DNA of 64,000 nt from Clostridia bacterium (GTDB lineage: Bacteria > Bacillota > Clostridia > Christensenellales > UBA1242), in the NCBI GenBank assembly GCA_017481235.1, contig JAFUPL010000030.1, forward strand, positions 578 through 64,577, in the 5' to 3' direction. The position numbers were made by a program, and so were the translations under genes. A model generated the notes under the pieces. The model did not search any database, had not been told where the DNA came from, and saw only the letters and a list, made by a program, of their open reading frames with translations. Below are positions 1-64,000 of the stretch, in pieces (the stretch's first letter is position 1; each line of letters opens with the position of its first letter).

Positions 1-316
1 TGATAGACTAGCAGGTTTTATTGAAGACAACTTTTTTGATAAAAAGATGCTTAATCGTTATATCAAACGAGTGTTGAACAAGGCGGAAATTAGTGAACAA
101 AATATAGTACTTGGTTGTACGCATTATGAGTTGCTGTTAGATGAGTTTAAATCACTTTTGCCAAACAAAAACTTTGTACTTCCATGTAAGGCATTTGTAG
201 ATAATTTAACATTGGATAAACCTAATATCGCAACTACAAAAGGGAATATGTTAATGCTAGCAACTTTGTCTACTAAATCCTATATAGACAAATTGTGGAA
301 GATATTTAATAAATAA
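1..316 (+). CDS. murI: glutamate racemase, C-terminal fragment (gene starts upstream of window)
   Basis: The frame is open from base 2. The GCTHYELL motif matches the conserved second catalytic-Cys motif (GCTHYPLL) of MurI/RacE. Confidence 0.75.
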   Translation, partial: DRLAGFIEDNFFDKKMLNRYIKRVLNKAEISEQNIVLGCTHYELLLDEFKSLLPNKNFVLPCKAFVDNLTLDKPNIATTKGNMLMLATLSTKSYIDKLWKIFNK

Positions 317-347
317 TAAAAATCGACAATAATAATATAACAAAAAA

Positions 348-380
348 GATTGCAACATGTGTTGTAACCTTATTTTGTAT
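348..380 (+). terminator. putative intrinsic terminator after murI
   Basis: Stem TTGCAAC/GTTGTAA (one G-U pair, valid only on the plus-strand RNA), loop ATGT, then a T-rich tail. It lies between convergent genes. Confidence 0.5.
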
Positions 381-663
381 TTTCATAATTATATTTTTTA
401 AACAAATTAATTCCAGATAGTTGATTTAATTGAGCAAGTATTTTAGTCCTTTGCTTTACTAATATTCCATACTTATTTTCCAGTTCATTATATAATTTAG
501 CGTATTCATCAGGATTAAAACGCAGTAATAATAGTTGATTTTCTTTTTCATAATATCCATCTAACTTTAGCATGTTTTCAATATTATATAATTCTGTACG
601 CAATTTATTTCGTAGTATCAAATTTTTTATAATTCTCATATATCCCTCATATAGCGTGGGCAT
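370..663 (-). CDS. hypothetical protein (97 aa)
   Basis: ORF with a plausible helical composition downstream of the PBP gene. No recognisable motif. Confidence 0.45.
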   Translation of the reverse strand: MPTLYEGYMRIIKNLILRNKLRTELYNIENMLKLDGYYEKENQLLLLRFNPDEYAKLYNELENKYGILVKQRTKILAQLNQLSGINLFKKYNYENTK

Positions 664-739
664 TTATAGTAGCATATAAAAATATCAATGTCAATTAATT
701 ATATTTAAATTTATACGAAAATGTTACTACACTTTACAA

Positions 740-2998
740 TCAAACATACCATTTACTTTTAGTTTTACGATTTTGATTGATAAAATTTTGATTTAACTGG
801 TCAATCAAATATTCTTGAGGATTGATTGAAATTTTTTCACTAACAAATCGCTGATTGGTGTATTTATTGACTGCTACAGCATAATATTCAACTTGATTAA
901 AACTAAACACCTTATCATCATAAATTTGATTTATATAGTCACCAACTAATCTAATTTGGTTATTAGAATTTGCATATATCTCATAATTATATAGCGAATT
1001 GTAGTCGATAACTATTTTAGCACCTATCGTTGTTAAATCAATATTTAAGTTAAATACGGGTTCTTGATATGTAGATGAAGTGTTGTTTGGAATATTGTCT
1101 ATTTTAAATATGTCATATATTATATAACGTTCCAGTGCATTACTAGGGGCAAGGGATACATTGTGATTGTCGTTATAGTCAATGCTATCAATTGCAACTT
1201 TTATAATATTATCATTTAATTTAAACGCCTCGGGTTTATTAGATGAATAAATATTTGATAATATATTTTTATTAATCATAGTGGGGTAAAAACTGCTACT
1301 TGAATTAGTTTCTAATCCTTTAGAAGTTGCATCTCCACACCATGAAAGGCATAAATGTTGAGTAGTGTAAGCAACATTCCAAAGGTCAGTATTTTTGCCG
1401 TTGTTTACCGCCGTTCCAGTTTTACTTGCCACCTCAAATGGCAAATCACCCAAACGCTTAGCAGTTCCAGTTTTAGCACATGTTTTAAGCATATCATTAA
1501 CTAACATGCAATCTTCTTGATTAAATAATTTATTGCTATATCCTTGATTTTGATATAATACATTACCATTTTGGTCTTCAATTTTTTCAATAAATGTAAT
1601 ACCTTTGTCAATTCCATTATTTTGAAGTACGCTATACGCTCGTGCAAGGTTAATAACACTTACTCCGCCACCTATATCGCCTAAGGCGATAGAAGGATTA
1701 GACTGATATGTATTAAACAAGTTTAATTTCATTCCAAATTCATTTACTGTATTTAATCCTATTTCGTTTAATAACTTAACTGCACACACATTGGAGGAAC
1801 GCGCTAGCGCATCTCTTACACTAATCCAACCCTCGTATTGGTCGCCAGCATTTTTAGGTGAGTAGTCAGTATCCAACTTTTCGTCCAATATAGGAGTAAT
1901 AGGGGAGATTGTGTTTGAACTAATAGCAGGTAAATATACAATCAATGGTTTAATCGCTGAAGCAGGACTTCGTTTCATGCTGCTCAAATTAAAATAACTA
2001 TCTCCAACATAGGCAAGTACTCTACCATTATTATCCGCCACCAATGCTAGTTTGTCCGCTTCAAATTGACTGGAATATAAAGCATTCTCTACTGTTTGTT
2101 GTATAGTGTTATCTAAATAGGTGTATACCTTTAAACCTTGTCGTAATAATTCCTTTTCACTAATATTTAATAGTTCGCATGCTTCAATTATTACTTGTTG
2201 ATTGTAACTATTGTCGTAGTTGTTTTTTTTAATACTAACATCTATAGGTTTAACTACGTTTTCGTTATATTCTTGTAAAGATATAAATCCATCATTATAC
2301 ATTTCCTTAAGTACTATATTTTTGCGTTTAAAGCAATTTTCTGGATAATTGATAGGGGAATAGTATACGGGGGATTTAATAATCCCTGCAAGACACGCAG
2401 ATTCATTAATGTCAAGTTCATTAGCAGACTTATCAAAATACAAATTACTGGCGCTTTCAATACCATAGGCATTACTTCCAAAGTATATAGAATTTAAGTA
2501 CATATTTAATATATCTTGTTTATCAAAGTTTTGTTCGGTTTTAACTGCCAGCATTATTTCCTTAAATTTACGTGAATATGTTTTTTCGTTATTTAACAGT
2601 AAATTTTTTACTAGTTGTTGAGTAATGGTAGATGCCCCTTGAGTTTTACTTTGATTTTTAAGGTTAACAAGAGTTGCCTTTGCAATACGTTTTAGGTCGT
2701 AACCATTATGCTTATAAAATCGCTTATCCTCAATTGAAATAAAAGCATTTAGTGTATGGGGTTGAAGATTAGAGGTTGATATTATCTTTTTATCACTAGA
2801 ATAATAAATTGGGTTAGAGTTACATGTGCTATCGTATATCTCAATACCTAAGTTTGAAGATACCAGTTTTGATTTGTTTAACGGAGTGGTAATATAACTA
2901 AAAGTAATAAATGTAAAAGTTGCAATAAAAAGCACGGCAATAGTTATTAGTATTGCTAAAAGTATTTTTCTTATATTAATTTTTTTTGCTTTATACAT
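740..2998 (-). CDS. class A penicillin-binding protein (glycosyltransferase + transpeptidase)
   Basis: N-terminal TM helix. GT51 motifs EDKRFYKHNGYD and GASTITQQLVKN. Transpeptidase motifs SAIK (SxxK), SSN (SxN) and KTGTA (KTG). Confidence 0.9.
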   Translation of the reverse strand: MYKAKKINIRKILLAILITIAVLFIATFTFITFSYITTPLNKSKLVSSNLGIEIYDSTCNSNPIYYSSDKKIISTSNLQPHTLNAFISIEDKRFYKHNGYDLKRIAKATLVNLKNQSKTQGASTITQQLVKNLLLNNEKTYSRKFKEIMLAVKTEQNFDKQDILNMYLNSIYFGSNAYGIESASNLYFDKSANELDINESACLAGIIKSPVYYSPINYPENCFKRKNIVLKEMYNDGFISLQEYNENVVKPIDVSIKKNNYDNSYNQQVIIEACELLNISEKELLRQGLKVYTYLDNTIQQTVENALYSSQFEADKLALVADNNGRVLAYVGDSYFNLSSMKRSPASAIKPLIVYLPAISSNTISPITPILDEKLDTDYSPKNAGDQYEGWISVRDALARSSNVCAVKLLNEIGLNTVNEFGMKLNLFNTYQSNPSIALGDIGGGVSVINLARAYSVLQNNGIDKGITFIEKIEDQNGNVLYQNQGYSNKLFNQEDCMLVNDMLKTCAKTGTAKRLGDLPFEVASKTGTAVNNGKNTDLWNVAYTTQHLCLSWCGDATSKGLETNSSSSFYPTMINKNILSNIYSSNKPEAFKLNDNIIKVAIDSIDYNDNHNVSLAPSNALERYIIYDIFKIDNIPNNTSSTYQEPVFNLNIDLTTIGAKIVIDYNSLYNYEIYANSNNQIRLVGDYINQIYDDKVFSFNQVEYYAVAVNKYTNQRFVSEKISINPQEYLIDQLNQNFINQNRKTKSKWYV

Positions 2999-3089
2999 CG
3001 TTAATAGTATTTGTAACTTGCCACTATTTTATAAGTTTTTTAATTAAATAGTTGAAAAAACTATTATTTTATATTATAATATACTTATT

Positions 3090-4427
3090 ATGAGTTATTT
3101 TAGTGGTAAAAAATATAATATAGTTACTTTTGGTTGCCAAATGAATGTGCACGAAAGTGAAAAAATTGCAGGAATTTTACAAGATTTGGGATTAACTCAC
3201 ATTGAAAAACCAGAAATGGCAGATGTGGTTGTTTTTAATACGTGTTGTATACGTGAAGGGGCGGAAGATAGAGCGTTTTCTAATATCTCTGCACTAAAAA
3301 AATGCAAAGCACAAAACAAAGATATGATTATAGCAGTTTGTGGGTGTATGCCTCAACAAAAGCAAGGTAAATATGATTTTAAAAAGAAATTGCCTTTTGT
3401 AGATATTGTTATAGGAACGCATAATGTTAATATGCTTGGTGTGTATTTAAAACAAGTGGTTGATACTAAAAAACGTGTATTTGAAGTAGTGGAAACGCCT
3501 ATTAGTTTGGAAGAAGGTAAAACCACAATTCGCGATGACCAAATAAATGCTTATGTAAATATTATATATGGTTGCAATAAATTTTGTACGTATTGCATTG
3601 TTCCGCATGTTCGTGGTAGGGAGCGTAGCAGACCATATAAGGATATTGAAGCAGAAGTTAAGGATTTGATTGGCAAAGGATACAGATATATTACTTTGTT
3701 GGGTCAAAATGTTAACTCATACGGTAAAGACTTAAACGAAGGAATTGATTTTGCTACACTTTTAACGAAACTTTCACAAATAGAGGGTGAGTTTAAACTT
3801 AAGTTTATGACCTCACACCCAATAGATTTTAATAAAGACGTTATTAAAGTAATGAAAAATCAACCTAAAGTTGCTAAATGCTTGCATTTACCAGTTCAAT
3901 CGGGAAATGATGAAGTGTTGTTTAAAATGAATCGTCATTACAATATAAAGCACTATAACAAATTGATTAAAGCAACTAAACGTGCGGTTAAAAATGTTGC
4001 ATTAAGTACGGATATTATTGTTGGTTTCCCAGGTGAAACGGAAAAGGCTTTTGAGGATACCTTAAAACTAATTAAAAAGGTTAGATACGACCAAATATTT
4101 GCCTTTATGTACTCTAAGCGTACTGGTACTCCAGCAGTGTTGCTTCCAAATCAAATTGACGAAGATGTAAAAAACAAACGCATTAATAAATTATTACGTG
4201 AACAAAAATTTATTTCAAAACAAATGTTGAATGCTTGTGTTGGTAAAACATACAACTGCTTAGTGGTGGTTAAAAATGGCGTAACAATGGGATTAACTGA
4301 TGGGGGTAGGGAAATTTATCTTCCAAACGATAGTAATAATCAAGTTAATCATTTTGTAGATATTAAAATTGAAGATATTCGTAATCATAAATTATCAGGA
4401 GTTATAATAGATGGCAGAAGGAACTAA
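3090..4427 (+). CDS. miaB: tRNA (i6A37) methylthiotransferase MiaB
   Basis: N-terminal FGCQMN Cys domain, radical-SAM CNKFCTYC motif and a TRAM-like C-terminus. Sits upstream of mutS. Confidence 0.88.
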   Translation: MSYFSGKKYNIVTFGCQMNVHESEKIAGILQDLGLTHIEKPEMADVVVFNTCCIREGAEDRAFSNISALKKCKAQNKDMIIAVCGCMPQQKQGKYDFKKKLPFVDIVIGTHNVNMLGVYLKQVVDTKKRVFEVVETPISLEEGKTTIRDDQINAYVNIIYGCNKFCTYCIVPHVRGRERSRPYKDIEAEVKDLIGKGYRYITLLGQNVNSYGKDLNEGIDFATLLTKLSQIEGEFKLKFMTSHPIDFNKDVIKVMKNQPKVAKCLHLPVQSGNDEVLFKMNRHYNIKHYNKLIKATKRAVKNVALSTDIIVGFPGETEKAFEDTLKLIKKVRYDQIFAFMYSKRTGTPAVLLPNQIDEDVKNKRINKLLREQKFISKQMLNACVGKTYNCLVVVKNGVTMGLTDGGREIYLPNDSNNQVNHFVDIKIEDIRNHKLSGVIIDGRRN

Positions 4428-6966
4428 AAACAAATTATCACCTATGATGGAACGCTATGTATTGATGAAGGAAAATTATAAAGATGCAATACTATTTTAT
4501 CGTTTGGGTGATTTTTACGAAATGTTTTTCGAAGATGCTGAAACAGTAAGTAGAGAATTGGGACTAACATTAACTGGTAAAGATTGTGGACTTAGCGAAC
4601 GCGCACCAATGTGTGGAGTTCCACACCATGCCTATGAAAATTATGTAGCAAAACTAATCAATAAAGGTTATAAAGTTGCAATATGCGAGCAAGTGTCCCC
4701 AGGTGATGGAAAAGTAATGGACCGTGAAGTAGTGCGTATAATTACACCTGGAACTGTTATTGACGATTCAATGCTTGAAGACCGTTCTAATGCCTACATA
4801 ATGAGTATATATCAATGTAACGACACAATATCTTTTGCTTATGCAGATATTTCTACAGGCGAATTTTGTGTGGGAAAAACATCACATAATTCTATAAATT
4901 ATATTAATGACCAAATAGTTTGCGTAAATCCCGCCGAGATTATTTGTAATGCTCAAATGCGTGAAAATTCTTCCAAACTTCCAGTAGTACTTAAAGGAAG
5001 TAGTCCTAAATTTAACCAATACTATGAATGGGAATATGGTTTAGATAATGCGAAAAAACAAATATTGCAACACTACAAACTAGATAGTTTGACAGGATTT
5101 GACTTTGATGATAATGAATGTATTAAAGCAGTAGGAAGTTTGTTGTCATATTTGCTGGAAACTCAAAAAAGAGATTTACAGCATTTAAATTTACCTAAAC
5201 TTATTAAAGATGAACAATACATGTATCTTGACGATAATACAAGGCGTAATTTAGAACTAGAGCAACGCATGAAAGACGGCAACAAGTCAGGGTCTCTTCT
5301 TTGGGTGTTGGACAAAACTAATACTAGCGCAGGAGCAAGGTTGCTACGTAATTGGGTTAGTAAACCATTACAACGAATAGATGAAATAAATACAAGACTT
5401 AATATTGTGCAATTTTTAGTCAATAATCCGCTTTTGCGCTCAGGTTTAAATAAAGAATTGTGCCAAATTTATGATATCGAACGACTTGTTGCACGTTTAG
5501 CGTATGGAACAATCATTCCGCGTGAATTTAATAATATTGCAAAATCTATCGAACCTATAATGCATATTAAGGAAATGCTTAATAATTGTCCTTGTAGTGA
5601 ACTTAATACAATAGTAAAGCAAATTAAAGATTTTACTAATGTTGCTAATCAAATTTTTGATTTTATAGTAGCACAACCACCAGCGTTATATAAAGATGGT
5701 GGATATATTAAGGAAGGTGTGAACGAGGAACTTGACAGATTACGTAATATTAACACCAATAATGGTACATATATTAAAGATTATGCAATTCGTGAACAAC
5801 AACGCACAGGCATTAAGGGATTAAAAATTGGTTATAACCGTGTATTTGGTTATTACATCGAAATAGGTAAACAATATTCAGATATGGTTCCACTTGAATA
5901 TGTTAGAAAGCAAACTATAAGCAATAACGAACGCTATATTACCGAGGAGTTAAAGCAGTACGAAAACGAAGTCCTTACCAGTAGCGAGCGTAGTATTAAA
6001 TTAGAAGTAGAATTGTATGATAACTTTAAAACGTCCATGATGGAGTATTGTAAAGATTTTCAACAATTAGCGTATTTAATATCTCAAATAGATTGTTTTA
6101 ATAGTCTTGCTACAGTTGCCGTGGATAACAATTATTGTAAACCTCAAATAGTAAATAATAATCAATTATTTATCAAAAATGGTAGACACCCAGTTATTGA
6201 AATATTGCAAAAGAAACGCGGATTTATTGAAAATGATACAAGTTTAGATGCTGGTGAAAATAGAACAATGATTTTAACAGGACCTAATATGGCAGGTAAA
6301 AGTACATATATGCGACAAGTAGCACTTATCACGCTTATGGCACATATTGGAAGTTTTGTACCCGCTAGTGAGGCGCAAATTTCAATTGTAGACCGCATAT
6401 TTACACGTATTGGTGCTAGTGATGACTTGGCTGTTGGTCAAAGTACTTTTATGGTGGAAATGGTGGAAGTTAGCAACATTTTAACCTTTGCCACCAATAA
6501 AAGTTTAATAATCCTTGATGAAGTGGGTAGAGGAACTTCTACACATGATGGAATGAGTATTGCTTCAGCGGTGGTTGAATATTTATCAAAAACTTTGCAT
6601 TGTAAAACATTGTTTGCTACGCATTATCACGAATTAATGCATCTTGAAGGCACATTAGACGGCGTTAAAAATTACTGTATTTCAATTAAGGAAATTAATG
6701 GAGAATTAGTGTTTTTACGTAAAATTATGCGTGGTTCAGCAACGCGTAGTTATGGCATTGAAGTTGCTTCACTTGCGGGTATTCCACAACAAGTAATTAA
6801 ACGTGCTAAGGAAATACTGTTGGATTTGGAAAAAGGTGAAAAACAACAAACAATATCCAACGACAATGCGTTGATAGATACCTTAAAATCGATAGATATA
6901 AATACACTTAGTCCAATGCTTGCATTTGATACTTTAGTACATTTAATTGATATGATAAAGGAGTAA
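4411..6966 (+). CDS. mutS: DNA mismatch repair protein MutS
   Basis: N-terminal TPMM-like start (SPMMERY), Walker A GPNMAGKST, STFMVEM and DEVGRGTSTHDG motifs. 851 aa. Confidence 0.97.
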   Translation: MAEGTKNKLSPMMERYVLMKENYKDAILFYRLGDFYEMFFEDAETVSRELGLTLTGKDCGLSERAPMCGVPHHAYENYVAKLINKGYKVAICEQVSPGDGKVMDREVVRIITPGTVIDDSMLEDRSNAYIMSIYQCNDTISFAYADISTGEFCVGKTSHNSINYINDQIVCVNPAEIICNAQMRENSSKLPVVLKGSSPKFNQYYEWEYGLDNAKKQILQHYKLDSLTGFDFDDNECIKAVGSLLSYLLETQKRDLQHLNLPKLIKDEQYMYLDDNTRRNLELEQRMKDGNKSGSLLWVLDKTNTSAGARLLRNWVSKPLQRIDEINTRLNIVQFLVNNPLLRSGLNKELCQIYDIERLVARLAYGTIIPREFNNIAKSIEPIMHIKEMLNNCPCSELNTIVKQIKDFTNVANQIFDFIVAQPPALYKDGGYIKEGVNEELDRLRNINTNNGTYIKDYAIREQQRTGIKGLKIGYNRVFGYYIEIGKQYSDMVPLEYVRKQTISNNERYITEELKQYENEVLTSSERSIKLEVELYDNFKTSMMEYCKDFQQLAYLISQIDCFNSLATVAVDNNYCKPQIVNNNQLFIKNGRHPVIEILQKKRGFIENDTSLDAGENRTMILTGPNMAGKSTYMRQVALITLMAHIGSFVPASEAQISIVDRIFTRIGASDDLAVGQSTFMVEMVEVSNILTFATNKSLIILDEVGRGTSTHDGMSIASAVVEYLSKTLHCKTLFATHYHELMHLEGTLDGVKNYCISIKEINGELVFLRKIMRGSATRSYGIEVASLAGIPQQVIKRAKEILLDLEKGEKQQTISNDNALIDTLKSIDINTLSPMLAFDTLVHLIDMIKE

Positions 6967-6969
6967 TAT

Positions 6970-8871
6970 ATGGCAATTAATATTTTAGATAGCGTAATTG
7001 CTAATAGAATATCAGCAGGTGAGGTGGTTGAAAAACCAGCATCTATTGTTAAAGAGTTGATGGATAATGCTTTAGATGCAGGTGCAACCGAAATTAATAT
7101 TGATATAGTTAGTGGTGGAATTGATTTAATTGCCATTCGTGATAACGGTTGCGGTATTGAACCCGAAGACGTGAAAAAAGCATTCTTGCCACACGCTACA
7201 AGTAAAATTTCCAAACTCGAAGACTTGGATAGTATTGCAACTTTAGGTTTTAGAGGCGAAGCATTAGCAAGTATTTCAAGCGTAAGTCAAGTAACCATGA
7301 TAACAAAAACTAAAAATTTAGATTATGCAAGTCAAATTTCAGTTAATGGCGGAGTGTTTGGAAAAATTGGTGCTACTTCAAGCACTGATGGCACATATAT
7401 TGAGGTTAGAAATTTATTTTTCAACACTCCAGCAAGAAGAAAATTTTTACGTCGTCCTAAAACCGAGGAAAGTGAAATAACTAATTTTATAAGTAGATAT
7501 ATTTTAGCACACCCACACATTAAAATTAGATATACCGCTAATGAAAAACTTATATTTAACAATCTTGGTGGAGATTTGCTAAGTGCTATTAGTTGTGTGT
7601 ATGGAATGGATATCATACCACAATTAGACTATATTAAATATGACAGCGGATATGTTAAAATTGAGGGTTATATAGGCAAAGTTTCATTTACAAAACCAAA
7701 TACAACATATCAAACCTTATTAGTAAATGGCAGATATGTAATTGATGAGGGTATTTCAAAAGCGGTTTATTCTGCATATGAAGAATTTTTAATGTCAAGA
7801 CAATTTCCGTTTTATGTTATAAACTTACGTATCCCTTATGATGAGGTAGATGTTAATGTGCACCCTAACAAATTGAATGTTAAATTTGCACACCCTAATG
7901 AAATGTTTGACGTTTTTTATCGCGCCGTACGACAAACTATTTACAATAGTTTAAATCCTATTACGGAAAGCGCATCATACGTATCCAACAATGAAGTTAA
8001 TTATAACGATTCAGATGACGACGGACCAAGTCAAAATGCAGTATTTTATGATAAATCTTTACCTAAGCAAGATGCTATTAAATTGCAACAGTTTAGCGAA
8101 AAAGATTTTAATCAAAAGTTACAGCAAGTTGAACAAGAAGTGGAAATTGAACCTATTAAACAACTTTCCCAAGACAAAATTATAAACAACATTAAACTTG
8201 AAAAATTTGTTCCAGAACGAAATGCTTCAATGTTTGATAAGGATATTAAACTTAATTCTACCGAGGAACACCCAAGTTATCAATCAATTACTAATTTTAG
8301 TGATTATAAGATAATAGGGGAAATATTTAACGAATTTTTAATCTTGGAAAAAGATGATGTTATGTTGCTTGTGGATTTTCATGCGGGGCATGAGCGTTTG
8401 CTATATGACCAATTGGTATCTACGATTAACAATCAACGCATTGATATTCAAACCTTGCTAGTGCCATACTTTCATCAATTAAATGTTCAAGAAATTGAAT
8501 ATATAATGTTGTTACAAGATGGTTTAAAAAAGTTGGGTTTTGAAATAGAACAAGTTGGTCCTAATCAAGTTAGTGTTTTAACTGTTCCAGTAATATTAAG
8601 TGATATCAATCTAAAAAACTTTGTCCAAGATTTGTTACATGATATGAGCAACAAAAAACCAAAAATTAATAACGAACTTGACCGAATGCTAATGCAAAAA
8701 GCATGTAAATCCGCAGTAAAATCGGGCATGAGTTTAAACATATCACAAGTTCAACAATTATTAAAAAATCTTGATATTAATCAACCCGTATTGTTATGTC
8801 CACATGGTAGACCAATTGTTACAATTGTTAAACGCAGTCAAATTGAAAAATGGTTTAAAAGGATTGTGTAA
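6970..8871 (+). CDS. mutL: DNA mismatch repair protein MutL
   Basis: GHKL ATPase motifs (ELMDNALDAG, DNGCGI). The C-terminal DFHAGHERLLYD matches the MutL endonuclease motif DQHAxxExxxxE. Confidence 0.95.
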   Translation: MAINILDSVIANRISAGEVVEKPASIVKELMDNALDAGATEINIDIVSGGIDLIAIRDNGCGIEPEDVKKAFLPHATSKISKLEDLDSIATLGFRGEALASISSVSQVTMITKTKNLDYASQISVNGGVFGKIGATSSTDGTYIEVRNLFFNTPARRKFLRRPKTEESEITNFISRYILAHPHIKIRYTANEKLIFNNLGGDLLSAISCVYGMDIIPQLDYIKYDSGYVKIEGYIGKVSFTKPNTTYQTLLVNGRYVIDEGISKAVYSAYEEFLMSRQFPFYVINLRIPYDEVDVNVHPNKLNVKFAHPNEMFDVFYRAVRQTIYNSLNPITESASYVSNNEVNYNDSDDDGPSQNAVFYDKSLPKQDAIKLQQFSEKDFNQKLQQVEQEVEIEPIKQLSQDKIINNIKLEKFVPERNASMFDKDIKLNSTEEHPSYQSITNFSDYKIIGEIFNEFLILEKDDVMLLVDFHAGHERLLYDQLVSTINNQRIDIQTLLVPYFHQLNVQEIEYIMLLQDGLKKLGFEIEQVGPNQVSVLTVPVILSDINLKNFVQDLLHDMSNKKPKINNELDRMLMQKACKSAVKSGMSLNISQVQQLLKNLDINQPVLLCPHGRPIVTIVKRSQIEKWFKRIV

Positions 8872-8873
8872 TT

Positions 8874-9779
8874 ATGGCAAATATTGTTATAATAACAGGA
8901 TTTACAGGTTCGGGCAAAAGTGGATTGGCTATTGATATCGCCAAAAAATATAATGGTGAAGTTATATCTTGTGATTCGGTACAAGTATACAAGGGTTTAA
9001 ATATTGGCTCTGCTAAAGTTACAGTTGAGGAAATGCAAAATATTCCACATCACCTTATTGATATTATAGAACCACATGAGGATTATAGCGTGGGACGATT
9101 TGTTAAGGATTGTGAAAGTGCAATAAACGACATTATATCGCGAGGCAAACTTCCTATATTAGTAGGGGGCACAGGTTTATATATTAAAGCGCTAATTGAC
9201 GGTTATGATTTTAGTAGCACTACTAAGCATGAAGATTTTAGACAAAAGTATTTTAATCTTGCTACTGAATTTGGAAATAAGTATGTATGGGATAAACTAA
9301 ATGAAATTGCTCCAGACAAGGCACAAACTGTACACGAAAACAATGTAAAACGTGTAATTAGATATTTGGAGATTGCCACTTTTGGAAAACAAGAAAACAC
9401 ATCATATAGTGTATTAAGTAATTATAATACACTTTGTGTGGGGATAGTAGAAGATAGGGAATTGATTTATAATAAGATTAATCAACGTGTTGATGTAATG
9501 ATTGACTTGGGATTGCAACATGAAGTTCAAACTTTATTAAACAAGGGTTTGACGCTTAATAACAATTGTTTAAATACAATTGGTTATCGTGAAATGGTCG
9601 AGTATTTGCAAGGCAAAACCACTTACAATAAATGTATCGAATTAATCAAGCAACATACACGCAATTATTGTAAAAGACAACTTACTTTTATGAAAACAAT
9701 TCCAAATTTAAAATTAATGAAAAAAGAAGAAGCACGTAAAGTAATAGAGGAGTTTTTAAATGATACTATTAAACAATAA
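8874..9779 (+). CDS. miaA: tRNA dimethylallyltransferase MiaA
   Basis: P-loop GFTGSGKS, the SCDSVQVYKGLNIGSAK motif, and a position directly after mutL. Confidence 0.93.
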   Translation: MANIVIITGFTGSGKSGLAIDIAKKYNGEVISCDSVQVYKGLNIGSAKVTVEEMQNIPHHLIDIIEPHEDYSVGRFVKDCESAINDIISRGKLPILVGGTGLYIKALIDGYDFSSTTKHEDFRQKYFNLATEFGNKYVWDKLNEIAPDKAQTVHENNVKRVIRYLEIATFGKQENTSYSVLSNYNTLCVGIVEDRELIYNKINQRVDVMIDLGLQHEVQTLLNKGLTLNNNCLNTIGYREMVEYLQGKTTYNKCIELIKQHTRNYCKRQLTFMKTIPNLKLMKKEEARKVIEEFLNDTIKQ

Positions 9780-11025
9780 AGCACAACAATTTGTTGAAAC
9801 TAACGAGCAACTTTGCTTAGAACGTTTTAAACAAATTGACCAAATTGAGTTAACTAACCAATTAAAAGTACTTAATGCGTTTAACAAAGCGGGACTTGCC
9901 GAAAGGCATTTTATTGGAAGTTTTGGTTATGGGCATGGTGATATTGGTAAAGAGATTACCAATGAAATTTTTGCCACGATTTTTAATACTGAATCCGCTA
10001 TTGCTTCACCAATGCTTACTTGCGGTACGGCAACTATTTCTCATACATTACTAGGATTATTGCGTCCTAATGACCTAATGCTTTGCGTCAGTGGCACTCC
10101 TTATGATACCTTGAAAGACGTATTATTTGGAGTAGAAGGCGAGGATAATGGAAGTTTAAAGGATTTGGGAATTAAGTATGACCAAATAGATCTTATTAAT
10201 AATGATTTTAATTATGATGAGATTATAAAATATTTGACCTTACACAACGTAAAAATGCTATATGTACAACGTTCACGTGGGTATGAGTGGCGCAATGCTA
10301 TTAATATAGCACAAATGGAAAAGTTATTTAAACTGGTTCGCAATACTTCACCTAATACAATAATAGTAGTAGATAATTGCTATGGTGAATTTGTTGAAAC
10401 TAAAGAACCCACAGATGTTGGCGCAGATATTGCAATGGGGTCTATGATTAAAAATATTGGCGGAGGAATTGCTCCAACAGGTGGTTATGTTGTGGGAAAT
10501 ACAAAACTAATTAATATGATTGCTTGCCATTTATTTTCACCAGCACTTGGAATAGATTCGGGTTCGTATAGTGAGGGTTACAAACTTATATTGCAAGGAT
10601 TATTTGTTGCACCACATATTGTATCTCAGGCAAAAAAGGTAGCAGTACTTACTTCACAATGTTTAAATAGTTTGGGTTATCAAACAATCCCTAGCAAAGA
10701 TGATGTAATGAGTGATATTGTATGCTCAATTAAATTTGGAGAACCTAATACATTAATCAAATTTTGTAGATGTATTCAAAATGCTTCGCCAGTAGATGGA
10801 AACACTTTGCTTGAACCTAGTGATATGGCAGGGTATGAAGATAAAATTATTATGGCGTCGGGAAGTTTTAATCAAGGTTCTAGCATTGAATTATCATGTG
10901 ATGCACCAATACGTAAACCTTTTATTGGATACCTACAAGGAAGTTTGAGTTATGCGCATGGTAAAATTGCCTTAACTTATGCTTTGCAACGCACGTTTGA
11001 AGAAATGTTATATAATCTAACGTAA
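9760..11025 (+). CDS. aluminium-resistance / YnbB-type methionine-gamma-lyase family PLP protein
   Basis: About 420 aa, with SMIKNIGGGIAPTGGY and GYGHGDIGKE segments typical of the COG4100 family. Recalled similarity only, not searched. Confidence 0.6.
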   Translation: MILLNNKAQQFVETNEQLCLERFKQIDQIELTNQLKVLNAFNKAGLAERHFIGSFGYGHGDIGKEITNEIFATIFNTESAIASPMLTCGTATISHTLLGLLRPNDLMLCVSGTPYDTLKDVLFGVEGEDNGSLKDLGIKYDQIDLINNDFNYDEIIKYLTLHNVKMLYVQRSRGYEWRNAINIAQMEKLFKLVRNTSPNTIIVVDNCYGEFVETKEPTDVGADIAMGSMIKNIGGGIAPTGGYVVGNTKLINMIACHLFSPALGIDSGSYSEGYKLILQGLFVAPHIVSQAKKVAVLTSQCLNSLGYQTIPSKDDVMSDIVCSIKFGEPNTLIKFCRCIQNASPVDGNTLLEPSDMAGYEDKIIMASGSFNQGSSIELSCDAPIRKPFIGYLQGSLSYAHGKIALTYALQRTFEEMLYNLT

Positions 11026-11060
11026 TTCAAAACTTGTGGAGTATATCGTAATATTTATAC

Positions 11061-11097
11061 AAAAAAAATTATCTCTATTATGAGATAATTTTTTTTC
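11061..11097. terminator. bidirectional intrinsic terminator
   Basis: Stem AATTATCTC/GAGATAATT flanked by an A-run and a T-run, between convergent genes. Confidence 0.8.
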
Positions 11098-11198
11098 TTT
11101 TTATTGTTATTCAATAATTTTTAATATAATTCAAACTTATAAAAACCTTGTATTAACAACTTAAATATTAATCCGTTTCAAATTTTACTTACTATATT

Positions 11199-12914
11199 CT
11201 ACAACTCACGCTTTTTAAATATGTGTCGACCTATCAATAGTAATATAGTGGTAATACCAAATACATATATTAAACTAATCCAAATATTCATACCTTGATA
11301 TACTATGCTATTAAACAATTTTGCCAGTATTCCTTCATGTGAAATACCAGTACTGCCAAAATAAGCAAATATGTTAATATTGGTTAAAGGATAAAATCTT
11401 AACCATGAACCAACACCAAAGAATAGAGGTAAAATCAAGTTGACACTATATAAAACAATAGCAATTAGCATCGTTAAAAGTTCAGATTTTAATATCGTAC
11501 TTAACATAATAGTTAGCGCGCTATATAAAGCACTTATAAGGAACAAACTTATTACAAACAACCCTATAACCACAATAGGGTGGGTTGCAAATATTAAATT
11601 AGTATTAAATATTATTAAAATATTTGCACTACTAAATCCATACATAATTCCACCTATAATAAGTGAGGTAATTGTACCAAACATTAGCAGTATAAATGTC
11701 ATTATTAATATTGCAAAATATTTGCCAAAAAATATTGAACTACGTTTAACTGGGCGAATAGCGGTAAATCTCATGGTATTATTATTAATTTCACCCGAAA
11801 TTGTATGTGCTGATAGGAATATTGAGTATATTATCACAACAACAGCAAATAATGACATCACAAAAAATGTAAAATCATATGCATTTATTTTTGCGTTAGA
11901 GGTATGAGTAATTGACAAACTATTAGCATAATCATTTGAAAAAGAGTGATTTTCAATGTAATATTGATAACGCAATGCAAGTTCTTCTTGCTCATAAAGT
12001 GAAATATTGCCATATCCTAATAAATTCACTCTATCCGACTTGTTAGTTACATCGTTTAACGCGTCCACACACATTGAACTACTATAATACTTAGTAAATA
12101 TTTCAACGCAATTAGCATAACGATTAAATAGTACATTAAGTTCGTTTTTAATATCTTGATTATCTTCTAATGTAGGGTCTGTAGCAACTTTTGCTTGCTC
12201 TTGCTCCATTTTTAGTGAAATCTCTTCCATTCGAGAGGTGATTAGGGCATGATATGTTCCGCCTTCAACATACTTTTCAGCAGTATCATTTATTTCAGGA
12301 TACACTAAGTTTTGCAAACAGTTATATAATGGTGTGCGTAATTCGTTAAAGTAGGTTTCACTAGCAAAAGTATGACTAATTACCGAATTAAAATTAGATA
12401 TTGTTTTATTAATAGTTGAATATAACTTAGTATAATTAGTGTTTGTAGTTAAAATATAGTATCCAGTAGCATTTTTAGTATAATTTAAACCTTCATCTAA
12501 AGCAGATTTTAAATTTAATAAACTTTGTCTAATTCCAGATAATAGGTTATTATATTCGCTTGATGTTGCATCTGCTTCATTGTATAGTAAGCAATAATCA
12601 TCAAATTCTTTATACAAGGCAGTGATATTTTGTTTATTTGATGAAGTATATTCGCTAGAAGAAGGTATGTAAGTATTTGCATTTACAGCCACTTGTCCAA
12701 TGCTATCAATATATCCTTGCTTTAAATCATTGTTGGAATTAGCGTACATATCACTAACCGTTTCTCCCACAAGAGATAGGGGAGTTGTGTTACGTTCAGT
12801 AGGGTTGTACATAAAAATTCCGGCAACCAATAGTCCCGCCATAAGTAAAACTAATATGTATATTCCTATGCGAGATACCAGTTTTTTAAGTTCAAAACTA
12901 ATCACTTTTCTCAT
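11199..12914 (-). CDS. ABC-2 type transporter permease with large N-terminal extracytoplasmic domain
   Basis: One N-terminal TM helix, about 330 aa of soluble region, then about 6 C-terminal TM helices. Immediately downstream of an ABC ATPase gene. Confidence 0.6.
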   Translation of the reverse strand: MRKVISFELKKLVSRIGIYILVLLMAGLLVAGIFMYNPTERNTTPLSLVGETVSDMYANSNNDLKQGYIDSIGQVAVNANTYIPSSSEYTSSNKQNITALYKEFDDYCLLYNEADATSSEYNNLLSGIRQSLLNLKSALDEGLNYTKNATGYYILTTNTNYTKLYSTINKTISNFNSVISHTFASETYFNELRTPLYNCLQNLVYPEINDTAEKYVEGGTYHALITSRMEEISLKMEQEQAKVATDPTLEDNQDIKNELNVLFNRYANCVEIFTKYYSSSMCVDALNDVTNKSDRVNLLGYGNISLYEQEELALRYQYYIENHSFSNDYANSLSITHTSNAKINAYDFTFFVMSLFAVVVIIYSIFLSAHTISGEINNNTMRFTAIRPVKRSSIFFGKYFAILIMTFILLMFGTITSLIIGGIMYGFSSANILIIFNTNLIFATHPIVVIGLFVISLFLISALYSALTIMLSTILKSELLTMLIAIVLYSVNLILPLFFGVGSWLRFYPLTNINIFAYFGSTGISHEGILAKLFNSIVYQGMNIWISLIYVFGITTILLLIGRHIFKKREL

Positions 12915-12922
12915 AGTTCCTC

Positions 12923-13852
12923 CTAAAATAATTCATTATCCGAATTACCTTGAATTAATTCAAAGTAAATTTGTTCTAACGATTTATTAATTGTAGTTGT
13001 TTTATAAATTTTAATGTGTTTATATGTAAGATATGTTATAATATTTGCTAAATACTTTTCCATTATAGGAACAATTATTGTATTGCCAGCAACTTTAACC
13101 TTAATTTTATATTTATTTTGCAACAACTGACCTGCGTAATTAGGGTAGTTAACATGTATGCGTATTTGTTGATTATTTTCAACTTCTTTTGTAATATCGG
13201 TCATATTTTTAAAACTTAACAATTTACCCGAACGCATAACCGCAATTTGATTACAAATTTGTTCAAGTTCCGACAAGTTATGACTTGATATAATGATTGC
13301 CATTTTTTCACGCCTTGCAAGCGTAGTTAATAAATTTCTAATATCTTTAATGCCTTCAGGGTCTAAACCATTGGTTGGTTCATCTAATATCAGCAATCTT
13401 GGTTTGTTTAACATTGCTTGAGCAATACCTAAGCGTTGTTTCATACCAAGTGAGTATGTAGACACCTTTTTGTCAATAAATTCTTCCATTTTTAATATCT
13501 TAATAATGTTTGGAATACGCATTTTAGCATTTTTACCATAAAATTTAGCAAATAATTTTAAATTTGCTTTACCTGATAAATATGGATATAATTGCGGATA
13601 TTCAACCACTGCGCCAACATTAGATATTGCTTTTTTAAAGTTTTTATCAATGCTATAACCATTAATAAAAATACTACCAGAAGATATGCTGGTAAGACCG
13701 CAAATCATTTTAATAGTAGTAGATTTACCAGCACCATTAGGTCCAATAAATCCAAAAATTTCGCCTTCAAACAACATAAGCGAAAGATTATCTACAACTT
13801 TCTTTCTGTTATAAATTTTTGTTACATTATTTAATTTTAATATAGGAATCAA
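12923..13852 (-). CDS. ABC transporter ATP-binding protein
   Basis: Walker A GPNGAGKST, signature-like YSLGMKQRL, Walker B LLILDEPTNGLD. Confidence 0.9.
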   Translation of the reverse strand: MIPILKLNNVTKIYNRKKVVDNLSLMLFEGEIFGFIGPNGAGKSTTIKMICGLTSISSGSIFINGYSIDKNFKKAISNVGAVVEYPQLYPYLSGKANLKLFAKFYGKNAKMRIPNIIKILKMEEFIDKKVSTYSLGMKQRLGIAQAMLNKPRLLILDEPTNGLDPEGIKDIRNLLTTLARREKMAIIISSHNLSELEQICNQIAVMRSGKLLSFKNMTDITKEVENNQQIRIHVNYPNYAGQLLQNKYKIKVKVAGNTIIVPIMEKYLANIITYLTYKHIKIYKTTTINKSLEQIYFELIQGNSDNELF

Positions 13853-13995
13853 GATTTGTTACCCCTTTTTCTTGTAATAATAAATATATTAGCATAATTT
13901 TATTTAAATGTAAATAAAATAATAATATACAAAATTATTTTTTATGTTTAAAAAAGCATTTAAATGTTAAATCTAAAAAATATAAGTATACTATT

Positions 13996-14868
13996 ATGAA
14001 AAACAACGAACTTCACTCATGCATTTTAATGATTATTTCAATGATTGTGCTATTTAGCATAATGTTTTTTAATATATTTATATTTTTAAACAACGTATTA
14101 TGGTTAAATATAACTTTGTATGCCATTATTTGTATATTAATTGGTTTAACAGTGTTTGGATATCTTTCGCATAAAGATGTGTATTTGAAATTATCAGTTG
14201 TTGGAAGTATAGTTCTTATATTAATATATTTAGTATATTTTATTTTAGTTAAAACTCATATGCTCGAACAAATTACATCTTTTGAGGATTTAAGGCAACT
14301 TATTCTTGGGTTTGGAGGATGGGGAATACTAACGTATATTGTTATAAATCTATTGCAATGCGTTATTATTCCAGTGCCAACTACTTTAACGGTTTTGGTA
14401 GGTACTGCCATATATGGACCACTAGTTGCATTTATTTATGCTACAATAGGTGTTATTTTAGGTTCAAGTATATCATTTTTGATAGGTCGATATTGCTCAA
14501 AACCAGTTATATATTGGATTTTTGGTCGTGAAAAAACTGAAAAATATCAAAACTTACTCAACAAACGTGCTGAATTGATACTATTTTTAACTTTAACATT
14601 ACCATTTTTCCCTGACGATTTAATTTGCATGATGGCAGGAGTAAGCGATATTAAGTATATTAGATTTTTAATAATATCTATATTTGCTAGAGGAGTAGGA
14701 CTGGCAACAATCAGTTTTTTTGGAAGCGGAAAAATCATTCCTTTTTCAGGTTGGGGGATTGCTGTGTGGTGTGTTGTGGCAATATTAATAGTTAGTGTAC
14801 TGATATTGGCATTTAAAAAGCGTGAAAAGATTAAACAATTTTTAAGACTAGATAATTCAAAACATTAA
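13996..14868 (+). CDS. TVP38/TMEM64 (DedA-related) family membrane protein
   Basis: Polytopic membrane protein with the PFFPDDLICMMAGVS motif characteristic of the family. Confidence 0.7.
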   Translation: MKNNELHSCILMIISMIVLFSIMFFNIFIFLNNVLWLNITLYAIICILIGLTVFGYLSHKDVYLKLSVVGSIVLILIYLVYFILVKTHMLEQITSFEDLRQLILGFGGWGILTYIVINLLQCVIIPVPTTLTVLVGTAIYGPLVAFIYATIGVILGSSISFLIGRYCSKPVIYWIFGREKTEKYQNLLNKRAELILFLTLTLPFFPDDLICMMAGVSDIKYIRFLIISIFARGVGLATISFFGSGKIIPFSGWGIAVWCVVAILIVSVLILAFKKREKIKQFLRLDNSKH

Positions 14869-14897
14869 AAAAAAGTCTTTAGAAAAGACCTTTTTTT
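14867..14897. terminator. bidirectional intrinsic terminator
   Basis: Stem GTCTTT/AAAGAC with A-run and T-run flanks, between convergent genes. Confidence 0.65.
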
Positions 14898-14901
14898 ATT
14901 T

Positions 14902-16320
14902 TTATCTAGTATATTTTTTATAAAATAAAACATTGTAAACAAAGTCAAGAACAACAACAGAACCAAGCATTACTGGAGCAATAAAATTTGCAAAATTACT
15001 TAACGAAAATATCGTTGAAATATTGGTAGATATAGTTAAATTGTATGAAAATATGATAATAGTTAAAGACAAGAATAGTGATAACTTAATAAAGAAATCT
15101 CTTGATATTGAATACTTAAATGGTCGTGTACAATATTTTAATCGAAGTTTTGAAATATTTACTAATAATATTATTGGATATAATATTAAAATCAAACAAA
15201 CTATAATTGCGGATATATAATAAACATTACTAAATGAGTATTTACTACATGCAATCAAACTTATAATAAACATAACTAGCAAACTAATGCAAGTAGCACT
15301 CATTTTTTGAATATGCTTAGATATGGTTTTTTTGCGTTTAATTACCGATTTATCATTACTAAAATCTACATAATTTAAAAATTTAATTTGTTCAATTGGC
15401 GCAATGTAAGATGAGTCCGTATCAATTGGTTGATTTTCAACTTGAGTAATAAGTTCAGTATTTGGACTTAATTTATCGTATAATTTATTTGGAGAAGGGT
15501 TTTCTACAATGGGTTCAACTTTTTCAGTAAACATAGTAGGGGAGGTTTCATTTTCAATATACTGATTAACATTGCTATTATCCTCAATATTAGTCATTTC
15601 ACTTAAATTATTTTCACCGATGCCGTTATCACTGCTACTAAAATCAATAGCGTCAAATATATTAATAGATGATGTTGTGGTGATTTTATCATCTTCGTTA
15701 AACAAATCATTGCTATTTGGACGTTCGATTTCTATGCTATATGTAGGAATATCCTCTTGTATATTGATTGTTAAATCCGATTGTGAGTCAGTAGTATTAC
15801 TAATATCAAGTTCCTCATTAACCATAGGTTCAACAATTGAGTTGTTAATATTCGTAAAAGTAGTAGTCAAATCAATAGGTGAGGGAGAGATTGTGTTAGT
15901 ACCATCCGTTATCAAACTATCATCAATTATTTCATCAGCCTTAGATATATCTTGCACTGGTTGAGATTCAAAATTTGAGTTACTGTTTTCAGATACGGGA
16001 GAGGTGATACCAGTATTAACACCTTCACTTTCAAGTATATCTTTAATCAACGTGGTAAAAGGAGGGTAAGTTTCAAGTTGTTGCTTACCATTGTCCGTTA
16101 ATTTATAATAGTGACGCTTACCACCAATTTCACTATCTTGCCAATACGATGAAATAAATCTACCTTGCTCTAATTTCTTAAGAACACTATATAGGGTAGG
16201 TTGCTTGATAATTATTCCACCATTAGAACTTTCCTCAATTTGCTTAACAATCTCATAACCATATTTGTCCCCATCAACCAATTGATACAAAATTATAGGA
16301 ATCAAATCCGTAGTTTTCAT
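14902..16320 (-). CDS. PadR-family transcriptional regulator fused to a long low-complexity linker and C-terminal TM helices
   Basis: The N-terminal 85 aa form a PadR winged helix (GDKYGYEIVKQIEE..PTLYSVLKKLEQGRFISSYW..GGKRHYYKLTDNGK). An acidic S/N/T-rich region follows, then about 4 hydrophobic helices. Confidence 0.7.
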   Translation of the reverse strand: MKTTDLIPIILYQLVDGDKYGYEIVKQIEESSNGGIIIKQPTLYSVLKKLEQGRFISSYWQDSEIGGKRHYYKLTDNGKQQLETYPPFTTLIKDILESEGVNTGITSPVSENSNSNFESQPVQDISKADEIIDDSLITDGTNTISPSPIDLTTTFTNINNSIVEPMVNEELDISNTTDSQSDLTINIQEDIPTYSIEIERPNSNDLFNEDDKITTTSSINIFDAIDFSSSDNGIGENNLSEMTNIEDNSNVNQYIENETSPTMFTEKVEPIVENPSPNKLYDKLSPNTELITQVENQPIDTDSSYIAPIEQIKFLNYVDFSNDKSVIKRKKTISKHIQKMSATCISLLVMFIISLIACSKYSFSNVYYISAIIVCLILILYPIILLVNISKLRLKYCTRPFKYSISRDFFIKLSLFLSLTIIIFSYNLTISTNISTIFSLSNFANFIAPVMLGSVVVLDFVYNVLFYKKYTR

Positions 16321-16474
16321 ATAAACCCCTCACATCTTTTCTATTAATAATTATATAGCATATTGTAACTTATTGTCAAACAAAATTAAAAAATTTATAA
16401 ACATTAAGGTAGGGCAGTGGTAGTATTATTGCCGTTTAACACTAATGAGGGTGAAGAATGGAATATACTAAACT

Positions 16475-16500
16475 ATTCGTAAAATACAGATTTTACGAAT
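16475..16500. promoter_or_regulatory. perfect 11-bp inverted repeat ATTCGTAAAAT-N4-ATTTTACGAAT (operator-like)
   Basis: Read directly from the sequence. It shares the 15-mer CTATTCGTAAAATAC with 61364-61378 and lies 153 nt upstream of the PadR-like start codon. Confidence 0.5.
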
Positions 16501-16905
16501 ACATGATGTTTTTTGTTTTTCAAATCCCATAAAATTTATAAAACATGTTTTGTATAATTTAATTATACTTTTCATTTAGTTGTATTGCTTGTGTCCTTCA
16601 TATTCTCTAATATTTTTAATCATAAAGTTGATTTTTAAATAAACGTTTGAAAATGCTAAGTTTTACAACACTTTTTAGTTGACCAAATCCTTGTCTTAAA
16701 AACACATCTCGGCGCTGAGAGCATTTTAGATTTTTAATAACTATTGATACGACTTATATTATCAATTAGTTTAGTTGATTTTTTAAAGACAACTATTTTT
16801 TTATATAATTTATATGTTTTATAAGATGTGTAGTTAAAATATTAGAATTTGTATTATTAAAATCAATATCAAATAACTATCATTTTTAACACTATTTAAA
16901 GATAT

Positions 16906-16936
16906 AAAAAACCTAGAGTTAGTTTATAACTCTAAG
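16906..16936 (-). terminator. serS intrinsic terminator
   Basis: Stem TAGAGTT/AACTCTA followed by T6 on the minus strand. Confidence 0.7.
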
Positions 16937-16990
16937 TTTAATATTATAATAATTACTATATAATGTGTACGTATCTATACAAAACACACA

Positions 16991-18283
16991 TTATTTAGTT
17001 GTTTTAGGTAATATCTTTGATTTGCCACCCATATATGGACGTAATACTTCAGGAACAGTTATTGAACCATCTTGGTTATAGTTGTTTTCAACCAAAGCAA
17101 TTAGACCTCTTGGACTTGCAACCACTGTGTTGTTTAGCGTATGTACTAGATATGTGCCATTTTCACCCTTAGTACGAATATTAAGTCTACGTGCTTGCGC
17201 GTCACCTAAAGTTGAACAAGAACACACCTCAAAGTATTTTTGTTGACGAGGACTCCATGCTTCAATATCACAGGATTTAACCTTAAGGTCTGCCAAATCC
17301 CCTGAACAACAATCAAGTTGACGTACTGGGATATTCATATTATTAAATATTTCAACTGAATATGACCACATCTTGTTATACCAATCCATGCTTTCCTCTG
17401 GTTTACACAATACTATCATTTCTTGCTTTTCAAATTGATGTACACGATATACTCCGCGTTCTTCAATGCCGTGAGAGCCGATTTCCTTTCTAAAACAAGG
17501 TGAATATGATGTCATTGCAATAGGAAGTTCACTTTCCTTTACAATTTGGTCCTTAAAGCGACCTATCATACTATGTTCACTAGTACCAATTAAGTAAAGG
17601 TCCTCATTTTCAATCTTATACATCATTGCGTCCATTTCCTCAAAACTCATAACGCCAGTAACCACATCACTACGTATCATAAATGGTGGAATGCAATAGG
17701 TAAATCCTTTATCAATCATGTAATCACGACCATAAGCAATCATTGCTTCATGAAGACGTGCAATATCGCCCATTAAGTAGTAAAATCCCGCCCCACTGGT
17801 TCTTCCAGCGCTATCCTTATCAAGACCGCCAACACTTTCAAAAATATCGGCATTATAAGGTATTTCAAAATCAGGAACTTTTGCTTCACCAAAACGCTTA
17901 ACTTCAACGTTTTCACTATCATCTTTACCAACAGGCACGCTATCGTCAATAATATTAGGTATTGCCATCATACTCTTTTTAAGTTGAATGCTTAATTCGT
18001 TAACACTCGCTTCCAATTCGGTAATTTTAGCATTGATTTCAACAACTTCTTGCTTTTTAGCATTTGCCTCAGAAATTTGCTTATTACGCATCAATACACC
18101 AATTTCATTACTTTTGGCATTACGACTAGCACGCAAATTGTCACATTCGGTACGCATATCGCGAACTTTTGTATCAAGTGATAATATTTCATCAATTAAA
18201 GGTAATTTATGGTCTTGAAATTTCTTTCTAATATTTTCCCTAACCTTTTCAGGGTTTTTTCTAATTAAATTTATGTCAATCAT
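16991..18283 (-). CDS. serS: seryl-tRNA synthetase
   Basis: 430 aa with an N-terminal coiled-coil arm and a class II core (GTSEHS, FRKEIGSHG, NNTVVASPR segments). Confidence 0.96.
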   Translation of the reverse strand: MIDINLIRKNPEKVRENIRKKFQDHKLPLIDEILSLDTKVRDMRTECDNLRASRNAKSNEIGVLMRNKQISEANAKKQEVVEINAKITELEASVNELSIQLKKSMMAIPNIIDDSVPVGKDDSENVEVKRFGEAKVPDFEIPYNADIFESVGGLDKDSAGRTSGAGFYYLMGDIARLHEAMIAYGRDYMIDKGFTYCIPPFMIRSDVVTGVMSFEEMDAMMYKIENEDLYLIGTSEHSMIGRFKDQIVKESELPIAMTSYSPCFRKEIGSHGIEERGVYRVHQFEKQEMIVLCKPEESMDWYNKMWSYSVEIFNNMNIPVRQLDCCSGDLADLKVKSCDIEAWSPRQQKYFEVCSCSTLGDAQARRLNIRTKGENGTYLVHTLNNTVVASPRGLIALVENNYNQDGSITVPEVLRPYMGGKSKILPKTTK

Positions 18284-18301
18284 ATCTATTCTCCTATGTA
18301 T

Positions 18302-18330
18302 AGTATATCACCATATATAATTTTTTGCAA
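18302..18330 (-). promoter_or_regulatory. putative sigma-A promoter of serS
   Basis: TTGCAA, a 17-nt spacer, then extended -10 TGaTATACT, leaving a leader of only about 20 nt. Confidence 0.5.
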
Positions 18331-18370
18331 GCAACATCAATACTTTTATAAAAAATTTTTGCAAATTGTT

Positions 18371-18398
18371 TTGATTTTGCGAATAGTTATGTTATAAT
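18371..18398 (+). promoter_or_regulatory. putative promoter giving a leaderless recombinase mRNA
   Basis: TTGATT-16-TATAAT. The -10 ends 6 nt before the ATG at 18405 and no Shine-Dalgarno sequence is present. Confidence 0.45.
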
Positions 18399-18404
18399 CA
18401 TAAT

Positions 18405-19472
18405 ATGAGTGAAAATTATTTTTTAGATAGAAATCGTAAAAACTTAAGGCAATTAAATATTGTATTGGACGAATTGCCATCATTTTGTAGCATTTATTTT
18501 GTAGGTATTGCTTCGCGCACTACCCCACTTACAAGGTTAAATTACGCAAGGGATTTGAAGATATTTTTTACGTATCTTACTAATTTTGAGCGTGCATTTT
18601 TAAAAAAATCTAATCAAGACATTCAAATTGAAGATTTAAACAAAATTGATAGTTTAATGATTGAGAGATTTGTGGCATATTTGATTAGTTATGATAACGT
18701 TAAAGGAGTGGTTCGTAGTAATGCGGATCGCGGACTTGCTAGAAAACTTTCAAGCGTAAGGTCTTTTTTCCAATTTATGTTTGACAAAGATTTTGTTTCG
18801 TCAAATGTAGTAACTAAAGTAAAAATGCCTAAAATCATCAAAAAGGATATTATAAAACTTGAAAGTGATGAAGTTGAAAGTTTATTAAAAACTAGTGAAA
18901 CATTAGATGGATTTAGCGAGCATCAACAAAAATATAACGAAAGATTTATCCCCCGCGACAATGCAATGCTTTCATTGTTTTTAGGCACAGGTATTCGTGT
19001 AAGCGAACTAGTTGGACTTAATGTTGATGATATTGACTTTAAATACAATAGTTTTAAAGTTACACGTAAAGGTGGTGCGCAAGCAATACTATATTTTTCA
19101 GATGAAGTTAAAGATGCTTTGGTTAAATATTTGGAACTTCGTGATACTTTTAAATTACCAGAAAGCGAGAAGGCATTATGGATAAGTATACAAGGTAAAC
19201 GTATGGGTGTGCGTTCAGTAGAAAATTTAGTAAAAAAATATGCTAAAGTATCTACCCCACTTAAAAGAATTAGTCCTCATAAACTTAGAAGTACATATGG
19301 AACACATTTATATCATGCCACTAAAGATATTTCAGTGGTGGCGGAAGTGTTAGGTCATAAAGATGTAAACACCACAAAAAAATATTACGCGGCTGTTAGT
19401 GAAAGTATACGAAAAGAGGTTGCTGATAAAGTTAAATTATATAAAACAGTGGAAGAAAAACCGGAAAATTAG
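18405..19472 (+). CDS. tyrosine site-specific recombinase (XerC/XerD-like)
   Basis: C-terminal catalytic region: GTGIRVSEL (Arg), HKLRSTYGTHLY (His-x-x-Arg), LGHKDVNTTKKYY (His, Tyr). Confidence 0.85.
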   Translation: MSENYFLDRNRKNLRQLNIVLDELPSFCSIYFVGIASRTTPLTRLNYARDLKIFFTYLTNFERAFLKKSNQDIQIEDLNKIDSLMIERFVAYLISYDNVKGVVRSNADRGLARKLSSVRSFFQFMFDKDFVSSNVVTKVKMPKIIKKDIIKLESDEVESLLKTSETLDGFSEHQQKYNERFIPRDNAMLSLFLGTGIRVSELVGLNVDDIDFKYNSFKVTRKGGAQAILYFSDEVKDALVKYLELRDTFKLPESEKALWISIQGKRMGVRSVENLVKKYAKVSTPLKRISPHKLRSTYGTHLYHATKDISVVAEVLGHKDVNTTKKYYAAVSESIRKEVADKVKLYKTVEEKPEN

Positions 19473-19520
19473 TTTTATTGTAAAAAAATATAGTACTAAA
19501 TAATTAAAAATAAAAAAAAT

Positions 19521-19561
19521 AGAACTAATGTTTGACAAAGTTCGATAAAATATGCTATATA
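19521..19561 (+). promoter_or_regulatory. lexA promoter with overlapping Cheo-type SOS box
   Basis: AGAACTAATGTTTG (GAAC-N4-GTTT) overlaps the TTGACA -35. An 18-nt spacer leads to TATATA. Confidence 0.6.
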
Positions 19562-19644
19562 TTAAAGAAAGTAGATTGTATTACATTGATTTTTTAGATA
19601 AAAGGCTTTTGTAAATAGTAATTTACGTAGCAAAGGAGAAAAAT

Positions 19645-20250
19645 ATGCGTAAAATTGATGAAGCGTATGAGTTTATTAAAGATTATATTGCCGATAAAGA
19701 CTACCCACCTACTATTAGAGAAATTGGAGATGCTATTAAAGTCAAGTCAACTTCAACAGTTGCATATTATTTGCGAAAACTTGAAGAAAACAACAAAATA
19801 CTTAAAGGCAGTTATAAAAATCGTTCCATTCAACTAATGGAAAGTGTTTCTGTTAAACCAGGAAACAATGCTCTAATCAATATGCCATATATTAAAAATA
19901 TTGTAGAAGGCAAACCTTTGATGGCAGAACAAAACATATATGATAGGTTTACCCTGTCTGCCTCACTGTTTAAGGGATTAGATATGTTTATGATGCCAGT
20001 ATTGGACAATTCTATGAAAGATAGTTCTATACTAAAAGACGACATTGTTGTAGTTAGTCGTCAAAATGTTGCCCGTAACGGCGAATTGGTTGTTGCTATT
20101 GTTGGTAATGGTTACGTTGTTGCTAGATTATATAAGGAATTTGGTATGTTTAAATTGCAACCAGATAATAAAGAAAATACTCCTATTTATGTTGAAAAAC
20201 TTATGATACTTGGTAAAGTAGTGGGAGTTATCCGTAATAAAATGGAGTAA
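19645..20250 (+). CDS. lexA: LexA repressor
   Basis: N-terminal winged helix (PPTIREIGDAIKVKSTSTV) and a C-terminal S24 peptidase with Ser (DNSM) and Lys (LGKVVGVIR) regions. Confidence 0.95.
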   Translation: MRKIDEAYEFIKDYIADKDYPPTIREIGDAIKVKSTSTVAYYLRKLEENNKILKGSYKNRSIQLMESVSVKPGNNALINMPYIKNIVEGKPLMAEQNIYDRFTLSASLFKGLDMFMMPVLDNSMKDSSILKDDIVVVSRQNVARNGELVVAIVGNGYVVARLYKEFGMFKLQPDNKENTPIYVEKLMILGKVVGVIRNKME

Positions 20251-20268
20251 GTATACAAAGGGGAAAAT

Positions 20269-22080
20269 ATGAGTCAGTATATACAAATGTTTAAACAATG
20301 GTATCGATTAACTAAACCTAACAAAAAGTATTGGATTTTACAATTTATATCCGTTACTATCCCAAGCATATGCTTGGTTTTTGAATCGTATTATTTAGCA
20401 AAAGTGACTACTTGTGTTAGTGCTGGCAACTGGCAATTTGCTATTGCTAACTTAATTATTGCATTTGCTATACTAGTATTACGTTCATTCTGTTGGGATT
20501 TTAATTATCGTAATACATTTAAACTTGTAGGACGTTCGTACCTTCGTATCCAAAAAGAATTGTACGATAAAATTATTGGTTCTAGTGATACAAATTTAAA
20601 TAATAACTCTAAAGAAAAACTTATAAATATAATGCATGGCGCGGTATATGATACTAGCAATTTTGCTGACATAATTTGTAGTAAATATCGTTATTTAATT
20701 TCTGCAATAATATGTATTGGTTATGTAATGTTTGCCAACATTTATATTGGTTTAATTATGGTGGCGGTATTTATATTAAATATTGTAATTTTACGTAAAA
20801 TAAATGATAAAATTGCTTCAACTGTAAAACATACTAAAACATGCGTTGACCGTGAATATGAAGCATTTTCAGATGCAATTGAATCAAAAAATATTGTAGA
20901 AGAACTTGGCATAAAGGAAAAAGTACGTGATAAAACGCTTGACGCAAGTTACGATTACATGAAGGCAAAGTATAAGTATAATGTAGCATGGTCGTATCTT
21001 GATAACTATTTCTATATGTTCTATCGCTTTATACGATTTGGACTTACAATTGCATTGATATTCCTATTAAAAGGCGATTTAATCACCCTCACCGCCTATT
21101 TTGTTATGGTATCATATATTGCCGATACCTTAAGTTATAACAACGACTTTTGTAAACTATTTACCGAACTTAAAAATGTAAATGTAGCGGTTAATCGAGT
21201 AAACATTATATTAAATTTTAATGACCGTACAACTATTAATTTAGGTGATATTAACAAAACTAATATTAATGGAGAAATTGACTTTATCGACGTATACTAT
21301 AAAGCGCAAGATGATGAATTTAAACTTAGATCATTGCATGATGTGTCATTCCATATTGACAATAACGAATGTGTACTATTTAAAGGTGAACGTGGTAGTG
21401 GTAAACGTACAATATTTTATCTATTAAGGCGAATGGTTGAAGTTAATTCTGGTGAAATTTATGTTGGACGTACTCCGCTAAGAGAATATTCAAGAGATAG
21501 TCAAATTGAAAATATAAATTATGTAACCACTAAACCATACTTTTTCAAAAATTCGATTAAAGCAAATCTAAAAATTGTAAATAGCAGTGAAGAAGAAATT
21601 GAAAAAGCGTGTAAACTTGTAAATGTATATAACACAATTATTAATCTAAAAGATGGTTTTGACTCCCCTATTGAAAGTTTAACCCAACGCGACCAATACT
21701 TGCTAAGTGTGGCACGAACACTTCTTATGCACAGCGAAATTGTTATGTTTTATGAGTTTCCTTCATATCTTTCCGCCCAAGACGAGGAAGCAGTTAAAAA
21801 TGTAATAGATATTATACGACTTAATCATACTGTAATAATTTTCTCAGCAACAGACAAATGCGCTAATATTGCTGATAAGATATATGAACTTACTAATTGT
21901 ACAACCAAATTGATTAAAGACAATGCTAATACTACTAAAGAATATTCAGTATTTGACATCTTGCAAGATTATGAACAATCTACAATGTTTAATAAGTCAA
22001 GTGTTAAGAAAAAAGGGTTGAAAAATCTATTAAAACGCTACGCTAAAGAAAACATTGGAAATAATAAAGAACTTGAATAA
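20269..22080 (+). CDS. ABC exporter-like protein (TMD + NBD) with degenerate ATPase motifs
   Basis: About 300 aa of TM domain, then an NBD fold. Walker A is GERGSGKRT, the signature is LTQRD instead of LSGGQ, Walker B is IVMFYEF (no Asp-Glu), and there is no H-loop His. Confidence 0.7.
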   Translation: MSQYIQMFKQWYRLTKPNKKYWILQFISVTIPSICLVFESYYLAKVTTCVSAGNWQFAIANLIIAFAILVLRSFCWDFNYRNTFKLVGRSYLRIQKELYDKIIGSSDTNLNNNSKEKLINIMHGAVYDTSNFADIICSKYRYLISAIICIGYVMFANIYIGLIMVAVFILNIVILRKINDKIASTVKHTKTCVDREYEAFSDAIESKNIVEELGIKEKVRDKTLDASYDYMKAKYKYNVAWSYLDNYFYMFYRFIRFGLTIALIFLLKGDLITLTAYFVMVSYIADTLSYNNDFCKLFTELKNVNVAVNRVNIILNFNDRTTINLGDINKTNINGEIDFIDVYYKAQDDEFKLRSLHDVSFHIDNNECVLFKGERGSGKRTIFYLLRRMVEVNSGEIYVGRTPLREYSRDSQIENINYVTTKPYFFKNSIKANLKIVNSSEEEIEKACKLVNVYNTIINLKDGFDSPIESLTQRDQYLLSVARTLLMHSEIVMFYEFPSYLSAQDEEAVKNVIDIIRLNHTVIIFSATDKCANIADKIYELTNCTTKLIKDNANTTKEYSVFDILQDYEQSTMFNKSSVKKKGLKNLLKRYAKENIGNNKELE

Positions 22081-22083
22081 ACA

Positions 22084-22112
22084 AAAAACACTAGATTTAA
22101 CTAGTGTTTTTT
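22084..22112. terminator. bidirectional intrinsic terminator
   Basis: Stem AAAAACACTAG/CTAGTGTTTTT between convergent genes. Confidence 0.8.
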
Positions 22113-22151
22113 AATGTATTTAACAGATATAACATAAATTTGTTTAAATCT

Positions 22152-22763
22152 TTATTTATGTTGTACAACATTTTTTCTTAAATCATGTAACTTAATATTA
22201 TTTATCTCAAATTCTTTTTCATGCAACTTAATCAATCTTTTTGTATTAAAGTTTTGATAAGATATTGTGTTATGCTCTAAAACATTTACTAAAGCATCAT
22301 ATTGCGCATTTGTTATTTTCTTATTATTAAAAATAGGCATAGGCATATCAAAAGTAGGCAACTCTCCCCTATTGATACTAACTTTTACAAATCCTAAATC
22401 ATGTACTAACAAGTTGTCAGTTGCTAAAAAATTAACTTTAATTAAATGATATAAATCCATATCTTCATATTGAACATAATCAAATTGATCTAAATAAAAA
22501 TCTCTAATATCTTTCAATGTAAAATTTTCATCGTCTACTATAAATTCACTTACTTCAGTGTCAAAATCAATATCTTTATGAATTCGCATAAGTTCCTTAT
22601 AGTTTTTATAAAATTCTTCGGTAAATGTTATGTGACTAATAACACCTTTTTGTCTACAATCAAATATCTTACCAGTTGGTGTAATGTATATTGACATATG
22701 ACCATTTTGAGTATGTTTTAAGTGTTCGTCTAGTGTATATAAATTTAATAATTGCTTATACAT
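22152..22763 (-). CDS. hypothetical protein (about 203 aa)
   Basis: The ORF track extends to 22796, but the ATG at 22763 (MYKQLL) removes the overlap with rnhA and has an AAAGGG RBS. No known motif. Confidence 0.5.
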   Translation of the reverse strand: MYKQLLNLYTLDEHLKHTQNGHMSIYITPTGKIFDCRQKGVISHITFTEEFYKNYKELMRIHKDIDFDTEVSEFIVDDENFTLKDIRDFYLDQFDYVQYEDMDLYHLIKVNFLATDNLLVHDLGFVKVSINRGELPTFDMPMPIFNNKKITNAQYDALVNVLEHNTISYQNFNTKRLIKLHEKEFEINNIKLHDLRKNVVQHK

Positions 22764-22773
22764 AAATTGCCCT

Positions 22774-23211
22774 TTAAATATTTTTACTAATTTCAAGTCT
22801 TGCTAGTTCGTCACAGCGATTGTTGTATGGATTATCTGCATGACCCTTTACCTTAATCCATTCAATTTGATGATAATCATTTAGGTTGATAAGGCGTTGC
22901 CACAACTCAATATTTTCAATAGGTTTCTTTTTAGCATTTTTAAAACCATTACGTTGCCAATTCCCTACCCAGTCTTGAACAAATGCATTGATTACATATG
23001 CGCTATCGCTATATAACTGAACCTTGCAAGGTTCTTTTAATTTAAGTAATGCTTCAATTACAGCAGTTAGTTCCATTTGGTTGTTAGTGGTTTCTGGATT
23101 AAACCCGCTAATCTCCATTTTAGTGTCCTTGTACATCAAAATCGCTCCCCAACCACCAGGTCCAGGGTTATAACTACATGCTCCATCTGTATAAATAACA
23201 ATATTTTTCAC
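22774..23211 (-). CDS. rnhA: ribonuclease HI
   Basis: YTDGAC, NNQMELTAV, SDSAYVIN and KGHADNPYNNRCDELA segments carry the DEDD residues. GTG start. Confidence 0.92.
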   Translation of the reverse strand: MKNIVIYTDGACSYNPGPGGWGAILMYKDTKMEISGFNPETTNNQMELTAVIEALLKLKEPCKVQLYSDSAYVINAFVQDWVGNWQRNGFKNAKKKPIENIELWQRLINLNDYHQIEWIKVKGHADNPYNNRCDELARLEISKNI

Positions 23212-23286
23212 TAGTCCCTCACTCTTTAATTACATACTAACATATAATACAATTAAAATCAAGTCGTTTTTAATTATTTTCATTAA

Positions 23287-23315
23287 TAAAAAACTCCAAT
23301 CATAAATGATTGGAA
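23287..23315 (-). terminator. terminator after tRNA-Trp
   Basis: Stem TCCAATCA/TGATTGGA followed by T6 on the minus strand. Confidence 0.75.
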
Positions 23316-23319
23316 CTTT

Positions 23320-23394
23320 TGGCAGGGGAGACGCGATTCGAACACGCAACCTACGGTTTTGGAGACCGCTACTCTACCATTGAGCCACTCCCCT
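23320..23394 (-). tRNA. tRNA-Trp (anticodon CCA), CCA encoded
   Basis: Manual cloverleaf: acceptor AGGGGAG/CTCCCCT, anticodon loop CTCCAAA, T-loop GTTCGAATC. Confidence 0.9.
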
Positions 23395-23470
23395 ATACGT
23401 TACATAATATATTATATACTAAATAACCTATATAGTCAACTATTTTTTTAAAAATATTTTATAATATTAT

Positions 23471-23505
23471 AAAAAAATGCTAACAATTAAGTTAGCATTT
23501 TTTTT
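23471..23505. terminator. intrinsic terminator
   Basis: Stem ATGCTAAC/GTTAGCAT flanked by A7 and T8. Confidence 0.8.
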
Positions 23506-23507
23506 AC

Positions 23508-23825
23508 TTAAAAATCTTCCTTACACCATGATTTAGTGTTACAATAAGGACAACGCAATCTACGTCTTGTTGGAGTATGAATTGCCCATATTATAGTATT
23601 TGCTGAAGGTTTGAATATTTGATTACATTTAGGACATACAAACTTTACATGGTTCATATATATAACGATTGTACATACAAATAATATTATAAATACTGGA
23701 CAAATCACTGCAAAAGGAATCCAAGTATTTAACTCAGTCCAAATAATTATACTTCCAGCAAAAGCCACAATCATTAAAATTGTAGCAATTGCCATAAACA
23801 AATATAACTTCTTGCGTTTGTTCAT
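23508..23825 (-). CDS. small membrane protein with C-terminal zinc-ribbon (CPKC..CPYC)
   Basis: Two TM helices and a 4-Cys ribbon. The start is moved to the ATG at 23825, which follows GGTAGGAGATAGT. Confidence 0.5.
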   Translation of the reverse strand: MNKRKKLYLFMAIATILMIVAFAGSIIIWTELNTWIPFAVICPVFIILFVCTIVIYMNHVKFVCPKCNQIFKPSANTIIWAIHTPTRRRLRCPYCNTKSWCKEDF

Positions 23826-23838
23826 ACTATCTCCTACC

Positions 23839-23888
23839 ATAATGCGAAAGCGTCCTTAATTTTTCACTTTTCACTATTCATTCTTCAT
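23839..23888. repeat. H-element copy 1: ATAATGCGAAAGC module + 4 tandem heptamers (TTTTCAC TTTTCAC TATTCAT TCTTCAT)
   Basis: Read directly from the sequence. It fills the whole gap between the rny stop (23890) and the next RBS. The 13-mer and 14-mer are shared exactly with other copies. Confidence 0.8.
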
Positions 23889-23889
23889 T

Positions 23890-25488
23890 TTATTTTGCGG
23901 TGTCACTAAAACGAGATTCACGGATAACATATACTTTGATTTGACCTGGATATTCAAGTTCTTTTTCAATCTTTTGAGCAATATCACGAGCCAAAACTTG
24001 TGCTTTAGCGTCATCAACTTCTTCTGGTTTAACCATTACACGAACTTCACGACCTGCTTGGATAGCATAAGCGGTATCAATACCATCAAAACTAGTAGCA
24101 ATTGCTTCAAGGTTTTGAAGACGTTTGATATAGTTTTCCAAACTTTCACGTCTAGCACCTGGGCGCGCACTACTAATAGTATCAGCCGCTTGAACTAGCA
24201 CTGCTTCGATAGTTTGAGGTTCGATATCATTGTGGTGAGCGTGAATACAGTGTATTACAGCATCACTTTCCTTGTACTTTTTGGCAAGTTCTACACCAAT
24301 TGATACGTGTGTGCCATCAACTTCATGGTCAATCGCCTTACCAATATCGTGTAATAGACCTGCACGTTTAGCAACTTTGGCATTAGCGCCAATTTCAGTT
24401 GCAAGCATACTAGCAATATATGCCACTTCCAACGAATGATTTAATACATTTTGACCATAACTTGTACGATACTTTAGTCTACCTAAAGTTTTAACAAGTT
24501 CTGGATGCAAGTTGTGGATATCAGCATCAAAACATGCTTCCTCACCTGCTTGCTTAATAGTTTGTTCAACGTCTTTACGAACCTTATTTACCAACTCCTC
24601 AATACGTGCCGGATGAATACGTCCGTCCATAATAAGTTTTTCAAGTGCAATACGAGCAATTTCACGTCTTACTGGATCAAATCCAGACAATGTGATTGCT
24701 TCAGGAGTATCATCAACTATAAGGTCAACACCAGTTGCTGCTTCAAGTGCCCTAATATTACGACCTTCACGACCAATAATACGTCCTTTCATCTCCTCGC
24801 TAGGAAGAGTAACTACTGATACAGTTGCCTCAGCGGTTTGGTCAGCGGCACATCGTTGAATTGCAAGTGTAATGATATTACGTGCAATCTTATCAGCGTC
24901 ATTTTTTGCTTGTTCTTCAATTTCTTTTACCTTTTTAGATGCATCAATCTTTGCTTCTTGAGTGTAGCGAGCAATGATTTCTTCTTTGGCTTGTTCCTTA
25001 GAATAACCTGCCACTTCCTCTAACTTAGCCACTACTTGCATTTTAGCATCTTCAAGTTCTTGAGATTTTTCAACTAATTGTTGTTCACGCTCAACAAGTT
25101 TTTCCTTTTGAATATCAATTGCTTCCAACTTTTTATCAAGATTTTCCTCTTTTTTGTCAAGGTTTGCTTCACGTAAAGTGATACGTTCCTCACTGCGCTT
25201 TGCTTCTTCCCTACGTTCGCGGTTTTCTGCTTCAAAAGTAGACTTTAGCAAATTGATTTCATCAGTTGTTTGCTTTAATTGTTGTTGTTTAATATTTTTT
25301 GCTTGTGCGTAAGCGTCCTCTAATATCTTGTTTGCTTGTGCCTTACTGCCTTCTATCTTTTTACCATATAAAAATTTGTTTAACACAAAACCTGCACCAG
25401 CGCCCACTCCAAGAGCCACTATCACAGATATAACGATTGTTAATATTAAAGGAGCACCACTCATAAGCATAGTACTACTAATGCTCAT
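23890..25488 (-). CDS. rny: ribonuclease Y
   Basis: N-terminal TM helix, coiled coil, KH domain ([15 protein letters not shown]) and HD domain ([10 protein letters not shown]). Confidence 0.95.
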
Positions 25489-25538
25489 AAATTTCTCCCT
25501 TTAAAAGTATCAATACGATACCTTTAATTATTATAACT

Positions 25539-25575
25539 AAAAAAATCCTTGATGTCAAGTTTTCAAGGATTTTTA
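25539..25575 (-). terminator. thiI intrinsic terminator
   Basis: Stem ATCCTTGA/TCAAGGAT with a T-run on the minus strand. Confidence 0.75.
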
Positions 25576-25639
25576 TTTAAATTTTTTAACATGCTATATA
25601 TTGTGTATATTGCGTACAAACTACCAAATATAATGGGAA

Positions 25640-26791
25640 CTACAATTCAATTACAATAATTTCATCAATTGCTTTTTGAATAAGTTCGCTTAGCGGAATA
25701 TGTGTTTCTTCAATTTCAGCAATCTTAATCTTGGGTTTGATTACTGGATTTTGTGGTAAAAACACAGTACAACAATCTTCATAAGGAAGTATTGATGTTT
25801 CATAAGTGTTAATTTCTTGTGCAACTTTTATAATTTCATCTTTATTAAAACTGATTAATGGTCTAAGAATAGGATAATTACCTGCCATACTATTAGTTAC
25901 AGTTATACTTTCAATAGTTTGAGAAGCAACTTGACCTAAACTCTCCCCTGTAATAATAGTTTTGTAGTTATATCTCTCACACAAAATAGTTGCAACCTTT
26001 ATCATAGCGCGTCTAAGTAGTGTAATTGCATATTCTTCCTTACAATGTAAGTGAAATTCTTCTTGAAGTTTTGACATTGACACAATGTACATATAACGGC
26101 AACCGATATAGTTTTTAATTTGCTTTGCAAGACTTATAACCTTTTCGCGCGCTTGAGGACTAGTGTAAGGATAACTATCAAAGTGCAATATATCTTGCCT
26201 TAACCCACGTTTTGCCATTTGGAAACCCGCTACTGGGCTATCAATACCACCTGAAAGCAATAACAATCCATCACGATACTCGCCTAATGGCATACCACCA
26301 TAAGTATATATTATTTTATCAAATATATAGGTCTTACCATTTTCACGAATATCAATATGTACCACCGTTTCAGGTTTGCGTACATCTACATACGCATTAG
26401 GACAATGGTCTAGTATCACACCACCCATATCTGCGGCCATTTGGTTTGATTTGATAGGAAAAGTCTTATCCGCACGGTTACAATCTACCTTAAAACTACC
26501 GCTAATATCAAGTTTTGCACAAAAATCGGTAATATCTTCAATGGTTGACGGAATTACACTTGCAACACTAACTGAATATACGCCAAACACTTTTTTAATT
26601 TCGCGTATAATCATATCTTCGTCATCAACGTCGTAATCACTAACTACTACCCTATTTTGAATAGGTGTAATTACTTTTTTATACTCTTTTAAAGCGGTTT
26701 TGATATTTGTGTATAAAAGTTTTAAAAAGTACCCTTTATTTTTACCTTTTAAATGTATTTCTGAAAATCTAATTAAAATTACTTGTTCCAT
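25640..26791 (-). CDS. thiI: tRNA 4-thiouridine synthase ThiI
   Basis: THUMP-type N-terminus and the PP-loop LLSGGIDSPVA. Confidence 0.92.
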   Translation of the reverse strand: MEQVILIRFSEIHLKGKNKGYFLKLLYTNIKTALKEYKKVITPIQNRVVVSDYDVDDEDMIIREIKKVFGVYSVSVASVIPSTIEDITDFCAKLDISGSFKVDCNRADKTFPIKSNQMAADMGGVILDHCPNAYVDVRKPETVVHIDIRENGKTYIFDKIIYTYGGMPLGEYRDGLLLLSGGIDSPVAGFQMAKRGLRQDILHFDSYPYTSPQAREKVISLAKQIKNYIGCRYMYIVSMSKLQEEFHLHCKEEYAITLLRRAMIKVATILCERYNYKTIITGESLGQVASQTIESITVTNSMAGNYPILRPLISFNKDEIIKVAQEINTYETSILPYEDCCTVFLPQNPVIKPKIKIAEIEETHIPLSELIQKAIDEIIVIEL

Positions 26792-26827
26792 TATTTCCTC
26801 TTTATGATATTTTTAACTTAGTTTATT

Positions 26828-26965
26828 ATGTCCGTAATCGAAGTATTTAAAGGCCTCTTAAGTAAGAGGCTGTCGGCAAATGCCGACTGGTGATATGAAA
26901 ATATTATAACAGTTCATATCATCCGTCAACCTTCGATTGCCACCTTCTTACTTAAGAAGGCTTAT
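26828..26965. repeat. multi-hairpin intergenic element, copy A (family A/B/E)
   Basis: Four perfect hairpins plus a long-range pairing AATCGAAG/CTTCGATT. Colinear with 56491-56552. Confidence 0.75.
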
Positions 26966-26990
26966 TATAATAAAATATCAAATAAACTGA

Positions 26991-28112
26991 TTATTTTTTA
27001 GTTTTACTATAATATAGTTCAACGTTTTTATTAATAGCATATGCTAGGTCTATCATATCTTGTTTAGTGCAATCTGTTTCAAAACTAATACGGATAGCAC
27101 CTAAAATATAATCTTGGTTTACACCAATTTCAGTTAACACGCGATTGGCGGTGTTTTTGCTATTGCACGCCGAACCTGTACCTATTAAAAACCCGTCAAC
27201 TTCAAGCATATGAACCAAAGTTTCACCTCTCAAATCCTTAAAGCATAGTGAAATAATATTAGGCACACATTTGTCAGTTGAAATCAATTTATAAGGAACT
27301 GTGATATTGTCTAAAAGAGTTTGTTTTAACTCTCTAACAGTATCATATTCCATAATAGGTAAATTTATTGCCTTGCTAAAAGCCATAACTGCTGGGAAAT
27401 TTTCAGTTCCACCACGTAAATTCATTTCTTGTCCTCCGCCGTATATAAATGGTGTAAACTTGTTAGGATTTGCAATATATAGACCCGCAATACCTTTAAC
27501 ACCATTAATTTTATGTGATGATATGGTATAAAAATCTACCCCTAAATTTACCATATTAAGTTTAATTTTGTGTAATGCTTGCACCCCGTCACTATGAATT
27601 AATATATTAGGATTGATTTGTTTGCAACGCTTAGCAATGTATTTAATGTCATTAATAGCACCTGTTTCATTGCTAACATGAATAAGTGATACAAAATCCG
27701 TATTTCGGTCAATCATGCTAAACAAAACTTCTTGATTAACACTTCCATCTTCGTTTAGTGGAGCAAAATCAATATTATACCCTTCATTAATCATTGCTTT
27801 AGCGGTGTTGTAAGTAGATGAATGTTCACCCGCGGATATAATATACTTCTTGTCCTTACGTTTGATACAATTTCTAAGCACTGCATTGTTACTTTCAGTA
27901 GCACATGATGTGAATATGAATGTTGACTTATTTGCTCCGCCTAAATAACGTAATATACTTTCACGCGCCATCTCAATTTTATTTTTAACACTTAAACTTG
28001 GCGTATACAAACTAGATGGATTAAAAAACTCATTACACGCATCATTATATGCTTGTAAAACCTCCGCTTTTACCCTAGTTGTTGCTGCATTATCAAAATA
28101 TTTATAATTCAT
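26991..28112 (-). CDS. cysteine desulfurase (class V aminotransferase, NifS/IscS-like)
   Basis: PLP-Lys motif SSHKINGVKG and active-site Cys in GTGSACNS. The likely start is the ATG at 28112 (MNYKYFDNAATT); the ORF track starts at a TTG at 28148. Confidence 0.88.
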   Translation of the reverse strand: MNYKYFDNAATTRVKAEVLQAYNDACNEFFNPSSLYTPSLSVKNKIEMARESILRYLGGANKSTFIFTSCATESNNAVLRNCIKRKDKKYIISAGEHSSTYNTAKAMINEGYNIDFAPLNEDGSVNQEVLFSMIDRNTDFVSLIHVSNETGAINDIKYIAKRCKQINPNILIHSDGVQALHKIKLNMVNLGVDFYTISSHKINGVKGIAGLYIANPNKFTPFIYGGGQEMNLRGGTENFPAVMAFSKAINLPIMEYDTVRELKQTLLDNITVPYKLISTDKCVPNIISLCFKDLRGETLVHMLEVDGFLIGTGSACNSKNTANRVLTEIGVNQDYILGAIRISFETDCTKQDMIDLAYAINKNVELYYSKTKK

Positions 28113-28183
28113 AACCACTATTATAGCAAACAACTTAACATTTTTCAATCATTTAATTAAAAATAATTAAAATAATATGCAAT

Positions 28184-28846
28184 TTAAGCATTAGGCACTA
28201 GGTTTAATACCTTATCACTCATTCCATTGTTAAAGTACACATTAGGCACTTTACCTACAATAACACTTTCGCAAAGTAACACTTGTTGTTTAACGTCAAT
28301 AGTTTGCTTCTTTATTGGCAAATTCATTTCAACCCTAGCATTAATGGTTAAATATATTTTATGTAAAGTGTTGTTAATGCCAACACTTATGAAGTTTGAG
28401 TCAAAACTACTGCCAATAATACCAACTGGACTAGCACTAAGTTTAATACGTTTTCCCCTGCCATTAAATAATGCAATACCTGACAATGTTCCTAACGGTA
28501 TTTGCATATACTCTTCGTCTATAATTTTAATACGTTCGTTAGCGTCTTTAATAATCTCACGCGTGATTGTATTAATCATATATTGGTTGGCGGTAATATA
28601 ATTAATTTCACCACTTTGATTGTAGTTAATACTCATAATGCTATCATAATTAATTGTTGTGTTAATTACATTGCTTACAGCCACGTTTAATGCTTGTTCA
28701 GTAATACTATTTATCTTGGCACTACAATAAGTTTTAATAATAGGAACTAACACTAACATATAATACCAAATACAAATACAAAAAAACACCACTAATATAA
28801 ATAATGGTTTAACTAAACGCTTGCGTGATGTTTTTCTCATATTCAA
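28184..28846 (-). CDS. yunB: sporulation protein YunB-like
   Basis: N-terminal TM helix, then IPLGTLSG..GRGKRIKL..VGINNTLHKIYL segments resembling the YunB family. Sits next to the spoVA genes. Confidence 0.6.
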   Translation of the reverse strand: MNMRKTSRKRLVKPLFILVVFFCICIWYYMLVLVPIIKTYCSAKINSITEQALNVAVSNVINTTINYDSIMSINYNQSGEINYITANQYMINTITREIIKDANERIKIIDEEYMQIPLGTLSGIALFNGRGKRIKLSASPVGIIGSSFDSNFISVGINNTLHKIYLTINARVEMNLPIKKQTIDVKQQVLLCESVIVGKVPNVYFNNGMSDKVLNLVPNA

Positions 28847-28874
28847 TTATATGTTAGTCAAAATACAAATATAA

Positions 28875-29252
28875 TCATTTCAAATGCTTTGTTCTACTAT
28901 TAAATATTAATCCTACTAAGAAAGCAGATACTATTGCTACGGCAATACCTCCAGCGGTGGCGGTAAGTCCTCCTTGTAGCACTCCAAGCAAACCACCCTT
29001 TTTAGCACCCTCAATAGCTCCTTTAGCAAGGGTTGCACCAAAACCTATAATAGGTACAGTTGCGCCCGCCTTTGCAAAGTCCTTAAAATATGGGTACACA
29101 CCAAATGCTTGTAGTACAACACCTAACATTAAAAATAATACCAGTATTCGCGAAGTCGTAATGCTTGTTCGTACTACTAATATTTGCGCTAAACCACAAA
29201 TTAATCCGCCTACTAAAAATGAAATAAGATAATTCATAATATTAAATTCCAT
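28875..29252 (-). CDS. spoVAE: stage V sporulation protein AE (SpoVAEB-type)
   Basis: Four-TM protein with the VPIIGFGATLAKG motif. Its ATG overlaps the spoVAD TAA (TAATG). Confidence 0.85.
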   Translation of the reverse strand: MEFNIMNYLISFLVGGLICGLAQILVVRTSITTSRILVLFLMLGVVLQAFGVYPYFKDFAKAGATVPIIGFGATLAKGAIEGAKKGGLLGVLQGGLTATAGGIAVAIVSAFLVGLIFNSRTKHLK

Positions 29253-30259
29253 TATTTACTCCTTTCAATACATACTGCATGAGCAATACCTGGTATACTA
29301 TCACCTTGTTGACTGGTAGTAGTGCTTAATAATGCACCTGTTGCGACTAATAATACCTTTTTAAAATCTCCATTAAGGAGTTTGTGCATAATATATGAAT
29401 TAAGCACGGTTGCACTACAACCACTACCACTTCCGCCCATAAACACCTTTTCTTGCTTATTGTAAATTAGATTACCACAATCGCTATAGTTTTGACCTAG
29501 TTTAATGCCTTTACGCTCTAATAAGTCTACTAGAATTTCGCTACCAAGTTTGCCTAAATCACCAGTTGCAATAAGGTCGTAGTCTTCCACTTTAGTATTA
29601 GTGCCTTTTAAGTGTGTCATAATGGTATCCATTGCGGCGGGTGCCATGCACGCGCCCATATTATTTACGTCCTTAATGCCAAAGTCAACTACTTTACCAA
29701 AAGTAGCACTTGTAATCACAGGTCCATCACCTCTAGCAGACAAAATTGTCGCTCCACCACCCGTTACTGTCCATTGAGATGTAGGTGGACGTTGATTGCC
29801 TAGTTCTAGAGGAAAGCGATATTGTCGTTCGGCACTAGAAAAGTGACTAGCAGTGGCGCAACATACCTTACTGAACACTTGCCTATCAATGAGCGTTGCC
29901 CCTAGTGCTAAACTTTCAGCCATTGTAGCACACGCGCTATATAACCCTATAAACGTTATGCCAAATTTACGTGCAGCAAATGACGAACTAACTATTTGAT
30001 TTAATAAATCTCCTCCAAGCAACACATCAATATCATTAAGTTTAAGTCCTGCGTTATCAATAGCACCAAAAATAATATGTTCTAATAGTTTTCGTTCTGC
30101 TTTTTCAAATGTATCCTCATTTAGTTTGTCATCTTGTAATTTATAACTCAAATAATCACTTATAGGACCTTTACTCTCTAGCGGTCCACCGATACTATAA
30201 CTTCCTACAATAGTGGGTTTGTTATTAAATATAACTGTTTGCTTATTTGTACTAACCAT
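29252..30259 (-). CDS. spoVAD: stage V sporulation protein AD
   Basis: 335 aa thiolase-like protein (GLYSACATMAESL, GGSGSGCSA) between spoVAC and spoVAE. Confidence 0.92.
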   Translation of the reverse strand: MVSTNKQTVIFNNKPTIVGSYSIGGPLESKGPISDYLSYKLQDDKLNEDTFEKAERKLLEHIIFGAIDNAGLKLNDIDVLLGGDLLNQIVSSSFAARKFGITFIGLYSACATMAESLALGATLIDRQVFSKVCCATASHFSSAERQYRFPLELGNQRPPTSQWTVTGGGATILSARGDGPVITSATFGKVVDFGIKDVNNMGACMAPAAMDTIMTHLKGTNTKVEDYDLIATGDLGKLGSEILVDLLERKGIKLGQNYSDCGNLIYNKQEKVFMGGSGSGCSATVLNSYIMHKLLNGDFKKVLLVATGALLSTTTSQQGDSIPGIAHAVCIERSK

Positions 30260-30284
30260 AATATTCCTTTTAATTAAATTATTA

Positions 30285-30411
30285 AAATATGAAGACGTTT
30301 CACTTATGAAGTCGTGGCATTGCCACTTATTATGGAAAAATTATATTTATCCAAAATTTAACCTTAATAAGTAACGAAGTTACGACTTAATATTTTCATA
30401 GTTTCATATTT
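30285..30411. repeat. inverted-repeat element, copy B (family A/B/E)
   Basis: Termini AAATATGAA/TTCATATTT. Both arms carry TATGAA words, GTCGT and a short GC hairpin. The 25-mer at 30287-30311 matches the reverse complement of 56613-56637 at 24/25 positions. Confidence 0.8.
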
Positions 30412-30412
30412 A

Positions 30413-30859
30413 TCATATTATTAAATATATTAGTCCTGCCGCAACACTTCCTACCACTCCAAATACAATCACAGGACCAACTATGCTAAACATCTTAACG
30501 CAAATGCCAAATATAATGCCTTCTTTTTTAAATTCCATTGAAGGACTTACAATAGCGTTGGCAAAACCTGTAATAGGAATTACTGTACCAGCACCACCAA
30601 AAGCACCTAACCAGTCAAACACACCAAAACCAGTTAAGATGGCGGTTAAAAAGATGATTGTACTTAGCATTGCTGTTCCCAACTCTGCTTCACTTAGTGT
30701 TGGCCACCAATATGCATATAAATCCAAGCAAAGTTGTCCAAAACAACAAATAAGTCCTCCTACTAAGAATGCTTTTGCCACTGAAGGAAATAATTTTGTT
30801 TTAGGTAACTTGGCATCTACATACATATTATAATTTTGATTACGCTTTTCACTATCCAT
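30413..30859 (-). CDS. spoVAC: stage V sporulation protein AC
   Basis: Membrane protein with the VIPITGFANAIVSP motif. Start set at the ATG at 30859, preceded by GGGAG; the ORF track starts at a TTG at 30931. Confidence 0.9.
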   Translation of the reverse strand: MDSEKRNQNYNMYVDAKLPKTKLFPSVAKAFLVGGLICCFGQLCLDLYAYWWPTLSEAELGTAMLSTIIFLTAILTGFGVFDWLGAFGGAGTVIPITGFANAIVSPSMEFKKEGIIFGICVKMFSIVGPVIVFGVVGSVAAGLIYLII

Positions 30860-31015
30860 ACTTATACTCCCAATATCAATAATCTTGACATAAAACAAAA
30901 TTTTAAACCTAATTTGATTAATTTTTTGCAAACTAATTTAATTCATTTAAAAATTTAATACAAGTTTTCAAATATTATAAGTATTTTTGCACATAATACA
31001 CCTAGGAGGTTAGAT

Positions 31016-32779
31016 ATGAACAAATATCTTAAAATTTTAATGTTGTCGGGAGGTTTGGTCACTGCTATTGCACCAACTGCAATTGATATGGATAAAAACA
31101 ATACTAATAATGATTTGGGCGGAATATATGAACAAGTGGAAAAAATGCAAGAAGTTCTTCCTCGCTTAAGTAGTATTAATTATAAGTTAAATATCGATTT
31201 AACTAACAATACTGACAATTCCACTCAATTAGATGAAAACAATTTAAACGATACTGATATTGATAATTCAAGTATTGAAGATGAAACTATTGATGAAAAT
31301 ATCACTAGTGATATAAATAATGATAATATTACTGCTGACATAAATAGTGATAATAATACTGACGCTAACATATCCTTTTCAACAACCGATAGCAACGGAA
31401 ATGAAATAAACTTAAATAATGATGAAACAATCAATTATTTAAATGAAACACTAAATCAAACCAATCTTGAATATGAAGAATTAAAAATCACTTTAAGCAA
31501 CGCAATTAAAGACACCATGGACTATTTGGACGCCTATAAAAATGGTGAACAGACACTAACCAACGAACAAAAAATATATATAAAAGAGCAAACCAATTCA
31601 ATTAAGTTTTTAGCGGAAACTTTGGAAGATTTAAGTGAAGACGTTATATGTTGCATTGATGGTTGTGAAGATTGTGACGATGAAGATTTTGAAACTAGTG
31701 CTGGTAGATATCTTACCACTATTAATGAGTTGGAATCACGTATTAATGCATTGAATAATGCTATAGCGTCTTTACAATTTATAAATAATATTGGTAATCC
31801 TTTCTTTAATCCAAATTATATTATGTATGCACGTTATTACAATGACCAAAATAATAATACAAATGAAAATAATGATATAAATGGCAATACTGACTTAATT
31901 ATTGATGATGATGCTACTATGGAAGTTGATGATAATGATTTGGATAACAATCAATCGACTGATAGTGTAGAAAACGACCAATCTACACAAGATAATGCGC
32001 AGTCTGAGAGTAATTCATCTTCTGAAACAAATGAAGAAGATGATAAACCTACTACTTTTGGTTTAAAATCAAACATTGACACCTATGCCCCTACTAAACG
32101 TAATATTGATACATTTTTTAATACTGCTCTTTACAATAACGAATATATGAATGGTTATGGTTACGGTTATGGTATGCCATATGGTTACGGCAATGGATAT
32201 GGAATGCCTTATGGCGCAGGTTTTGGTCAAGGTTATGGAAGAGAATTAAATTCAAATCTAATTAATAGAAATGAACTAGAACAACAAGAAAATTCTACAT
32301 CTAATACAAATTCATTTGCTAATATTGAAAATGAAACTTCACAAGATGAAATTAAAAAACCTAAAAAAATTCATGCAAAACGTGCTAGAAACATAGACAC
32401 TTACAATAATACTACTATTAAATCAAATATAAACACTATGGGCGAAAGCAAAATTTCACGTTTTTTTAAGGAAAAATTTAATAATTTGCGTAATAAAGTA
32501 AAAAAACAAAAACAATCTATTAAAGACACGTCTGAAACTGAACATTCACCTATTAAGGATAATACAAGTGATGATAATATTAATAAGAGACTATCACAAA
32601 ACGATAATGTGGACAACGATATTGATAATTCCAAATTAAATATTGATAATGCTATTGATACAAATATTGACAACAATTTAAATAACTCAAATGAAAATAG
32701 TGATATGGTATCAGATTCAACTCAACAATCACCTACTCCAAACCACGAAAAAGATGTAAAAGCAAAAAAAGAATATTAA
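31016..32779 (+). CDS. secreted Asn/Asp-rich low-complexity protein with Gly-Tyr block
   Basis: Signal-like N-terminus, AGGAGG RBS, long N/D/I/T tracts, repeated NIDT[YF] motifs and GYGYGYGMPYGYGNGYGMPYGAGFGQGYG. Confidence 0.6.
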   Translation: MNKYLKILMLSGGLVTAIAPTAIDMDKNNTNNDLGGIYEQVEKMQEVLPRLSSINYKLNIDLTNNTDNSTQLDENNLNDTDIDNSSIEDETIDENITSDINNDNITADINSDNNTDANISFSTTDSNGNEINLNNDETINYLNETLNQTNLEYEELKITLSNAIKDTMDYLDAYKNGEQTLTNEQKIYIKEQTNSIKFLAETLEDLSEDVICCIDGCEDCDDEDFETSAGRYLTTINELESRINALNNAIASLQFINNIGNPFFNPNYIMYARYYNDQNNNTNENNDINGNTDLIIDDDATMEVDDNDLDNNQSTDSVENDQSTQDNAQSESNSSSETNEEDDKPTTFGLKSNIDTYAPTKRNIDTFFNTALYNNEYMNGYGYGYGMPYGYGNGYGMPYGAGFGQGYGRELNSNLINRNELEQQENSTSNTNSFANIENETSQDEIKKPKKIHAKRARNIDTYNNTTIKSNINTMGESKISRFFKEKFNNLRNKVKKQKQSIKDTSETEHSPIKDNTSDDNINKRLSQNDNVDNDIDNSKLNIDNAIDTNIDNNLNNSNENSDMVSDSTQQSPTPNHEKDVKAKKEY

Positions 32780-32787
32780 TAACCAAT

Positions 32788-32822
32788 AAAAAACTCACCT
32801 ATATATTGAAGTGAGTTTTTTT
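32788..32822. terminator. bidirectional intrinsic terminator
   Basis: Stem AACTCAC/GTGAGTT with A and T runs, between convergent genes. Confidence 0.75.
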
Positions 32823-32836
32823 ATAATTACATAATT

Positions 32837-33208
32837 TTAATCTTGTTTATTTTTTATCTTTATTTCTTTATCTTTAATATGAAAAAATAGCAATGTTGCG
32901 CATACAAACCAATATCCACAGGCCAATAACAAACTTGTTTCAAGTGAATCGTATGCTTTAGTTTCCATATTTGATAAAGTGCTTTCATTTAAATCCGAAA
33001 TGTCATCTATTCCCAAATACTCAAACATCGCTTCAGTATCCTTAATAACGTGACCTTGCGACATTGCACCCAATTCCCACCACGTTACACCATATATTTT
33101 TTCTGGCATATTATACGTTAAACTAAATCCAAACACAAACATTATTATTGCAATCGTTCTAAAAACAATCTTTAATTTTGAAACTTGCTTTACAGTTGTT
33201 TTACTCAT
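32837..33208 (-). CDS. hypothetical membrane protein (123 aa)
   Basis: Two hydrophobic helices flank a soluble loop. AAGGAAG RBS. Confidence 0.5.
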   Translation of the reverse strand: MSKTTVKQVSKLKIVFRTIAIIMFVFGFSLTYNMPEKIYGVTWWELGAMSQGHVIKDTEAMFEYLGIDDISDLNESTLSNMETKAYDSLETSLLLACGYWFVCATLLFFHIKDKEIKIKNKQD

Positions 33209-33239
33209 ATTATTTCTTCCTTAATGTTAATATACCAAT

Positions 33240-33269
33240 ATATTACCACACCATTAAGTATAATGTCAA
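33240..33269 (-). promoter_or_regulatory. putative sigma-A promoter (TTGACA-18-TGgTAATAT)
   Basis: Consensus -35 and an extended -10, read on the minus strand upstream of 33208. Confidence 0.55.
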
Positions 33270-33281
33270 TTATTTTAATAT

Positions 33282-33295
33282 CCCCCCCCTTTTTT
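33282..33295. repeat. homopolymer tract C8T6 (A6G8 on the coding strand)
   Basis: Read directly from the sequence. It lies 13 nt upstream of the -35 hexamer and is the only long G/C run I noticed in the window. Confidence 0.9.
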
Positions 33296-33353
33296 CAATG
33301 ATTATAAATTTAAAACTTTGACGGACTTCTTGCTTGTATATATTTATATTAGG

Positions 33354-33379
33354 TTTGCATCTATTCGCAAAATAACCAT
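33354..33379. promoter_or_regulatory. copy of TTTGCATCTATTCGYAAAATA motif
   Basis: The 14-mer TTTGCATCTATTCG is identical to 61357-61370. The CTATTCG core starts 153 nt upstream of the start codon at 33208. Confidence 0.5.
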
Positions 33380-33481
33380 AATTAACCTAATTATATCATA
33401 ATTGTGTTTATTTTATCATATCTTTTGCCCAAAATTTATAGTTACTGCCAAGTATTTACCGTATTTTTAATATTGTATAAT

Positions 33482-33512
33482 AAAAAAAATAGATATCTTT
33501 CAATCTATTTTT
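33482..33512. terminator. intrinsic terminator after the RluA-family gene
   Basis: Stem AATAGAT/ATCTATT flanked by A8 and T5. Confidence 0.65.
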
Positions 33513-33530
33513 ACACTATTATAAATAATA

Positions 33531-34358
33531 TTAACTCTCCCACCAAGTAGGCACAATTTCAAATATCTTTTCATTTAAATATTCTAGCATAGACTTTTTA
33601 GGAAACTTAAATCCCATAAAATACGCTGTTAAGCACATTTGTTCATTGCCCACACCATATTTACCATCTCCTACTATAGGATAACCAAAATACGCTATAT
33701 GTGCCCTAATTTGATGTGTTTTACCTGTTACAAGTTCTGCTTCCAATACGCTTTCACTATCAAGATGTTTAATTAGATTAAAATATGTTACAATTTCCTC
33801 ATAACCGCTAGTTTTAATTTCGGATATCAGTACCTTTGAACTCTCACTAAACTTTTTAAGATACATTCTATGCTTAATTGCTTCAATTTGCACTTTGCCC
33901 TTTACTTTTAAAAGGTATTTTTTTACTATTGTACGCTTTTTAAACGCTTCTAATAATTCTTGCTCTGCCAATCTATTTTTAGCATAAATTACAAGTCCCT
34001 GAGTGTTACGGTCAATTCTATGAACTGCATACAATTCGTTATAATTTAATTTTAATATATCCAATAAGTTTCTATCCGTTTCACTAGTTACTTCAATCCC
34101 AGCGCGCTTGTTTACGATAATCACATTTTCATCTTCAAAAATAGTTTCACTCCAAGGCTCCAGATTTGCCATATAAAACGCTTCTACCTCATCTCCTACT
34201 TTAAGTAGGCATGACTTAGTCTTTCTAACCCCATTTACCTTAACATCTTTATCTTTAAATAACTTTTCAATTTGATAATTTGAAAGAAGAGGTAAGGCTT
34301 TACGTAGCGCCTTACCTAAATCAATTTTTTCACTTATAGTAAACTTAATCTTTTCCAT
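33531..34358 (-). CDS. RluA-family pseudouridine synthase
   Basis: S4-like N-terminus, catalytic HRIDRNTQGLV, and KKYLLKV and HQIRAH motifs. Confidence 0.88.
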   Translation of the reverse strand: MEKIKFTISEKIDLGKALRKALPLLSNYQIEKLFKDKDVKVNGVRKTKSCLLKVGDEVEAFYMANLEPWSETIFEDENVIIVNKRAGIEVTSETDRNLLDILKLNYNELYAVHRIDRNTQGLVIYAKNRLAEQELLEAFKKRTIVKKYLLKVKGKVQIEAIKHRMYLKKFSESSKVLISEIKTSGYEEIVTYFNLIKHLDSESVLEAELVTGKTHQIRAHIAYFGYPIVGDGKYGVGNEQMCLTAYFMGFKFPKKSMLEYLNEKIFEIVPTWWES

Positions 34359-35211
34359 ATATTTCTTTTAATTCAACGTATTTATCTCTCATGTATTTTG
34401 CACCCAACTCTTGACTATCATGCGCTTCGCTTATAACCCAAGGAGTTAGATTAAATTCGTGCAACAATTCAACAAACCAATCAAGATTAGGTAACCCTTC
34501 ATTTCCGTTTGGCATATTCTCACCATGTACAAGATGTTTAATCTCGCCCTTATCTCCGTAATTGATAGTATAAGCATGAAAATGGACCTCATTAAACTTA
34601 TTAGGCAACTCTTGTTTTAAATGCTCTAATTTTGCCATTAAAACGTCTTTAGAGGTGATTGAACCAATTTCACGCGCATGAAGATGAGCAATGTCAATAC
34701 AAGGATATGCAAATTCACAACCTTTACATATTGCAATAATTTCATCAAGTGAACCTAAATTTGCCGTTTTGCCACCAATTTCAGGATAAAATTTTACATC
34801 ACCCATATCTACTTCATTTGCAATTGTATTTAAATGATTAATTATGCGACTAATAGCGTCTTTTCTTCCTTGTTCGGTGTTTTCATGTCCACCGCCTGGG
34901 TGAAATATTATACGTGTGCAGTTAATACTTCTAGCAAGTTCTACGCCTTGCTTTAAAATATCAATACTGCGTGCAACAACGGTAGGGTTAACACTTCCAA
35001 GATTGATATAATACGGACCATGGATACTAATATAAAAACCATCATTTTGCGCTTTAAGTATAAGTTCCTTATTTTTATCGCTCATCTTAAACCCAAAAGT
35101 ACACTGAACTTCATAGGCGTTTAAATTCATATCCCTTAACCAATCGTAAAAATCTTTAGGTTTTCCTTTATAGTTTATAGGCACACCTGCCACTCCAAAT
35201 TTTGGAATCAT
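34345..35211 (-). CDS. endonuclease IV-like / AP endonuclease family 2 TIM-barrel protein
   Basis: HGPYYINL, IFHPGG, CIDIAHLHA and HFHA metal-ligand-like motifs. Start set at the ATG at 35211, preceded by AAGGAG. Confidence 0.6.
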   Translation of the reverse strand: MIPKFGVAGVPINYKGKPKDFYDWLRDMNLNAYEVQCTFGFKMSDKNKELILKAQNDGFYISIHGPYYINLGSVNPTVVARSIDILKQGVELARSINCTRIIFHPGGGHENTEQGRKDAISRIINHLNTIANEVDMGDVKFYPEIGGKTANLGSLDEIIAICKGCEFAYPCIDIAHLHAREIGSITSKDVLMAKLEHLKQELPNKFNEVHFHAYTINYGDKGEIKHLVHGENMPNGNEGLPNLDWFVELLHEFNLTPWVISEAHDSQELGAKYMRDKYVELKEIYGKD

Positions 35212-35308
35212 TTTATTCTCCTTTAACGACATAACACAATACTCAATATACAATTATACCTTTCAATACAATTCTATAAATTAACTTATTTGACGGTGTC
35301 CACGACAC

Positions 35309-36679
35309 CTAGTTGAATTTTTTAAAGATTTTTTCTCTAAGCAATACGTTTTTAGGTTTGCATATGCGATAACTATTGTTTATTAAATCATTAAAATACA
35401 ACTGTGTCTTTCCACTAAAATCTTTGTCATTCAATATCAAAATGTTTTGCAGGTTGTTTCTAATTTCTAAATTAACCAATGAAAAATTACCCACAAATGT
35501 CAAATCATCTATTATTATAAAATTAGAGGCAATAATACCATCGTAAATATATGCTCTAGCGCCATGCATTGCCATTTCCTTTAAATATGCGCGTGACGTA
35601 TAATACGACATTGTATTATTTTTAGATAGCATAATTTTGACATCAACACCTGACAATGTTGCCATTGCTATTGCTTGCTTGATAGATGGTGTTGGTATAA
35701 ACTTATTGATATGTATTATTATTTGCTTTTTGGCATCATTTATTGCTTTTAAAAATAGTCCCTCAAAATCCTTATCAGATGTACTTGAAACATATTGCAT
35801 TTCAATATTTCCCATAGGTAGATAATTATTATGCTCAAGTTCGTAATACTTTTGTGTAGCAAATGACACATCTAAGTGACAATCCAAATCAATGCTCTTT
35901 GTAACGTCACCTTGAATTTTATAATACAAATTAGAACAACTTATAGGTTTTTCTTTTTTAGACTTTAAATTAAATGAGTTATATAGGTACGTATTCAATC
36001 CATCAATAGATATCAAATTTTTAGAATTTTTATAGTATCTATTAAATATATCCCTCTTGTTAAAATTACATACTCTTATCCCACTAGCGCGTAATTCTTT
36101 AATTAATTTACTATCTCCTAATTTGGTTCTATCGTATATACATTTCACCATTATGCCCATGCTTTGCTTTTCTTTTAATAATGAAATTATAATATCGTTG
36201 TTTATTCCCATCAAAAAAAATTCATTATCCAGTATTATATATTCTTGTGCTTTTTCAATATCATTTGCTAAATTTGATACAAATGCTTCTTCATTATCAA
36301 ATACTTGAATATCGCTATTTTTATAAATATCCGCTGAGTAATGTCTTTTGTTAAAGTTAATAGTTTCGTTAATAGAGCAAGTATTACCCATTGTATATTT
36401 TACTAGATTTTTATATATTTCATCTTGGTCAAATTTAGTTTTAATACTCTTTTTAAGTCCAGGTTTATCACAAAAACAAATAAAATATACCAAAAATCCA
36501 AAAATAGATGTTATGGAAACTATCAAATTCCAAAAAATAATCTTCTTGCAATCACTCTCAAAACAAATTATAGCAATCATCATTGCAATAAGTACTACAA
36601 TATGTATAGTTAACGCCAAAATAATCATAAAAAACAATTCTCCTAGTTGCATTGTAGCACATTTAAAAAAAAGTGACAA
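35309..36679 (-). CDS. phospholipase D / cardiolipin synthase-like membrane protein with both HKD motifs degenerate
   Basis: N-terminal TM pair and a two-lobed PLD layout. The motif positions read NSKNLISIDG and ASNFIIIDD, so both His and Lys are lost. The start is uncertain: TTG at 36679, or ATG at 36652 or 36628. Confidence 0.6.
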   Translation of the reverse strand: MSLFFKCATMQLGELFFMIILALTIHIVVLIAMMIAIICFESDCKKIIFWNLIVSITSIFGFLVYFICFCDKPGLKKSIKTKFDQDEIYKNLVKYTMGNTCSINETINFNKRHYSADIYKNSDIQVFDNEEAFVSNLANDIEKAQEYIILDNEFFLMGINNDIIISLLKEKQSMGIMVKCIYDRTKLGDSKLIKELRASGIRVCNFNKRDIFNRYYKNSKNLISIDGLNTYLYNSFNLKSKKEKPISCSNLYYKIQGDVTKSIDLDCHLDVSFATQKYYELEHNNYLPMGNIEMQYVSSTSDKDFEGLFLKAINDAKKQIIIHINKFIPTPSIKQAIAMATLSGVDVKIMLSKNNTMSYYTSRAYLKEMAMHGARAYIYDGIIASNFIIIDDLTFVGNFSLVNLEIRNNLQNILILNDKDFSGKTQLYFNDLINNSYRICKPKNVLLREKIFKKFN

Positions 36680-36900
36680 CTAAATTAAATATAAATAATT
36701 AAAATTTAATTAAAAATATAACAAAAATAACTTTTATCTATTATCTAATGTAAACATTAACTAATGCAATGGTCTATATAATGATTTTTTAAATCTTTTA
36801 TAATTAAATTAATCCGTTATGTATGCCGAAACTCTTGCTTATAGCGTCGTAAAAAATATTATAGAATTAATAACAATAATCTATTATATATTCATTTTAA

Positions 36901-37036
36901 TGTCATTCCGACTGAGCGTATGCGAATGGAGTGAATCTGGTTAATGGTTAATTGTTGCTAATATTATCCGCTATATTTAAACTTTCCGCCAGATACACTC
37001 CACTCATTCGTTATAACTCATTCAGTAGGTATGACA
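36901..37036. mobile_element. MITE-like element copy C (imperfect 40-48 nt terminal inverted repeats)
   Basis: The left arm TGTCATTCCGACTGAG..GAGTGAATCTGG pairs with the right arm CCAGATACACTCC..CTCATTCAGTAGGTATGACA. Termini are shared with copy D. Confidence 0.65.
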
Positions 37037-37135
37037 AATTAATTGGATTTAAAATAAAAGGAGATATGTATGACATTATAACGGTTTATATAATTAAATT
37101 TTTTAATTATAATAATTGTTAAAAGGAGAAAAATT

Positions 37136-37333
37136 ATGTGCAAATTTGCTGAAAATTTCAAAAAGTTAAGACTTGAATATAAATTTACCATTAAATATGT
37201 TGCAAAATTACTTAATGTTAGTCCTAGCACTATTATCGCTTGGGAAAAAAGCAAAAGTTATCCATATTTTGACACATTAATTAAAATTGTAAAATTATTT
37301 AATGTTACATGCAATTATATTTTAGGTCTTTAA
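37136..37333 (+). CDS. XRE-family helix-turn-helix protein (65 aa)
   Basis: HTH_3-type sequence (LRLEYKFTIKYVAKLLNVSPSTIIAWEKSKSYP) with a strong AAAGGAG RBS. Confidence 0.75.
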   Translation: MCKFAENFKKLRLEYKFTIKYVAKLLNVSPSTIIAWEKSKSYPYFDTLIKIVKLFNVTCNYILGL

Positions 37334-37336
37334 ATT

Positions 37337-37372
37337 AAAAAAAACTATAACTTTAATTGGTTATAGTTTTTT
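37337..37372. terminator. bidirectional intrinsic terminator
   Basis: Stem ACTATAAC/GTTATAGT flanked by A8 and T6. Confidence 0.8.
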
Positions 37373-37380
37373 ATTATATT

Positions 37381-37716
37381 TTAGTAACTTGAAACCTTTG
37401 ACAATGTTCGTTCACGGTCGTAGCGGTCTTTCATTTGTCTATACTTTTCGGACAAATCTAATATGTAACGTTGTTTGCTTTCAAATGATAAGGTTTCATA
37501 ATATTTTTTGTCAATCAATTCGTTAATTGGATTAATAATCAATCTATCATCATCTAGCATTTTGCAAACCTTTTTGTATAGCATTTGATCCTTGTCTGAA
37601 TATGCTAATTTAGCATACGATAAGTGTTGAATACCTCCATTATTATAATTTTTCATTCTTCGTTTTGCTTGTTTAGCAAGGTTGTACAATACCCCTGACT
37701 TTTTACTTGCCGTCAT
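37381..37716 (-). CDS. hypothetical basic protein (111 aa)
   Basis: Start at the ATG at 37716, directly after AAAGGAGG. No recognisable domain. Confidence 0.5.
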   Translation of the reverse strand: MTASKKSGVLYNLAKQAKRRMKNYNNGGIQHLSYAKLAYSDKDQMLYKKVCKMLDDDRLIINPINELIDKKYYETLSFESKQRYILDLSEKYRQMKDRYDRERTLSKVSSY

Positions 37717-37857
37717 TTTACCTCCTTTCACAACACCCATTGTATCTTAAATTCGGCATATTTCCAAACAAAAACATATCTAAAAATCACCATAAACCCA
37801 CTAATCTTGTCGAAAAAAGTAGATTATTTATTTAAACACAAAAATAGATTTTAAAAT

Positions 37858-38412
37858 CTAACCCATGTTATATTCTTCATGATATGTACATTTGAATTCG
37901 CCTTCTTCATTATAATAATGTTTACACCCATACCAATCGTAAACTGCAACATAATTTTTCCCAATTTCCACAACATCTTTAACTTTAGAATTTTCAAATA
38001 TATCGGCACAACCACGCTCCCATACAAGATTAAAATCTTTGTCAAAAAAGAAGTTGGTTAACTCTCCATGCACAAAGTAACCATTGAGCAGTTTAATCAC
38101 ATCATCTGCCCAAGTATCTAATTGAATGTTTTTAATAATTTTATCTACCTTCAAATCGTATACAACTAATTTTGAAGTCGCTCCAATTATTAATAAATCA
38201 TCATCAACTATGATTGACCTATTTCCCATATTTGCAAAATCCGCTATTATATTAAATCGTTTGTTGTATTCTCCCCATAATTCTATTTCAGTTACAAATA
38301 TCATTTGATAAGGTGGGTCTACCTCTATTACATTATCATATTTTAAAATATTAAAACTATCTTCATTGACATTATAACTTTTCATTATTCTTGCCTCAGT
38401 TTTTTTATACAT
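37858..38412 (-). CDS. hypothetical protein (184 aa)
   Basis: ORF with a GGGAG RBS and its own TTGAAT-17-TATAAT promoter. No recognisable domain. Confidence 0.5.
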   Translation of the reverse strand: MYKKTEARIMKSYNVNEDSFNILKYDNVIEVDPPYQMIFVTEIELWGEYNKRFNIIADFANMGNRSIIVDDDLLIIGATSKLVVYDLKVDKIIKNIQLDTWADDVIKLLNGYFVHGELTNFFFDKDFNLVWERGCADIFENSKVKDVVEIGKNYVAVYDWYGCKHYYNEEGEFKCTYHEEYNMG

Positions 38413-38432
38413 AAATAACTCCCTATGATTTT

Positions 38433-38461
38433 ATTATATCACAATAAATTGTATTATTCAA
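38433..38461 (-). promoter_or_regulatory. putative promoter with palindrome TGTATT-ATTC-AATACA over the -35
   Basis: TTGAAT-17-TATAAT. The 16-bp palindrome at 38450-38465 overlaps the -35. Confidence 0.45.
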
Positions 38462-38468
38462 TACAAAC

Positions 38469-38495
38469 AAAAAAAATAACCTTTTGCAAGGTTAT
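38469..38495 (-). terminator. terminator after tRNA-Thr(CGT)
   Basis: Stem ATAACCTT/AAGGTTAT followed by T8 on the minus strand. Confidence 0.8.
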
Positions 38496-38499
38496 TTTA

Positions 38500-38575
38500 T
38501 GGAGCTTGTGGGCGGGATCGAACCGCCGACCTGTTGATTACGAATCAACTGCTCTGCCAACTGAGCCACACAAGC
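38500..38575 (-). tRNA. tRNA-Thr (anticodon CGT), CCA encoded
   Basis: Manual cloverleaf: acceptor GCTTGTG/CACAAGC, anticodon loop TTCGTAA, T-loop GGTTCGATCC. Confidence 0.88.
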
Positions 38576-38627
38576 ATATTTGCTAATAGACTTAATCTAT
38601 TAGCATTTAAAATTTACAAACAAGTTT

Positions 38628-38656
38628 ATTATAACATATATTTATAATTTTTACAA
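38628..38656 (-). promoter_or_regulatory. putative tRNA-Thr promoter (TTGTAA-17-TATAAT)
   Basis: Abuts the stop codon of the upstream gene. The leader contains the 10-bp hairpin TGCTAATAGA/TCTATTAGCA. Confidence 0.5.
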
Positions 38657-39964
38657 CTATTTATTGTCTTCATCAATTATAATTTCTTCTTCCGCTTTAA
38701 CATCTTCATCATCTTCACTTATATGAATTTCACCTGCTTCGTCATCGTCTTCATATAAATTTGAAGTAATACTTGGTTTTGTTTCCTTATCTTCCAAGTT
38801 TTTATTGTTTATTGAAGTATTTTGCATCTTTTTAGTATATAACCTTTTATTGCTAGACAACACTTCATCTTCATCATTTAACGTTTCATTATCAAATCGA
38901 TTTTCAATTGTAGCAAGCATTGAAAACATTTTTTGTTTGTCTACTAATTGCAATTTTAACTTAATTTTTTGTTCTAAATTTTCACATTTTTTAGATAACT
39001 TATAGTACAAATTATCCATAACTAAAAAGATTTGAGATTTATTTGGAATGGTTGAGGAATTTATAGTATCCTTACATGTATCCATCACTTCTTTAACATG
39101 AGCAAGGTTTGTTTTTAATTTAATCAATTCTTGCATCATCTTTTCAATCTTTTGGAGTTTTAACTTCTTTAATAAAATATCTATTTTATTAATTTTGATA
39201 TTGATGTCTTCTATTAACATTTCTTCATGCTTGGATATTTCAAACTTTTCTAACATTTTTGAACGAATAAATTGCTCAACATCTTCACCAATTCCATTGT
39301 CCGTAATACTTTCCTTATAAAAGTCCTCACTTTTAGTAATAAATGTAGGTTCATATTTGTCAAAATCACAATTTGTTAATTCGATATATCTTAAATCTAC
39401 AAACTGCTTTACAAGTTTTTGTAATTCTATATAATTTACATTATGAGCGCTTACTTTATCACTTAAAAATGGTTTTAACTCATCTACTGGTGAATTGTAC
39501 AAAATATAATTAGATTTAGCATGTCGTAAATACTTAATACTATTTAACACCTTTAAAAAGCGCTTTTGACTATTTTTTATTGACACATAGCGATATTCAT
39601 CTAACAATGGTATTACACTATCAAAATTAATTGCTTGCAAAGTTTGCTTTAATTCAAAAAATTGTTTTGGAGTTAAAACATTTGTTTGTAAAAATATATC
39701 TATTTTATCTAAAATAGAACTAACATACTTAGTGCTTAAAACCTTATTGTAGTTTTCAAGCAAGTCTTTAGACTTAAACAATCTTTTAAACGTATCATTA
39801 AACCATTGTTTAAAACTTGAAGCATTAGGATTTATTTTATAATCATCTTCAACTATACCTTTTGTATCATTTGAAACTAAAAGTTGCGAAAGATATTCTT
39901 TTAATAAATCACCTAAATATTGTGAATTAAGTTCGCCCTCCGCTTTATAAGCAAATTTAGACAT
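38657..39964 (-). CDS. hypothetical coiled-coil protein with acidic C-terminal tail (435 aa)
   Basis: Long K/E/L-rich helical segments and a terminal EDDDEAGEIHISEDDEDVKAEEE tail. Follows the S1-domain gene by 9 nt. Confidence 0.55.
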   Translation of the reverse strand: MSKFAYKAEGELNSQYLGDLLKEYLSQLLVSNDTKGIVEDDYKINPNASSFKQWFNDTFKRLFKSKDLLENYNKVLSTKYVSSILDKIDIFLQTNVLTPKQFFELKQTLQAINFDSVIPLLDEYRYVSIKNSQKRFLKVLNSIKYLRHAKSNYILYNSPVDELKPFLSDKVSAHNVNYIELQKLVKQFVDLRYIELTNCDFDKYEPTFITKSEDFYKESITDNGIGEDVEQFIRSKMLEKFEISKHEEMLIEDINIKINKIDILLKKLKLQKIEKMMQELIKLKTNLAHVKEVMDTCKDTINSSTIPNKSQIFLVMDNLYYKLSKKCENLEQKIKLKLQLVDKQKMFSMLATIENRFDNETLNDEDEVLSSNKRLYTKKMQNTSINNKNLEDKETKPSITSNLYEDDDEAGEIHISEDDEDVKAEEEIIIDEDNK

Positions 39965-39973
39965 ATATATCTC

Positions 39974-40993
39974 CTATTGTTCTTTTTTCTTTAATGTAAT
40001 TATGTTCAACTTGTGATTTTCCTTATCGATTGCACTAATATATCCGCTAATGGTAGCACCCAACTTGTAAATATGGTGAGTAGCCGTATTAACATTTTCA
40101 CTATTTTCACGCGTAATTGCAAAAGCGGTTAAACCATTATCAAGTTTAATAAGCGCACCCGATGGAAAAATACGTTCAACCACTCCATTATGCTCATCAC
40201 CAAGATTAATATCATCAAAAATAGCATCTAATGGATTTTCTTTTAATTGTTTTAAACCTAAACTAATTTTAGCATTATCTATAGTTTTATCTAAAACCTT
40301 AAACTCATATTCCTTATTCTCTTCAATTACTTCGTTTAATGAATTAATATGTTCATAACTAGCGTCTTGAATATTAAGTTTACCTTTTAATCCATCATGA
40401 AGCATAATAATAGCATACTTATCCATAACTTTGATTGGCACGCCAGTTACTATATCATTTATGTTTATGTCAATACTTGAATAATCAACCGTTTTTTGAA
40501 GTAACTTTGTACTACAAACAATAGATTTGGTTAAACTATTAAGTTCAATAATTACTGCGTCAATTTCACGTTCTTTTAATTTTTCACGACTAATATAATC
40601 GTCTTTTGAACATTGCGAATAAGGCAAAAATACAGTAAATCCTAGTATTTCACCTTTAATACCTGCAGTAGTTAAATCCTTTACTACAAAACTAAAGGTA
40701 GAACCAACTTTTAAATCTTTTACTTTTTCGCGTTGCTCAAGTGCTTTGTTTACATTTTTAGCATCTAATACAATGCAACCATATTCATCTACCTTATCGG
40801 TTACCATTACCAATATTGCATCATCTTCCTTATATACATTTTCATCAAGTTCTTCTTTAGGCACTATTCCATCTTTCATGCCTCCAATATTTACAATTGC
40901 ACCACGCTTAGTAATCATAACAATTGTTCCAGTAATGATATCTCCCCTTTTATAATGGGTAAATTTAATATTAGCGTCCTTCATTGTTTGCAT
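39974..40993 (-). CDS. S1 RNA-binding domain protein (ribosomal protein S1 homolog, 4 S1 repeats)
   Basis: Repeated G(D/E)x(I/V)xG.V motifs about 70 aa apart. Lies after plsC, as in many Firmicutes. Confidence 0.78.
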   Translation of the reverse strand: MQTMKDANIKFTHYKRGDIITGTIVMITKRGAIVNIGGMKDGIVPKEELDENVYKEDDAILVMVTDKVDEYGCIVLDAKNVNKALEQREKVKDLKVGSTFSFVVKDLTTAGIKGEILGFTVFLPYSQCSKDDYISREKLKEREIDAVIIELNSLTKSIVCSTKLLQKTVDYSSIDININDIVTGVPIKVMDKYAIIMLHDGLKGKLNIQDASYEHINSLNEVIEENKEYEFKVLDKTIDNAKISLGLKQLKENPLDAIFDDINLGDEHNGVVERIFPSGALIKLDNGLTAFAITRENSENVNTATHHIYKLGATISGYISAIDKENHKLNIITLKKKEQ

Positions 40994-41591
40994 TTTTCTT
41001 TCCTCCAGTAATTAACAATTCGTTCATTTTTGATACTACTAATTTAGTAAACTCCTCGCTATATTCTTTATCCTTTGCCCTTGTCATATCGGGATAAATC
41101 AAATCACCTACAATAATTTTATTAAATCTTAAAAATCTAGGTTTTTTAAGTATCACTGTAGGCAAAACTGGTGTTCCCGTACGAAGCGCAAACAAGGAAA
41201 TACCCTCTTTTACGGTATTTTCGTCAATTTCGCCTGGTTTACTACGTGTTCCTTGTGGGCAAATACATACATGGCGTTTGCGATTGATTGCACTAAACAC
41301 TTTCTTTATCGCACCTAAATCTGCCTTGCTTCTATCCACTGGGATAACATCAAATTTTTTAAGAAACCAACCTAATACTTTATTTTTAAACAACTCCGCC
41401 TTGCCTATATATGTAAACTTTTTACGCAATTTAATTGCTAGTATTGGCAAATCAAAATTGCTCATATGATTACACGCAACTATTACATTTTGCTTTTTTG
41501 CTTTAGGCAAATGCTTTCTATTTATAACCCTTGTTGGAAAAAATATTGTTAAAAATGGAAACAATATTGCAAAACATATCCAAAATATCAT
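40971..41591 (-). CDS. plsC: 1-acyl-sn-glycerol-3-phosphate acyltransferase
   Basis: NHMSNFD (HX4D) and PQGTRS motifs with an N-terminal TM helix. Confidence 0.85.
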   Translation of the reverse strand: MIFWICFAILFPFLTIFFPTRVINRKHLPKAKKQNVIVACNHMSNFDLPILAIKLRKKFTYIGKAELFKNKVLGWFLKKFDVIPVDRSKADLGAIKKVFSAINRKRHVCICPQGTRSKPGEIDENTVKEGISLFALRTGTPVLPTVILKKPRFLRFNKIIVGDLIYPDMTRAKDKEYSEEFTKLVVSKMNELLITGGKKNANNEGR

Positions 41592-42814
41592 TTTAACCTC
41601 ACACTATCACCAACTACAAACCCGCTTGAAAACGCAATTTGCAAATTAAATCCGCCCGTCAAAGCATCTATATCTAAAACTTCGCCCGCAAAATACAAAT
41701 TAGAAACTAATTTACTTTCAAAGTTTTTAGGAGATACTTCCTTTAAATCTACGCCTCCACTGGTTATAATTGCCTTTTCTATATTATCTAACAAATTTAA
41801 AGATAAGTCAAATTTTTTTAACCCATTTATTAATATATTTCTATCATTTTTAGATAAATCACTTACTTTTTTGTCTTGTAAAGCATATTTTTGTATAAAA
41901 TATGGCACCAAACTACTAGGAAGTAGTGTTTTCAAATAAGTGGATAAATTCTTTTTGGCAAACACCTTAAACTCACGCAAAAATTTAGCGTCCAGTGTTT
42001 CAACGCTAAGTTTAGGTTTAAAATCAATATATAGTTTTGCCCTTGATAAATCTTGACGATTAATTTTACTTGAAATGGTTAATATTATTGGTCCACTAAC
42101 TCCGTTATTTGTAAATAACATTTCACCAAACTCTTTAGCAACTACTTTTCCATTAATCTCAACGCTTGCTTCTACAAATTTAAGTGACAATCCTTCAATA
42201 TCTTTTACATTTTCTTTAACAACTATCGGAACTAATGCAGGTTTAATTTCTATAATATTATGTCCAAACTTTTTGGCCCAAATATAACCATCTCCACTGC
42301 TTCCAGTTGACGAATACGACTTACCTCCGGTGGCAATAAGTACACTATATGATTGGTAAGTTGTTCCATTGATACACAATATTTTGAATATATCATTTTC
42401 TTTGAAAATATCTTTAACTTGTGTATTTAATACAATTTCCACGCCTGCATTGTTTAGCATTGACATAAGTGCATTTATTACATCGCTTGACTTGTCACTA
42501 ACTGGAAACACACGATTGCCATGTTCGGTTTTAAGCGGAACATATGATTCAAACATATCGATGGTATGTTGAGGTGTAAAGCGCCTTATTGCCCCGTTCA
42601 TAAAACGACTACCATTAATAGTGTTGGTTAAATGTGTTTCAATATCACTGTTGTTGGTTAAATTACATCTGCCCTTACCTGTAATATAAATCTTTTTACC
42701 TATCTTTTCATTTTTTTCAAGCAGCAAAACAGAAGCACCTCGTCTTGCCGCCTGAACTGCTGCCATACTTCCAGATGCTCCTGCTCCTATTATAATTAAA
42801 TCATAAATTCTCAT
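41588..42814 (-). CDS. HI0933/BaiN-family NAD(P)/FAD-dependent oxidoreductase
   Basis: IIGAGASG dinucleotide motif and the family hallmark GKGRCNLTN. Confidence 0.85.
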   Translation of the reverse strand: MRIYDLIIIGAGASGSMAAVQAARRGASVLLLEKNEKIGKKIYITGKGRCNLTNNSDIETHLTNTINGSRFMNGAIRRFTPQHTIDMFESYVPLKTEHGNRVFPVSDKSSDVINALMSMLNNAGVEIVLNTQVKDIFKENDIFKILCINGTTYQSYSVLIATGGKSYSSTGSSGDGYIWAKKFGHNIIEIKPALVPIVVKENVKDIEGLSLKFVEASVEINGKVVAKEFGEMLFTNNGVSGPIILTISSKINRQDLSRAKLYIDFKPKLSVETLDAKFLREFKVFAKKNLSTYLKTLLPSSLVPYFIQKYALQDKKVSDLSKNDRNILINGLKKFDLSLNLLDNIEKAIITSGGVDLKEVSPKNFESKLVSNLYFAGEVLDIDALTGGFNLQIAFSSGFVVGDSVRLK

Positions 42815-43521
42815 TTTTGCAAACTCTTTAAATACGCAATTTCTTTTGTTGTTAGTGCCTTATATTCCCCGCGTGAAAGACCTCCAAGTTTTATTTCACC
42901 AATGCTGACACGTTTTAAAAAGGCAACATTTTTACCCACTGCTTCAAACATCTTTTTAACTTGATGATTTTTACCTTCACTAATCACTATCTCTACACGA
43001 GTAAACTTTTCGTCCTTTTCTACAATTTGTGCACTACATGGTTGAGTAATATAACCACCAATATCTACACCCTTTGATATTTGTTTAATATCTTGAGGAG
43101 ATATTTCACCTTCAATAGATGCAATATATGTCTTTTTAACTAAGTTTTTAGGGTGAGTTAAAATGTTGGTTATATCGCCATCATTAGTTAATATCAATAA
43201 TCCTTCTGTATCATAATCCAAACGCCCTATTGGATAAACACGTTCTTGAACTTTACGCATAAGTTCTACAACTGTTTTGCGTCCCTTTTCATCACTGGCG
43301 GTGGTAACATATCCTTTTGGTTTGTGCAACTTATAATACACTCTACGAATATTTGGGCGTACTACCCTATTTTCAAACAACACAACATCTGTAGGTTTAA
43401 TATCTAAACCTAATTCACGTGTTACTTTGTTGTTTACTTTTACTTTACCTTGTAAAATTAGTTCGTCACATTTTCTGCGAGAAGCCACACCGCAATCTGC
43501 TAAATACTTATTAATTCTCAT
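42811..43521 (-). CDS. rluB: rRNA pseudouridine synthase B
   Basis: S4 domain (MRINKYLADCGVASRR) and catalytic GRLDYDTEGLLILTNDG. Confidence 0.9.
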   Translation of the reverse strand: MRINKYLADCGVASRRKCDELILQGKVKVNNKVTRELGLDIKPTDVVLFENRVVRPNIRRVYYKLHKPKGYVTTASDEKGRKTVVELMRKVQERVYPIGRLDYDTEGLLILTNDGDITNILTHPKNLVKKTYIASIEGEISPQDIKQISKGVDIGGYITQPCSAQIVEKDEKFTRVEIVISEGKNHQVKKMFEAVGKNVAFLKRVSIGEIKLGGLSRGEYKALTTKEIAYLKSLQK

Positions 43522-44664
43522 TTATTTTTCCCATTGTAATTTTATTGAATTGAAGATATCTTGATTAACAAGCACATCAATCTTATTTATTGTATACAAT
43601 TTTAAAGTTTTTTGCAAGTGATTATCGTAAAATACTGAAATTTCTCCAACTTCTTCGTTTTCTTCTACGTTTTTAGTTAACTCATATAACGAATAAACTA
43701 CTTTTAGTTTATTTCTTTCGCTATTCTTTATTGGAAAAATATAAGTTTCATCTGTATATAAATTAAGTTGTCCACGTTCACTGTCAATATAATATTCATT
43801 ATATATTGGTTCGTCTTTTATTGTTATTGGACTAAAATCATACTCGCTGTATGCGCTGTTAAGTAGTGTTACACTTTCTTCAAACATTGGTCCACAATTT
43901 AATACTACACACACTAAAGTTATTCCATTTCGTTTAATAGCGCTAACTAAACATCGTCCTGCGCGTGTTGTAAATCCTGTTTTAACCCCAATGCACCCAT
44001 CAAGACTGTTTAATAGTCTATTTTTATTAGTTAAATATCTTGCTTCGCTAATATTGGTTGCTGGGATTGTGTGGTGTTTAGTAGATACAATATCGGCAAA
44101 TATTGGATTATTTAATGCGTATGCGGTAACCATCGCCAAATCATATGCTGTGGTGTAATGGTCTGTTTCGTCTAATCCATGAGGGTTAGCAAAATGACTA
44201 TTTTTAGCACCCGCAGTTACACATAATTCATTCATCATGTCAACAAACTTTTCTTCAGTTCCACCTACATGGTACGCTAGTGCCATAGCACTATCATTGC
44301 CCGAACGTAACATTAAACCATATAGCAAATCTCTTACTGAAATTTGTTCGTCTTTACGTAAATATATCGAAGTGCCTTCTATCCCTATACTTTTGTTGTG
44401 GACTGTTATAATTTCGTCCAAATTATCACAATTTTGAATTACTGTTATTGCGGTTACAATTTTAGTAGTAGAAGCATTTGCAAGCATTTTATCCATATCT
44501 TTTTGATATAACACACGTTTAGAATCTTGCTCTAATACACACATTCCTTTTGCTGAGGTTGAAACTGCTTCAACGCTATTAATTGATACAGCATTAAACC
44601 CTACTCCCGTAAAAATCAAACAACATATCAAAATTGAAAGCATAATTTTAAACTTAATTTTCAT
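43522..44664 (-). CDS. D-alanyl-D-alanine carboxypeptidase (DacB/PBP5*-like)
   Basis: Signal peptide plus ASTTK (SxxK), SGND (SxN) and KTGFT (KTG) motifs. Confidence 0.88.
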   Translation of the reverse strand: MKIKFKIMLSILICCLIFTGVGFNAVSINSVEAVSTSAKGMCVLEQDSKRVLYQKDMDKMLANASTTKIVTAITVIQNCDNLDEIITVHNKSIGIEGTSIYLRKDEQISVRDLLYGLMLRSGNDSAMALAYHVGGTEEKFVDMMNELCVTAGAKNSHFANPHGLDETDHYTTAYDLAMVTAYALNNPIFADIVSTKHHTIPATNISEARYLTNKNRLLNSLDGCIGVKTGFTTRAGRCLVSAIKRNGITLVCVVLNCGPMFEESVTLLNSAYSEYDFSPITIKDEPIYNEYYIDSERGQLNLYTDETYIFPIKNSERNKLKVVYSLYELTKNVEENEEVGEISVFYDNHLQKTLKLYTINKIDVLVNQDIFNSIKLQWEK

Positions 44665-44665
44665 T

Positions 44666-45055
44666 TTATTTCTCCTTACTTTCTGCCATCTTTTTTAATA
44701 CTTCACTAGCATTTTTTAGTAATGTTAAATATGCTGAAGATTTATCGGCATGAACCATTTTAAACTTATTATCTTTAAGCACAAAAAATCCAATTGGCGA
44801 CACTGAGTATCCTCCACCAGTACCTCCAGCCATAGGATATTCGTCAAGATTTCGCTTTGAATTTAAATCGGAATACTCACCACCACCAGATACAAATCCA
44901 ACCGATACTTTTGAAATAGGAATAAGTAATGTGCCATCTGGCAATGTTACTGGTTCACCTATAACACAATTAACATCTACCATATTTCTAATACTTTCTA
45001 ATGACGAATCAATTAAACCTTTTATCTTATTTGTTTTCGTAACTTCTTGTTTCAT
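44666..45055 (-). CDS. ytfJ: sporulation protein YtfJ / GerW family
   Basis: IGEPVTLPDGTLLIPISKVSVGFVSGGGEY matches the conserved core of the family. Confidence 0.8.
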   Translation of the reverse strand: MKQEVTKTNKIKGLIDSSLESIRNMVDVNCVIGEPVTLPDGTLLIPISKVSVGFVSGGGEYSDLNSKRNLDEYPMAGGTGGGYSVSPIGFFVLKDNKFKMVHADKSSAYLTLLKNASEVLKKMAESKEK

Positions 45056-45596
45056 ACTCCACTCCCTTTAAACTCCAAATCGTATTAATTATTGAATAGA
45101 TAATATCAAATATACAAATGTTTATCTGCCCACCAATTTTTAAATTTAAACAATCTTGATTATATTTTGTCTCATTTGATATGAAAATATGTGCAGATTT
45201 TTTATTATGCAAAATTCGTGCATGCAAACATTTACTAGCAATATCAATTAAACTACTGCTCGTGGCGGTAACCATAGCATCATTATAGTATCCAACATCA
45301 CTTGCAAAATTAAGGGTTTGCAAAATTAGTCTAAAATAAATCTGTCTAACAAATTGTATTACAAATGCCACATTGAAATTCTTTGAGGTTAACTTTTCGC
45401 GTCTAGTTTTGTTATTGCGAGTAATATAAATGTAAGCACCCCTAAATCTAACTCTTAACTTAAAATTAATAAACCTAAATAATATTATTTGAACCGCACC
45501 ACTTAAATTTAACACATTTAATTTTAGGTTGAATTTTATTGGTATAGGAATTATTAACAAAAAAATAACTATCAATAATACAATTTGCCAAATCAT
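45027..45596 (-). CDS. DUF2953-like (YtfI-like) membrane protein
   Basis: N-terminal TM helix. Assigned mainly from its position directly upstream of ytfJ, as in Bacillus ytfI-ytfJ. Confidence 0.45.
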   Translation of the reverse strand: MIWQIVLLIVIFLLIIPIPIKFNLKLNVLNLSGAVQIILFRFINFKLRVRFRGAYIYITRNNKTRREKLTSKNFNVAFVIQFVRQIYFRLILQTLNFASDVGYYNDAMVTATSSSLIDIASKCLHARILHNKKSAHIFISNETKYNQDCLNLKIGGQINICIFDIIYSIINTIWSLKGVEYETRSYENK

Positions 45597-45718
45597 AAAT
45601 TTATGTTAAATAAAATTGATTTTTTTATGCATTTTTGCTATTTTATTACAAAATTTTTACTAAAATCTTAATATTTTTATTTATTTTAATAAAATTTTTA
45701 TTAAATATTATTTTTTAT

Positions 45719-45750
45719 AAAAAAATACAACCATTTAAGGTTGTATTTTT
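45719..45750. terminator. intrinsic terminator
   Basis: Stem ATACAACC/GGTTGTAT with A7 and T5 flanks. Confidence 0.75.
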
Positions 45751-45765
45751 CAAATGTTTTATAAA

Positions 45766-46374
45766 TTAAACAGTTTGTTGTTCTTCTTGCTCTTTCAAGT
45801 TTAAATATTCAATATATCTTTCCAAACACAAACCACCTAAGTCTTGCATTGCCTTAGCATGCTCAACACCAACATATCTAAAATGCCATGGTTCATATTT
45901 TTTCACACCAGTTATATGTTCTAAACCTTTTGGATATCTAAGTATAAAACCAAATTCCGTAAGCGCTTCATGAGTTGTTTTTATTATATCTTTATTTGAT
46001 AATTTAGCAATTAGTTTTGAAAGCATGTTGCTAGAACGAATTCTTACATCAATTGCAAGACCCAAATGGTGTTCGCTATATCCAGGAGTAGCAACCTCAT
46101 TTTGAGCATACTCTATTCCTTTTTCCTTAACAATTTTATCAAAATATTCTTGTTGTTCCTCAACAGTTCTTCCAGCAGAATTTAATGTTAATTTAACACC
46201 CTTTTTTAGCAACTTTTTTTGTAATTTTTTAAATGCTTCATAAGTTTCAGTTTCAATAAATTCCTTGTTTTCATTCATATCCTTGTTTACATCAATTTTA
46301 CTAAACTCAAACCCTTCCTTCATGTCATCACTAAACTTATTTTCAAAATTTACTAATCTTAAATATTTATCCAT
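45766..46374 (-). CDS. M15-family D-Ala-D-Ala carboxypeptidase (VanY-like)
   Basis: SAGRTVEEQ, SEHHLGLAIDV and EPWHFRYVG metal-site motifs. Confidence 0.85.
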   Translation of the reverse strand: MDKYLRLVNFENKFSDDMKEGFEFSKIDVNKDMNENKEFIETETYEAFKKLQKKLLKKGVKLTLNSAGRTVEEQQEYFDKIVKEKGIEYAQNEVATPGYSEHHLGLAIDVRIRSSNMLSKLIAKLSNKDIIKTTHEALTEFGFILRYPKGLEHITGVKKYEPWHFRYVGVEHAKAMQDLGGLCLERYIEYLNLKEQEEQQTV

Positions 46375-46449
46375 AAAAACTCCTTTTCTTTTGCTATGTA
46401 ATATACATTATAACTCAAATCAATACAAAAATCAATGATTAGAACAAAT

Positions 46450-46484
46450 AAAAATGCCTAAACAATAATATTTAAGCATTTTTT
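46450..46484 (-). terminator. putative terminator after smc
   Basis: Stem AAAATGC/GCATTTT extended by TAAA/TTTA. AT-rich. Confidence 0.5.
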
Positions 46485-46492
46485 ATTTAAGT

Positions 46493-49400
46493 TTATTTAT
46501 CTTTTTTACCTTGTTCGGTAACTTTTACCGCTTCGCTTAATTTTACTGACACTATCTTTGAAACACCTTTTTCTTGCATTGTAACACCAAATAACGAGTC
46601 AGCAAGTTCCATAGTAGGTTTACGGTGAGTAATAACAATAAATTGAGTATCTTGCGAAAATCTCTTTAAGTATCTAGCATATCTTTCAATATTGTTATCG
46701 TCAAGAGCCGCTTCAATTTCGTCTAGGAAACAGAATGGCATTGGACGAAGTTTTAATATTGCAAATAGTATTGCAATAGCGGTCATAGTTTTTTCTCCAC
46801 CACTCATTAGTGTAATGCTCTTCAATGCTTTACCTGGAGGGCAAGCATTAATTTCCACGCCCGCACATAATGGGTCTTCGTTTGGAAGCAATTCAAGATG
46901 AGCTTCCCCTCCACCAAATAGTTCTTTAAATACTTTTGTAAAGTTTGTATTTATCTTTTCAAACTCGGTATTAAACTTTTGCAACATTTCACTTGACAAG
47001 TCGGCAATAATTTTCATCAAGTCTGCTTCTGCCTTTTGAAGGTCTTGAACTTGAGTACTCATCTCTTCGTATCTAGCACCTTCAACCTTATACTCCTCAA
47101 TAGCATTAATGTTTATTGAACCTAAAGATGCAATTTGAGTTTTGATACGACTAATTTCAATCATGCCTTCCTTGATATCAAATTCAGTCTTTTTAAATGG
47201 CAAGCAATCATTATATGTCATCTCATATTCTTCGTAAATACGCTCTTGCATATTTTCAATATCAATATCAACCTTTTGAAGTTTGGCATCTTCTTGATAT
47301 ATTTTGCTTTGAAGACGAGACATTTCATCTTGAACTTCGCTCTTTTTGTCGCCAATTTCTTTTAATTCGTTCAACATTGACGCTTTAGATTGGTCAAAAG
47401 TATTAAGTCTAGCATTAAGTGAATCTAATTCCTCACCTATACCTGACGAATTAATTTCACGTAAAGTTTCTTGTTGAATATGTTTTGCTTGATTAAATAT
47501 TTCTTCTTGTTTTGAATATTCAATCTTTGCACGCTCAATATTTTCTGCGCTATCGGTTATTTTGAGTTTATAACGTTCGATTTCCAGTTCTAATGCCTTA
47601 ATTTTCTCTTCACTACTTGCAATTTTAATTTTGTAATCAGTAATTTGTGCATTATACTCATCACGCTTAAGTTTAAGTTCATCATACATTGACTTTGAAT
47701 TAGTTGAACTTTCACTCATTTGTTTTTGCGAACTTGTAATATCACTTTCCAAACTATCCACGCTATTAATTTTATCTTGAATTTCTTTCACAAATTGTTT
47801 AGCAACTGATAGTTGCGCTTCATATTGCTTAATACTACTACTTAATACATTTAATTTATCTTGTAGTGCTTGCAATTTGGATATTTTTGAAGCAAAATCA
47901 CTATTTAATTGTTGTAATTTGACCGCATTTTCCTCTCTAAACTGACGAAGATTTAAAACTTTGGTCATTATAGTTTGATTATTTTGTTGCAACTCGTGTA
48001 AATACTTGGTATTCTTTTCAATATTTTTGGTAAGTTCTTTAATTTCGTTTTCCTTTCCTATTACTGAAGTCTCATTTGACTTTTTGCTACCACCTGACAT
48101 TGAACCTTGAGGAGATAGCACATCACCTTCAAGTGTAACCATTTTAAACGAATATCCGCTATCACGAGCAATTTGTACTGCATTTTCAAGCGTGTCTACA
48201 ATTACGGTGCTACCTAACAAACTATCTATAACTTTTTTATACTCGCTAGGATAAGATATGATTTCGCTGGCAATTCCTAAACAACCTTTGCTATTTAAAA
48301 ATTTACGATCACTTTGCATTAGACTTCTTGGTTTAACCGCAGTCATTGGTAAGAATGTGGCACGACCAATTTTGGTTGACTTTAAATAATCAATCAAAAC
48401 TTTTGCATCTTCTTCATTTTTAGTAACAATATTTTGAACACTTGCCCCTAATGCAATTTCAATCGCCGTAGCATACGTGGATTTTACTTCAATAATATTG
48501 CCAATAACACCCTTGATTGCACTTGATAATTGCTTATTTGTTCCACTATCTTTCAATAATCTTTTAACCGCAATTTGATATCCTTCAAAATTTGCTTGCA
48601 AATTAACAAGTAGTTCTTTACGATTATTATCGTTGGCAATTGCTGACTTATATGCAAATATTTCATTATTTAAGTTGCTTAATTGAGTTTCCAATTCTTG
48701 CAAGTTACTTTTAGCACTAGTTAATTCGTCTTCAACTTTATCCTTTTGTTTACCTGTCAAATCCACATCACTTGAAAAATCTGATATTTGTTTTTCAAGT
48801 TGAATAAATTCTTGGTTTAAAGAACTTAACTTTTCACTGTCTGCTAATACATTTGCTTGCATTGCGTCACGTTTTGCAATCAATGCTGACATATTCGACT
48901 TAATATCTGTTAACTTTTCAAGATTATCTATATATGCACGATGACTTGCTTCCTTACTATCTTCATTAGCGGTAATTTTGTCAATAAGTTCTAAATATTC
49001 ATTAGATAACTTTTCGCTTTCAATTCTTAATGTTTTTAAAATCTTACTTTCGTCGTCTTTACTTTTAACTGCATTATCATGTATAAGTATTAATTGATTA
49101 TGCTCTAACTCTAAATTTTTAAGGTCACTTGCAACACGTTTGGTTTGCTCCTCAATGTGCGACATACGCTCATTTAAAAGATTGTTTTCACCTTGCTTCT
49201 TTTCGTATTGAACGGTTAAGTTAAGCACTTTATCATGTAGTTCGCTAATTGTCTTATCTACGCGATTAATTTCGTCCATATTCGCGTCATACTTAATTTG
49301 CAAATTATTGTATTCATTTTGCTTAATATTTAAGTGGTCTGTATACCCCTTTTTGCGAATATTAATTTCATCTTTAGCTACACTTGCATGCTCATATTGA

Positions 49401-50098
49401 TATATGTACGCATTAACTTCCAAATCTTTTAAAGTATCACGCAAAGCAAGTGACTTTTTAGCGTCTTCTGATTGACGCTTTAATGGTCCAAGTCGACGTT
49501 CAATTTCGGTCATAATATCATTAGTACGTGATAAATTATCGCGATATTTAGCCAACTCGTTTTCTGCTTCATTTTTACGTGCTTTAAATTTTGATATACC
49601 TGCTGCATCTTCAAATATTGTACGTCTATCTTCTGGTTTGGAAGATATAATTTGCTCTACTTTGCCTTGACCGATAATAGAATATCCTTCACGACCAACA
49701 CCACTATCATACAAAAGGTTTGTAATATCCTTTAAACGACATATTTTTTTGTTAATATAATACTCGCTTTCGCCTGAACGATAAAGTTTACGAGTAATCA
49801 TAACCTCATCATATTCGATATTAAACCACTTTTGGGTATTATCAAAAATAATCGAAACTTCACAATAAGATAGTTTTTTACGCTTTTCACTGCCAGCAAA
49901 AATAACGTCTTGCATGCTTTCGCCACGCAATTCCTTCTTACGTTGTTCACCTAATACCCAACGGATAGCATCTGCCACATTACTTTTACCACAACCATTA
50001 GGTCCAACAATGGCAGTAATACCTCCGTCAAAATTAATTTTAGTAGTATCCGCAAACGACTTAAATCCAGTCATTTCAATCTGCTTAAAAGTAATCAT
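46493..50098 (-). CDS. smc: chromosome segregation protein SMC
   Basis: Walker A GPNGCGKSN, about 900 aa of coiled coil with a hinge, C-terminal LMSGGEKT signature and Walker B FCFLDEIEAALD. Confidence 0.97.
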   Translation of the reverse strand: MITFKQIEMTGFKSFADTTKINFDGGITAIVGPNGCGKSNVADAIRWVLGEQRKKELRGESMQDVIFAGSEKRKKLSYCEVSIIFDNTQKWFNIEYDEVMITRKLYRSGESEYYINKKICRLKDITNLLYDSGVGREGYSIIGQGKVEQIISSKPEDRRTIFEDAAGISKFKARKNEAENELAKYRDNLSRTNDIMTEIERRLGPLKRQSEDAKKSLALRDTLKDLEVNAYIYQYEHASVAKDEINIRKKGYTDHLNIKQNEYNNLQIKYDANMDEINRVDKTISELHDKVLNLTVQYEKKQGENNLLNERMSHIEEQTKRVASDLKNLELEHNQLILIHDNAVKSKDDESKILKTLRIESEKLSNEYLELIDKITANEDSKEASHRAYIDNLEKLTDIKSNMSALIAKRDAMQANVLADSEKLSSLNQEFIQLEKQISDFSSDVDLTGKQKDKVEDELTSAKSNLQELETQLSNLNNEIFAYKSAIANDNNRKELLVNLQANFEGYQIAVKRLLKDSGTNKQLSSAIKGVIGNIIEVKSTYATAIEIALGASVQNIVTKNEEDAKVLIDYLKSTKIGRATFLPMTAVKPRSLMQSDRKFLNSKGCLGIASEIISYPSEYKKVIDSLLGSTVIVDTLENAVQIARDSGYSFKMVTLEGDVLSPQGSMSGGSKKSNETSVIGKENEIKELTKNIEKNTKYLHELQQNNQTIMTKVLNLRQFREENAVKLQQLNSDFASKISKLQALQDKLNVLSSSIKQYEAQLSVAKQFVKEIQDKINSVDSLESDITSSQKQMSESSTNSKSMYDELKLKRDEYNAQITDYKIKIASSEEKIKALELEIERYKLKITDSAENIERAKIEYSKQEEIFNQAKHIQQETLREINSSGIGEELDSLNARLNTFDQSKASMLNELKEIGDKKSEVQDEMSRLQSKIYQEDAKLQKVDIDIENMQERIYEEYEMTYNDCLPFKKTEFDIKEGMIEISRIKTQIASLGSININAIEEYKVEGARYEEMSTQVQDLQKAEADLMKIIADLSSEMLQKFNTEFEKINTNFTKVFKELFGGGEAHLELLPNEDPLCAGVEINACPPGKALKSITLMSGGEKTMTAIAILFAILKLRPMPFCFLDEIEAALDDNNIERYARYLKRFSQDTQFIVITHRKPTMELADSLFGVTMQEKGVSKIVSVKLSEAVKVTEQGKKDK

Positions 50099-50234
50099 AA
50101 CTCCCCTTTTATCTTTTGCGAAATTAAACTTTAAAAAATTTATTAACCTTAGTATAGCAAATTTATTTTATTTCTCCAAACAAAATAGCAAATTTTACTA
50201 AATTTATACTTGTATTTGCCTATAAAAAAGTTAA

Positions 50235-50254
50235 AAGACTAGATTTTTCTAGTC

Positions 50255-50256
<2 letters not shown>
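50235..50256 (-). terminator. ligA intrinsic terminator (overlaps stop codon)
   Basis: Stem AAGACTAGA/TCTAGTCTT, then TTTTAACTTTTTT on the minus strand. Confidence 0.75.
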
Positions 50257-52225
<1,969 letters not shown>

Positions 52226-52229
52226 TTAT

Positions 52230-52291
52230 GGCAATGATGTCTATTATTGCCAATTATTCATTTTTCATTATTCATTCTTCATTAATCATTA
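52230..52291. repeat. H-element copy 2: hairpin GGCAAT..ATTGCC + 5 heptamers with TCA at exact 7-nt spacing
   Basis: TCA starts at 52058+200n? no: C of TCA at 52259, 52266, 52273, 52280, 52287. The 18-mer ATTATTCATTCTTCATTA (52267-52284) is identical to 63651-63668 and overlaps the pcrA stop codon. Confidence 0.8.
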
Positions 52292-54672
52292 ACGAAAGTT
52301 ATCGGTGCATAATCTAATGTTAAAACTTGATTGCCTACTGTAGCAAAATTTATAGTAACACATCTATTACTTTCATGCGTACTAGTATCCACAATAACAC
52401 CTTCACCAAACTTAACATGCATTACCTTTGCGCCTACTTTAACCTTAGATGTATCAATGCTTTGCTTTGATACTCCCTTGGATAGTCCCGCAATGTTTAA
52501 CCCTCCAACTCTAGCATTTCCTCCACCTAAAGCATTAGTTTTATAATTTAAATTACTATTAAAATTGCTTGATGACTTAGTATAACTAGAACTATTATTA
52601 GGATTACCATATGCACTACTAGTATAACCTTTATATTGAGGATTATTTTTTACTATATACTTATTATTTGAATAATCCCCATAGTCACTGTTGTAACTTC
52701 CCTGTTCGCTTCTTGCTGTGTATTTACCATATGGACTAGAATATTCATTACCATAATATCCACCATAACCAAACGCTTGGTCCTTAACCATATCAATTTC
52801 TCGCAAAAACCTACTCTTAATTGCTATATCGCGTTTACCATACATAAAGCGCGAACTACTACTTGTTAAATACAAATCCTTACGTGCTCTAGTTATTGCT
52901 ACATACATAAGTCTTCGCTCTTCCTCTTGTTCATCAAGTTCAGCACGATTTACTGGGAATATTTTTTCTTCCAATCCAGATATAAATACAGTGTCAAACT
53001 CTAGTCCTTTAGCGGCGTGCACTGTAGCAATTATAACTCCGTTTTTGGTGCTTTCAGTATCTATATCGCTAATAAGTGTTACGCTTTCAAGATATTCATT
53101 TAGCGTTGCATTTGGATTTGCTTCCTCATAATCCTTAATTGATTTAATAAGTGAAGTCACATTGATATACCTATCTAATTCAGTTTCTTCCTTTTGATTA
53201 AAACTTTGCAAAATATGTGCTTCATCTACAATGTAAGTTATAAGTTCATACAATCCAACTTCACTTGCTTTTTTGTCAATATCTTGAAGTAATTGTTTTA
53301 AAGGTTGAAGTTTATTACGTAGTGCTGGTTTAATATCTTCAATATCACAATTTAGTATAATATCTTTCATACTACACTTGCGCATATCGGCAAGTTCTTT
53401 TAACCTAGTAATACTAGTATCGCCAATTCCGCGTTTAGGGAAATTGATAAGTCGACTAAAACTAGTAGTATCATTTGGATTAACTATTGAAATTAAGTAT
53501 GATAAAGTGCTTTTTATTTCAGCACGTTCATAGAACTTTACACCATTATAAATTTTATGCGGTATATTATAGGCAAGCAATTTTTCTTCAAAAGGACGCG
53601 TCAAAGCATTAAGACGTAAAAGTATTGCAATATTATTAAGGTCAATACCCTGTGCTCTTTGTTGAATTATATGGCGAACCACATAATCCGCTTCATCTTG
53701 TTCGTCGCGTGCACAATAATAACTCACGTCACTACCTTGGTCATTAGTGGTATACAATTTTTTAGATAACCTATTCTTGTTGTTTTCAATTAGTTTGTTT
53801 GCTTTATCAAGAATTGCTTTGGTGCTACGATAATTTTGTTCAAGTTTAAATACTTTTACATTTTTAAAGTCTTTTGAAAACTGGAATATATTGCCGACAT
53901 TAGCACCACGCCAACTATATATAGATTGGTCCTCATCACCTACAATAAACACGTTTTGATGTTTAGCACCAAGTATCTTTACAATTTCGTATTGCAATTT
54001 ATTAGTATCTTGAAATTCGTCAATATGAATATATTGAAAACGGTCTTGCAAACTAGACCTTACATCTTCATTTTTAACTAACAACTTATAAAAATTAATC
54101 AATAGGTCATCAAAATCCATAGCATTATTTTTAAGTAGTTCGTTTTGATAAGCAAAATAACCACGTCGTACCATATCAATACCCTTAGTGTGCTTGTTAA
54201 TTTCGCAATACTCATCAATATGAATGTTATCGTTTTTAATTACACTGATTGCATGTTTAACGCGCGACTTAGTTTCGTCATCTGTTACACCCAAATCGGC
54301 AAACACTTGCTTAAACACTTTTGTTTGGTCGCTATCGGTGTATATGCTAAAATTAGGTTGATATCCTTCCAATACTGATTGATACTTACGTAGCATTCGT
54401 ACACAAAAACTATGAAACGTCGCCACTAATACAAGTGATGCATCTTCACGAATTTTGCATACACGCTCTTTCATTTCATTAGTTGCCTTATTGGTAAAAG
54501 TAATTGCTAATATCCTATAAGGGTCAACGTGAAGTTCGGTTAGAAGATATGCTATACGATATGTAAGCACTCTTGTTTTGCCACTGCCAGCACCAGCAGA
54601 AACCAAAACAGGACCTTCAGTATTAAGCACTGCCTGTAATTGTTCATTATTTAGTAAACTTGAATAATCCAT
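52282..54672 (-). CDS. pcrA: ATP-dependent DNA helicase PcrA
   Basis: UvrD-family motifs (GAGSGKT, DEFQDT, YRS, VHAAKGLEF, VAITRA). A Tyr/Gly/Ser/Asn-rich linker precedes a C-terminal Tudor-like KVGAKVMHVKFGEGVIV domain. Confidence 0.95.
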   Translation of the reverse strand: MDYSSLLNNEQLQAVLNTEGPVLVSAGAGSGKTRVLTYRIAYLLTELHVDPYRILAITFTNKATNEMKERVCKIREDASLVLVATFHSFCVRMLRKYQSVLEGYQPNFSIYTDSDQTKVFKQVFADLGVTDDETKSRVKHAISVIKNDNIHIDEYCEINKHTKGIDMVRRGYFAYQNELLKNNAMDFDDLLINFYKLLVKNEDVRSSLQDRFQYIHIDEFQDTNKLQYEIVKILGAKHQNVFIVGDEDQSIYSWRGANVGNIFQFSKDFKNVKVFKLEQNYRSTKAILDKANKLIENNKNRLSKKLYTTNDQGSDVSYYCARDEQDEADYVVRHIIQQRAQGIDLNNIAILLRLNALTRPFEEKLLAYNIPHKIYNGVKFYERAEIKSTLSYLISIVNPNDTTSFSRLINFPKRGIGDTSITRLKELADMRKCSMKDIILNCDIEDIKPALRNKLQPLKQLLQDIDKKASEVGLYELITYIVDEAHILQSFNQKEETELDRYINVTSLIKSIKDYEEANPNATLNEYLESVTLISDIDTESTKNGVIIATVHAAKGLEFDTVFISGLEEKIFPVNRAELDEQEEERRLMYVAITRARKDLYLTSSSSRFMYGKRDIAIKSRFLREIDMVKDQAFGYGGYYGNEYSSPYGKYTARSEQGSYNSDYGDYSNNKYIVKNNPQYKGYTSSAYGNPNNSSSYTKSSSNFNSNLNYKTNALGGGNARVGGLNIAGLSKGVSKQSIDTSKVKVGAKVMHVKFGEGVIVDTSTHESNRCVTINFATVGNQVLTLDYAPITFVND

Positions 54673-54692
54673 AATAACTCCATTTAAATGTC

Positions 54693-54721
54693 ATTATATC
54701 ACAAACTTAAAATTTTAACAA
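54693..54721 (-). promoter_or_regulatory. putative pcrA promoter (TTGTTA-17-TGaTATAAT)
   Basis: Extended -10 with 17-nt spacing, immediately downstream of the terminator at 54723-54746. Confidence 0.5.
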
Positions 54722-54722
54722 A

Positions 54723-54746
54723 TAAAAAAGGGCGATTTGCCCTTTA
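54723..54746 (-). terminator. intrinsic terminator
   Basis: Stem AAAGGGC/GCCCTTT followed by T6 on the minus strand. Confidence 0.8.
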
Positions 54747-54781
54747 ATAAAAATAAAATTAATTTTTTTATAAAAATATAC

Positions 54782-54895
54782 GTCATATCGAGCAGAGTGC
54801 CTACGCACGTAGTCGAGTGTATCTCCACATTTGTAAATATATTATATTTGCTAATGATTGAAATTTGTCACTTATTATCACTCGGTCAGAACGAC
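54782..54895. mobile_element. MITE-like element copy D (same terminal repeats as copy C)
   Basis: Left end GTCATATCGAGCAGAG. The reverse complement of the right end, GTCGTTCTGACCGAG, compares with copy C GTCATTCCGACTGAG. Internal AGATACACTC and TTGCTAAT words are shared with C. ATACGT is present on both flanks. Confidence 0.6.
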
Positions 54896-54920
54896 AATCC
54901 ATACGTTAAATATTAGTAAT

Positions 54921-54947
54921 AAAAAAAGATGCAACTATAATTGCACC
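54921..54947 (-). terminator. rpsU intrinsic terminator
   Basis: Stem GATGCAA/TTGCACC (one mismatch) followed by T7 on the minus strand. Confidence 0.65.
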
Positions 54948-54954
54948 TTAATTT

Positions 54955-55143
54955 TTAATATCTACTTTTTTTCATAGCGCGCTTTCTTGCTGCTTCGCTC
55001 TTTTTCTTTTTTCTAACGCTAGGCTTTTCGTATTGTTCACGTTTACGTAAATCGCCAATGATACCATCTTTTTGACATTTACGTTTAAACCGCTTTAACG
55101 CACTTTCAACAGATTCATTTTCGCCAACTTTAATTGTGCTCAT
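54955..55143 (-). CDS. rpsU: 30S ribosomal protein S21
   Basis: 62 aa basic protein with [19 protein letters not shown] and [17 protein letters not shown], typical of S21. Confidence 0.95.
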
Positions 55144-55263
55144 CTAACTCACCACCTTTCGTTTTACAAATTCTTTTATATTTTACACATCTAAAACACT
55201 TTTGTCAATAGATTTTTAAACATTTTTAAAAAAATTTAACAATTTATGCAAAAATTTTTAAAA

Positions 55264-55977
55264 TTACTTAATCATTTCCTTAAAATTTTGTAATATTTTG
55301 TTTTCGATACGTGATATTTGAACTTGGGATACACCTAAACTTGAAGCAATCTCGCTTTGCGTCTTGTCAAGATAATAACGCATAATAATCACACGTTTTT
55401 CACGTGCAGGAAGAGCATTTATCATATCTCTCAGCACAATTTTATCTACTAATTTGTCGGGCGAAAAATTATCTTGCGTGCGTTCGGCAAGACTGTCGTC
55501 TTCATCATCAAATTTATCATCAATTGATATTAATTGTGTAGAAGCTTCTAATGTCAACACCACATCTTGTGGGTCAATATTAAACTCATTTGATATTTGA
55601 TCAATACTGGGTTCAACCCCAATTTTAGACTGATACTCGGTAATATAGTTTTTAATAAGTATTGCATTATGTTTGATACTTCGTGACACTTTCACGCTTC
55701 CATCATCACGCAAAAACCGCTTAACCTCACCCGCAATCATAGGTACGGCATACGTGCTAAATTTAACATTATATTCAGCACTAAAATTATTAATTGCTTT
55801 TACAAACCCCATGCACCCTAATTGATAAAGGTCTTCGTCCTCTACTCCCTTGTTTTTATATCTACGTATAACACTTTTGATAAGTGGAGAATTTTCTGTG
55901 ATAAGTATTTCTTTTGCATTATCGTTACCGCTTTGCGCTAACTTTAATAAATTTAAAGTTTCTTCATTAGATAGCAT
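55264..55977 (-). CDS. sigF: sporulation sigma factor F
   Basis: Sigma-70 regions 2-4 (DLYQLGCMGFVKAI, region 4 TQSEIASSLGVSQVQISRIE). The ATG is 1 nt after the spoIIAB stop. Confidence 0.92.
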   Translation of the reverse strand: MLSNEETLNLLKLAQSGNDNAKEILITENSPLIKSVIRRYKNKGVEDEDLYQLGCMGFVKAINNFSAEYNVKFSTYAVPMIAGEVKRFLRDDGSVKVSRSIKHNAILIKNYITEYQSKIGVEPSIDQISNEFNIDPQDVVLTLEASTQLISIDDKFDDEDDSLAERTQDNFSPDKLVDKIVLRDMINALPAREKRVIIMRYYLDKTQSEIASSLGVSQVQISRIENKILQNFKEMIK

Positions 55978-55978
55978 G

Positions 55979-56410
55979 CTATACCGCCTGTTTGTTTTCT
56001 ATTCGCTTTGTCATCTCCACAATCAAACCTTTAGCACCATTGTGCTTTACAACCAAACTATCCATAAAACTATCCATAACCGTAAATCCCATACCACTGC
56101 GTTCCTCATCGGGCTTTGTAGTATAAAATGGTGTTAATGCCTCTTCTATATTTTCAATTCCCACGCCACTATCTTTAATGGAAATATGTATTTGGTCTTG
56201 TTCGCGACTAAGTAGCATAGTAATTTCCCCTACTTTGTTTGGATATGCATGCACCACGCAATTAGTAACCGCTTCACTTACGGCGGTTTTGATATCTCCA
56301 ATTTCATCTAGTGTTGGATTTAGTTGAAGGCAAAATGCCGATACACAAGTACGCGCAAACGCCTCATTTTCTGGTAATGATTTAAACTTTATTTCTATTT
56401 GATTTTTCAT
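55979..56410 (-). CDS. spoIIAB: anti-sigma F factor / SpoIIAA kinase SpoIIAB
   Basis: GHKL kinase motifs (EAVTNCVVHAY, DSGVGI, GMGFTVM). Start set at the ATG at 56410 (MKNQIEIKF), preceded by AGGAGATTAT; the ORF track begins at a GTG at 56446. Confidence 0.92.
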   Translation of the reverse strand: MKNQIEIKFKSLPENEAFARTCVSAFCLQLNPTLDEIGDIKTAVSEAVTNCVVHAYPNKVGEITMLLSREQDQIHISIKDSGVGIENIEEALTPFYTTKPDEERSGMGFTVMDSFMDSLVVKHNGAKGLIVEMTKRIENKQAV

Positions 56411-56446
56411 ATAATCTCCTTTTTTATTTTTTGGCATATCCGCCAC

Positions 56447-56637
56447 CTTAATCCTTTGTTATAAATGTATAATAAAACATTATATTATTAGGCATCTTAA
56501 GTATGAAACTTGCACCTATATAGCGTGACTGGCGATATGAACAATATAATACGATAACTTCCTCAATGCAAACTTGTTTGCGCTTCATAGTACACTAAGT
56601 CCTACTTCATATCTTCATAAGCGAAACGTCTTCATAT
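56447..56637. repeat. multi-hairpin element, copy E (family A/B/E), inside the spoIIA operon
   Basis: Positions 56491-56552 are colinear with copy A. Positions 56613-56637 are the reverse complement of the copy B 25-mer (24/25). There are four CTTCATA words. The element starts directly after the spoIIAA stop codon. Confidence 0.8.
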
Positions 56638-56949
56638 CTAACTAATCTTTGGCATAATATCATAAAGTCCTGCCATTTGAAATATCTTTTCTGCTTGACG
56701 TGATGGATTTATAATGTATATAGGTATGTTTCTGCTTTGCAACTTTTTGTATCGTCCCAACATCACACCTATACCCGTGCTATCCATAAAATCCAGTTGC
56801 GACAAATCAACTATAACCTTATTAAATCCCTTTTCCGTTTCAATTACTTGATCTAAATGATTTCTAACATAAGGCGCATTTGCTTCGTCTAACTCTCCTA
56901 TTAGCAAAACATATAACGAATTATTGTGTACTTTTGTTTTAATTTGCAT
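56638..56949 (-). CDS. spoIIAA: anti-anti-sigma F factor SpoIIAA (STAS domain)
   Basis: 103 aa STAS fold with the phosphorylatable Ser context DFMDSTGIGV. GGAGGGG RBS. Confidence 0.9.
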   Translation of the reverse strand: MQIKTKVHNNSLYVLLIGELDEANAPYVRNHLDQVIETEKGFNKVIVDLSQLDFMDSTGIGVMLGRYKKLQSRNIPIYIINPSRQAEKIFQMAGLYDIMPKIS

Positions 56950-56989
56950 AACCCCTCCTTGTTACAAACATTTTAGCACACATACAAAT

Positions 56990-57026
56990 AAAAAAAAGAG
57001 CAAGTCTTGTCTAAAAACTTACTCTT
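56990..57026 (-). terminator. intrinsic terminator upstream of spoIIAA
   Basis: Stem AGAGTAAGT/ACTTGCTCT (one G-U pair on the minus-strand RNA) followed by T8. Confidence 0.75.
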
Positions 57027-57042
57027 TAAGTCGAATTTTAAG

Positions 57043-57519
57043 TTATTTGTTAACGCCCCAATTTGCACTATCATACATTGAGTGTTTATGTTTATCTCTT
57101 TGTATTATAATCAATTCTCTCAACTCTTTTGCTGTTAAACTATCGTCATAATCAATGTGCTTATCCATCAAAGTTTCTATCACATAAAATCTATATGGCA
57201 TTTCATACGCCGTCCAAGTATTAATTTGATTTAAATCGCTAATAAAACGACTTGCCTCATAATACTTGCCCGTTTCTATATCCATATATAGGTCATCTCC
57301 AGCGCGAATAGCAAGTATTGATTTAATTTCCCTTTTAGGTTTTGGCATATTTTTAGTCTTTACATTTCGTTTAAGGGTTACCCTATAAACATCATCTATT
57401 ACATAAGTCAAACTATTCAGTTCTTCTTGAGTGTATTGTTTAGGTTCACTAAGTGATAGCATTTCTTCTTTGATTTCTATTTTTTTAAATCTATTTAATA
57501 TCTTTTCAATTAAAGTCAT
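57043..57519 (-). CDS. tandem paralog family member P4 (about 158 aa), function unknown
   Basis: Shares YMDIETGKYYE and LTAKELREL with P3. Start moved to the ATG at 57519 (MTLIEKIL), 2 nt after the P3 stop. Confidence 0.6.
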   Translation of the reverse strand: MTLIEKILNRFKKIEIKEEMLSLSEPKQYTQEELNSLTYVIDDVYRVTLKRNVKTKNMPKPKREIKSILAIRAGDDLYMDIETGKYYEASRFISDLNQINTWTAYEMPYRFYVIETLMDKHIDYDDSLTAKELRELIIIQRDKHKHSMYDSANWGVNK

Positions 57520-57520
57520 G

Positions 57521-58003
57521 CTATGAATTTCCTTCAAATAATTGTTTAACCTTAGTATCAAAATGATTTATATACAAGTTTCTTAACTGACGCGCTGTAA
57601 ATTGGTCATTAGGTTGCAAATTCAAACCTTTAATAGTATCGTAGCATTCATAATACAATGGATTTTCGCTTACAACATACAACTCGTTGTTAGGGTTTTG
57701 AAGTTCTTCTCCAAACAATTTCCCAAGTTCGTAATGCTTACCAGTTTCAATATCCATATACCATTCACCGCCAACACTAATCATGAGCACACCTTTTTTT
57801 ACAATACGTCTTTCCAAATCTTCGGCGGTTATTCTCTTTTTCTTTTTATGACTAATACGTGCTAATTTACATACTCTTACATAGTGCAAAGTATACTCAG
57901 CCTTACCAAGTTCCACATCGCTCCATTGCTTCCAGTCATTCTTTTCATTTGGCATTTCCACATATTTAAATTTTTTTAACATACCTTTGATTAAACTTGT
58001 CAT
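57521..58003 (-). CDS. tandem paralog family member P3 (160 aa), function unknown
   Basis: YMDIETGKHYE and FTARQLRNL motifs with an AAAGGGGA RBS. Confidence 0.6.
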   Translation of the reverse strand: MTSLIKGMLKKFKYVEMPNEKNDWKQWSDVELGKAEYTLHYVRVCKLARISHKKKKRITAEDLERRIVKKGVLMISVGGEWYMDIETGKHYELGKLFGEELQNPNNELYVVSENPLYYECYDTIKGLNLQPNDQFTARQLRNLYINHFDTKVKQLFEGNS

Positions 58004-58034
58004 AATAATCCCCTTTTAGTTATGTTACTTGACC

Positions 58035-58063
58035 ATAATACATTATTTTTAAAAATTTGTCTA
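58035..58063 (-). promoter_or_regulatory. putative promoter of P3-P4 (TAGACA-17-TATTAT)
   Basis: Read on the minus strand. Overlaps the P2 stop region. Confidence 0.4.
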
Positions 58064-58528
58064 CTAATAAAACATAGTTTGTTTTAAAAACTCTTGTTCA
58101 TTCATAATTTGCCTTAACTCACTAACGGTAAATGTTGTATCATTTTTAATACCTTTGTCATGTATTGTTTCAGCACACATTACAGTAAATTTTTCCATAA
58201 ACCTTTCTGGTAAATAGTAATCATCTTTCGTTGATTTTTTACCACAATACACTATTTCATAACACTTATCTGTTTCGATGTCTTTAAAAGTATCTAACGA
58301 TTTGCGAATTAACAAAACTGGAGTAGGATTAATCGTTTGACCATAATCACAATTTGCATTCGCTCCATTGTTTTTAAGCACTCTTTTAGCTAGATGTCCC
58401 ACATAGATGTCTTCCATGCTATATTTTGCCTTAATAATTCTTGATTGATTTGATTTTAATTGTGATTGTACTTTCATTTCATTGACTTTTTCACTAACCA
58501 CACTATCAATTATTCTTTTATAATACAT
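58064..58528 (-). CDS. tandem paralog family member P2 (about 154 aa), function unknown
   Basis: FKDIETDKCYE, DYYLPERFMEKFT and FTVSELRQI motifs. Start at the ATG at 58528, after AGGAGAAAAT. Confidence 0.6.
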   Translation of the reverse strand: MYYKRIIDSVVSEKVNEMKVQSQLKSNQSRIIKAKYSMEDIYVGHLAKRVLKNNGANANCDYGQTINPTPVLLIRKSLDTFKDIETDKCYEIVYCGKKSTKDDYYLPERFMEKFTVMCAETIHDKGIKNDTTFTVSELRQIMNEQEFLKQTMFY

Positions 58529-58549
58529 ATTTTCTCCTAATGCACATAG

Positions 58550-58578
58550 ATTATATCTTAAAAGTACCATCTTGTCAA
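58550..58578 (-). promoter_or_regulatory. consensus sigma-A promoter of P2 (TTGACA-17-TATAAT)
   Basis: Perfect hexamers and spacing, read on the minus strand. Confidence 0.7.
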
Positions 58579-58582
58579 TAGC

Positions 58583-58614
58583 AAAAAAGGAATTTATTAT
58601 AAACTCCTTTTTTT
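58583..58614 (-). terminator. terminator after P1
   Basis: Palindrome AAGGAGTTTAT/ATAAATTCCTT (one mismatch) followed by T6 on the minus strand. Confidence 0.65.
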
Positions 58615-58621
58615 AATAATA

Positions 58622-59032
58622 TTAAAATATTTTTTCTTGCCTTAGTTGTAATTCGGTTACTATTTCTCTTAATTGTTGTAGTGTTAATTTTGTATCATCT
58701 TCAATTTCCCGTTCTTCTAACAACGATTGAAAATCGCTAGTAAATTTGTGTAACCATTTTTCTGGAATATAATACGCTTCACCATCTGGAATTTCACCCA
58801 CATTCATTAAAGGATAATATTTATCATTCTCAATATCTTTAAAATACTCCATTGCCGCATATTTAAATATCAACAGCTCTGGTTCAATAATTTGTGTTAT
58901 TCCCACGCTACCATTTTTGCTAACAGTTCTTTTAGCAATACAACCAACATAAACATCATGTATATTATACTTTGCTTCACCTAACTTGGTTGTTTCAATA
59001 TTAATCATTTCATTAATCAATCGTTTTTCCAT
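58622..59032 (-). CDS. tandem paralog family member P1 (136 aa), function unknown
   Basis: FKDIENDKYYP, AYYIPEKWLHKFT and LTLQQLREI motifs with an AGGAG RBS. Confidence 0.6.
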   Translation of the reverse strand: MEKRLINEMINIETTKLGEAKYNIHDVYVGCIAKRTVSKNGSVGITQIIEPELLIFKYAAMEYFKDIENDKYYPLMNVGEIPDGEAYYIPEKWLHKFTSDFQSLLEEREIEDDTKLTLQQLREIVTELQLRQEKIF

Positions 59033-59052
59033 GTATTACTCCTACGATATAT

Positions 59053-59081
59053 AGTATACATCTAATATATTGTTTTGTCAA
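59053..59081 (-). promoter_or_regulatory. sigma-A promoter of P1 (TTGACA-17-TATACT)
   Basis: Read on the minus strand, directly after the cysS terminator. Confidence 0.65.
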
Positions 59082-59103
59082 TACATAGACATCTTTAATA
59101 TAG

Positions 59104-59140
59104 TAAAAATAGACTATAGAAATACCATAGTCTATTTTAT
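59104..59140 (-). terminator. cysS intrinsic terminator
   Basis: Stem AATAGACTAT/ATAGTCTATT (10 bp) followed by a T-run on the minus strand. Confidence 0.8.
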
Positions 59141-59188
59141 TCTTTACAATATATTGTGTATATTTATTGAATAGTACACTGTTTGTGG

Positions 59189-60598
59189 TTATAACTTTTT
59201 AATTGTATATCCATCTTTGCTATCTAGTATTTGATAACCCAAAGTAGTTATCTTATTACGCAATTCATCTGCCACGGTCCAATTTTTATTAAGTTTAGCA
59301 TTCCAGCGTGCCTCTGCCATATCCTTAACTTCTTGCGGAATGTCGTCCGCCACCACTTCCGATTTTAATAAATTAAGACCTAATACTTTATCAAATTCTT
59401 TAATTAAGTACAACTTATTTTCATCACTTATATTCGCTTTTAATACATCATACAATATGGTAATAGCACGTGAGGTATTTAAATCATCTTCTAATGCTGA
59501 TTTAAAGTTATTATATAATTCTTCAGTTTCTTTATTAATTGTTATAGCATTTAATTGTTGTTCAGTAATATTTTGCTTTAATGCAACAACTTTTTCTTTT
59601 AGTTTATCATACGCAGATTTTGCAACATCAAGACGATCAAAACTAAATACAAGAGGTTTAGCATAGTGTGACATTAAGCAGAAAAATCTATATACAAGAG
59701 GACTATATCCCTTTTCCTTTAAACTATCTACTGTTACAAATCCGCCTTCGCTTTTACTCATCTTACCATTTTCGCCATTCAAGTGCTCAACGTGGAACCA
59801 GTAATTACACCACTTATGACCTAGATATGCCTCACTTTGTGCAATTTCGTTAGTATGGTGTGGGAACTTATTATCAACTCCGCCACAATGGATATCCAAA
59901 TATTCGCCTAGATACTTGCATGAAATACCACTACATTCAATATGCCAACCTGGGTAACCTACTCCCCAAGGACTATCCCATTTAAGTTCTTGGTCAGCAA
60001 ATTTTGATTTAGTAAACCATAAGGCAAAGTCCGCTTGATTACGTTTGCCATCATCTAATTCAACGCCATCACGCACTCCTACAAGCATATCATCAGCCTT
60101 ATGATTGGTTAATGTATAATAATTATCTAATTTGCTTACGTCAAAATATACATTACCGTTTGATTGATATGCATAACCCTTATCTAGCAATACTTCTATC
60201 ATATTTATATATTCATCAACGCAACTAGTAGCAGGAACAACTATTTCAGGCCATTTGATATTTAAATTAGCACAATCTTCCTTGAATTTTTCAGTATAAA
60301 ACTTAGCAATATCCAGCACTGTCTTATTTTCACGTTTAGCACCTAGAAGCATCTTGTCTTCACCCTCGTCACTGTCGCCAGTTAAATGTCCTACGTCTGT
60401 GATATTCATACATCTAACCACATTATATCCTACAAAACGAAGTGTTTTTTCCAACACATCTTCCATAATATAACTACGAAGATTGCCAATATGTGCAAAA
60501 TGATATACTGTTGGTCCACAAGTATACATCTTAACCACACCTTCTTGTACTGGTTTAAATTCTTCAATTTTACTTGTTAAACTATTATAAAATTTCAT
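59189..60598 (-). CDS. cysS: cysteinyl-tRNA synthetase
   Basis: HIGH motif (HFAHIGN), KMSKS motif (GKMSKSEGG) and Zn-ligand Cys residues. Confidence 0.97.
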
Positions 60599-60639
60599 AT
60601 CTTACTCCTTTTTATATATGATTTTATTTAAAATTTTGC

Positions 60640-60682
60640 CTTTAAAAACAAAAATAAGTCAAGAGTCGTGTTCTCTTGACCT
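60640..60682 (-). terminator. intrinsic terminator inside the cysS 5' leader (attenuator)
   Basis: Stem GTCAAGAG/CTCTTGAC followed by TTATTTTTGTTTTT. It lies between the promoter (60780-60808) and the cysS RBS. Confidence 0.7.
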
Positions 60683-60779
60683 AATAATATTTAAATCTTG
60701 ATTGCACCACTCAAAAATGTGTACAAATAATTGTACAATTAAACTTTTAAGTTACAGCAACATTTCTTCATATATAAAT

Positions 60780-60808
60780 ATTATACCCTACTTTAATTAC
60801 AATGTCAA
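60780..60808 (-). promoter_or_regulatory. consensus sigma-A promoter of cysS (TTGACA-17-TATAAT)
   Basis: Perfect hexamers and spacing on the minus strand. About 175-nt leader. Confidence 0.7.
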
Positions 60809-60821
60809 CAAAAATTAAAAA

Positions 60822-61271
60822 TTATTTGCTAAAATTATTTTCTTGTGTATTTTCTTTAACTATTTCAGAATATTCCAATAATAGAGTTCCCATAAAAACG
60901 TGTTCTATGTTATTTATGGCTTCTTTATATTCATCAGTAAAGGTTGGACCATGTAAGTTCTTACAATCTTCACGTAAATCTACACCACTTACTCCATTAA
61001 CCATTTCTATCCACCAAGAAAGAAGTCGTGGACCTATTTTTATCTCACTTAAATATCTACTCTTTTCGACCGCAGTAAAGTTGTTTAACAATATATTCCT
61101 AATACTTATACTTGGACCAGAAAGTTTTTCCCCTATCGTTACTATGTCCAAACCTTTTGCTAAAAGTTCTTTTATTGTCAAACCTTGTACGATACCTAGT
61201 TTATAATTTCCCTCTTTATCTTTTGCCAAGCATAAAAGTTTTAAATCAACATTCTTTATTTCCTTTACCAT
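60822..61271 (-). CDS. hypothetical protein (149 aa)
   Basis: AGGAG RBS and a globular-looking composition. Preferred over the overlapping plus-strand ORF at 60802-61206. Confidence 0.55.
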   Translation of the reverse strand: MVKEIKNVDLKLLCLAKDKEGNYKLGIVQGLTIKELLAKGLDIVTIGEKLSGPSISIRNILLNNFTAVEKSRYLSEIKIGPRLLSWWIEMVNGVSGVDLREDCKNLHGPTFTDEYKEAINNIEHVFMGTLLLEYSEIVKENTQENNFSK

Positions 61272-61356
61272 GTATATCTCCTTACTTAAATAATAACATA
61301 AATTTAAGCAAAAATCAATATCTTTTGTAAATTTATCTACATATACTTTCTTATTA

Positions 61357-61381
61357 TTTGCATCTATTCGTAAAATACCAT
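61357..61381. promoter_or_regulatory. copy of TTTGCATCTATTCGTAAAATACCAT motif
   Basis: Contains the 15-mer CTATTCGTAAAATAC (61364-61378), identical to 16473-16487, and a 14-mer identical to 33354-33367. The core starts 93 nt upstream of the start codon at 61271. Confidence 0.5.
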
Positions 61382-61390
61382 TAATTATAA

Positions 61391-61419
61391 TAAAAAATAT
61401 GGTAACTTACTACCATATT
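61391..61419 (-). terminator. intrinsic terminator
   Basis: Stem ATATGGTA/TACCATAT followed by T6 on the minus strand. Confidence 0.75.
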
Positions 61420-61429
61420 TAATAAAATA

Positions 61430-61750
61430 TTATTTTGTAATAGTTAATTGTTCTTGATTTTGTACAAAAGTACACAATTCTTTATACAACGCCTCACTAA
61501 AGCGGTTGCCACTATATGGTTCATCTGCTCCAATTGAACTTATATATCTAAAAACATCTAATTGTGTTTGCCTATTATTAAACGCCTCTTGATGTTGTTC
61601 AATAAAACTTTTAGCAATGTCAATACATACATCGTTTACATATTTTTGTACACACACTCTATTAGCGCCTTTAGCAATGTAATAATCTATTAAAACCCAC
61701 ACACTTTTATCTTTTATTTCAATTAAATTTATTAATCTTTTACTATCCAT
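61430..61750 (-). CDS. hypothetical protein (106 aa)
   Basis: ORF with a weak AAGGAA RBS and an upstream TTGACT-16-TATAAT. No recognisable domain. Confidence 0.45.
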   Translation of the reverse strand: MDSKRLINLIEIKDKSVWVLIDYYIAKGANRVCVQKYVNDVCIDIAKSFIEQHQEAFNNRQTQLDVFRYISSIGADEPYSGNRFSEALYKELCTFVQNQEQLTITK

Positions 61751-61773
61751 AATTATTCCTTTTATATATTTAT

Positions 61774-61801
61774 ATTATATAATATATCTATAAAAAGTCA
61801 A
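61774..61801 (-). promoter_or_regulatory. putative promoter (TTGACT-16-TATAAT)
   Basis: Read on the minus strand, 13 nt downstream of H-element copy 4. Confidence 0.45.
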
Positions 61802-61813
61802 TACCAAATTTTT

Positions 61814-61893
61814 AACTTTTCACTCTTCATTTTTCATTTCAAAAATAATCCAACTAAGTGAAAAATGAAAAATAAAAGTGAAAAACGAAGAGT
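61814..61893. repeat. H-element copy 4: opposed heptamer arrays forming a long hairpin
   Basis: The left arm (TTTTCAC TCTTCAT TTTTCAT) pairs with the right arm (GTGAAAA ATGAAAA .. GTGAAAA ACGAAGA). The 16-position stem spans 61822-61837 and 61878-61893 with one mismatch and one G-U pair. Confidence 0.75.
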
Positions 61894-61898
61894 ATAAA

Positions 61899-61930
61899 CA
61901 AAAATCCCTATCTTACGATAAGGATTATTT
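61899..61930 (-). terminator. terminator of the six-tRNA operon
   Basis: Stem ATCCTTATC/GATAGGGAT (one mismatch) followed by TTTTTGTTT on the minus strand. Confidence 0.7.
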
Positions 61931-61935
61931 TTGTA

Positions 61936-62010
61936 TGGAGCTAGTGAAGGGAATCGAACCCCCAACCTGCTGATTACAAGTCAGCTGCTCTACCGTTGAG
62001 CCACACTAGC
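61936..62010 (-). tRNA. tRNA-Thr (anticodon TGT), CCA encoded
   Basis: Manual cloverleaf: acceptor GCTAGTG/CACTAGC, anticodon loop CTTGTAA. Confidence 0.88.
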
Positions 62011-62015
62011 ATATT

Positions 62016-62101
62016 TGGTGGGAAGAGGTGGATTCGAACCACCGAAGTCATAAGACGACGGATTTACAGTCCGTAGCATTTGGCCGCTCTGCAATCTTCC
62101 C
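62016..62101 (-). tRNA. tRNA-Tyr (anticodon GTA), class II long variable arm, CCA encoded
   Basis: Acceptor GGGAAGA/TCTTCCC, anticodon loop CTGTAAA, extra arm, T-loop GGTTCGAATCC. Confidence 0.88.
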
Positions 62102-62187
62102 ATTGGGGTTATTCGGTACTAACCCTTTGCAGATTCTCGTTTTTGAAAATCCGTTAGTGCTTTAAAATTTCGTTTCAAGGCACTTAT
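62102..62187 (-). other. 86-nt structured spacer inside the tRNA operon (three hairpins, no acceptor stem)
   Basis: Hairpins GGGTTA/TAACCC, GATT/AATC and AGTGC.TT/AAGGCACT, read directly from the sequence. The other spacers in the operon are 2-51 nt. Confidence 0.5.
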
Positions 62188-62263
62188 TGGTGCCTCGAGC
62201 CGGAATCGAACCAGCGACACAAGGATTTTCAGTCCTTTGCTCTACCGACTGAGCTATCGAGGC
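62188..62263 (-). tRNA. tRNA-Phe (anticodon GAA), CCA encoded
   Basis: Acceptor GCCTCGA/TCGAGGC, anticodon loop CTGAAAA. Confidence 0.9.
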
Positions 62264-62265
62264 AT

Positions 62266-62342
62266 TGGCGACCCGGAAGAGGCTCGAACTCTCGACCTCC
62301 AGCGTGACAGGCTGGCGCTCTAACCAACTGAGCTACCGGGCC
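62266..62342 (-). tRNA. tRNA-Asp (anticodon GTC), CCA encoded
   Basis: Acceptor GGCCCGG/CCGGGTC (one G-U pair), anticodon loop CTGTCAC. Confidence 0.9.
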
Positions 62343-62393
62343 AAGCTAAATCAGCATTATAATCTCATTTACCTACCACTTAAATAAAATAAA

Positions 62394-62470
62394 TGGTGGA
62401 CCTTCACGGACTCGAACCGCGGACCGACCGGTTATGAGCCGGTTGCTCTAACCTACTGAGCTAAAGGTCC
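62394..62470 (-). tRNA. tRNA with CAT anticodon (elongator Met or lysidine-type Ile2; not initiator)
   Basis: Acceptor GGACCTT/AAGGTCC with a paired 1:72, anticodon stem ACCGG without the GGG/CCC run, loop CTCATAA. Confidence 0.85.
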
Positions 62471-62477
62471 AAATGAG

Positions 62478-62553
62478 TGGTCGGGGTGAAGAGACTCGAA
62501 CTCCCGGCCCCATGGTCCCAAACCACGTGCGCTACCAACTGCGCTACACCCCG
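62478..62553 (-). tRNA. tRNA-Pro (anticodon TGG), CCA encoded
   Basis: Acceptor CGGGGTG/CACCCCG (C1:G72, as in bacterial tRNA-Pro), anticodon loop TTTGGGA. Confidence 0.88.
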
Positions 62554-62575
62554 CTATTCACATGCTGACTTTTAT

Positions 62576-62604
62576 ATAATACTACAAAACAAAACCAATG
62601 TCAA
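62576..62604 (-). promoter_or_regulatory. tRNA operon promoter (TTGACA-17-TATTAT) with A/T-rich upstream region
   Basis: Read on the minus strand, about 20 nt upstream of tRNA-Pro. Confidence 0.65.
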
Positions 62605-62726
62605 CTATTTTTCACAAATTTTTTAAAGTTTTTTAAAAATTTTTTATTTTTATTATTTTTAGTATTTTATTACATTATTATAGTATGAATTATTAGATTA
62701 AAATGTTTTTATTAACTTATTGTATA

Positions 62727-62759
62727 ACAAAAATCCACCAACAAGTATCAGTGGATTTT
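62727..62759 (-). terminator. intrinsic terminator
   Basis: Stem AAATCCAC/GTGGATTT followed by a T-run on the minus strand. Confidence 0.75.
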
Positions 62760-62771
62760 AATTATGTACTG

Positions 62772-63524
62772 CTAATTTTGCAAAGGTGCATTACCTTTTG
62801 TATAAAAACCTTTAAAAATTTTTCTCATAGTTTCCTTATGCTCTTCTTCCGCCTTTACCCTTTGCTTTTCGGTCATTGGAATAAATTCATCGCGGTTGTT
62901 AGTTTCAGTAATAATAGTATATGGTTCTACTAAACTTCTATTAGGTAAAAAATCCCTATAACAAGAAGGTGAAATCTTGCGTTTGTAACCACAAGTATTT
63001 TCAACACTTAATTTTGCCTTCATTGCTAATTCATAGTTTACAAGTAATGGCGTAACCACCCTTGCCACGTCTTTTTCGTCAATACTATCGCCATCAAGAG
63101 TTATATCTAGTTTTTCAAGCACTTTTTCGTCAATATCGATATTGCCTGCAAGCATATTTATAATTTTAATTAATTTAATACATTTATTTTTGTATATCTC
63201 AAATGCTTCAACCTTTAATTTATAGTCCATAGGTTTTATAGTGTATTCTTTTCTTTTTTCACTATTTACAAATTCTTCAGCAACTCTACGGCGAATAAGA
63301 CTATCTTCTAATTTATCAGCACTAATAGTACCACTAACTTCTAAATCTGGTTCAAGTTTTACACCATCTTCAATTGCCATTTGAGTTAATTGTTGTTGAA
63401 GTTCTTCCAAAGTAACATCAATTTTAGCAGTTTTACAAAACTCAACTATTTCATCAAAAGTATAGTTCCATTCTCCGCTATATTCCTTAACTGCACCAAT
63501 AATTCCGTATCTACAAGTCTTCAT
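62772..63524 (-). CDS. hypothetical protein (250 aa) downstream of spoIVA
   Basis: AAGGAG RBS and its own TTGACA-type promoter. No recognisable domain. Confidence 0.55.
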   Translation of the reverse strand: MKTCRYGIIGAVKEYSGEWNYTFDEIVEFCKTAKIDVTLEELQQQLTQMAIEDGVKLEPDLEVSGTISADKLEDSLIRRRVAEEFVNSEKRKEYTIKPMDYKLKVEAFEIYKNKCIKLIKIINMLAGNIDIDEKVLEKLDITLDGDSIDEKDVARVVTPLLVNYELAMKAKLSVENTCGYKRKISPSCYRDFLPNRSLVEPYTIITETNNRDEFIPMTEKQRVKAEEEHKETMRKIFKGFYTKGNAPLQN

Positions 63525-63630
63525 AACAATTCTCCTTAACTTGACACAAGTGTATCATATATACAATCTCTTGTCAAGTATAAATAACCAAAAAAAAGCC
63601 TAATCTAATAGACTTTTTTGTTATAACAAT

Positions 63631-63681
63631 ATAATGCGAAAGCATCCTTTATTATTCATTCTTCATTATTCACTTATCATT
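63631..63681. repeat. H-element copy 3: ATAATGCGAAAGC module + 4 heptamers
   Basis: The 13-mer is identical to 23839-23851, the 14-mer ATTCATTCTTCATT (63654-63667) is identical to copies 1 and 2, and TCA recurs at exact 7-nt spacing. The element ends 6 nt from the spoIVA stop codon. Confidence 0.8.
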
Positions 63682-63686
63682 GCATA

Positions 63687-64000
63687 TTACAATAATATGC
63701 ATAATAGTCCGCCCTTGCCCTCATTTACTATACGAGATAAAGTTTTGCGTAACTTGTTTTGCAAAGCAACTGGCATAGCGGTTAATTTGTTGTTTAGATC
63801 TTCGTTGACTAAACTCTCTAAACTTTTACCAAACATATTTGTTTGCCATATACCTTTAGGGTTATTTTCAAACTCTTTTAATAGATACTGTGCCATTTCT
63901 TCACTTTGTTGCACTCCACCCATAATTGGACTCACTTCGGTTTGAACATTAACTTTCATAATATGCAAACTTGGAGCATTTGCCTTTAATTTAACACCAC
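63687..64000 (-). CDS. spoIVA: stage IV sporulation protein A, C-terminal fragment (gene continues beyond window)
   Basis: MFGKSLESLVNEDLNNKLTAMP and the terminal IVNEGKGGLLCILL resemble the conserved SpoIVA C-terminus. The frame is open to the window edge. Confidence 0.75.
   Translation of the reverse strand, partial: GVKLKANAPSLHIMKVNVQTEVSPIMGGVQQSEEMAQYLLKEFENNPKGIWQTNMFGKSLESLVNEDLNNKLTAMPVALQNKLRKTLSRIVNEGKGGLLCILL

What the first reader, a model, noticed from the sequence alone, without database searches (positions are those of the whole stretch)
23839..23888. Conserved module ATAATGCGAAAGC + 7-nt-period TTCAYNN array fills the gap after the rny stop codon
The plus strand reads ATAATGCGAAAGCGTCCTTAATT followed by TTTTCAC TTTTCAC TATTCAT TCTTCAT, ending 1 nt before the rny stop codon. 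The same module recurs at 63631-63681 after spoIVA, with an identical 13-mer ATAATGCGAAAGC and an identical 14-mer ATTCATTCTTCATT. The array alone recurs at 52257-52291. The GCGAAAGC core is a short GAAA-tetraloop hairpin. Between copies a G/A change keeps pairing only if the plus strand is read as RNA (U-G versus U-A). That hints weakly that the strand antisense to the genes may be the relevant one. On the coding strand the units read (A/G)TGAANA. Because 7 is 1 mod 3, both TGA and ATG fall in all three frames. On the plus strand the array is a cluster of UCAY tetranucleotides. I do not recognise this element.
Basis: seen in the sequence. Interest (0 to 1): 0.6.

Follow-up and report, generated by a model that had tools for sequence, protein, structure and literature searches.

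The report
Heptamer-repeat insert between operon genes
This is a real, small repeat family found only in one group of uncultured gut Clostridia: a run of 7-base units plus a conserved 22-base box that sits between genes of the same operon, and its chain of tiny start/stop reading frames may pass ribosomes from one gene to the next.

Summary
The window carries four sense-strand arrays of the heptamer RTGAANA: after rny, after pcrA, after a tRNA cluster and after spoIVA. None occurred in 200 simulated sequences. Two arrays are followed by the box ATTAAGGAYGCTTTCGCATTAT. There is also a decayed copy between spoIIAA and spoIIAB, and a sixth copy lies 2 kb outside the window.

Fourteen array-plus-box sequences from about 10 loci were collected in Candidatus Onthoplasma and related Clostridia MAGs. 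All point the same way as the downstream gene. They fill gene-to-gene gaps that are 9-13 nt or otherwise empty in close relatives.

No RNA structure, Rfam family or promoter is supported. The GAAA-hairpin and antisense-strand reading fails.

An ATG lies within -1 to +2 nt of the upstream stop codon at all 8 independent junctions tested, against 17% for control genes. The array is a chain of overlapping mini-ORFs. The frame through the box stays free of stops (0 of 14 stop triplets) and ends within -7 to +9 nt of the next start codon in 6 of 9 copies.

Best reading: an intercistronic insert like the mycobacterial MIRU repeats, built on a heptanucleotide repeat, that keeps translational coupling intact. 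Translation itself is inferred, not shown. I rate it a new variant of known kinds, of moderate interest.

The parts
23861..23889 (-). Copy A, array. The sense strand reads A ATGAAGA ATGAATA GTGAAAA GTGAAAA and starts 1 nt after the rny stop codon (23890-23892).
   Evidence: Identical in three other assemblies of the same species. Absent after rny in five relatives.
23839..23860 (-). Copy A, conserved box ATTAAGGACGCTTTCGCATTAT. It lies 8 nt upstream of the Shine-Dalgarno sequence AGGAG of the next gene, a 105-aa membrane protein whose ATG is at 23825.
   Evidence: Model R1 scores the whole element (23829-23888) at 62 bits, E = 8e-18; it is one of the sequences the model was built from.
23874..23888 (-). 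Copy A, mini-ORF 1: ATG AAG AAT GAA TAG (MKNE*). It starts 1 nt after the rny stop.
23827..23874 (-). Copy A, mini-ORF 2: GTG...TAG (MKSEKLRTLSHYGRR*). It overlaps the stop of mini-ORF 1 by 1 nt, reads through the box, and ends 1 nt before the ATG of the next gene.
52255..52289 (-). Copy B, array ATGATTA ATGAAGA ATGAATA ATGAAAA ATGAATA. It overlaps the pcrA stop codon as TAATG. It has no box.
   Evidence: At the same site in relatives, L330 is empty, L331 has 3-4 units, and L332 has 4 units plus the box.
52230..52251 (-). Copy B, hairpin GGCAAT...ATTGCC between the array and the ligA Shine-Dalgarno sequence. On the + strand, this hairpin followed by the T-rich array scores as terminator-like.
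61810..61837 (-). Copy C, array ATGAAAA ATGAAGA GTGAAAA GTTAAAA. It lies directly upstream of the promoter-like site TTGACT-16-TATAAT (61801-61774) of a 106-aa ORF.
61858..61885 (+). Copy C, inverted partner array (TTTTTCAC TTTTATT TTTCATT TTTCAC on the gene strand). It lies 19 nt upstream of the direct array and after the terminator of the tRNA cluster.
63653..63680 (-). Copy D, array ATGATAA GTGAATA ATGAAGA ATGAATA, 6 nt after the spoIVA stop codon.
63631..63652 (-). Copy D, box ATAAAGGATGCTTTCGCATTAT(ATTG).
63590..63619 (.). Copy D, A-tract, hairpin (AGTCTA...TAGGCT) and T-tract directly after the box. It looks like a terminator in both directions, but this is read by eye; the scan tool did not flag it.
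   Evidence: Not reported.
56470..56637 (-). Copy F, decayed. The spoIIAA-spoIIAB gap is about 190 nt here, against 9-13 nt in relatives. It starts with ATGAAGA 2 nt after the stop codon and contains box-like ATTGAGGAAGTTATCGTATTATATTGTT (56540-56567) and GAAGACGTTTCGCTTAT.
   Evidence: (E = 0.064, weak).

Best explanation
What it is. This is a lineage-specific dispersed repeat of about 55-65 nt, found in Candidatus Onthoplasma and closely related uncultured spore-forming Clostridia. It has two parts: a heptanucleotide tandem array (RTGAANA, 3-5 units) and a conserved box (ATTAAGGAYGCTTTCGCATTAT). It occupies short gene-to-gene gaps inside operons, or 5' leaders, always pointing the same way as transcription. 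It is gained, lost and remodelled between close relatives.

How it most likely works (inferred, not shown). It is transcribed as part of the operon mRNA and behaves as a translational bridge.
1. Its first ATG sits on or next to the stop codon of the upstream gene.
2. The 7-nt period (7 = 1 mod 3) makes RUGA, UAAUG and UAGUG start/stop overlaps in every frame. A ribosome that terminates in any frame can therefore restart on a chain of 4-6-codon mini-ORFs.
3. The last mini-ORF runs through the box and ends at or near the start codon of the next gene.

The insert would therefore preserve translational coupling, and stop any read-through, across a gap it has lengthened by 50-180 nt. That would explain why it is tolerated inside essential operons. 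This is the logic described for mycobacterial MIRUs.

The box is conserved as nucleotides, not as a peptide, so it probably has a further sequence-specific role that remains unknown.
For: Repeat family:
- A whole-collection scan found 8 true copies, all in Onthoplasma or 'Clostridia bacterium' MAGs.
- Further copies were found in L130, L331, L332 and L338.
- A sequence-only model scores the 14 array-plus-box training sequences, plus a duplicate fetch of copy D, at 47-64 bits. Its only new matches are the bare arrays B and C and the decayed copy F.

Insertion and turnover:
- After rny: L006 has the stop codon directly overlapping the next Shine-Dalgarno sequence, L004 and L007 have a terminator, and L129 and L130 carry other sequence.
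- pcrA-ligA gap: empty in L330, different versions in L331, L332 and the window.
- spoIIAA-spoIIAB gap: 9-13 nt in three relatives, about 190 nt here.
- spoVAE-yunB gap: filled only in L130.

Orientation: every copy with a flanking gene points the same way as the downstream gene.

5' junction: an ATG lies at -1, 0, +1 or +2 nt from the upstream stop codon in 8 of 8 independent loci. The rate for 110 control genes is 17% (and the sequences).

Relay: the chains run unbroken in three cases.
- rny: +1, MKNE*, -1, MKSEKLRTLSHYGRR*, +1, next gene.
- rbgA: 0, M*, -1, MNNEE*, -4, MKSEKLRTLSLYMIRRYK*, -4 (ATGA), rnhB.
- pcrA (L332): -1, -4, -4, +9, ligA.

3' side: between the box and 12 nt before the next start codon there are 14 stop triplets, and none is in the frame that leaves the array. 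P = 0.003, or about 0.012 for 6 independent loci. That frame ends at -7 to +9 nt from the start codon in 6 of 9 copies.

Stability: the arrays are identical in 4-5 assemblies of the species.

[quoted passage not shown] Heptamer repeats are the most abundant long simple repeats in many bacteria, and TAACTGA arrays lie just upstream of start codons (PMC4679880; PMC4692102).
Against: - No expression or ribosome data exist. Translation of the mini-ORFs is inferred from sequence only.
- The mini-ORF starts have no Shine-Dalgarno sequence of their own.
- Much of the relay follows automatically from the RTGA periodicity. Only the two junctions and the open tail are independent evidence, and the sample is small (about 9 independent loci).
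- Five copies (D, L309, L310, L318, L332) have TAA just before the box. Three of these keep a perfectly conserved box across three genomes.
- Copy E has a 1-nt insertion that shifts the frame through the box. The box is therefore not conserved for a peptide, and the relay model does not explain it.
- In copies D, E, F, L315a and L331b the last mini-ORF ends far from the next start codon.
- Copy C is not between two cistrons. It lies upstream of a promoter and has an inverted partner.
- No transposition mechanism, terminal inverted repeat or target-site duplication could be defined.
Confidence: 0.45

Rival explanations
1. Binding-site array for a sequence-specific protein. One version is a DNA operator of the omega type: pSM19035 omega, a ribbon-helix-helix (RHH) protein, binds 7-10 contiguous 7-bp heptads WATCACW in direct or inverted orientation. 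The other version is an RNA-binding protein such as S1, a cold-shock protein (Csp) or CsrA, as proposed for TAACTGA repeats. The box would be a second recognition site.
For: - The 7-bp period, 4-5 contiguous units, and direct plus inverted sets directly upstream of the -35 element at copy C match the omega paradigm. There, at least 4 contiguous heptads are needed for full activity (PMC9499535).
- The reverse complement of the omega heptad, WGTGATW, matches AGTGAAA at 5-6 of 7 positions.
- The box is conserved at nucleotide level regardless of reading frame. It stays identical in three genomes while the neighbouring array decays.
- The box contains AAGGA, and in copy D ARGGAUG, which resemble CsrA sites as I recall them from memory. 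A second GGA lies in the Shine-Dalgarno sequence 10-30 nt downstream.
Against: - Most copies lie inside operons directly after stop codons and have no promoter. The scan found none at A or B.
- All copies have one orientation, which a DNA operator does not need.
- No RHH or omega-like family was detected in ten small ORFs scanned against Pfam or in the neighbours of the copies. The regulator could, however, be encoded elsewhere.
- The downstream genes have no common theme: a membrane protein, ligA, rnhB, rpsP, yunB, a PHP-like protein.
- AAGGA is missing from the box in L332.
Confidence: 0.2
2. Functionless heptanucleotide simple-sequence repeat, of the kind seeded by polymerase slippage on stop-proximal AATGATTAATGA-like sequence, plus hitch-hiking flanking sequence. 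It would persist in intergenic DNA only because it does no harm.
For: - Heptamer repeats are the most abundant class of long simple repeats in many bacterial genomes, and slippage has been proposed as the cause.
- Unit number differs between species at the pcrA site: 5, 4 and 3-4 units.
- L130 shows a perfect 14-nt duplication.
- A control heptamer array of the same composition, RGTAANA x4, is also abundant in viral contigs.
- The array decays in L318.
Against: - The same array-plus-box composite recurs at about 10 unrelated loci with a nearly identical 17-22-nt box. Independent slippage cannot produce this.
- Orientation is uniform.
- The ATG-on-stop junctions and the stop-free tail frame are non-random.
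- There is no length variation within the species.
- The box is conserved where its flanks have diverged.
Confidence: 0.2
3. One reading: the + strand, antisense to the genes, is the functional one. It would form a small GAAA-tetraloop hairpin followed by a U-rich UCAY array, for example to terminate or load a factor onto antisense transcripts.
For: - At copy B the + strand hairpin followed by the T-rich array is flagged as terminator-like, with 0.0 expected in shuffles.
- The arrays contain no G on the + strand.
- The G/A difference between copies A and D keeps a U-G or U-A pair on the + strand.
Against: - The hairpin has 2-4 bp and folds at -3.1 kcal/mol, z = -0.35.
- The flanking pair is kept in only about 6 of 10 copies, read by eye from the alignments.
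- No + strand promoter was found.
- In L309, L310 and L318 the element lies in a sense-strand leader.
- No Rfam family matches on either strand.
Confidence: 0.05
4. Internal promoter for an alternative sigma factor, for example a forespore sigma-G-like site with TGAATA as the -35 element and CATTATA as the -10 element. It would drive the downstream gene independently of the operon.
For: - The organism is a spore former: spoIVA, spoVA, the spoIIA operon and yunB are in or near the window.
- GAATA...CATTATA resembles the Bacillus subtilis sigma-G consensus GHATR / CATXHTA, as I recall it from memory.
Against: - The spacing is 16 nt rather than 17-18.
- The T of the -35 element and the CAT of the -10 element are not conserved among copies: GTGAAAA and GTGAAGA occur at the -35 position, and CGCTTTAT and CGCGTTCT at the -10 position.
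- The predicted transcription start would fall inside the Shine-Dalgarno sequence at copy A.
- Copy D is followed directly by a terminator-like hairpin.
Confidence: 0.05

Closest known systems
Mycobacterial interspersed repetitive units (MIRUs)
   Same: - Both are short dispersed repeats found in gaps between genes of one operon and oriented with those genes.
- Both are present or absent between relatives.
- Both carry a small internal ORF whose ends abut or overlap the stop and start codons of the flanking genes (ATGA, -4 nt), so that insertion has little effect on expression (PMC12548453).
- Here the junction gaps are -1 to +2 nt at the 5' side, and -4, -4, +1, +2, -7 and +9 nt at the 3' side.
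   Different: - There is no sequence relationship, and the phylum differs.
- The repeating unit here is 7 nt rather than 40-100 bp.
- The reading frame is not fixed. The heptamer offers all three frames.
- There is an extra conserved 22-nt box.
- The 3' coupling is seen in only about half of the copies.
Heptanucleotide long simple-sequence repeats: cyanobacterial STRR, TAACTGA repeats of Beggiatoaceae, cyanobacteria and Bacteroidetes, GGGAATC of Xanthomonas
   Same: - Tandem 7-nt units, 2-6 copies per set, at many intergenic loci.
- Mostly in 'forward' orientation just upstream of start codons, including ribosomal-protein operons.
- Stop codons inside the unit.
- Function unknown (PMC4679880; PMC4692102).
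   Different: - The unit sequence differs: RTGAANA, which also carries a start codon.
- Copy number per genome is low.
- The array is coupled to a fixed non-repeated box, so the whole composite is what gets copied.
- The host uses clear Shine-Dalgarno sequences, so the array is not a substitute for one.
Omega (ParB-pSM) heptad operator and parS arrays of plasmid pSM19035
   Same: - Contiguous 7-bp units in direct and inverted orientation.
- Four or more units.
- The cores are related (TCAC / GTGA).
- Copy C sits on a promoter.
   Different: - The consensus WATCACW is not met.
- Most copies are not at promoters.
- No cognate RHH gene was found.
- The elements are chromosomal and sit inside operons.

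Membership tests
Heptanucleotide simple-sequence repeat (LSSR / STRR type) | Head-to-tail repeats with a 7-nt unit, at least 3 copies, beyond chance | tested here: met
   TRF finds period-7 arrays at 23861-91, 52253-91, 61808-39, 61859-89 and 63651-81. There are 4 strict arrays against 0 in 200 simulations.
Heptanucleotide simple-sequence repeat (LSSR / STRR type) | Copy-number variation by slippage between strains | tested here: not met
   The arrays are identical in 4-5 independent assemblies of the species. Unit number differs only between species.
MIRU-like intercistronic repeat | Located in gaps between co-directional genes and oriented with them | tested here: met
   The gaps are rny-next gene, pcrA-ligA, spoIIAA-spoIIAB, spoVAE-yunB, rbgA-rnhB, ffh-rpsP and ThiF-like-thioredoxin. 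All copies have the sense orientation.
MIRU-like intercistronic repeat | Internal small ORF whose start abuts the upstream stop codon and whose stop abuts the downstream start codon | tested here: inconclusive
   The 5' junction is met in 8 of 8 independent loci, against 17% of controls. The 3' junction is met in 6 of 9 copies. Five copies have a stop codon before the box. Translation has not been shown.
MIRU-like intercistronic repeat | Presence/absence polymorphism at orthologous sites (mobility) | tested here: met
   Empty sites are found in L006, L330, L004, L006 and L007. No target-site duplication or terminal repeat could be defined.
Omega-type RHH heptad operator / parS | Heptads that match WATCACW | tested here: not met
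   The units are WTTTCAY on the + strand and RTGAANA on the - strand, which is 5-6 of 7 at best against WGTGATW.
Omega-type RHH heptad operator / parS | Arrays overlap promoters, with a cognate RHH gene nearby | tested here: not met
   Only copy C adjoins a promoter. No promoter-like site was found at A or B. No RHH or omega family was found in the ORFs scanned. The rest of the genome could not be examined.
Structured RNA motif (GNRA hairpin or any Rfam family) | Stable fold that is conserved or covarying, or a match to a curated family | tested here: not met
   Fold z-scores range from -1.2 to +0.7. The consensus fold is -1.0 kcal/mol with 0 compensatory pairs. Rfam gives no match at gathering score and only chance-level matches at E up to 1.
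Intrinsic terminator | G+C-rich hairpin followed by a T run on the transcribed strand | tested here: not met
   None was found on the sense strand at A or B. At B a + strand site is flagged. At D a separate hairpin follows the box.

The most novel reading that the evidence does not exclude
The heptamer array is a frame-independent ribosome relay. Because 7 = 1 mod 3, a run of RUGA units offers an overlapping stop/start in every frame. A short mobile cassette can then drop into any operon gap, catch the ribosome leaving the upstream gene whatever its frame, and hand it to the next cistron. If true, this gives a functional reason why 7-nt units dominate intergenic tandem repeats. It might extend to the (GTGAAGA)n arrays that follow TAA codons in many phage contigs.
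Probability: 0.2. Interest if true: 0.75.

Novelty: new variant of a known kind. Interest (0 to 1): 0.5.

Why it matters
Heptanucleotide tandem repeats are the commonest long simple repeats in many bacterial genomes, yet their function is essentially unknown. This family offers a small, well-bounded test case. The repeat is tied to a fixed box, has clear filled and empty sites in essential operons, and has junctions that point to termination-reinitiation.

If the relay idea holds, it would show how a selfish or regulatory insert can lengthen an operon gap 5- to 20-fold without breaking translational coupling. It would also provide a natural, frame-independent coupling cassette for synthetic operons.

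If it does not hold, the element is still a useful lineage marker and a known cause of assembly breaks in Onthoplasma MAGs.

Tried and rejected
- RNA structure. Single-sequence folds of both strands and RNAalifold on 11 copies gave weak folds and no covariation.
- Rfam. Nothing at gathering score for the whole window, and nothing meaningful at E up to 1 around copies A, B and D.
- Promoters. Sigma-70 scans found nothing at A or B. I compared sigma-G, -F, -E, -K, -H, ECF and sigma-54 consensus sequences by eye and from memory. Spacing or key bases fail, and the relevant bases are not conserved among copies.
- Conserved peptide. The variable box positions fit third-codon positions in two different frames. 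Copy E has a 1-nt frame shift, and five copies have a stop codon before the box. The box is therefore not conserved as a peptide.
- Transposon-like ends. No consistent terminal inverted repeat or target duplication appeared in filled-versus-empty site comparisons.
- Metagenome scan for the 18-mer AATTAAGGACGCTTTCGC. It returned 10 hits, all chance matches in unrelated contexts.
- Annotated phages and plasmids. Only fortuitous partial array matches; one lies inside a Segatella xyl3A gene.
- Exact-sequence literature search for the arrays. No relevant paper.
- Link to the phage element (GTGAAGA)n-ATTTGCTNCCGC. The shared GCTNNCGC was imposed by my own search pattern, and the shared 'ATT' is only a partial unit. 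Homology is therefore not established.
- cre, CodY, Spo0A and dif-like sites, checked by eye: poor matches.
Full report
**1. Observation**

ATAATGCGAAAGC is followed by GTCCTTAAT and then TTTTCAC TTTTCAC TATTCAT TCTTCAT. One further base separates the last unit from TTA at 23890-23892, which is the TAA stop codon of rny on the - strand.

The 13-mer recurs at 63631 and the 14-mer at 52270 and 63654. The ORF upstream of the 63.6-kb copy is the C-terminus of SpoIVA.

A pattern search and Tandem Repeats Finder add a fourth array at 61810-61837, with an inverted partner at 61858-61885.

Read on the gene (-) strand, the unit is RTGAANA. Three or more units in a row occur four times on that strand and never on the other. 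They never occurred in 200 Markov simulations.

The exact recurrence of a 13-mer or 14-mer means little by itself in this 31% G+C window, where 378 different 13-mers recur. The array, and the array-plus-box composite, are what is significant.

**2. Organism and setting**

The window comes from an uncultured spore-forming member of the Clostridia.
- rny, thiI, RNase H, pcrA, ligA, smc, the spoIIA operon, spoVA, yunB and spoIVA are all present.
- The closest named genomes are MAGs labelled Candidatus Onthoplasma.

All four arrays lie on the sense strand of the surrounding genes.
- Copy A starts 1 nt after the rny stop. It is followed by the box ATTAAGGACGCTTTCGCATTAT, then 8 nt, then the Shine-Dalgarno sequence and ATG of a 105-aa membrane protein.
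- Copy B overlaps the pcrA stop codon (TAATG). It is followed by a hairpin and then the ligA Shine-Dalgarno sequence.
- Copy C lies after the terminator of a tRNA cluster, directly upstream of a TTGACT-16-TATAAT promoter-like site.
- Copy D lies 6 nt after the spoIVA stop. It is followed by the box and a hairpin flanked by A and T runs.

**3. A family**

One scan of 185,579 species genomes, for the last array unit joined to the box, returned 11 stretches. Eight are true copies. All eight are in three Onthoplasma or 'Clostridia bacterium' MAGs, at 2-3 per genome. The other three are unrelated Lachnospiraceae contig ends.

More copies turned up in loci fetched for other reasons:
- L130, between spoVAE and yunB;
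- L331 and L332, between pcrA and ligA and after a MiaB-like gene;
- L315, between ffh and rpsP;
- copy E, 2 kb outside the window, after a ThiF-like gene.

A sequence-only model built from 14 copies scores those 14 sequences, plus a duplicate fetch of copy D, at 47-64 bits. Its only new matches are the bare arrays B and C and a decayed copy in the spoIIAA-spoIIAB gap.

A metagenome scan for the box alone gave only chance hits. As far as these collections show, the family is confined to this clade.

**4. Insertion and turnover**

Orthologous sites differ sharply between close relatives.
- After rny, L006 has the stop codon overlapping the next Shine-Dalgarno sequence. L004 and L007 have a plain terminator. 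L129 and L130 (94-96% RNase Y identity) carry unrelated 85-95-nt sequences.
- The pcrA-ligA gap is 11 nt plus the Shine-Dalgarno sequence in L330. In L331 it has 3-4 units and another tail, in L332 four units plus the box, and in the window five units plus a hairpin.
- The spoIIAA-spoIIAB gap is 9-13 nt in three relatives and about 190 nt here.

Other copies are shared by several genomes: L309, L310 and L318 at one site, and L313 and L315b at another. At the first of these sites the box is identical in three genomes, while the array and the downstream spacer have diverged.

Within the species the arrays are invariant, so this is not a phase-variable repeat. Two short-read contigs end inside array B, as expected of a multi-copy sequence.

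I could not define terminal inverted repeats or target duplications.

**5. What it is not**

Not a structured RNA.
- The + strand GAAA hairpin folds at -3.1 kcal/mol, with z = -0.35.
- Sense-strand folds have z between -1.2 and +0.7.
- The consensus fold is -1.0 kcal/mol with no compensatory change.
- Read by eye from the alignments, the pair flanking GCNNNNGC is kept in only about 6 of 10 copies on the + strand.
- Rfam has nothing.

Not a promoter.
- No sigma-70-like site is found at A or B.
- The candidate -35 and -10 bases for sporulation sigma factors are not conserved.

The box is not conserved as a peptide.
- Five copies have TAA just before it.
- Copy E has a 1-nt insertion that changes the frame.
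- The variable positions look 'synonymous' in two different frames.

**6. What the sequence does show about translation**

The 5' junction.
- At all eight independent junctions where the upstream gene end is adjacent, an ATG lies -1, 0, +1 or +2 nt from the stop codon. The forms are TAATG, TAA-ATG, TAG-ATG, TAA-A-ATG and TAG-AT-ATG.
- In several cases this ATG lies before the array proper.
- Among 110 control genes of the same clade the rate is 17%.

Inside the array.
- Each RUGA, UAAUG or UAGUG is an overlapping stop and start.
- The array is therefore a chain of 4-6-codon mini-ORFs that shifts frame at each step.

The 3' side.
- The last mini-ORF starts in the penultimate unit and runs through the box.
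- Between the box and 12 nt before the next start codon there are 14 stop triplets. None is in that frame. P = 0.003, or about 0.012 when only six independent loci are counted.
- The frame closes at +1, -4, -4, -7, +2 or +9 nt from the next start codon in 6 of 9 copies. In two more copies it is in frame with the gene.

For copy A the full chain is: rny TAA, +1, MKNE*, -1, MKSEKLRTLSHYGRR*, +1, ATG. The chains from rbgA to rnhB, and from pcrA to ligA in L332, are likewise unbroken.

**7. Interpretation**

The best-supported reading is a dispersed insert between cistrons that preserves, or provides, translational coupling across the gap it creates.

What is shown: the family exists, it is present or absent at orthologous sites, its orientation is uniform, and the junction and frame statistics are non-random.

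What is inferred: that ribosomes actually restart on the mini-ORFs. Equally, selection may simply have retained only those insertions that leave such a path open.

This matches what a recent review says of mycobacterial MIRUs. [quoted passage not shown]

The array also belongs to the known but unexplained class of heptanucleotide intergenic repeats.
- Heptamers are the most abundant long simple repeats in many bacteria.
- TAACTGA arrays lie in forward orientation just upstream of start codons, including ribosomal-protein operons (PMC4679880; PMC4692102).

The model does not explain the nucleotide-level conservation of the box, nor copy C. A protein-binding role therefore remains a serious rival. 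The precedent is the omega heptads of pSM19035: 7-bp units, direct or inverted, at least 4 contiguous, placed on promoters (PMC9499535). However, the consensus is not met, most copies are not at promoters, and no RHH gene was seen.

**8.

The observation, the association with stop codons and the frame remark hold. The hairpin and the antisense-strand hint do not. The one exception is the pcrA hairpin followed by the T-rich array, which scores as a terminator-like site on the + strand.

**9. Wider context, noticed on the way**

A control heptamer did the same, so abundance alone proves nothing.
- A sharply defined composite, (GTGAAGA)n-ATTT-GCT(A/G/T)CCGC, occurs in 74 stretches of 36-59% G+C phage contigs, with unrelated flanks.
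- It is often directly preceded by TAA (35 of 79).
- Gene ends often abut it on both sides, and a convergent ORF ends at the TAG inside GCGGTAGC in 16 of 73 cases.
- It is sometimes found as inverted pairs that would form long hairpins.
- Whether it is related to the Onthoplasma element is open, because my own search pattern imposed the shared GCTNNCGC.

**10. Verdict**

This is a real feature and a new variant of known kinds: a heptanucleotide intergenic repeat combined with MIRU-like behaviour between cistrons. Interest is moderate (0.5). Confidence in the coupling-bridge mechanism is 0.45.

Noticed in passing
Viral loci L010-L190, e.g. L022:3816-3854, L160:3652-3726, L148:425-463: A sharply conserved phage element, TTAA-(GTGAAGA/GTGAAAA)3-5-ATTT-GCT(A/G/T)CCGC, occurs in 74 stretches of IMG/VR contigs (36-59% G+C, possibly phages of Bacteroidota given the lack of Shine-Dalgarno sequences). 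Its flanks are unrelated. One 141-kb contig has at least 6 copies. Some copies form inverted pairs that would make long hairpins. ORF ends abut it on both sides.
   Followed up: partly
Viral loci L013, L031, L040, L047, L104, L114, L122, L123: These small contigs are packed with several different 7-nt-period arrays (ATGAACA/ATGAATA, AATGATT, CATTGAC/CATTGAT, GTGAGCAGAGGTCAGTGAACAGG). Heptamer periodicity as such seems to be a theme in some phage intergenic regions.
   Followed up: no
L004:16436-21291 and L007:18450-21596 (relatives); the corresponding window region is about 16320-16990: Two relatives carry a Microviridae-like prophage (Phage_F capsid, Chlamy_scaf, Phage_ORF5, Rep) between serS and the PadR-like gene. 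The window has only a gap of about 670 nt there.
   Followed up: no
window 56447-56637: The spoIIAA-spoIIAB gap is about 190 nt in this species, against 9-13 nt in three relatives. It holds decayed array units and two box-like sequences. This is an unusual disruption of a normally tightly coupled anti-sigma and anti-anti-sigma gene pair.
   Followed up: partly
L335:1-40 and L336:1-35 (equivalent to window about 52250-52290): Two independent short-read (Logan) contigs end inside the pcrA-ligA array. This suggests the array breaks assemblies because it is multi-copy.
   Followed up: no
L314:1-60, L316:1-60, L317:1-60: Three contigs of one Lachnospiraceae MAG all begin with the same sequence, AGCGCAATGAAAAATAAAGGAGGCTATCGCGCACATGCGCGATTTGGTTCAAT. 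This is probably the end of an insertion sequence or another repeat. It is unrelated to the element studied.
   Followed up: no
window 63687-63715 and L130:6633-6654: In copies D and L130 a 9-bp-stem hairpin that shares ...AAATGCAATGA lies between the stop codon and the array. In copy D it includes the last spoIVA codons. Its meaning is unknown.
   Followed up: no
L338:7790-7950 (just outside the window, downstream of copy E): An untranslated stretch of about 200 nt separates copy E from the thioredoxin gene. It contains GC-rich segments and was not examined for a leader or riboswitch.
   Followed up: no

Follow-up and report, generated by a model that had tools for sequence, protein, structure and literature searches.

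The window analysed here, a 64-kb stretch of DNA, comes from an organism of the Candidatus Onthoplasma group (Christensenellales), a small-genome gut Clostridium. Onthoplasma is placed in the GTDB family UBA1242, its genomes measure 0.8-0.9 Mb with a coding density of about 91%, and the sporulation genes found in it have been called unexpected (PMC12306168). Within positions 55264-56949 of the window, three minus-strand ORFs follow one another in the order spoIIAA-spoIIAB-sigF (Table 1), which is the gene content, the order and the single-strand arrangement of a spoIIA operon. The product of spoIIAA was matched by TIGR00377 with 92.3 bits, above the cutoff, and by TIGR02886 with 93.7 bits, below the equivalog cutoff (NCBIfam), and a DSTG motif with the phosphorylatable Ser could be read from its sequence. 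SpoIIAB was matched by TIGR01925 (spIIAB) with 182.6 bits, above the cutoff (NCBIfam), and the best NCBIfam matches of the third ORF were models of the SigF/SigG family.

Table 1. Positions of the spoIIA genes, the parts of the spoIIAA-spoIIAB spacer and related repeat sites in the 64-kb window.
Feature	Position	Strand	Remarks
spoIIAA	56638..56949	-	103 aa; STAS-domain anti-sigma-F antagonist; stop TAG 56640..56638
spoIIAB	55979..56410	-	143 aa; anti-sigma F factor (HATPase_c anti-sigma kinase); start ATG 56410
sigF	55264..55977	-	237 aa; starts 1 nt after the spoIIAB stop
Non-coding spacer spoIIAA/spoIIAB	56411..56637	-	227 nt; among the longest junctions found, L190 (287 nt) being longer
T-module core ATATGAAGACGTTTCGCTTATGAAG	56613..56637	-	two TATGAAG words around a collapsed hairpin position; directly after the stop codon
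Two further TATGAAG words	56611..56605, 56589..56583	-	15 nt of unique sequence between them
Family hairpin GCAAA-CAAG-TTTGC = GCAAACAAGTTTGC	56568..56581	-	directly after the stop codon in L178 and L187 too
Degenerate module 2 GAGGAAGTTATCGTATTATATTGTT	56540..56564	-	by-eye comparison with copy D and L186
Species-specific AT-rich filler	56458..56539	-	no counterpart in any relative
Proximal leader AAAGGATT-AAGGTGGCGGA, small hairpin, A-rich tract, AAGGAG	56411..56457	-	from the alignment of relatives
Sigma-70-like match	TTCATA 56507..56502, TATAAT 56484..56479	-	17 nt between the two; 10/12 positions; in the filler
Heptad copy A + module 2 (AAGGACGCTTTCGCATTAT)	23839..23896	-	directly after a stop codon
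Second T unit ATATGAAGACGTTTCACTTATGAAG-TC-GTGGCATTGCCAC-TTATTATGGAAAAATT	30287..30345	+	between two minus-strand genes; inverted relative to transcription
Heptad copy B + hairpin TTGGCAAT..ATTGCCA	52230..52290	-	extends from an overlap with the pcrA stop codon to the ligA ribosome-binding site
Heptad copy C (61788-61845) with inverted partner array	61788..61905	-	downstream of a tRNA cluster
Heptad copy D + module 2	63631..63688	-	6 nt after a stop codon

As in the spoIIA operons of Bacillus subtilis and Clostridium, the gene order is kept, the spoIIAB-sigF junction is tight and purifying selection is strong. Against relatives, dN/dS was 0.02-0.08 for all three genes (0.03-0.06 for spoIIAA and 0.02-0.08 for spoIIAB), while synonymous divergence (dS) between the window and every relative was about 1 or more, so that unconstrained DNA is expected to be scrambled at such a distance. 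Judged by these ratios, all three genes are under strong purifying selection and the operon is functional. The one departure from the tight arrangement of cistrons lies between the first two genes, where 227 nt separate spoIIAA from spoIIAB, while spoIIAB and sigF are 1 nt apart. Both spacings had been described in an earlier note made from the DNA letters, and the ORF coordinates bear them out; all the other sequence features that it listed were likewise found in place.

The start codon of spoIIAB determines the length of the gap. ATG 56410 is directly preceded by AAGGAGATTAT (the same upstream stretch is also written AAAAAAGGAGATTAT), in which the predicted Shine-Dalgarno sequence is AAGGAG at 56421..56416 on the minus strand, and the alignment to the spIIAB model begins at residue 3 of the 143-aa protein. 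An in-frame extension from ATG 56437 or GTG 56446 is interrupted by stops, frame-shifted or without a start codon in most relatives. By the comparison of relatives and the beginning of the model alignment, ATG 56410, the start preferred in the earlier note, is the conserved start of spoIIAB, and GTG 56446, which the note had set against its own reading, was not borne out since the extension is not conserved.

To see how other genomes arrange this junction, we used SpoIIAB-anchored searches, which returned 80 genomic and 80 metagenomic loci. Among 128 Clostridia and Bacilli loci that do not belong to the Onthoplasma group, the median distance between spoIIAA and spoIIAB is 15 nt and the largest is 63 nt, so that the 227 nt of the window are exceptional. 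Within the Onthoplasma group, gaps of 10, 30, 33, 64, 73, 78, 95, 104, 113, 120, 123, 145, 150, 160, 192, 194, 195, 227, 241 and 287 nt were found. The spacer of 227 nt is identical in five independent assemblies, each of which encodes an identical SigF, and for this reason it is real and not an assembly artefact, and fixed in the species of the window. Between close lineages the junction changes quickly: the same SpoIIAA protein (P0014) is encoded on contigs with gaps of 123, 192 and 241 nt. A scan of metagenomic contigs with SpoIIAB gave no close relatives, the best being 65% identical.

The direction of the change can be read from the outgroup. L007 and L032 have a 10-nt junction, which consists of the stop codon, AGGAGATAAT and ATG alone, and distant relatives have gaps of 5-25 nt. 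Because these lineages keep so short a junction, the spacer is a true insertion relative to an ancestral tight junction. The earlier note had proposed a comparison of the junction in related genomes, and by this comparison the insert is lineage-specific, with the ancestral-type gap retained in L007 and L032. The neighbour-joining tree behind this junction history was built from 157 amino-acid columns and is weakly resolved.

Read from the spoIIAA stop codon towards spoIIAB, the spacer opens with the T core, which is followed by two more words and the hairpin; a module 2 in degenerate form comes next, and unique AT-rich filler of about 82 nt then leads to the leader. The insert begins immediately after the TAG, as had been noted, with the T core as its first part. 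Its four CTTCATA words (TATGAAG on the coding strand) were confirmed at 56583-89, 56605-11, 56613-19 and 56630-36; on that strand the word occurs 14 times in the whole 64-kb window, and the only other cluster is at 30288/30305. Judged by eye, the degenerate module 2 shares about 21 of 30 positions with that of copy D (AAGGATGCTTTCGCATTATATTGTT, 63631-63688) and is closer still to AAAGGAAGTTATCGCATTATATTAC of L186. The filler includes the inverted word GATATGAA (plus strand, 56534-41), which is complementary over 8 nt to TTCATATC at 56606-13 and 56631-38. These are the two sides of a long-range stem claimed in the earlier note: the complementary words are present, but the stem is not conserved. 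Tandem Repeats Finder reported no array in 56300-56750.

The modules of the spacer recur elsewhere in the window and in relatives. Nucleotides 1-25 of the spacer are found again with 24 of 25 identical at 30287-30311 (nhmmer, E = 3e-6), where the copy is followed by the hairpin GTGGCATTGCCAC. The unit at 30289 in turn shares about 41 of 46 nt with a unit of L195 (2882.., minus strand), which belongs to another species with saturated synonymous divergence. The T core ATGAAGACGTTTCGCTTATGAAG, with up to 4 mismatches allowed, has 6 matches in 162 kb of Onthoplasma-group DNA and 0 in 1.06 Mb of control loci. Besides, heptad arrays (at least three TGAA at 7-nt spacing) occur four times in the window against 0.02 expected, all on the coding strand, and three of the four start 0-6 nt after a stop codon. 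For instance, copy B reads AATGATT AATGAAG AATGAAT AATGAAA AATGAAT at 52252-52283. Module 2 follows the motif GGAnGyTnTCGCATTATATTAC. In total, the repeat family was found at six sites of the 64-kb window and at three sites over 20 kb of L195, and control loci of about 1 Mb contained no such site.

Modules of these kinds are found at the junctions of the relatives too. TATGAAR words at 8- or 17-nt spacing occur in the window, L181, L183, L184, L005, L186 and L188, units of ATGATATG plus hairpin occur in L178 and L187, and AATGAAN heptad arrays lie at the spoIIA junction of L179, L182, L005, L185-L188 and L191; units made of a word and a 5-bp hairpin, and the motif of module 2, are also among the junction modules in relatives. 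The spoIIA junction is not the only place concerned. L195 offers 20 kb of DNA syntenic with the window, and there both the ThiF-thioredoxin spacer and the pcrA-ligA junction are filled with T units; in the window, the pcrA-ligA junction is occupied by a heptad array. Since modules lie at other post-stop junctions in both the window and L195, module turnover at such positions appears to be general in these genomes, and the spoIIA junction appears to be one colonised site.

In the earlier note the gap was said to be filled by "copy E" of a repeat family. It is indeed built from modules of the family, as the 24/25 copy at 30287 illustrates, but it is not a clean copy: the window spacer went undetected, at E <= 100, in a search with an nhmmer profile built from heptad copies A-D. 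"Copy E" is therefore better described as a related mosaic than as a plain sub-family copy, and with this negative result it is the T core, the hairpin and module 2 that tie the spacer to the family. A scan of viral contigs for the T core gave 0 matches, a literature search for the heptad sequence returned nothing relevant, and the titles and abstracts of the Onthoplasma literature revealed no paper on repeats.

The hairpin is the module with the clearest mark of structural constraint. We selected hairpin units by their flanks only (TGAAnnC, 5 nt, loop, 5 nt, TTAT) and obtained 13 units in repeat contexts, in which 95.4% of cells are paired, compared with 25-65% in slid controls. Their stems are of the types GTGGC/GCCAC, GTGAC/GTCAC, GCAAC/GTTGC and GCAAA/TTTGC, with two-sided changes in 4 of 5 pairs, and the covariation score of 0.63 exceeds the 0.33 of shuffles, none of 500 shuffles reaching it. 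In the background, coding sequences that match these flanks are paired at only 1-3 of 5 positions. The GCAAA/TTTGC hairpin, another feature of the earlier note, is present in the spacer and, on the covariation among the units, is a family hairpin kept by compensatory changes under structural constraint.

This local pairing does not extend to the spacer as a whole, which bears on the proposal that the insert is a dedicated, folded cis-regulatory RNA setting the translation of spoIIAA versus spoIIAB, or their processing. The 8-bp long-range stem and the 5-bp hairpin do appear in the minimum-free-energy and centroid folds, and the spacers of L181 (z = -1.93) and L178 (z = -2.18) fold somewhat better than shuffles. 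For the window, however, the fold of the whole spacer (251 nt) showed no excess over shuffles (z = +0.60), the repeat-rich half gave z = 0.06 in sense and -0.12 in antisense, and L005 gave z = -0.17. An Rfam search of 56300-56750 at E <= 10 returned best E values of 2.3-5.9, all from eukaryotic or irrelevant families, and at gathering thresholds only tRNAs were matched in the window. The description of the spacer as "structured", which the earlier note had adopted, is thus not upheld. Each lineage has its own sequence, length and order of modules, and contigs that share one and the same SpoIIAA differ as well, which argues against a precisely tuned regulatory RNA; L032 and L193 manage with 10-30 nt. 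Taken together, we regard a regulatory RNA fold as quite improbable.

Next to spoIIAB the picture is different, and a conserved leader is found. In the window its AAGGTGGCGGA lies at 56449..56439, and a small GGC/GCC hairpin pairs 56444..42 with 56435..33. Across the junctions the plan is ..ACAAAGGATT-AAGGTGGCGGA-(3-6 nt)-GCC-A-rich-AAGGAGATTAT-ATG, with the bases between the leader GGC and GCC varying freely. Of 21 distinct expanded junctions, about 17 retain the GGTGGC core (counted by hand), despite dS of about 1 or more. The inserted DNA always lies between the spoIIAA stop codon and the leader (AAGGTGGC), with a different mixture in each lineage, and the junctions of L002 (33 nt) and L193 (30 nt) contain hardly more than the leader. 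In the window, the spoIIA leader is the sole non-coding AGGTGGCGGA, all other occurrences lying inside long ORFs. In L190 (287 nt) the leader is wholly absent and the genes are intact, so it is dispensable in at least one lineage.

AAGGTGGC is retained in most lineages, and the bases after it vary: ATG, TTG, GTG or no start codon follow, in a variable frame. A Shine-Dalgarno-like sequence is thus conserved without a conserved start codon, which is a feature expected of a STAB-SD-like or standby site. The STAB-SD in the cryIIIA leader of Bacillus thuringiensis offers an analogy for AAGGTGGCGGA, as it too is a conserved Shine-Dalgarno-like sequence away from the real start with no conserved start codon after it; AAGGTGGCGGA differs in its intercistronic position, where the STAB-SD belongs to a 5' leader, and in its distance to the real start, which is only about 27-35 nt. 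The Shine-Dalgarno-like stretch AAGGUGGCGGA would be the candidate partner for pairing with the 16S 3' end; the window contains no rRNA gene.

Several other accounts of the leader were considered. As a sigma-H, sigma-54 or sigma-F/G promoter it was rejected, because by eye the spacings do not fit. A 16-nt identity between the leader and ligA (51489-51504) codes for KVAD there and is probably coincidence. In several lineages the second half of the leader, ATGCCAAAAAATA, is similar to ATGCCAAAGATTA at the 3' end of spoIIAA (ATGCCnAAA), and this similarity is weak but recurrent (P = 0.02-0.09 per lineage). The third base of the Pro codon matched between leader and spoIIAA 3' end in 6 of 15 lineages against about 4.4 expected, and this co-variation is not convincing. 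It is possible that the leader goes back to an early event in which the junction was duplicated in tandem, and AAGGTGG would then be a duplicated Shine-Dalgarno sequence. The leader could also be kept for some DNA-level reason.

One alternative to a repeat-built spacer within one transcript is an internal sigma-A-type promoter, delivered by the insert, that would make spoIIAB-sigF a separate transcription unit. The sigma-70-like match in Table 1 has a perfect -10, is on the correct strand and lies about 70 nt upstream of the ATG. Nevertheless, 13 promoter-like sites were counted in the region against 10.3 +/- 3.0 expected, which is chance level; the site falls in the species-specific filler and is absent from all relatives, and by eye the alignment contains no conserved -35/-10 pair upstream of the leader. 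Nor is there a terminator after spoIIAA. Terminator-like sites are lacking in 56411-56637, as the earlier note had observed of T-runs, and the nearest lies at 57027..56995, upstream of spoIIAA. An internal promoter therefore seems unlikely to us.

Translation of the spacer, either as an extension of SpoIIAB from ATG 56437 or GTG 56446 or as a relay of ribosomes from spoIIAA to spoIIAB through mini-ORFs (AUGA/UAAUG overlaps and a 46-codon ORF at 56588..56448 being the candidates), is very unlikely. In its favour, gene callers did choose ATG 56437 (152 aa), the best ORF chain in the window leaves no more than 13 nt untranslated in one stretch, where shuffles have a median of 58 (P = 0.003), and L185, L187 and L188 also showed tiling (P <= 0.02). 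Against it, the N-terminal extension is broken in most relatives as described above, and tiling is absent in L181 and L183 (P = 0.95) and in L005 (P = 0.79), which differs very little from L188. For the 46-aa ORF, neither a family match nor a homologue in relatives was found. Shuffling also destroys AUGA-containing words, which biases the test towards tiling. The mini-ORF relay, significant in 4 of 21 spacers, not conserved and resting on this biased test, was accordingly rejected.

Compared with known systems, the spacer family can be described by analogy as a REP/BIME/BOX-like repeat family, in a variant that differs in sequence, stem length and host. Like the REP/BIME elements of enterobacteria, it consists of short hairpin units with conserved flanks, which occur singly, in tandem or in mosaic clusters and in both orientations, lies in transcribed intergenic DNA just past stop codons and varies between close relatives; its 13 hairpin units, too, keep their pairing by compensatory change. 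REP/BIME elements are known to hinder the decay of the mRNA that contains them, and those located near a stop codon reduce the output of the upstream gene. The differences are that there is no sequence similarity, that the stems here measure only 5 bp, with purine-rich TATGAAG words on either side, that microsatellite-like heptad arrays belong to the family and that the host is a reduced-genome Clostridium; no RAYT/Y1 transposase or other mobilising enzyme was identified in the 64 kb of genome and about 100 kb from relatives that were covered.

The BOX elements of Streptococcus pneumoniae (boxA-(boxB)n-boxC) are likewise modular with a variable number of internal units, intergenic, often inside operons and different between strains. 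Their modules, however, measure about 45-60 nt and form a long stem, whereas here the modules are 7-25 nt and the spacer has no excess folding. Correia/NEMIS elements of Neisseria and other MITEs resemble the family as small non-autonomous repeats which are co-transcribed with their neighbours and whose presence or absence varies at orthologous junctions, but they have terminal inverted repeats and target-site duplications, neither of which is clear at the spacer. In 56380-56680 only internal AT-rich inverted matches of 7-18 nt were found instead of terminal inverted repeats, and the insertion of L005 relative to L184 offers a merely possible TA(A/G) repeat as target-site duplication. Assignment to the MITE class was rejected on these two grounds. 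From the canonical spoIIA operon, finally, the window differs by its junction of 227 nt, the median elsewhere being 15 nt.

Considering all these results, we think it fairly probable that the 227-nt gap is a lineage-specific non-coding mosaic of REP/BIME-like modules, which accreted inside a still-functional spoIIAA-spoIIAB-sigF operon read as one transcript. The comparison of junctions points clearly to an ancestral junction of about 10 nt, a stop codon followed by a Shine-Dalgarno sequence, as in L007 and L032. An early ancestor of the Onthoplasma group would then have gained a second, short leader in front of the true Shine-Dalgarno sequence. This leader, (A)AGGTGGCGGA..GCC..A-rich, is all that L002 and L193 carry, with gaps of 30-33 nt. 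The alignments further show that each later addition was made exactly between the spoIIAA stop codon and the leader, that the additions are small modules of the dispersed family (TATGAAG words, 5-bp hairpins, GGAnGyTnTCGCATTATATT and AATGAAN heptads), and that the modules are gained, lost, duplicated and inverted so fast that even contigs with identical SpoIIAA differ.

As for expression, the absence of a terminator in the gap suggests that spoIIAA-spoIIAB-sigF is still one transcript. The insert would abolish tight translational coupling, and the translation of spoIIAB would rely on a strong Shine-Dalgarno sequence of its own. If the hairpin units are REP/BIME-like in behaviour as well, they may be selfish or near-neutral DNA, and in the mRNA they might serve as decay barriers or processing landmarks. 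AAGGTGGCGGA would be the one constrained piece of the junction, a putative auxiliary ribosome-binding site of the standby or STAB-SD type, which probably keeps spoIIAB-sigF expressed whatever is inserted upstream.

There is also a slim chance that the T, hairpin and heptad modules are an undescribed class of mobile repeats of the reduced-genome Clostridia of UBA1242, which target post-stop positions, are mobilised as single-stranded hairpins and have been co-opted together with AAGGTGGCGGA to uncouple and tune the SpoIIAA:SpoIIAB:sigma-F stoichiometry via differential mRNA stability or a ribosome relay. If this were true, the turnover of the spacer would be a fast-evolving dial on the commitment to sporulation.

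In conclusion, the mosaic of repeat modules at the spoIIAA-spoIIAB junction lies within the operon of the sigma-F switch, which depends on how SpoIIAA, SpoIIAB and sigma-F are balanced in amount. In almost all spore formers the first two spoIIA cistrons nearly touch, and yet 30 to 287 nt of fast-changing repeat DNA are tolerated there in a lineage whose streamlined genome measures about 0.9 Mb, with the proteins still constrained. The family adds a dispersed, modular hairpin-repeat family to a type of genome usually thought to be almost free of such elements, and one short constrained non-coding element, AAGGTGGCGGA, is pinpointed within the junction. The junctions, from 10 to 287 nt, form a natural series that may be used to gauge how much weight translational coupling has in the sigma-F switch.

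The AATGAAN heptad arrays, which belong to a dispersed repeat family, extend from 0-6 nt past stop codons to the ribosome-binding site of the following gene. C is absent from them, and TGA is present in all three reading frames. The 22-mer AATGAAGAATGAATARTGAAAA has exact matches in 11 IMG/VR viral contigs (L167-L177; GC about 45%) as well. In the viral contigs AATGAAGAATGAATARTGAAAA adjoins a ribosome-binding site on the upstream side, as in the window arrays. The array is expanded in one of these contigs (L169), so the heptad copy number is variable. Heptad copy C and its inverted partner array, AGTGAAAAATGAAAAATAAAAGTGAAAAACG, make up a long potential hairpin, which lies a short distance downstream of a six-tRNA cluster and the terminator-like hairpin of that cluster.

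Locations of the repeats, genes and junctions
Feature	Sequence	Position	Strand
AATGAAN heptad arrays	window	23839-23896, 52252-52283, 61788-61845, 63631-63688	minus
Inverted partner of copy C	window	61846-61905	
Six-tRNA cluster	window	61939-62553	
pcrA-ligA junction, heptad array	window	52216-52283	
pcrA-ligA junction, T-type hairpin units	L195	14314-14421	
Tandem paralogous ORFs	window	57043-58570, plus one more ORF upstream	minus
Tandem paralogous ORFs	L081	946-2935	
Tandem paralogous ORFs	L195	8850-9905	
ligA match to leader	window	51489-51504	minus
spoIIAA-spoIIAB spacer	L190	1813-2099	
First 30 nt of spoIIAB	window	56381-56410 (columns 70-99 of junction alignment A1)	

At the orthologous pcrA-ligA junction, the window carries a heptad array whereas L195, a syntenic relative within the Onthoplasma group, carries T-type hairpin units. 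The final two codons and stop of pcrA in the window (AAT GAT TAA) resemble the first heptads of the array, and PcrA is 796 aa long in the window versus 783 aa in L195. Judged from these sequences, the repeat may have remodelled the PcrA C-terminus in the window.

The cysS-spoIIAA interval contains 2-4 tandem paralogous ORFs, each of about 150 aa, with a copy number that varies among relatives. They share 30% mutual identity and the motif DIETGK(Y/H)YE, and no family was found for them in Pfam or NCBIfam.

The leader just upstream of spoIIAB shares a 16-nt exact identity, TTAAGGTGGCGGATAT (BLAST E-value 0.003), with the interior of ligA, where it encodes ..FKVADI... This identity is probably a coincidence; alternatively, the leader could derive from this ligA stretch. 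The conserved leader AAGGTGGCGGA is missing from one relative, L190, whose 287-nt spacer has an extremely high AT content and bears no relation to the other spacers.

At the 5' end of spoIIAB, the first 30 nt are near-invariant across lineages, synonymous sites included, while dS across the whole gene is about 1 or more. This pattern of substitution suggests that the translation-initiation region of spoIIAB is under constraint.
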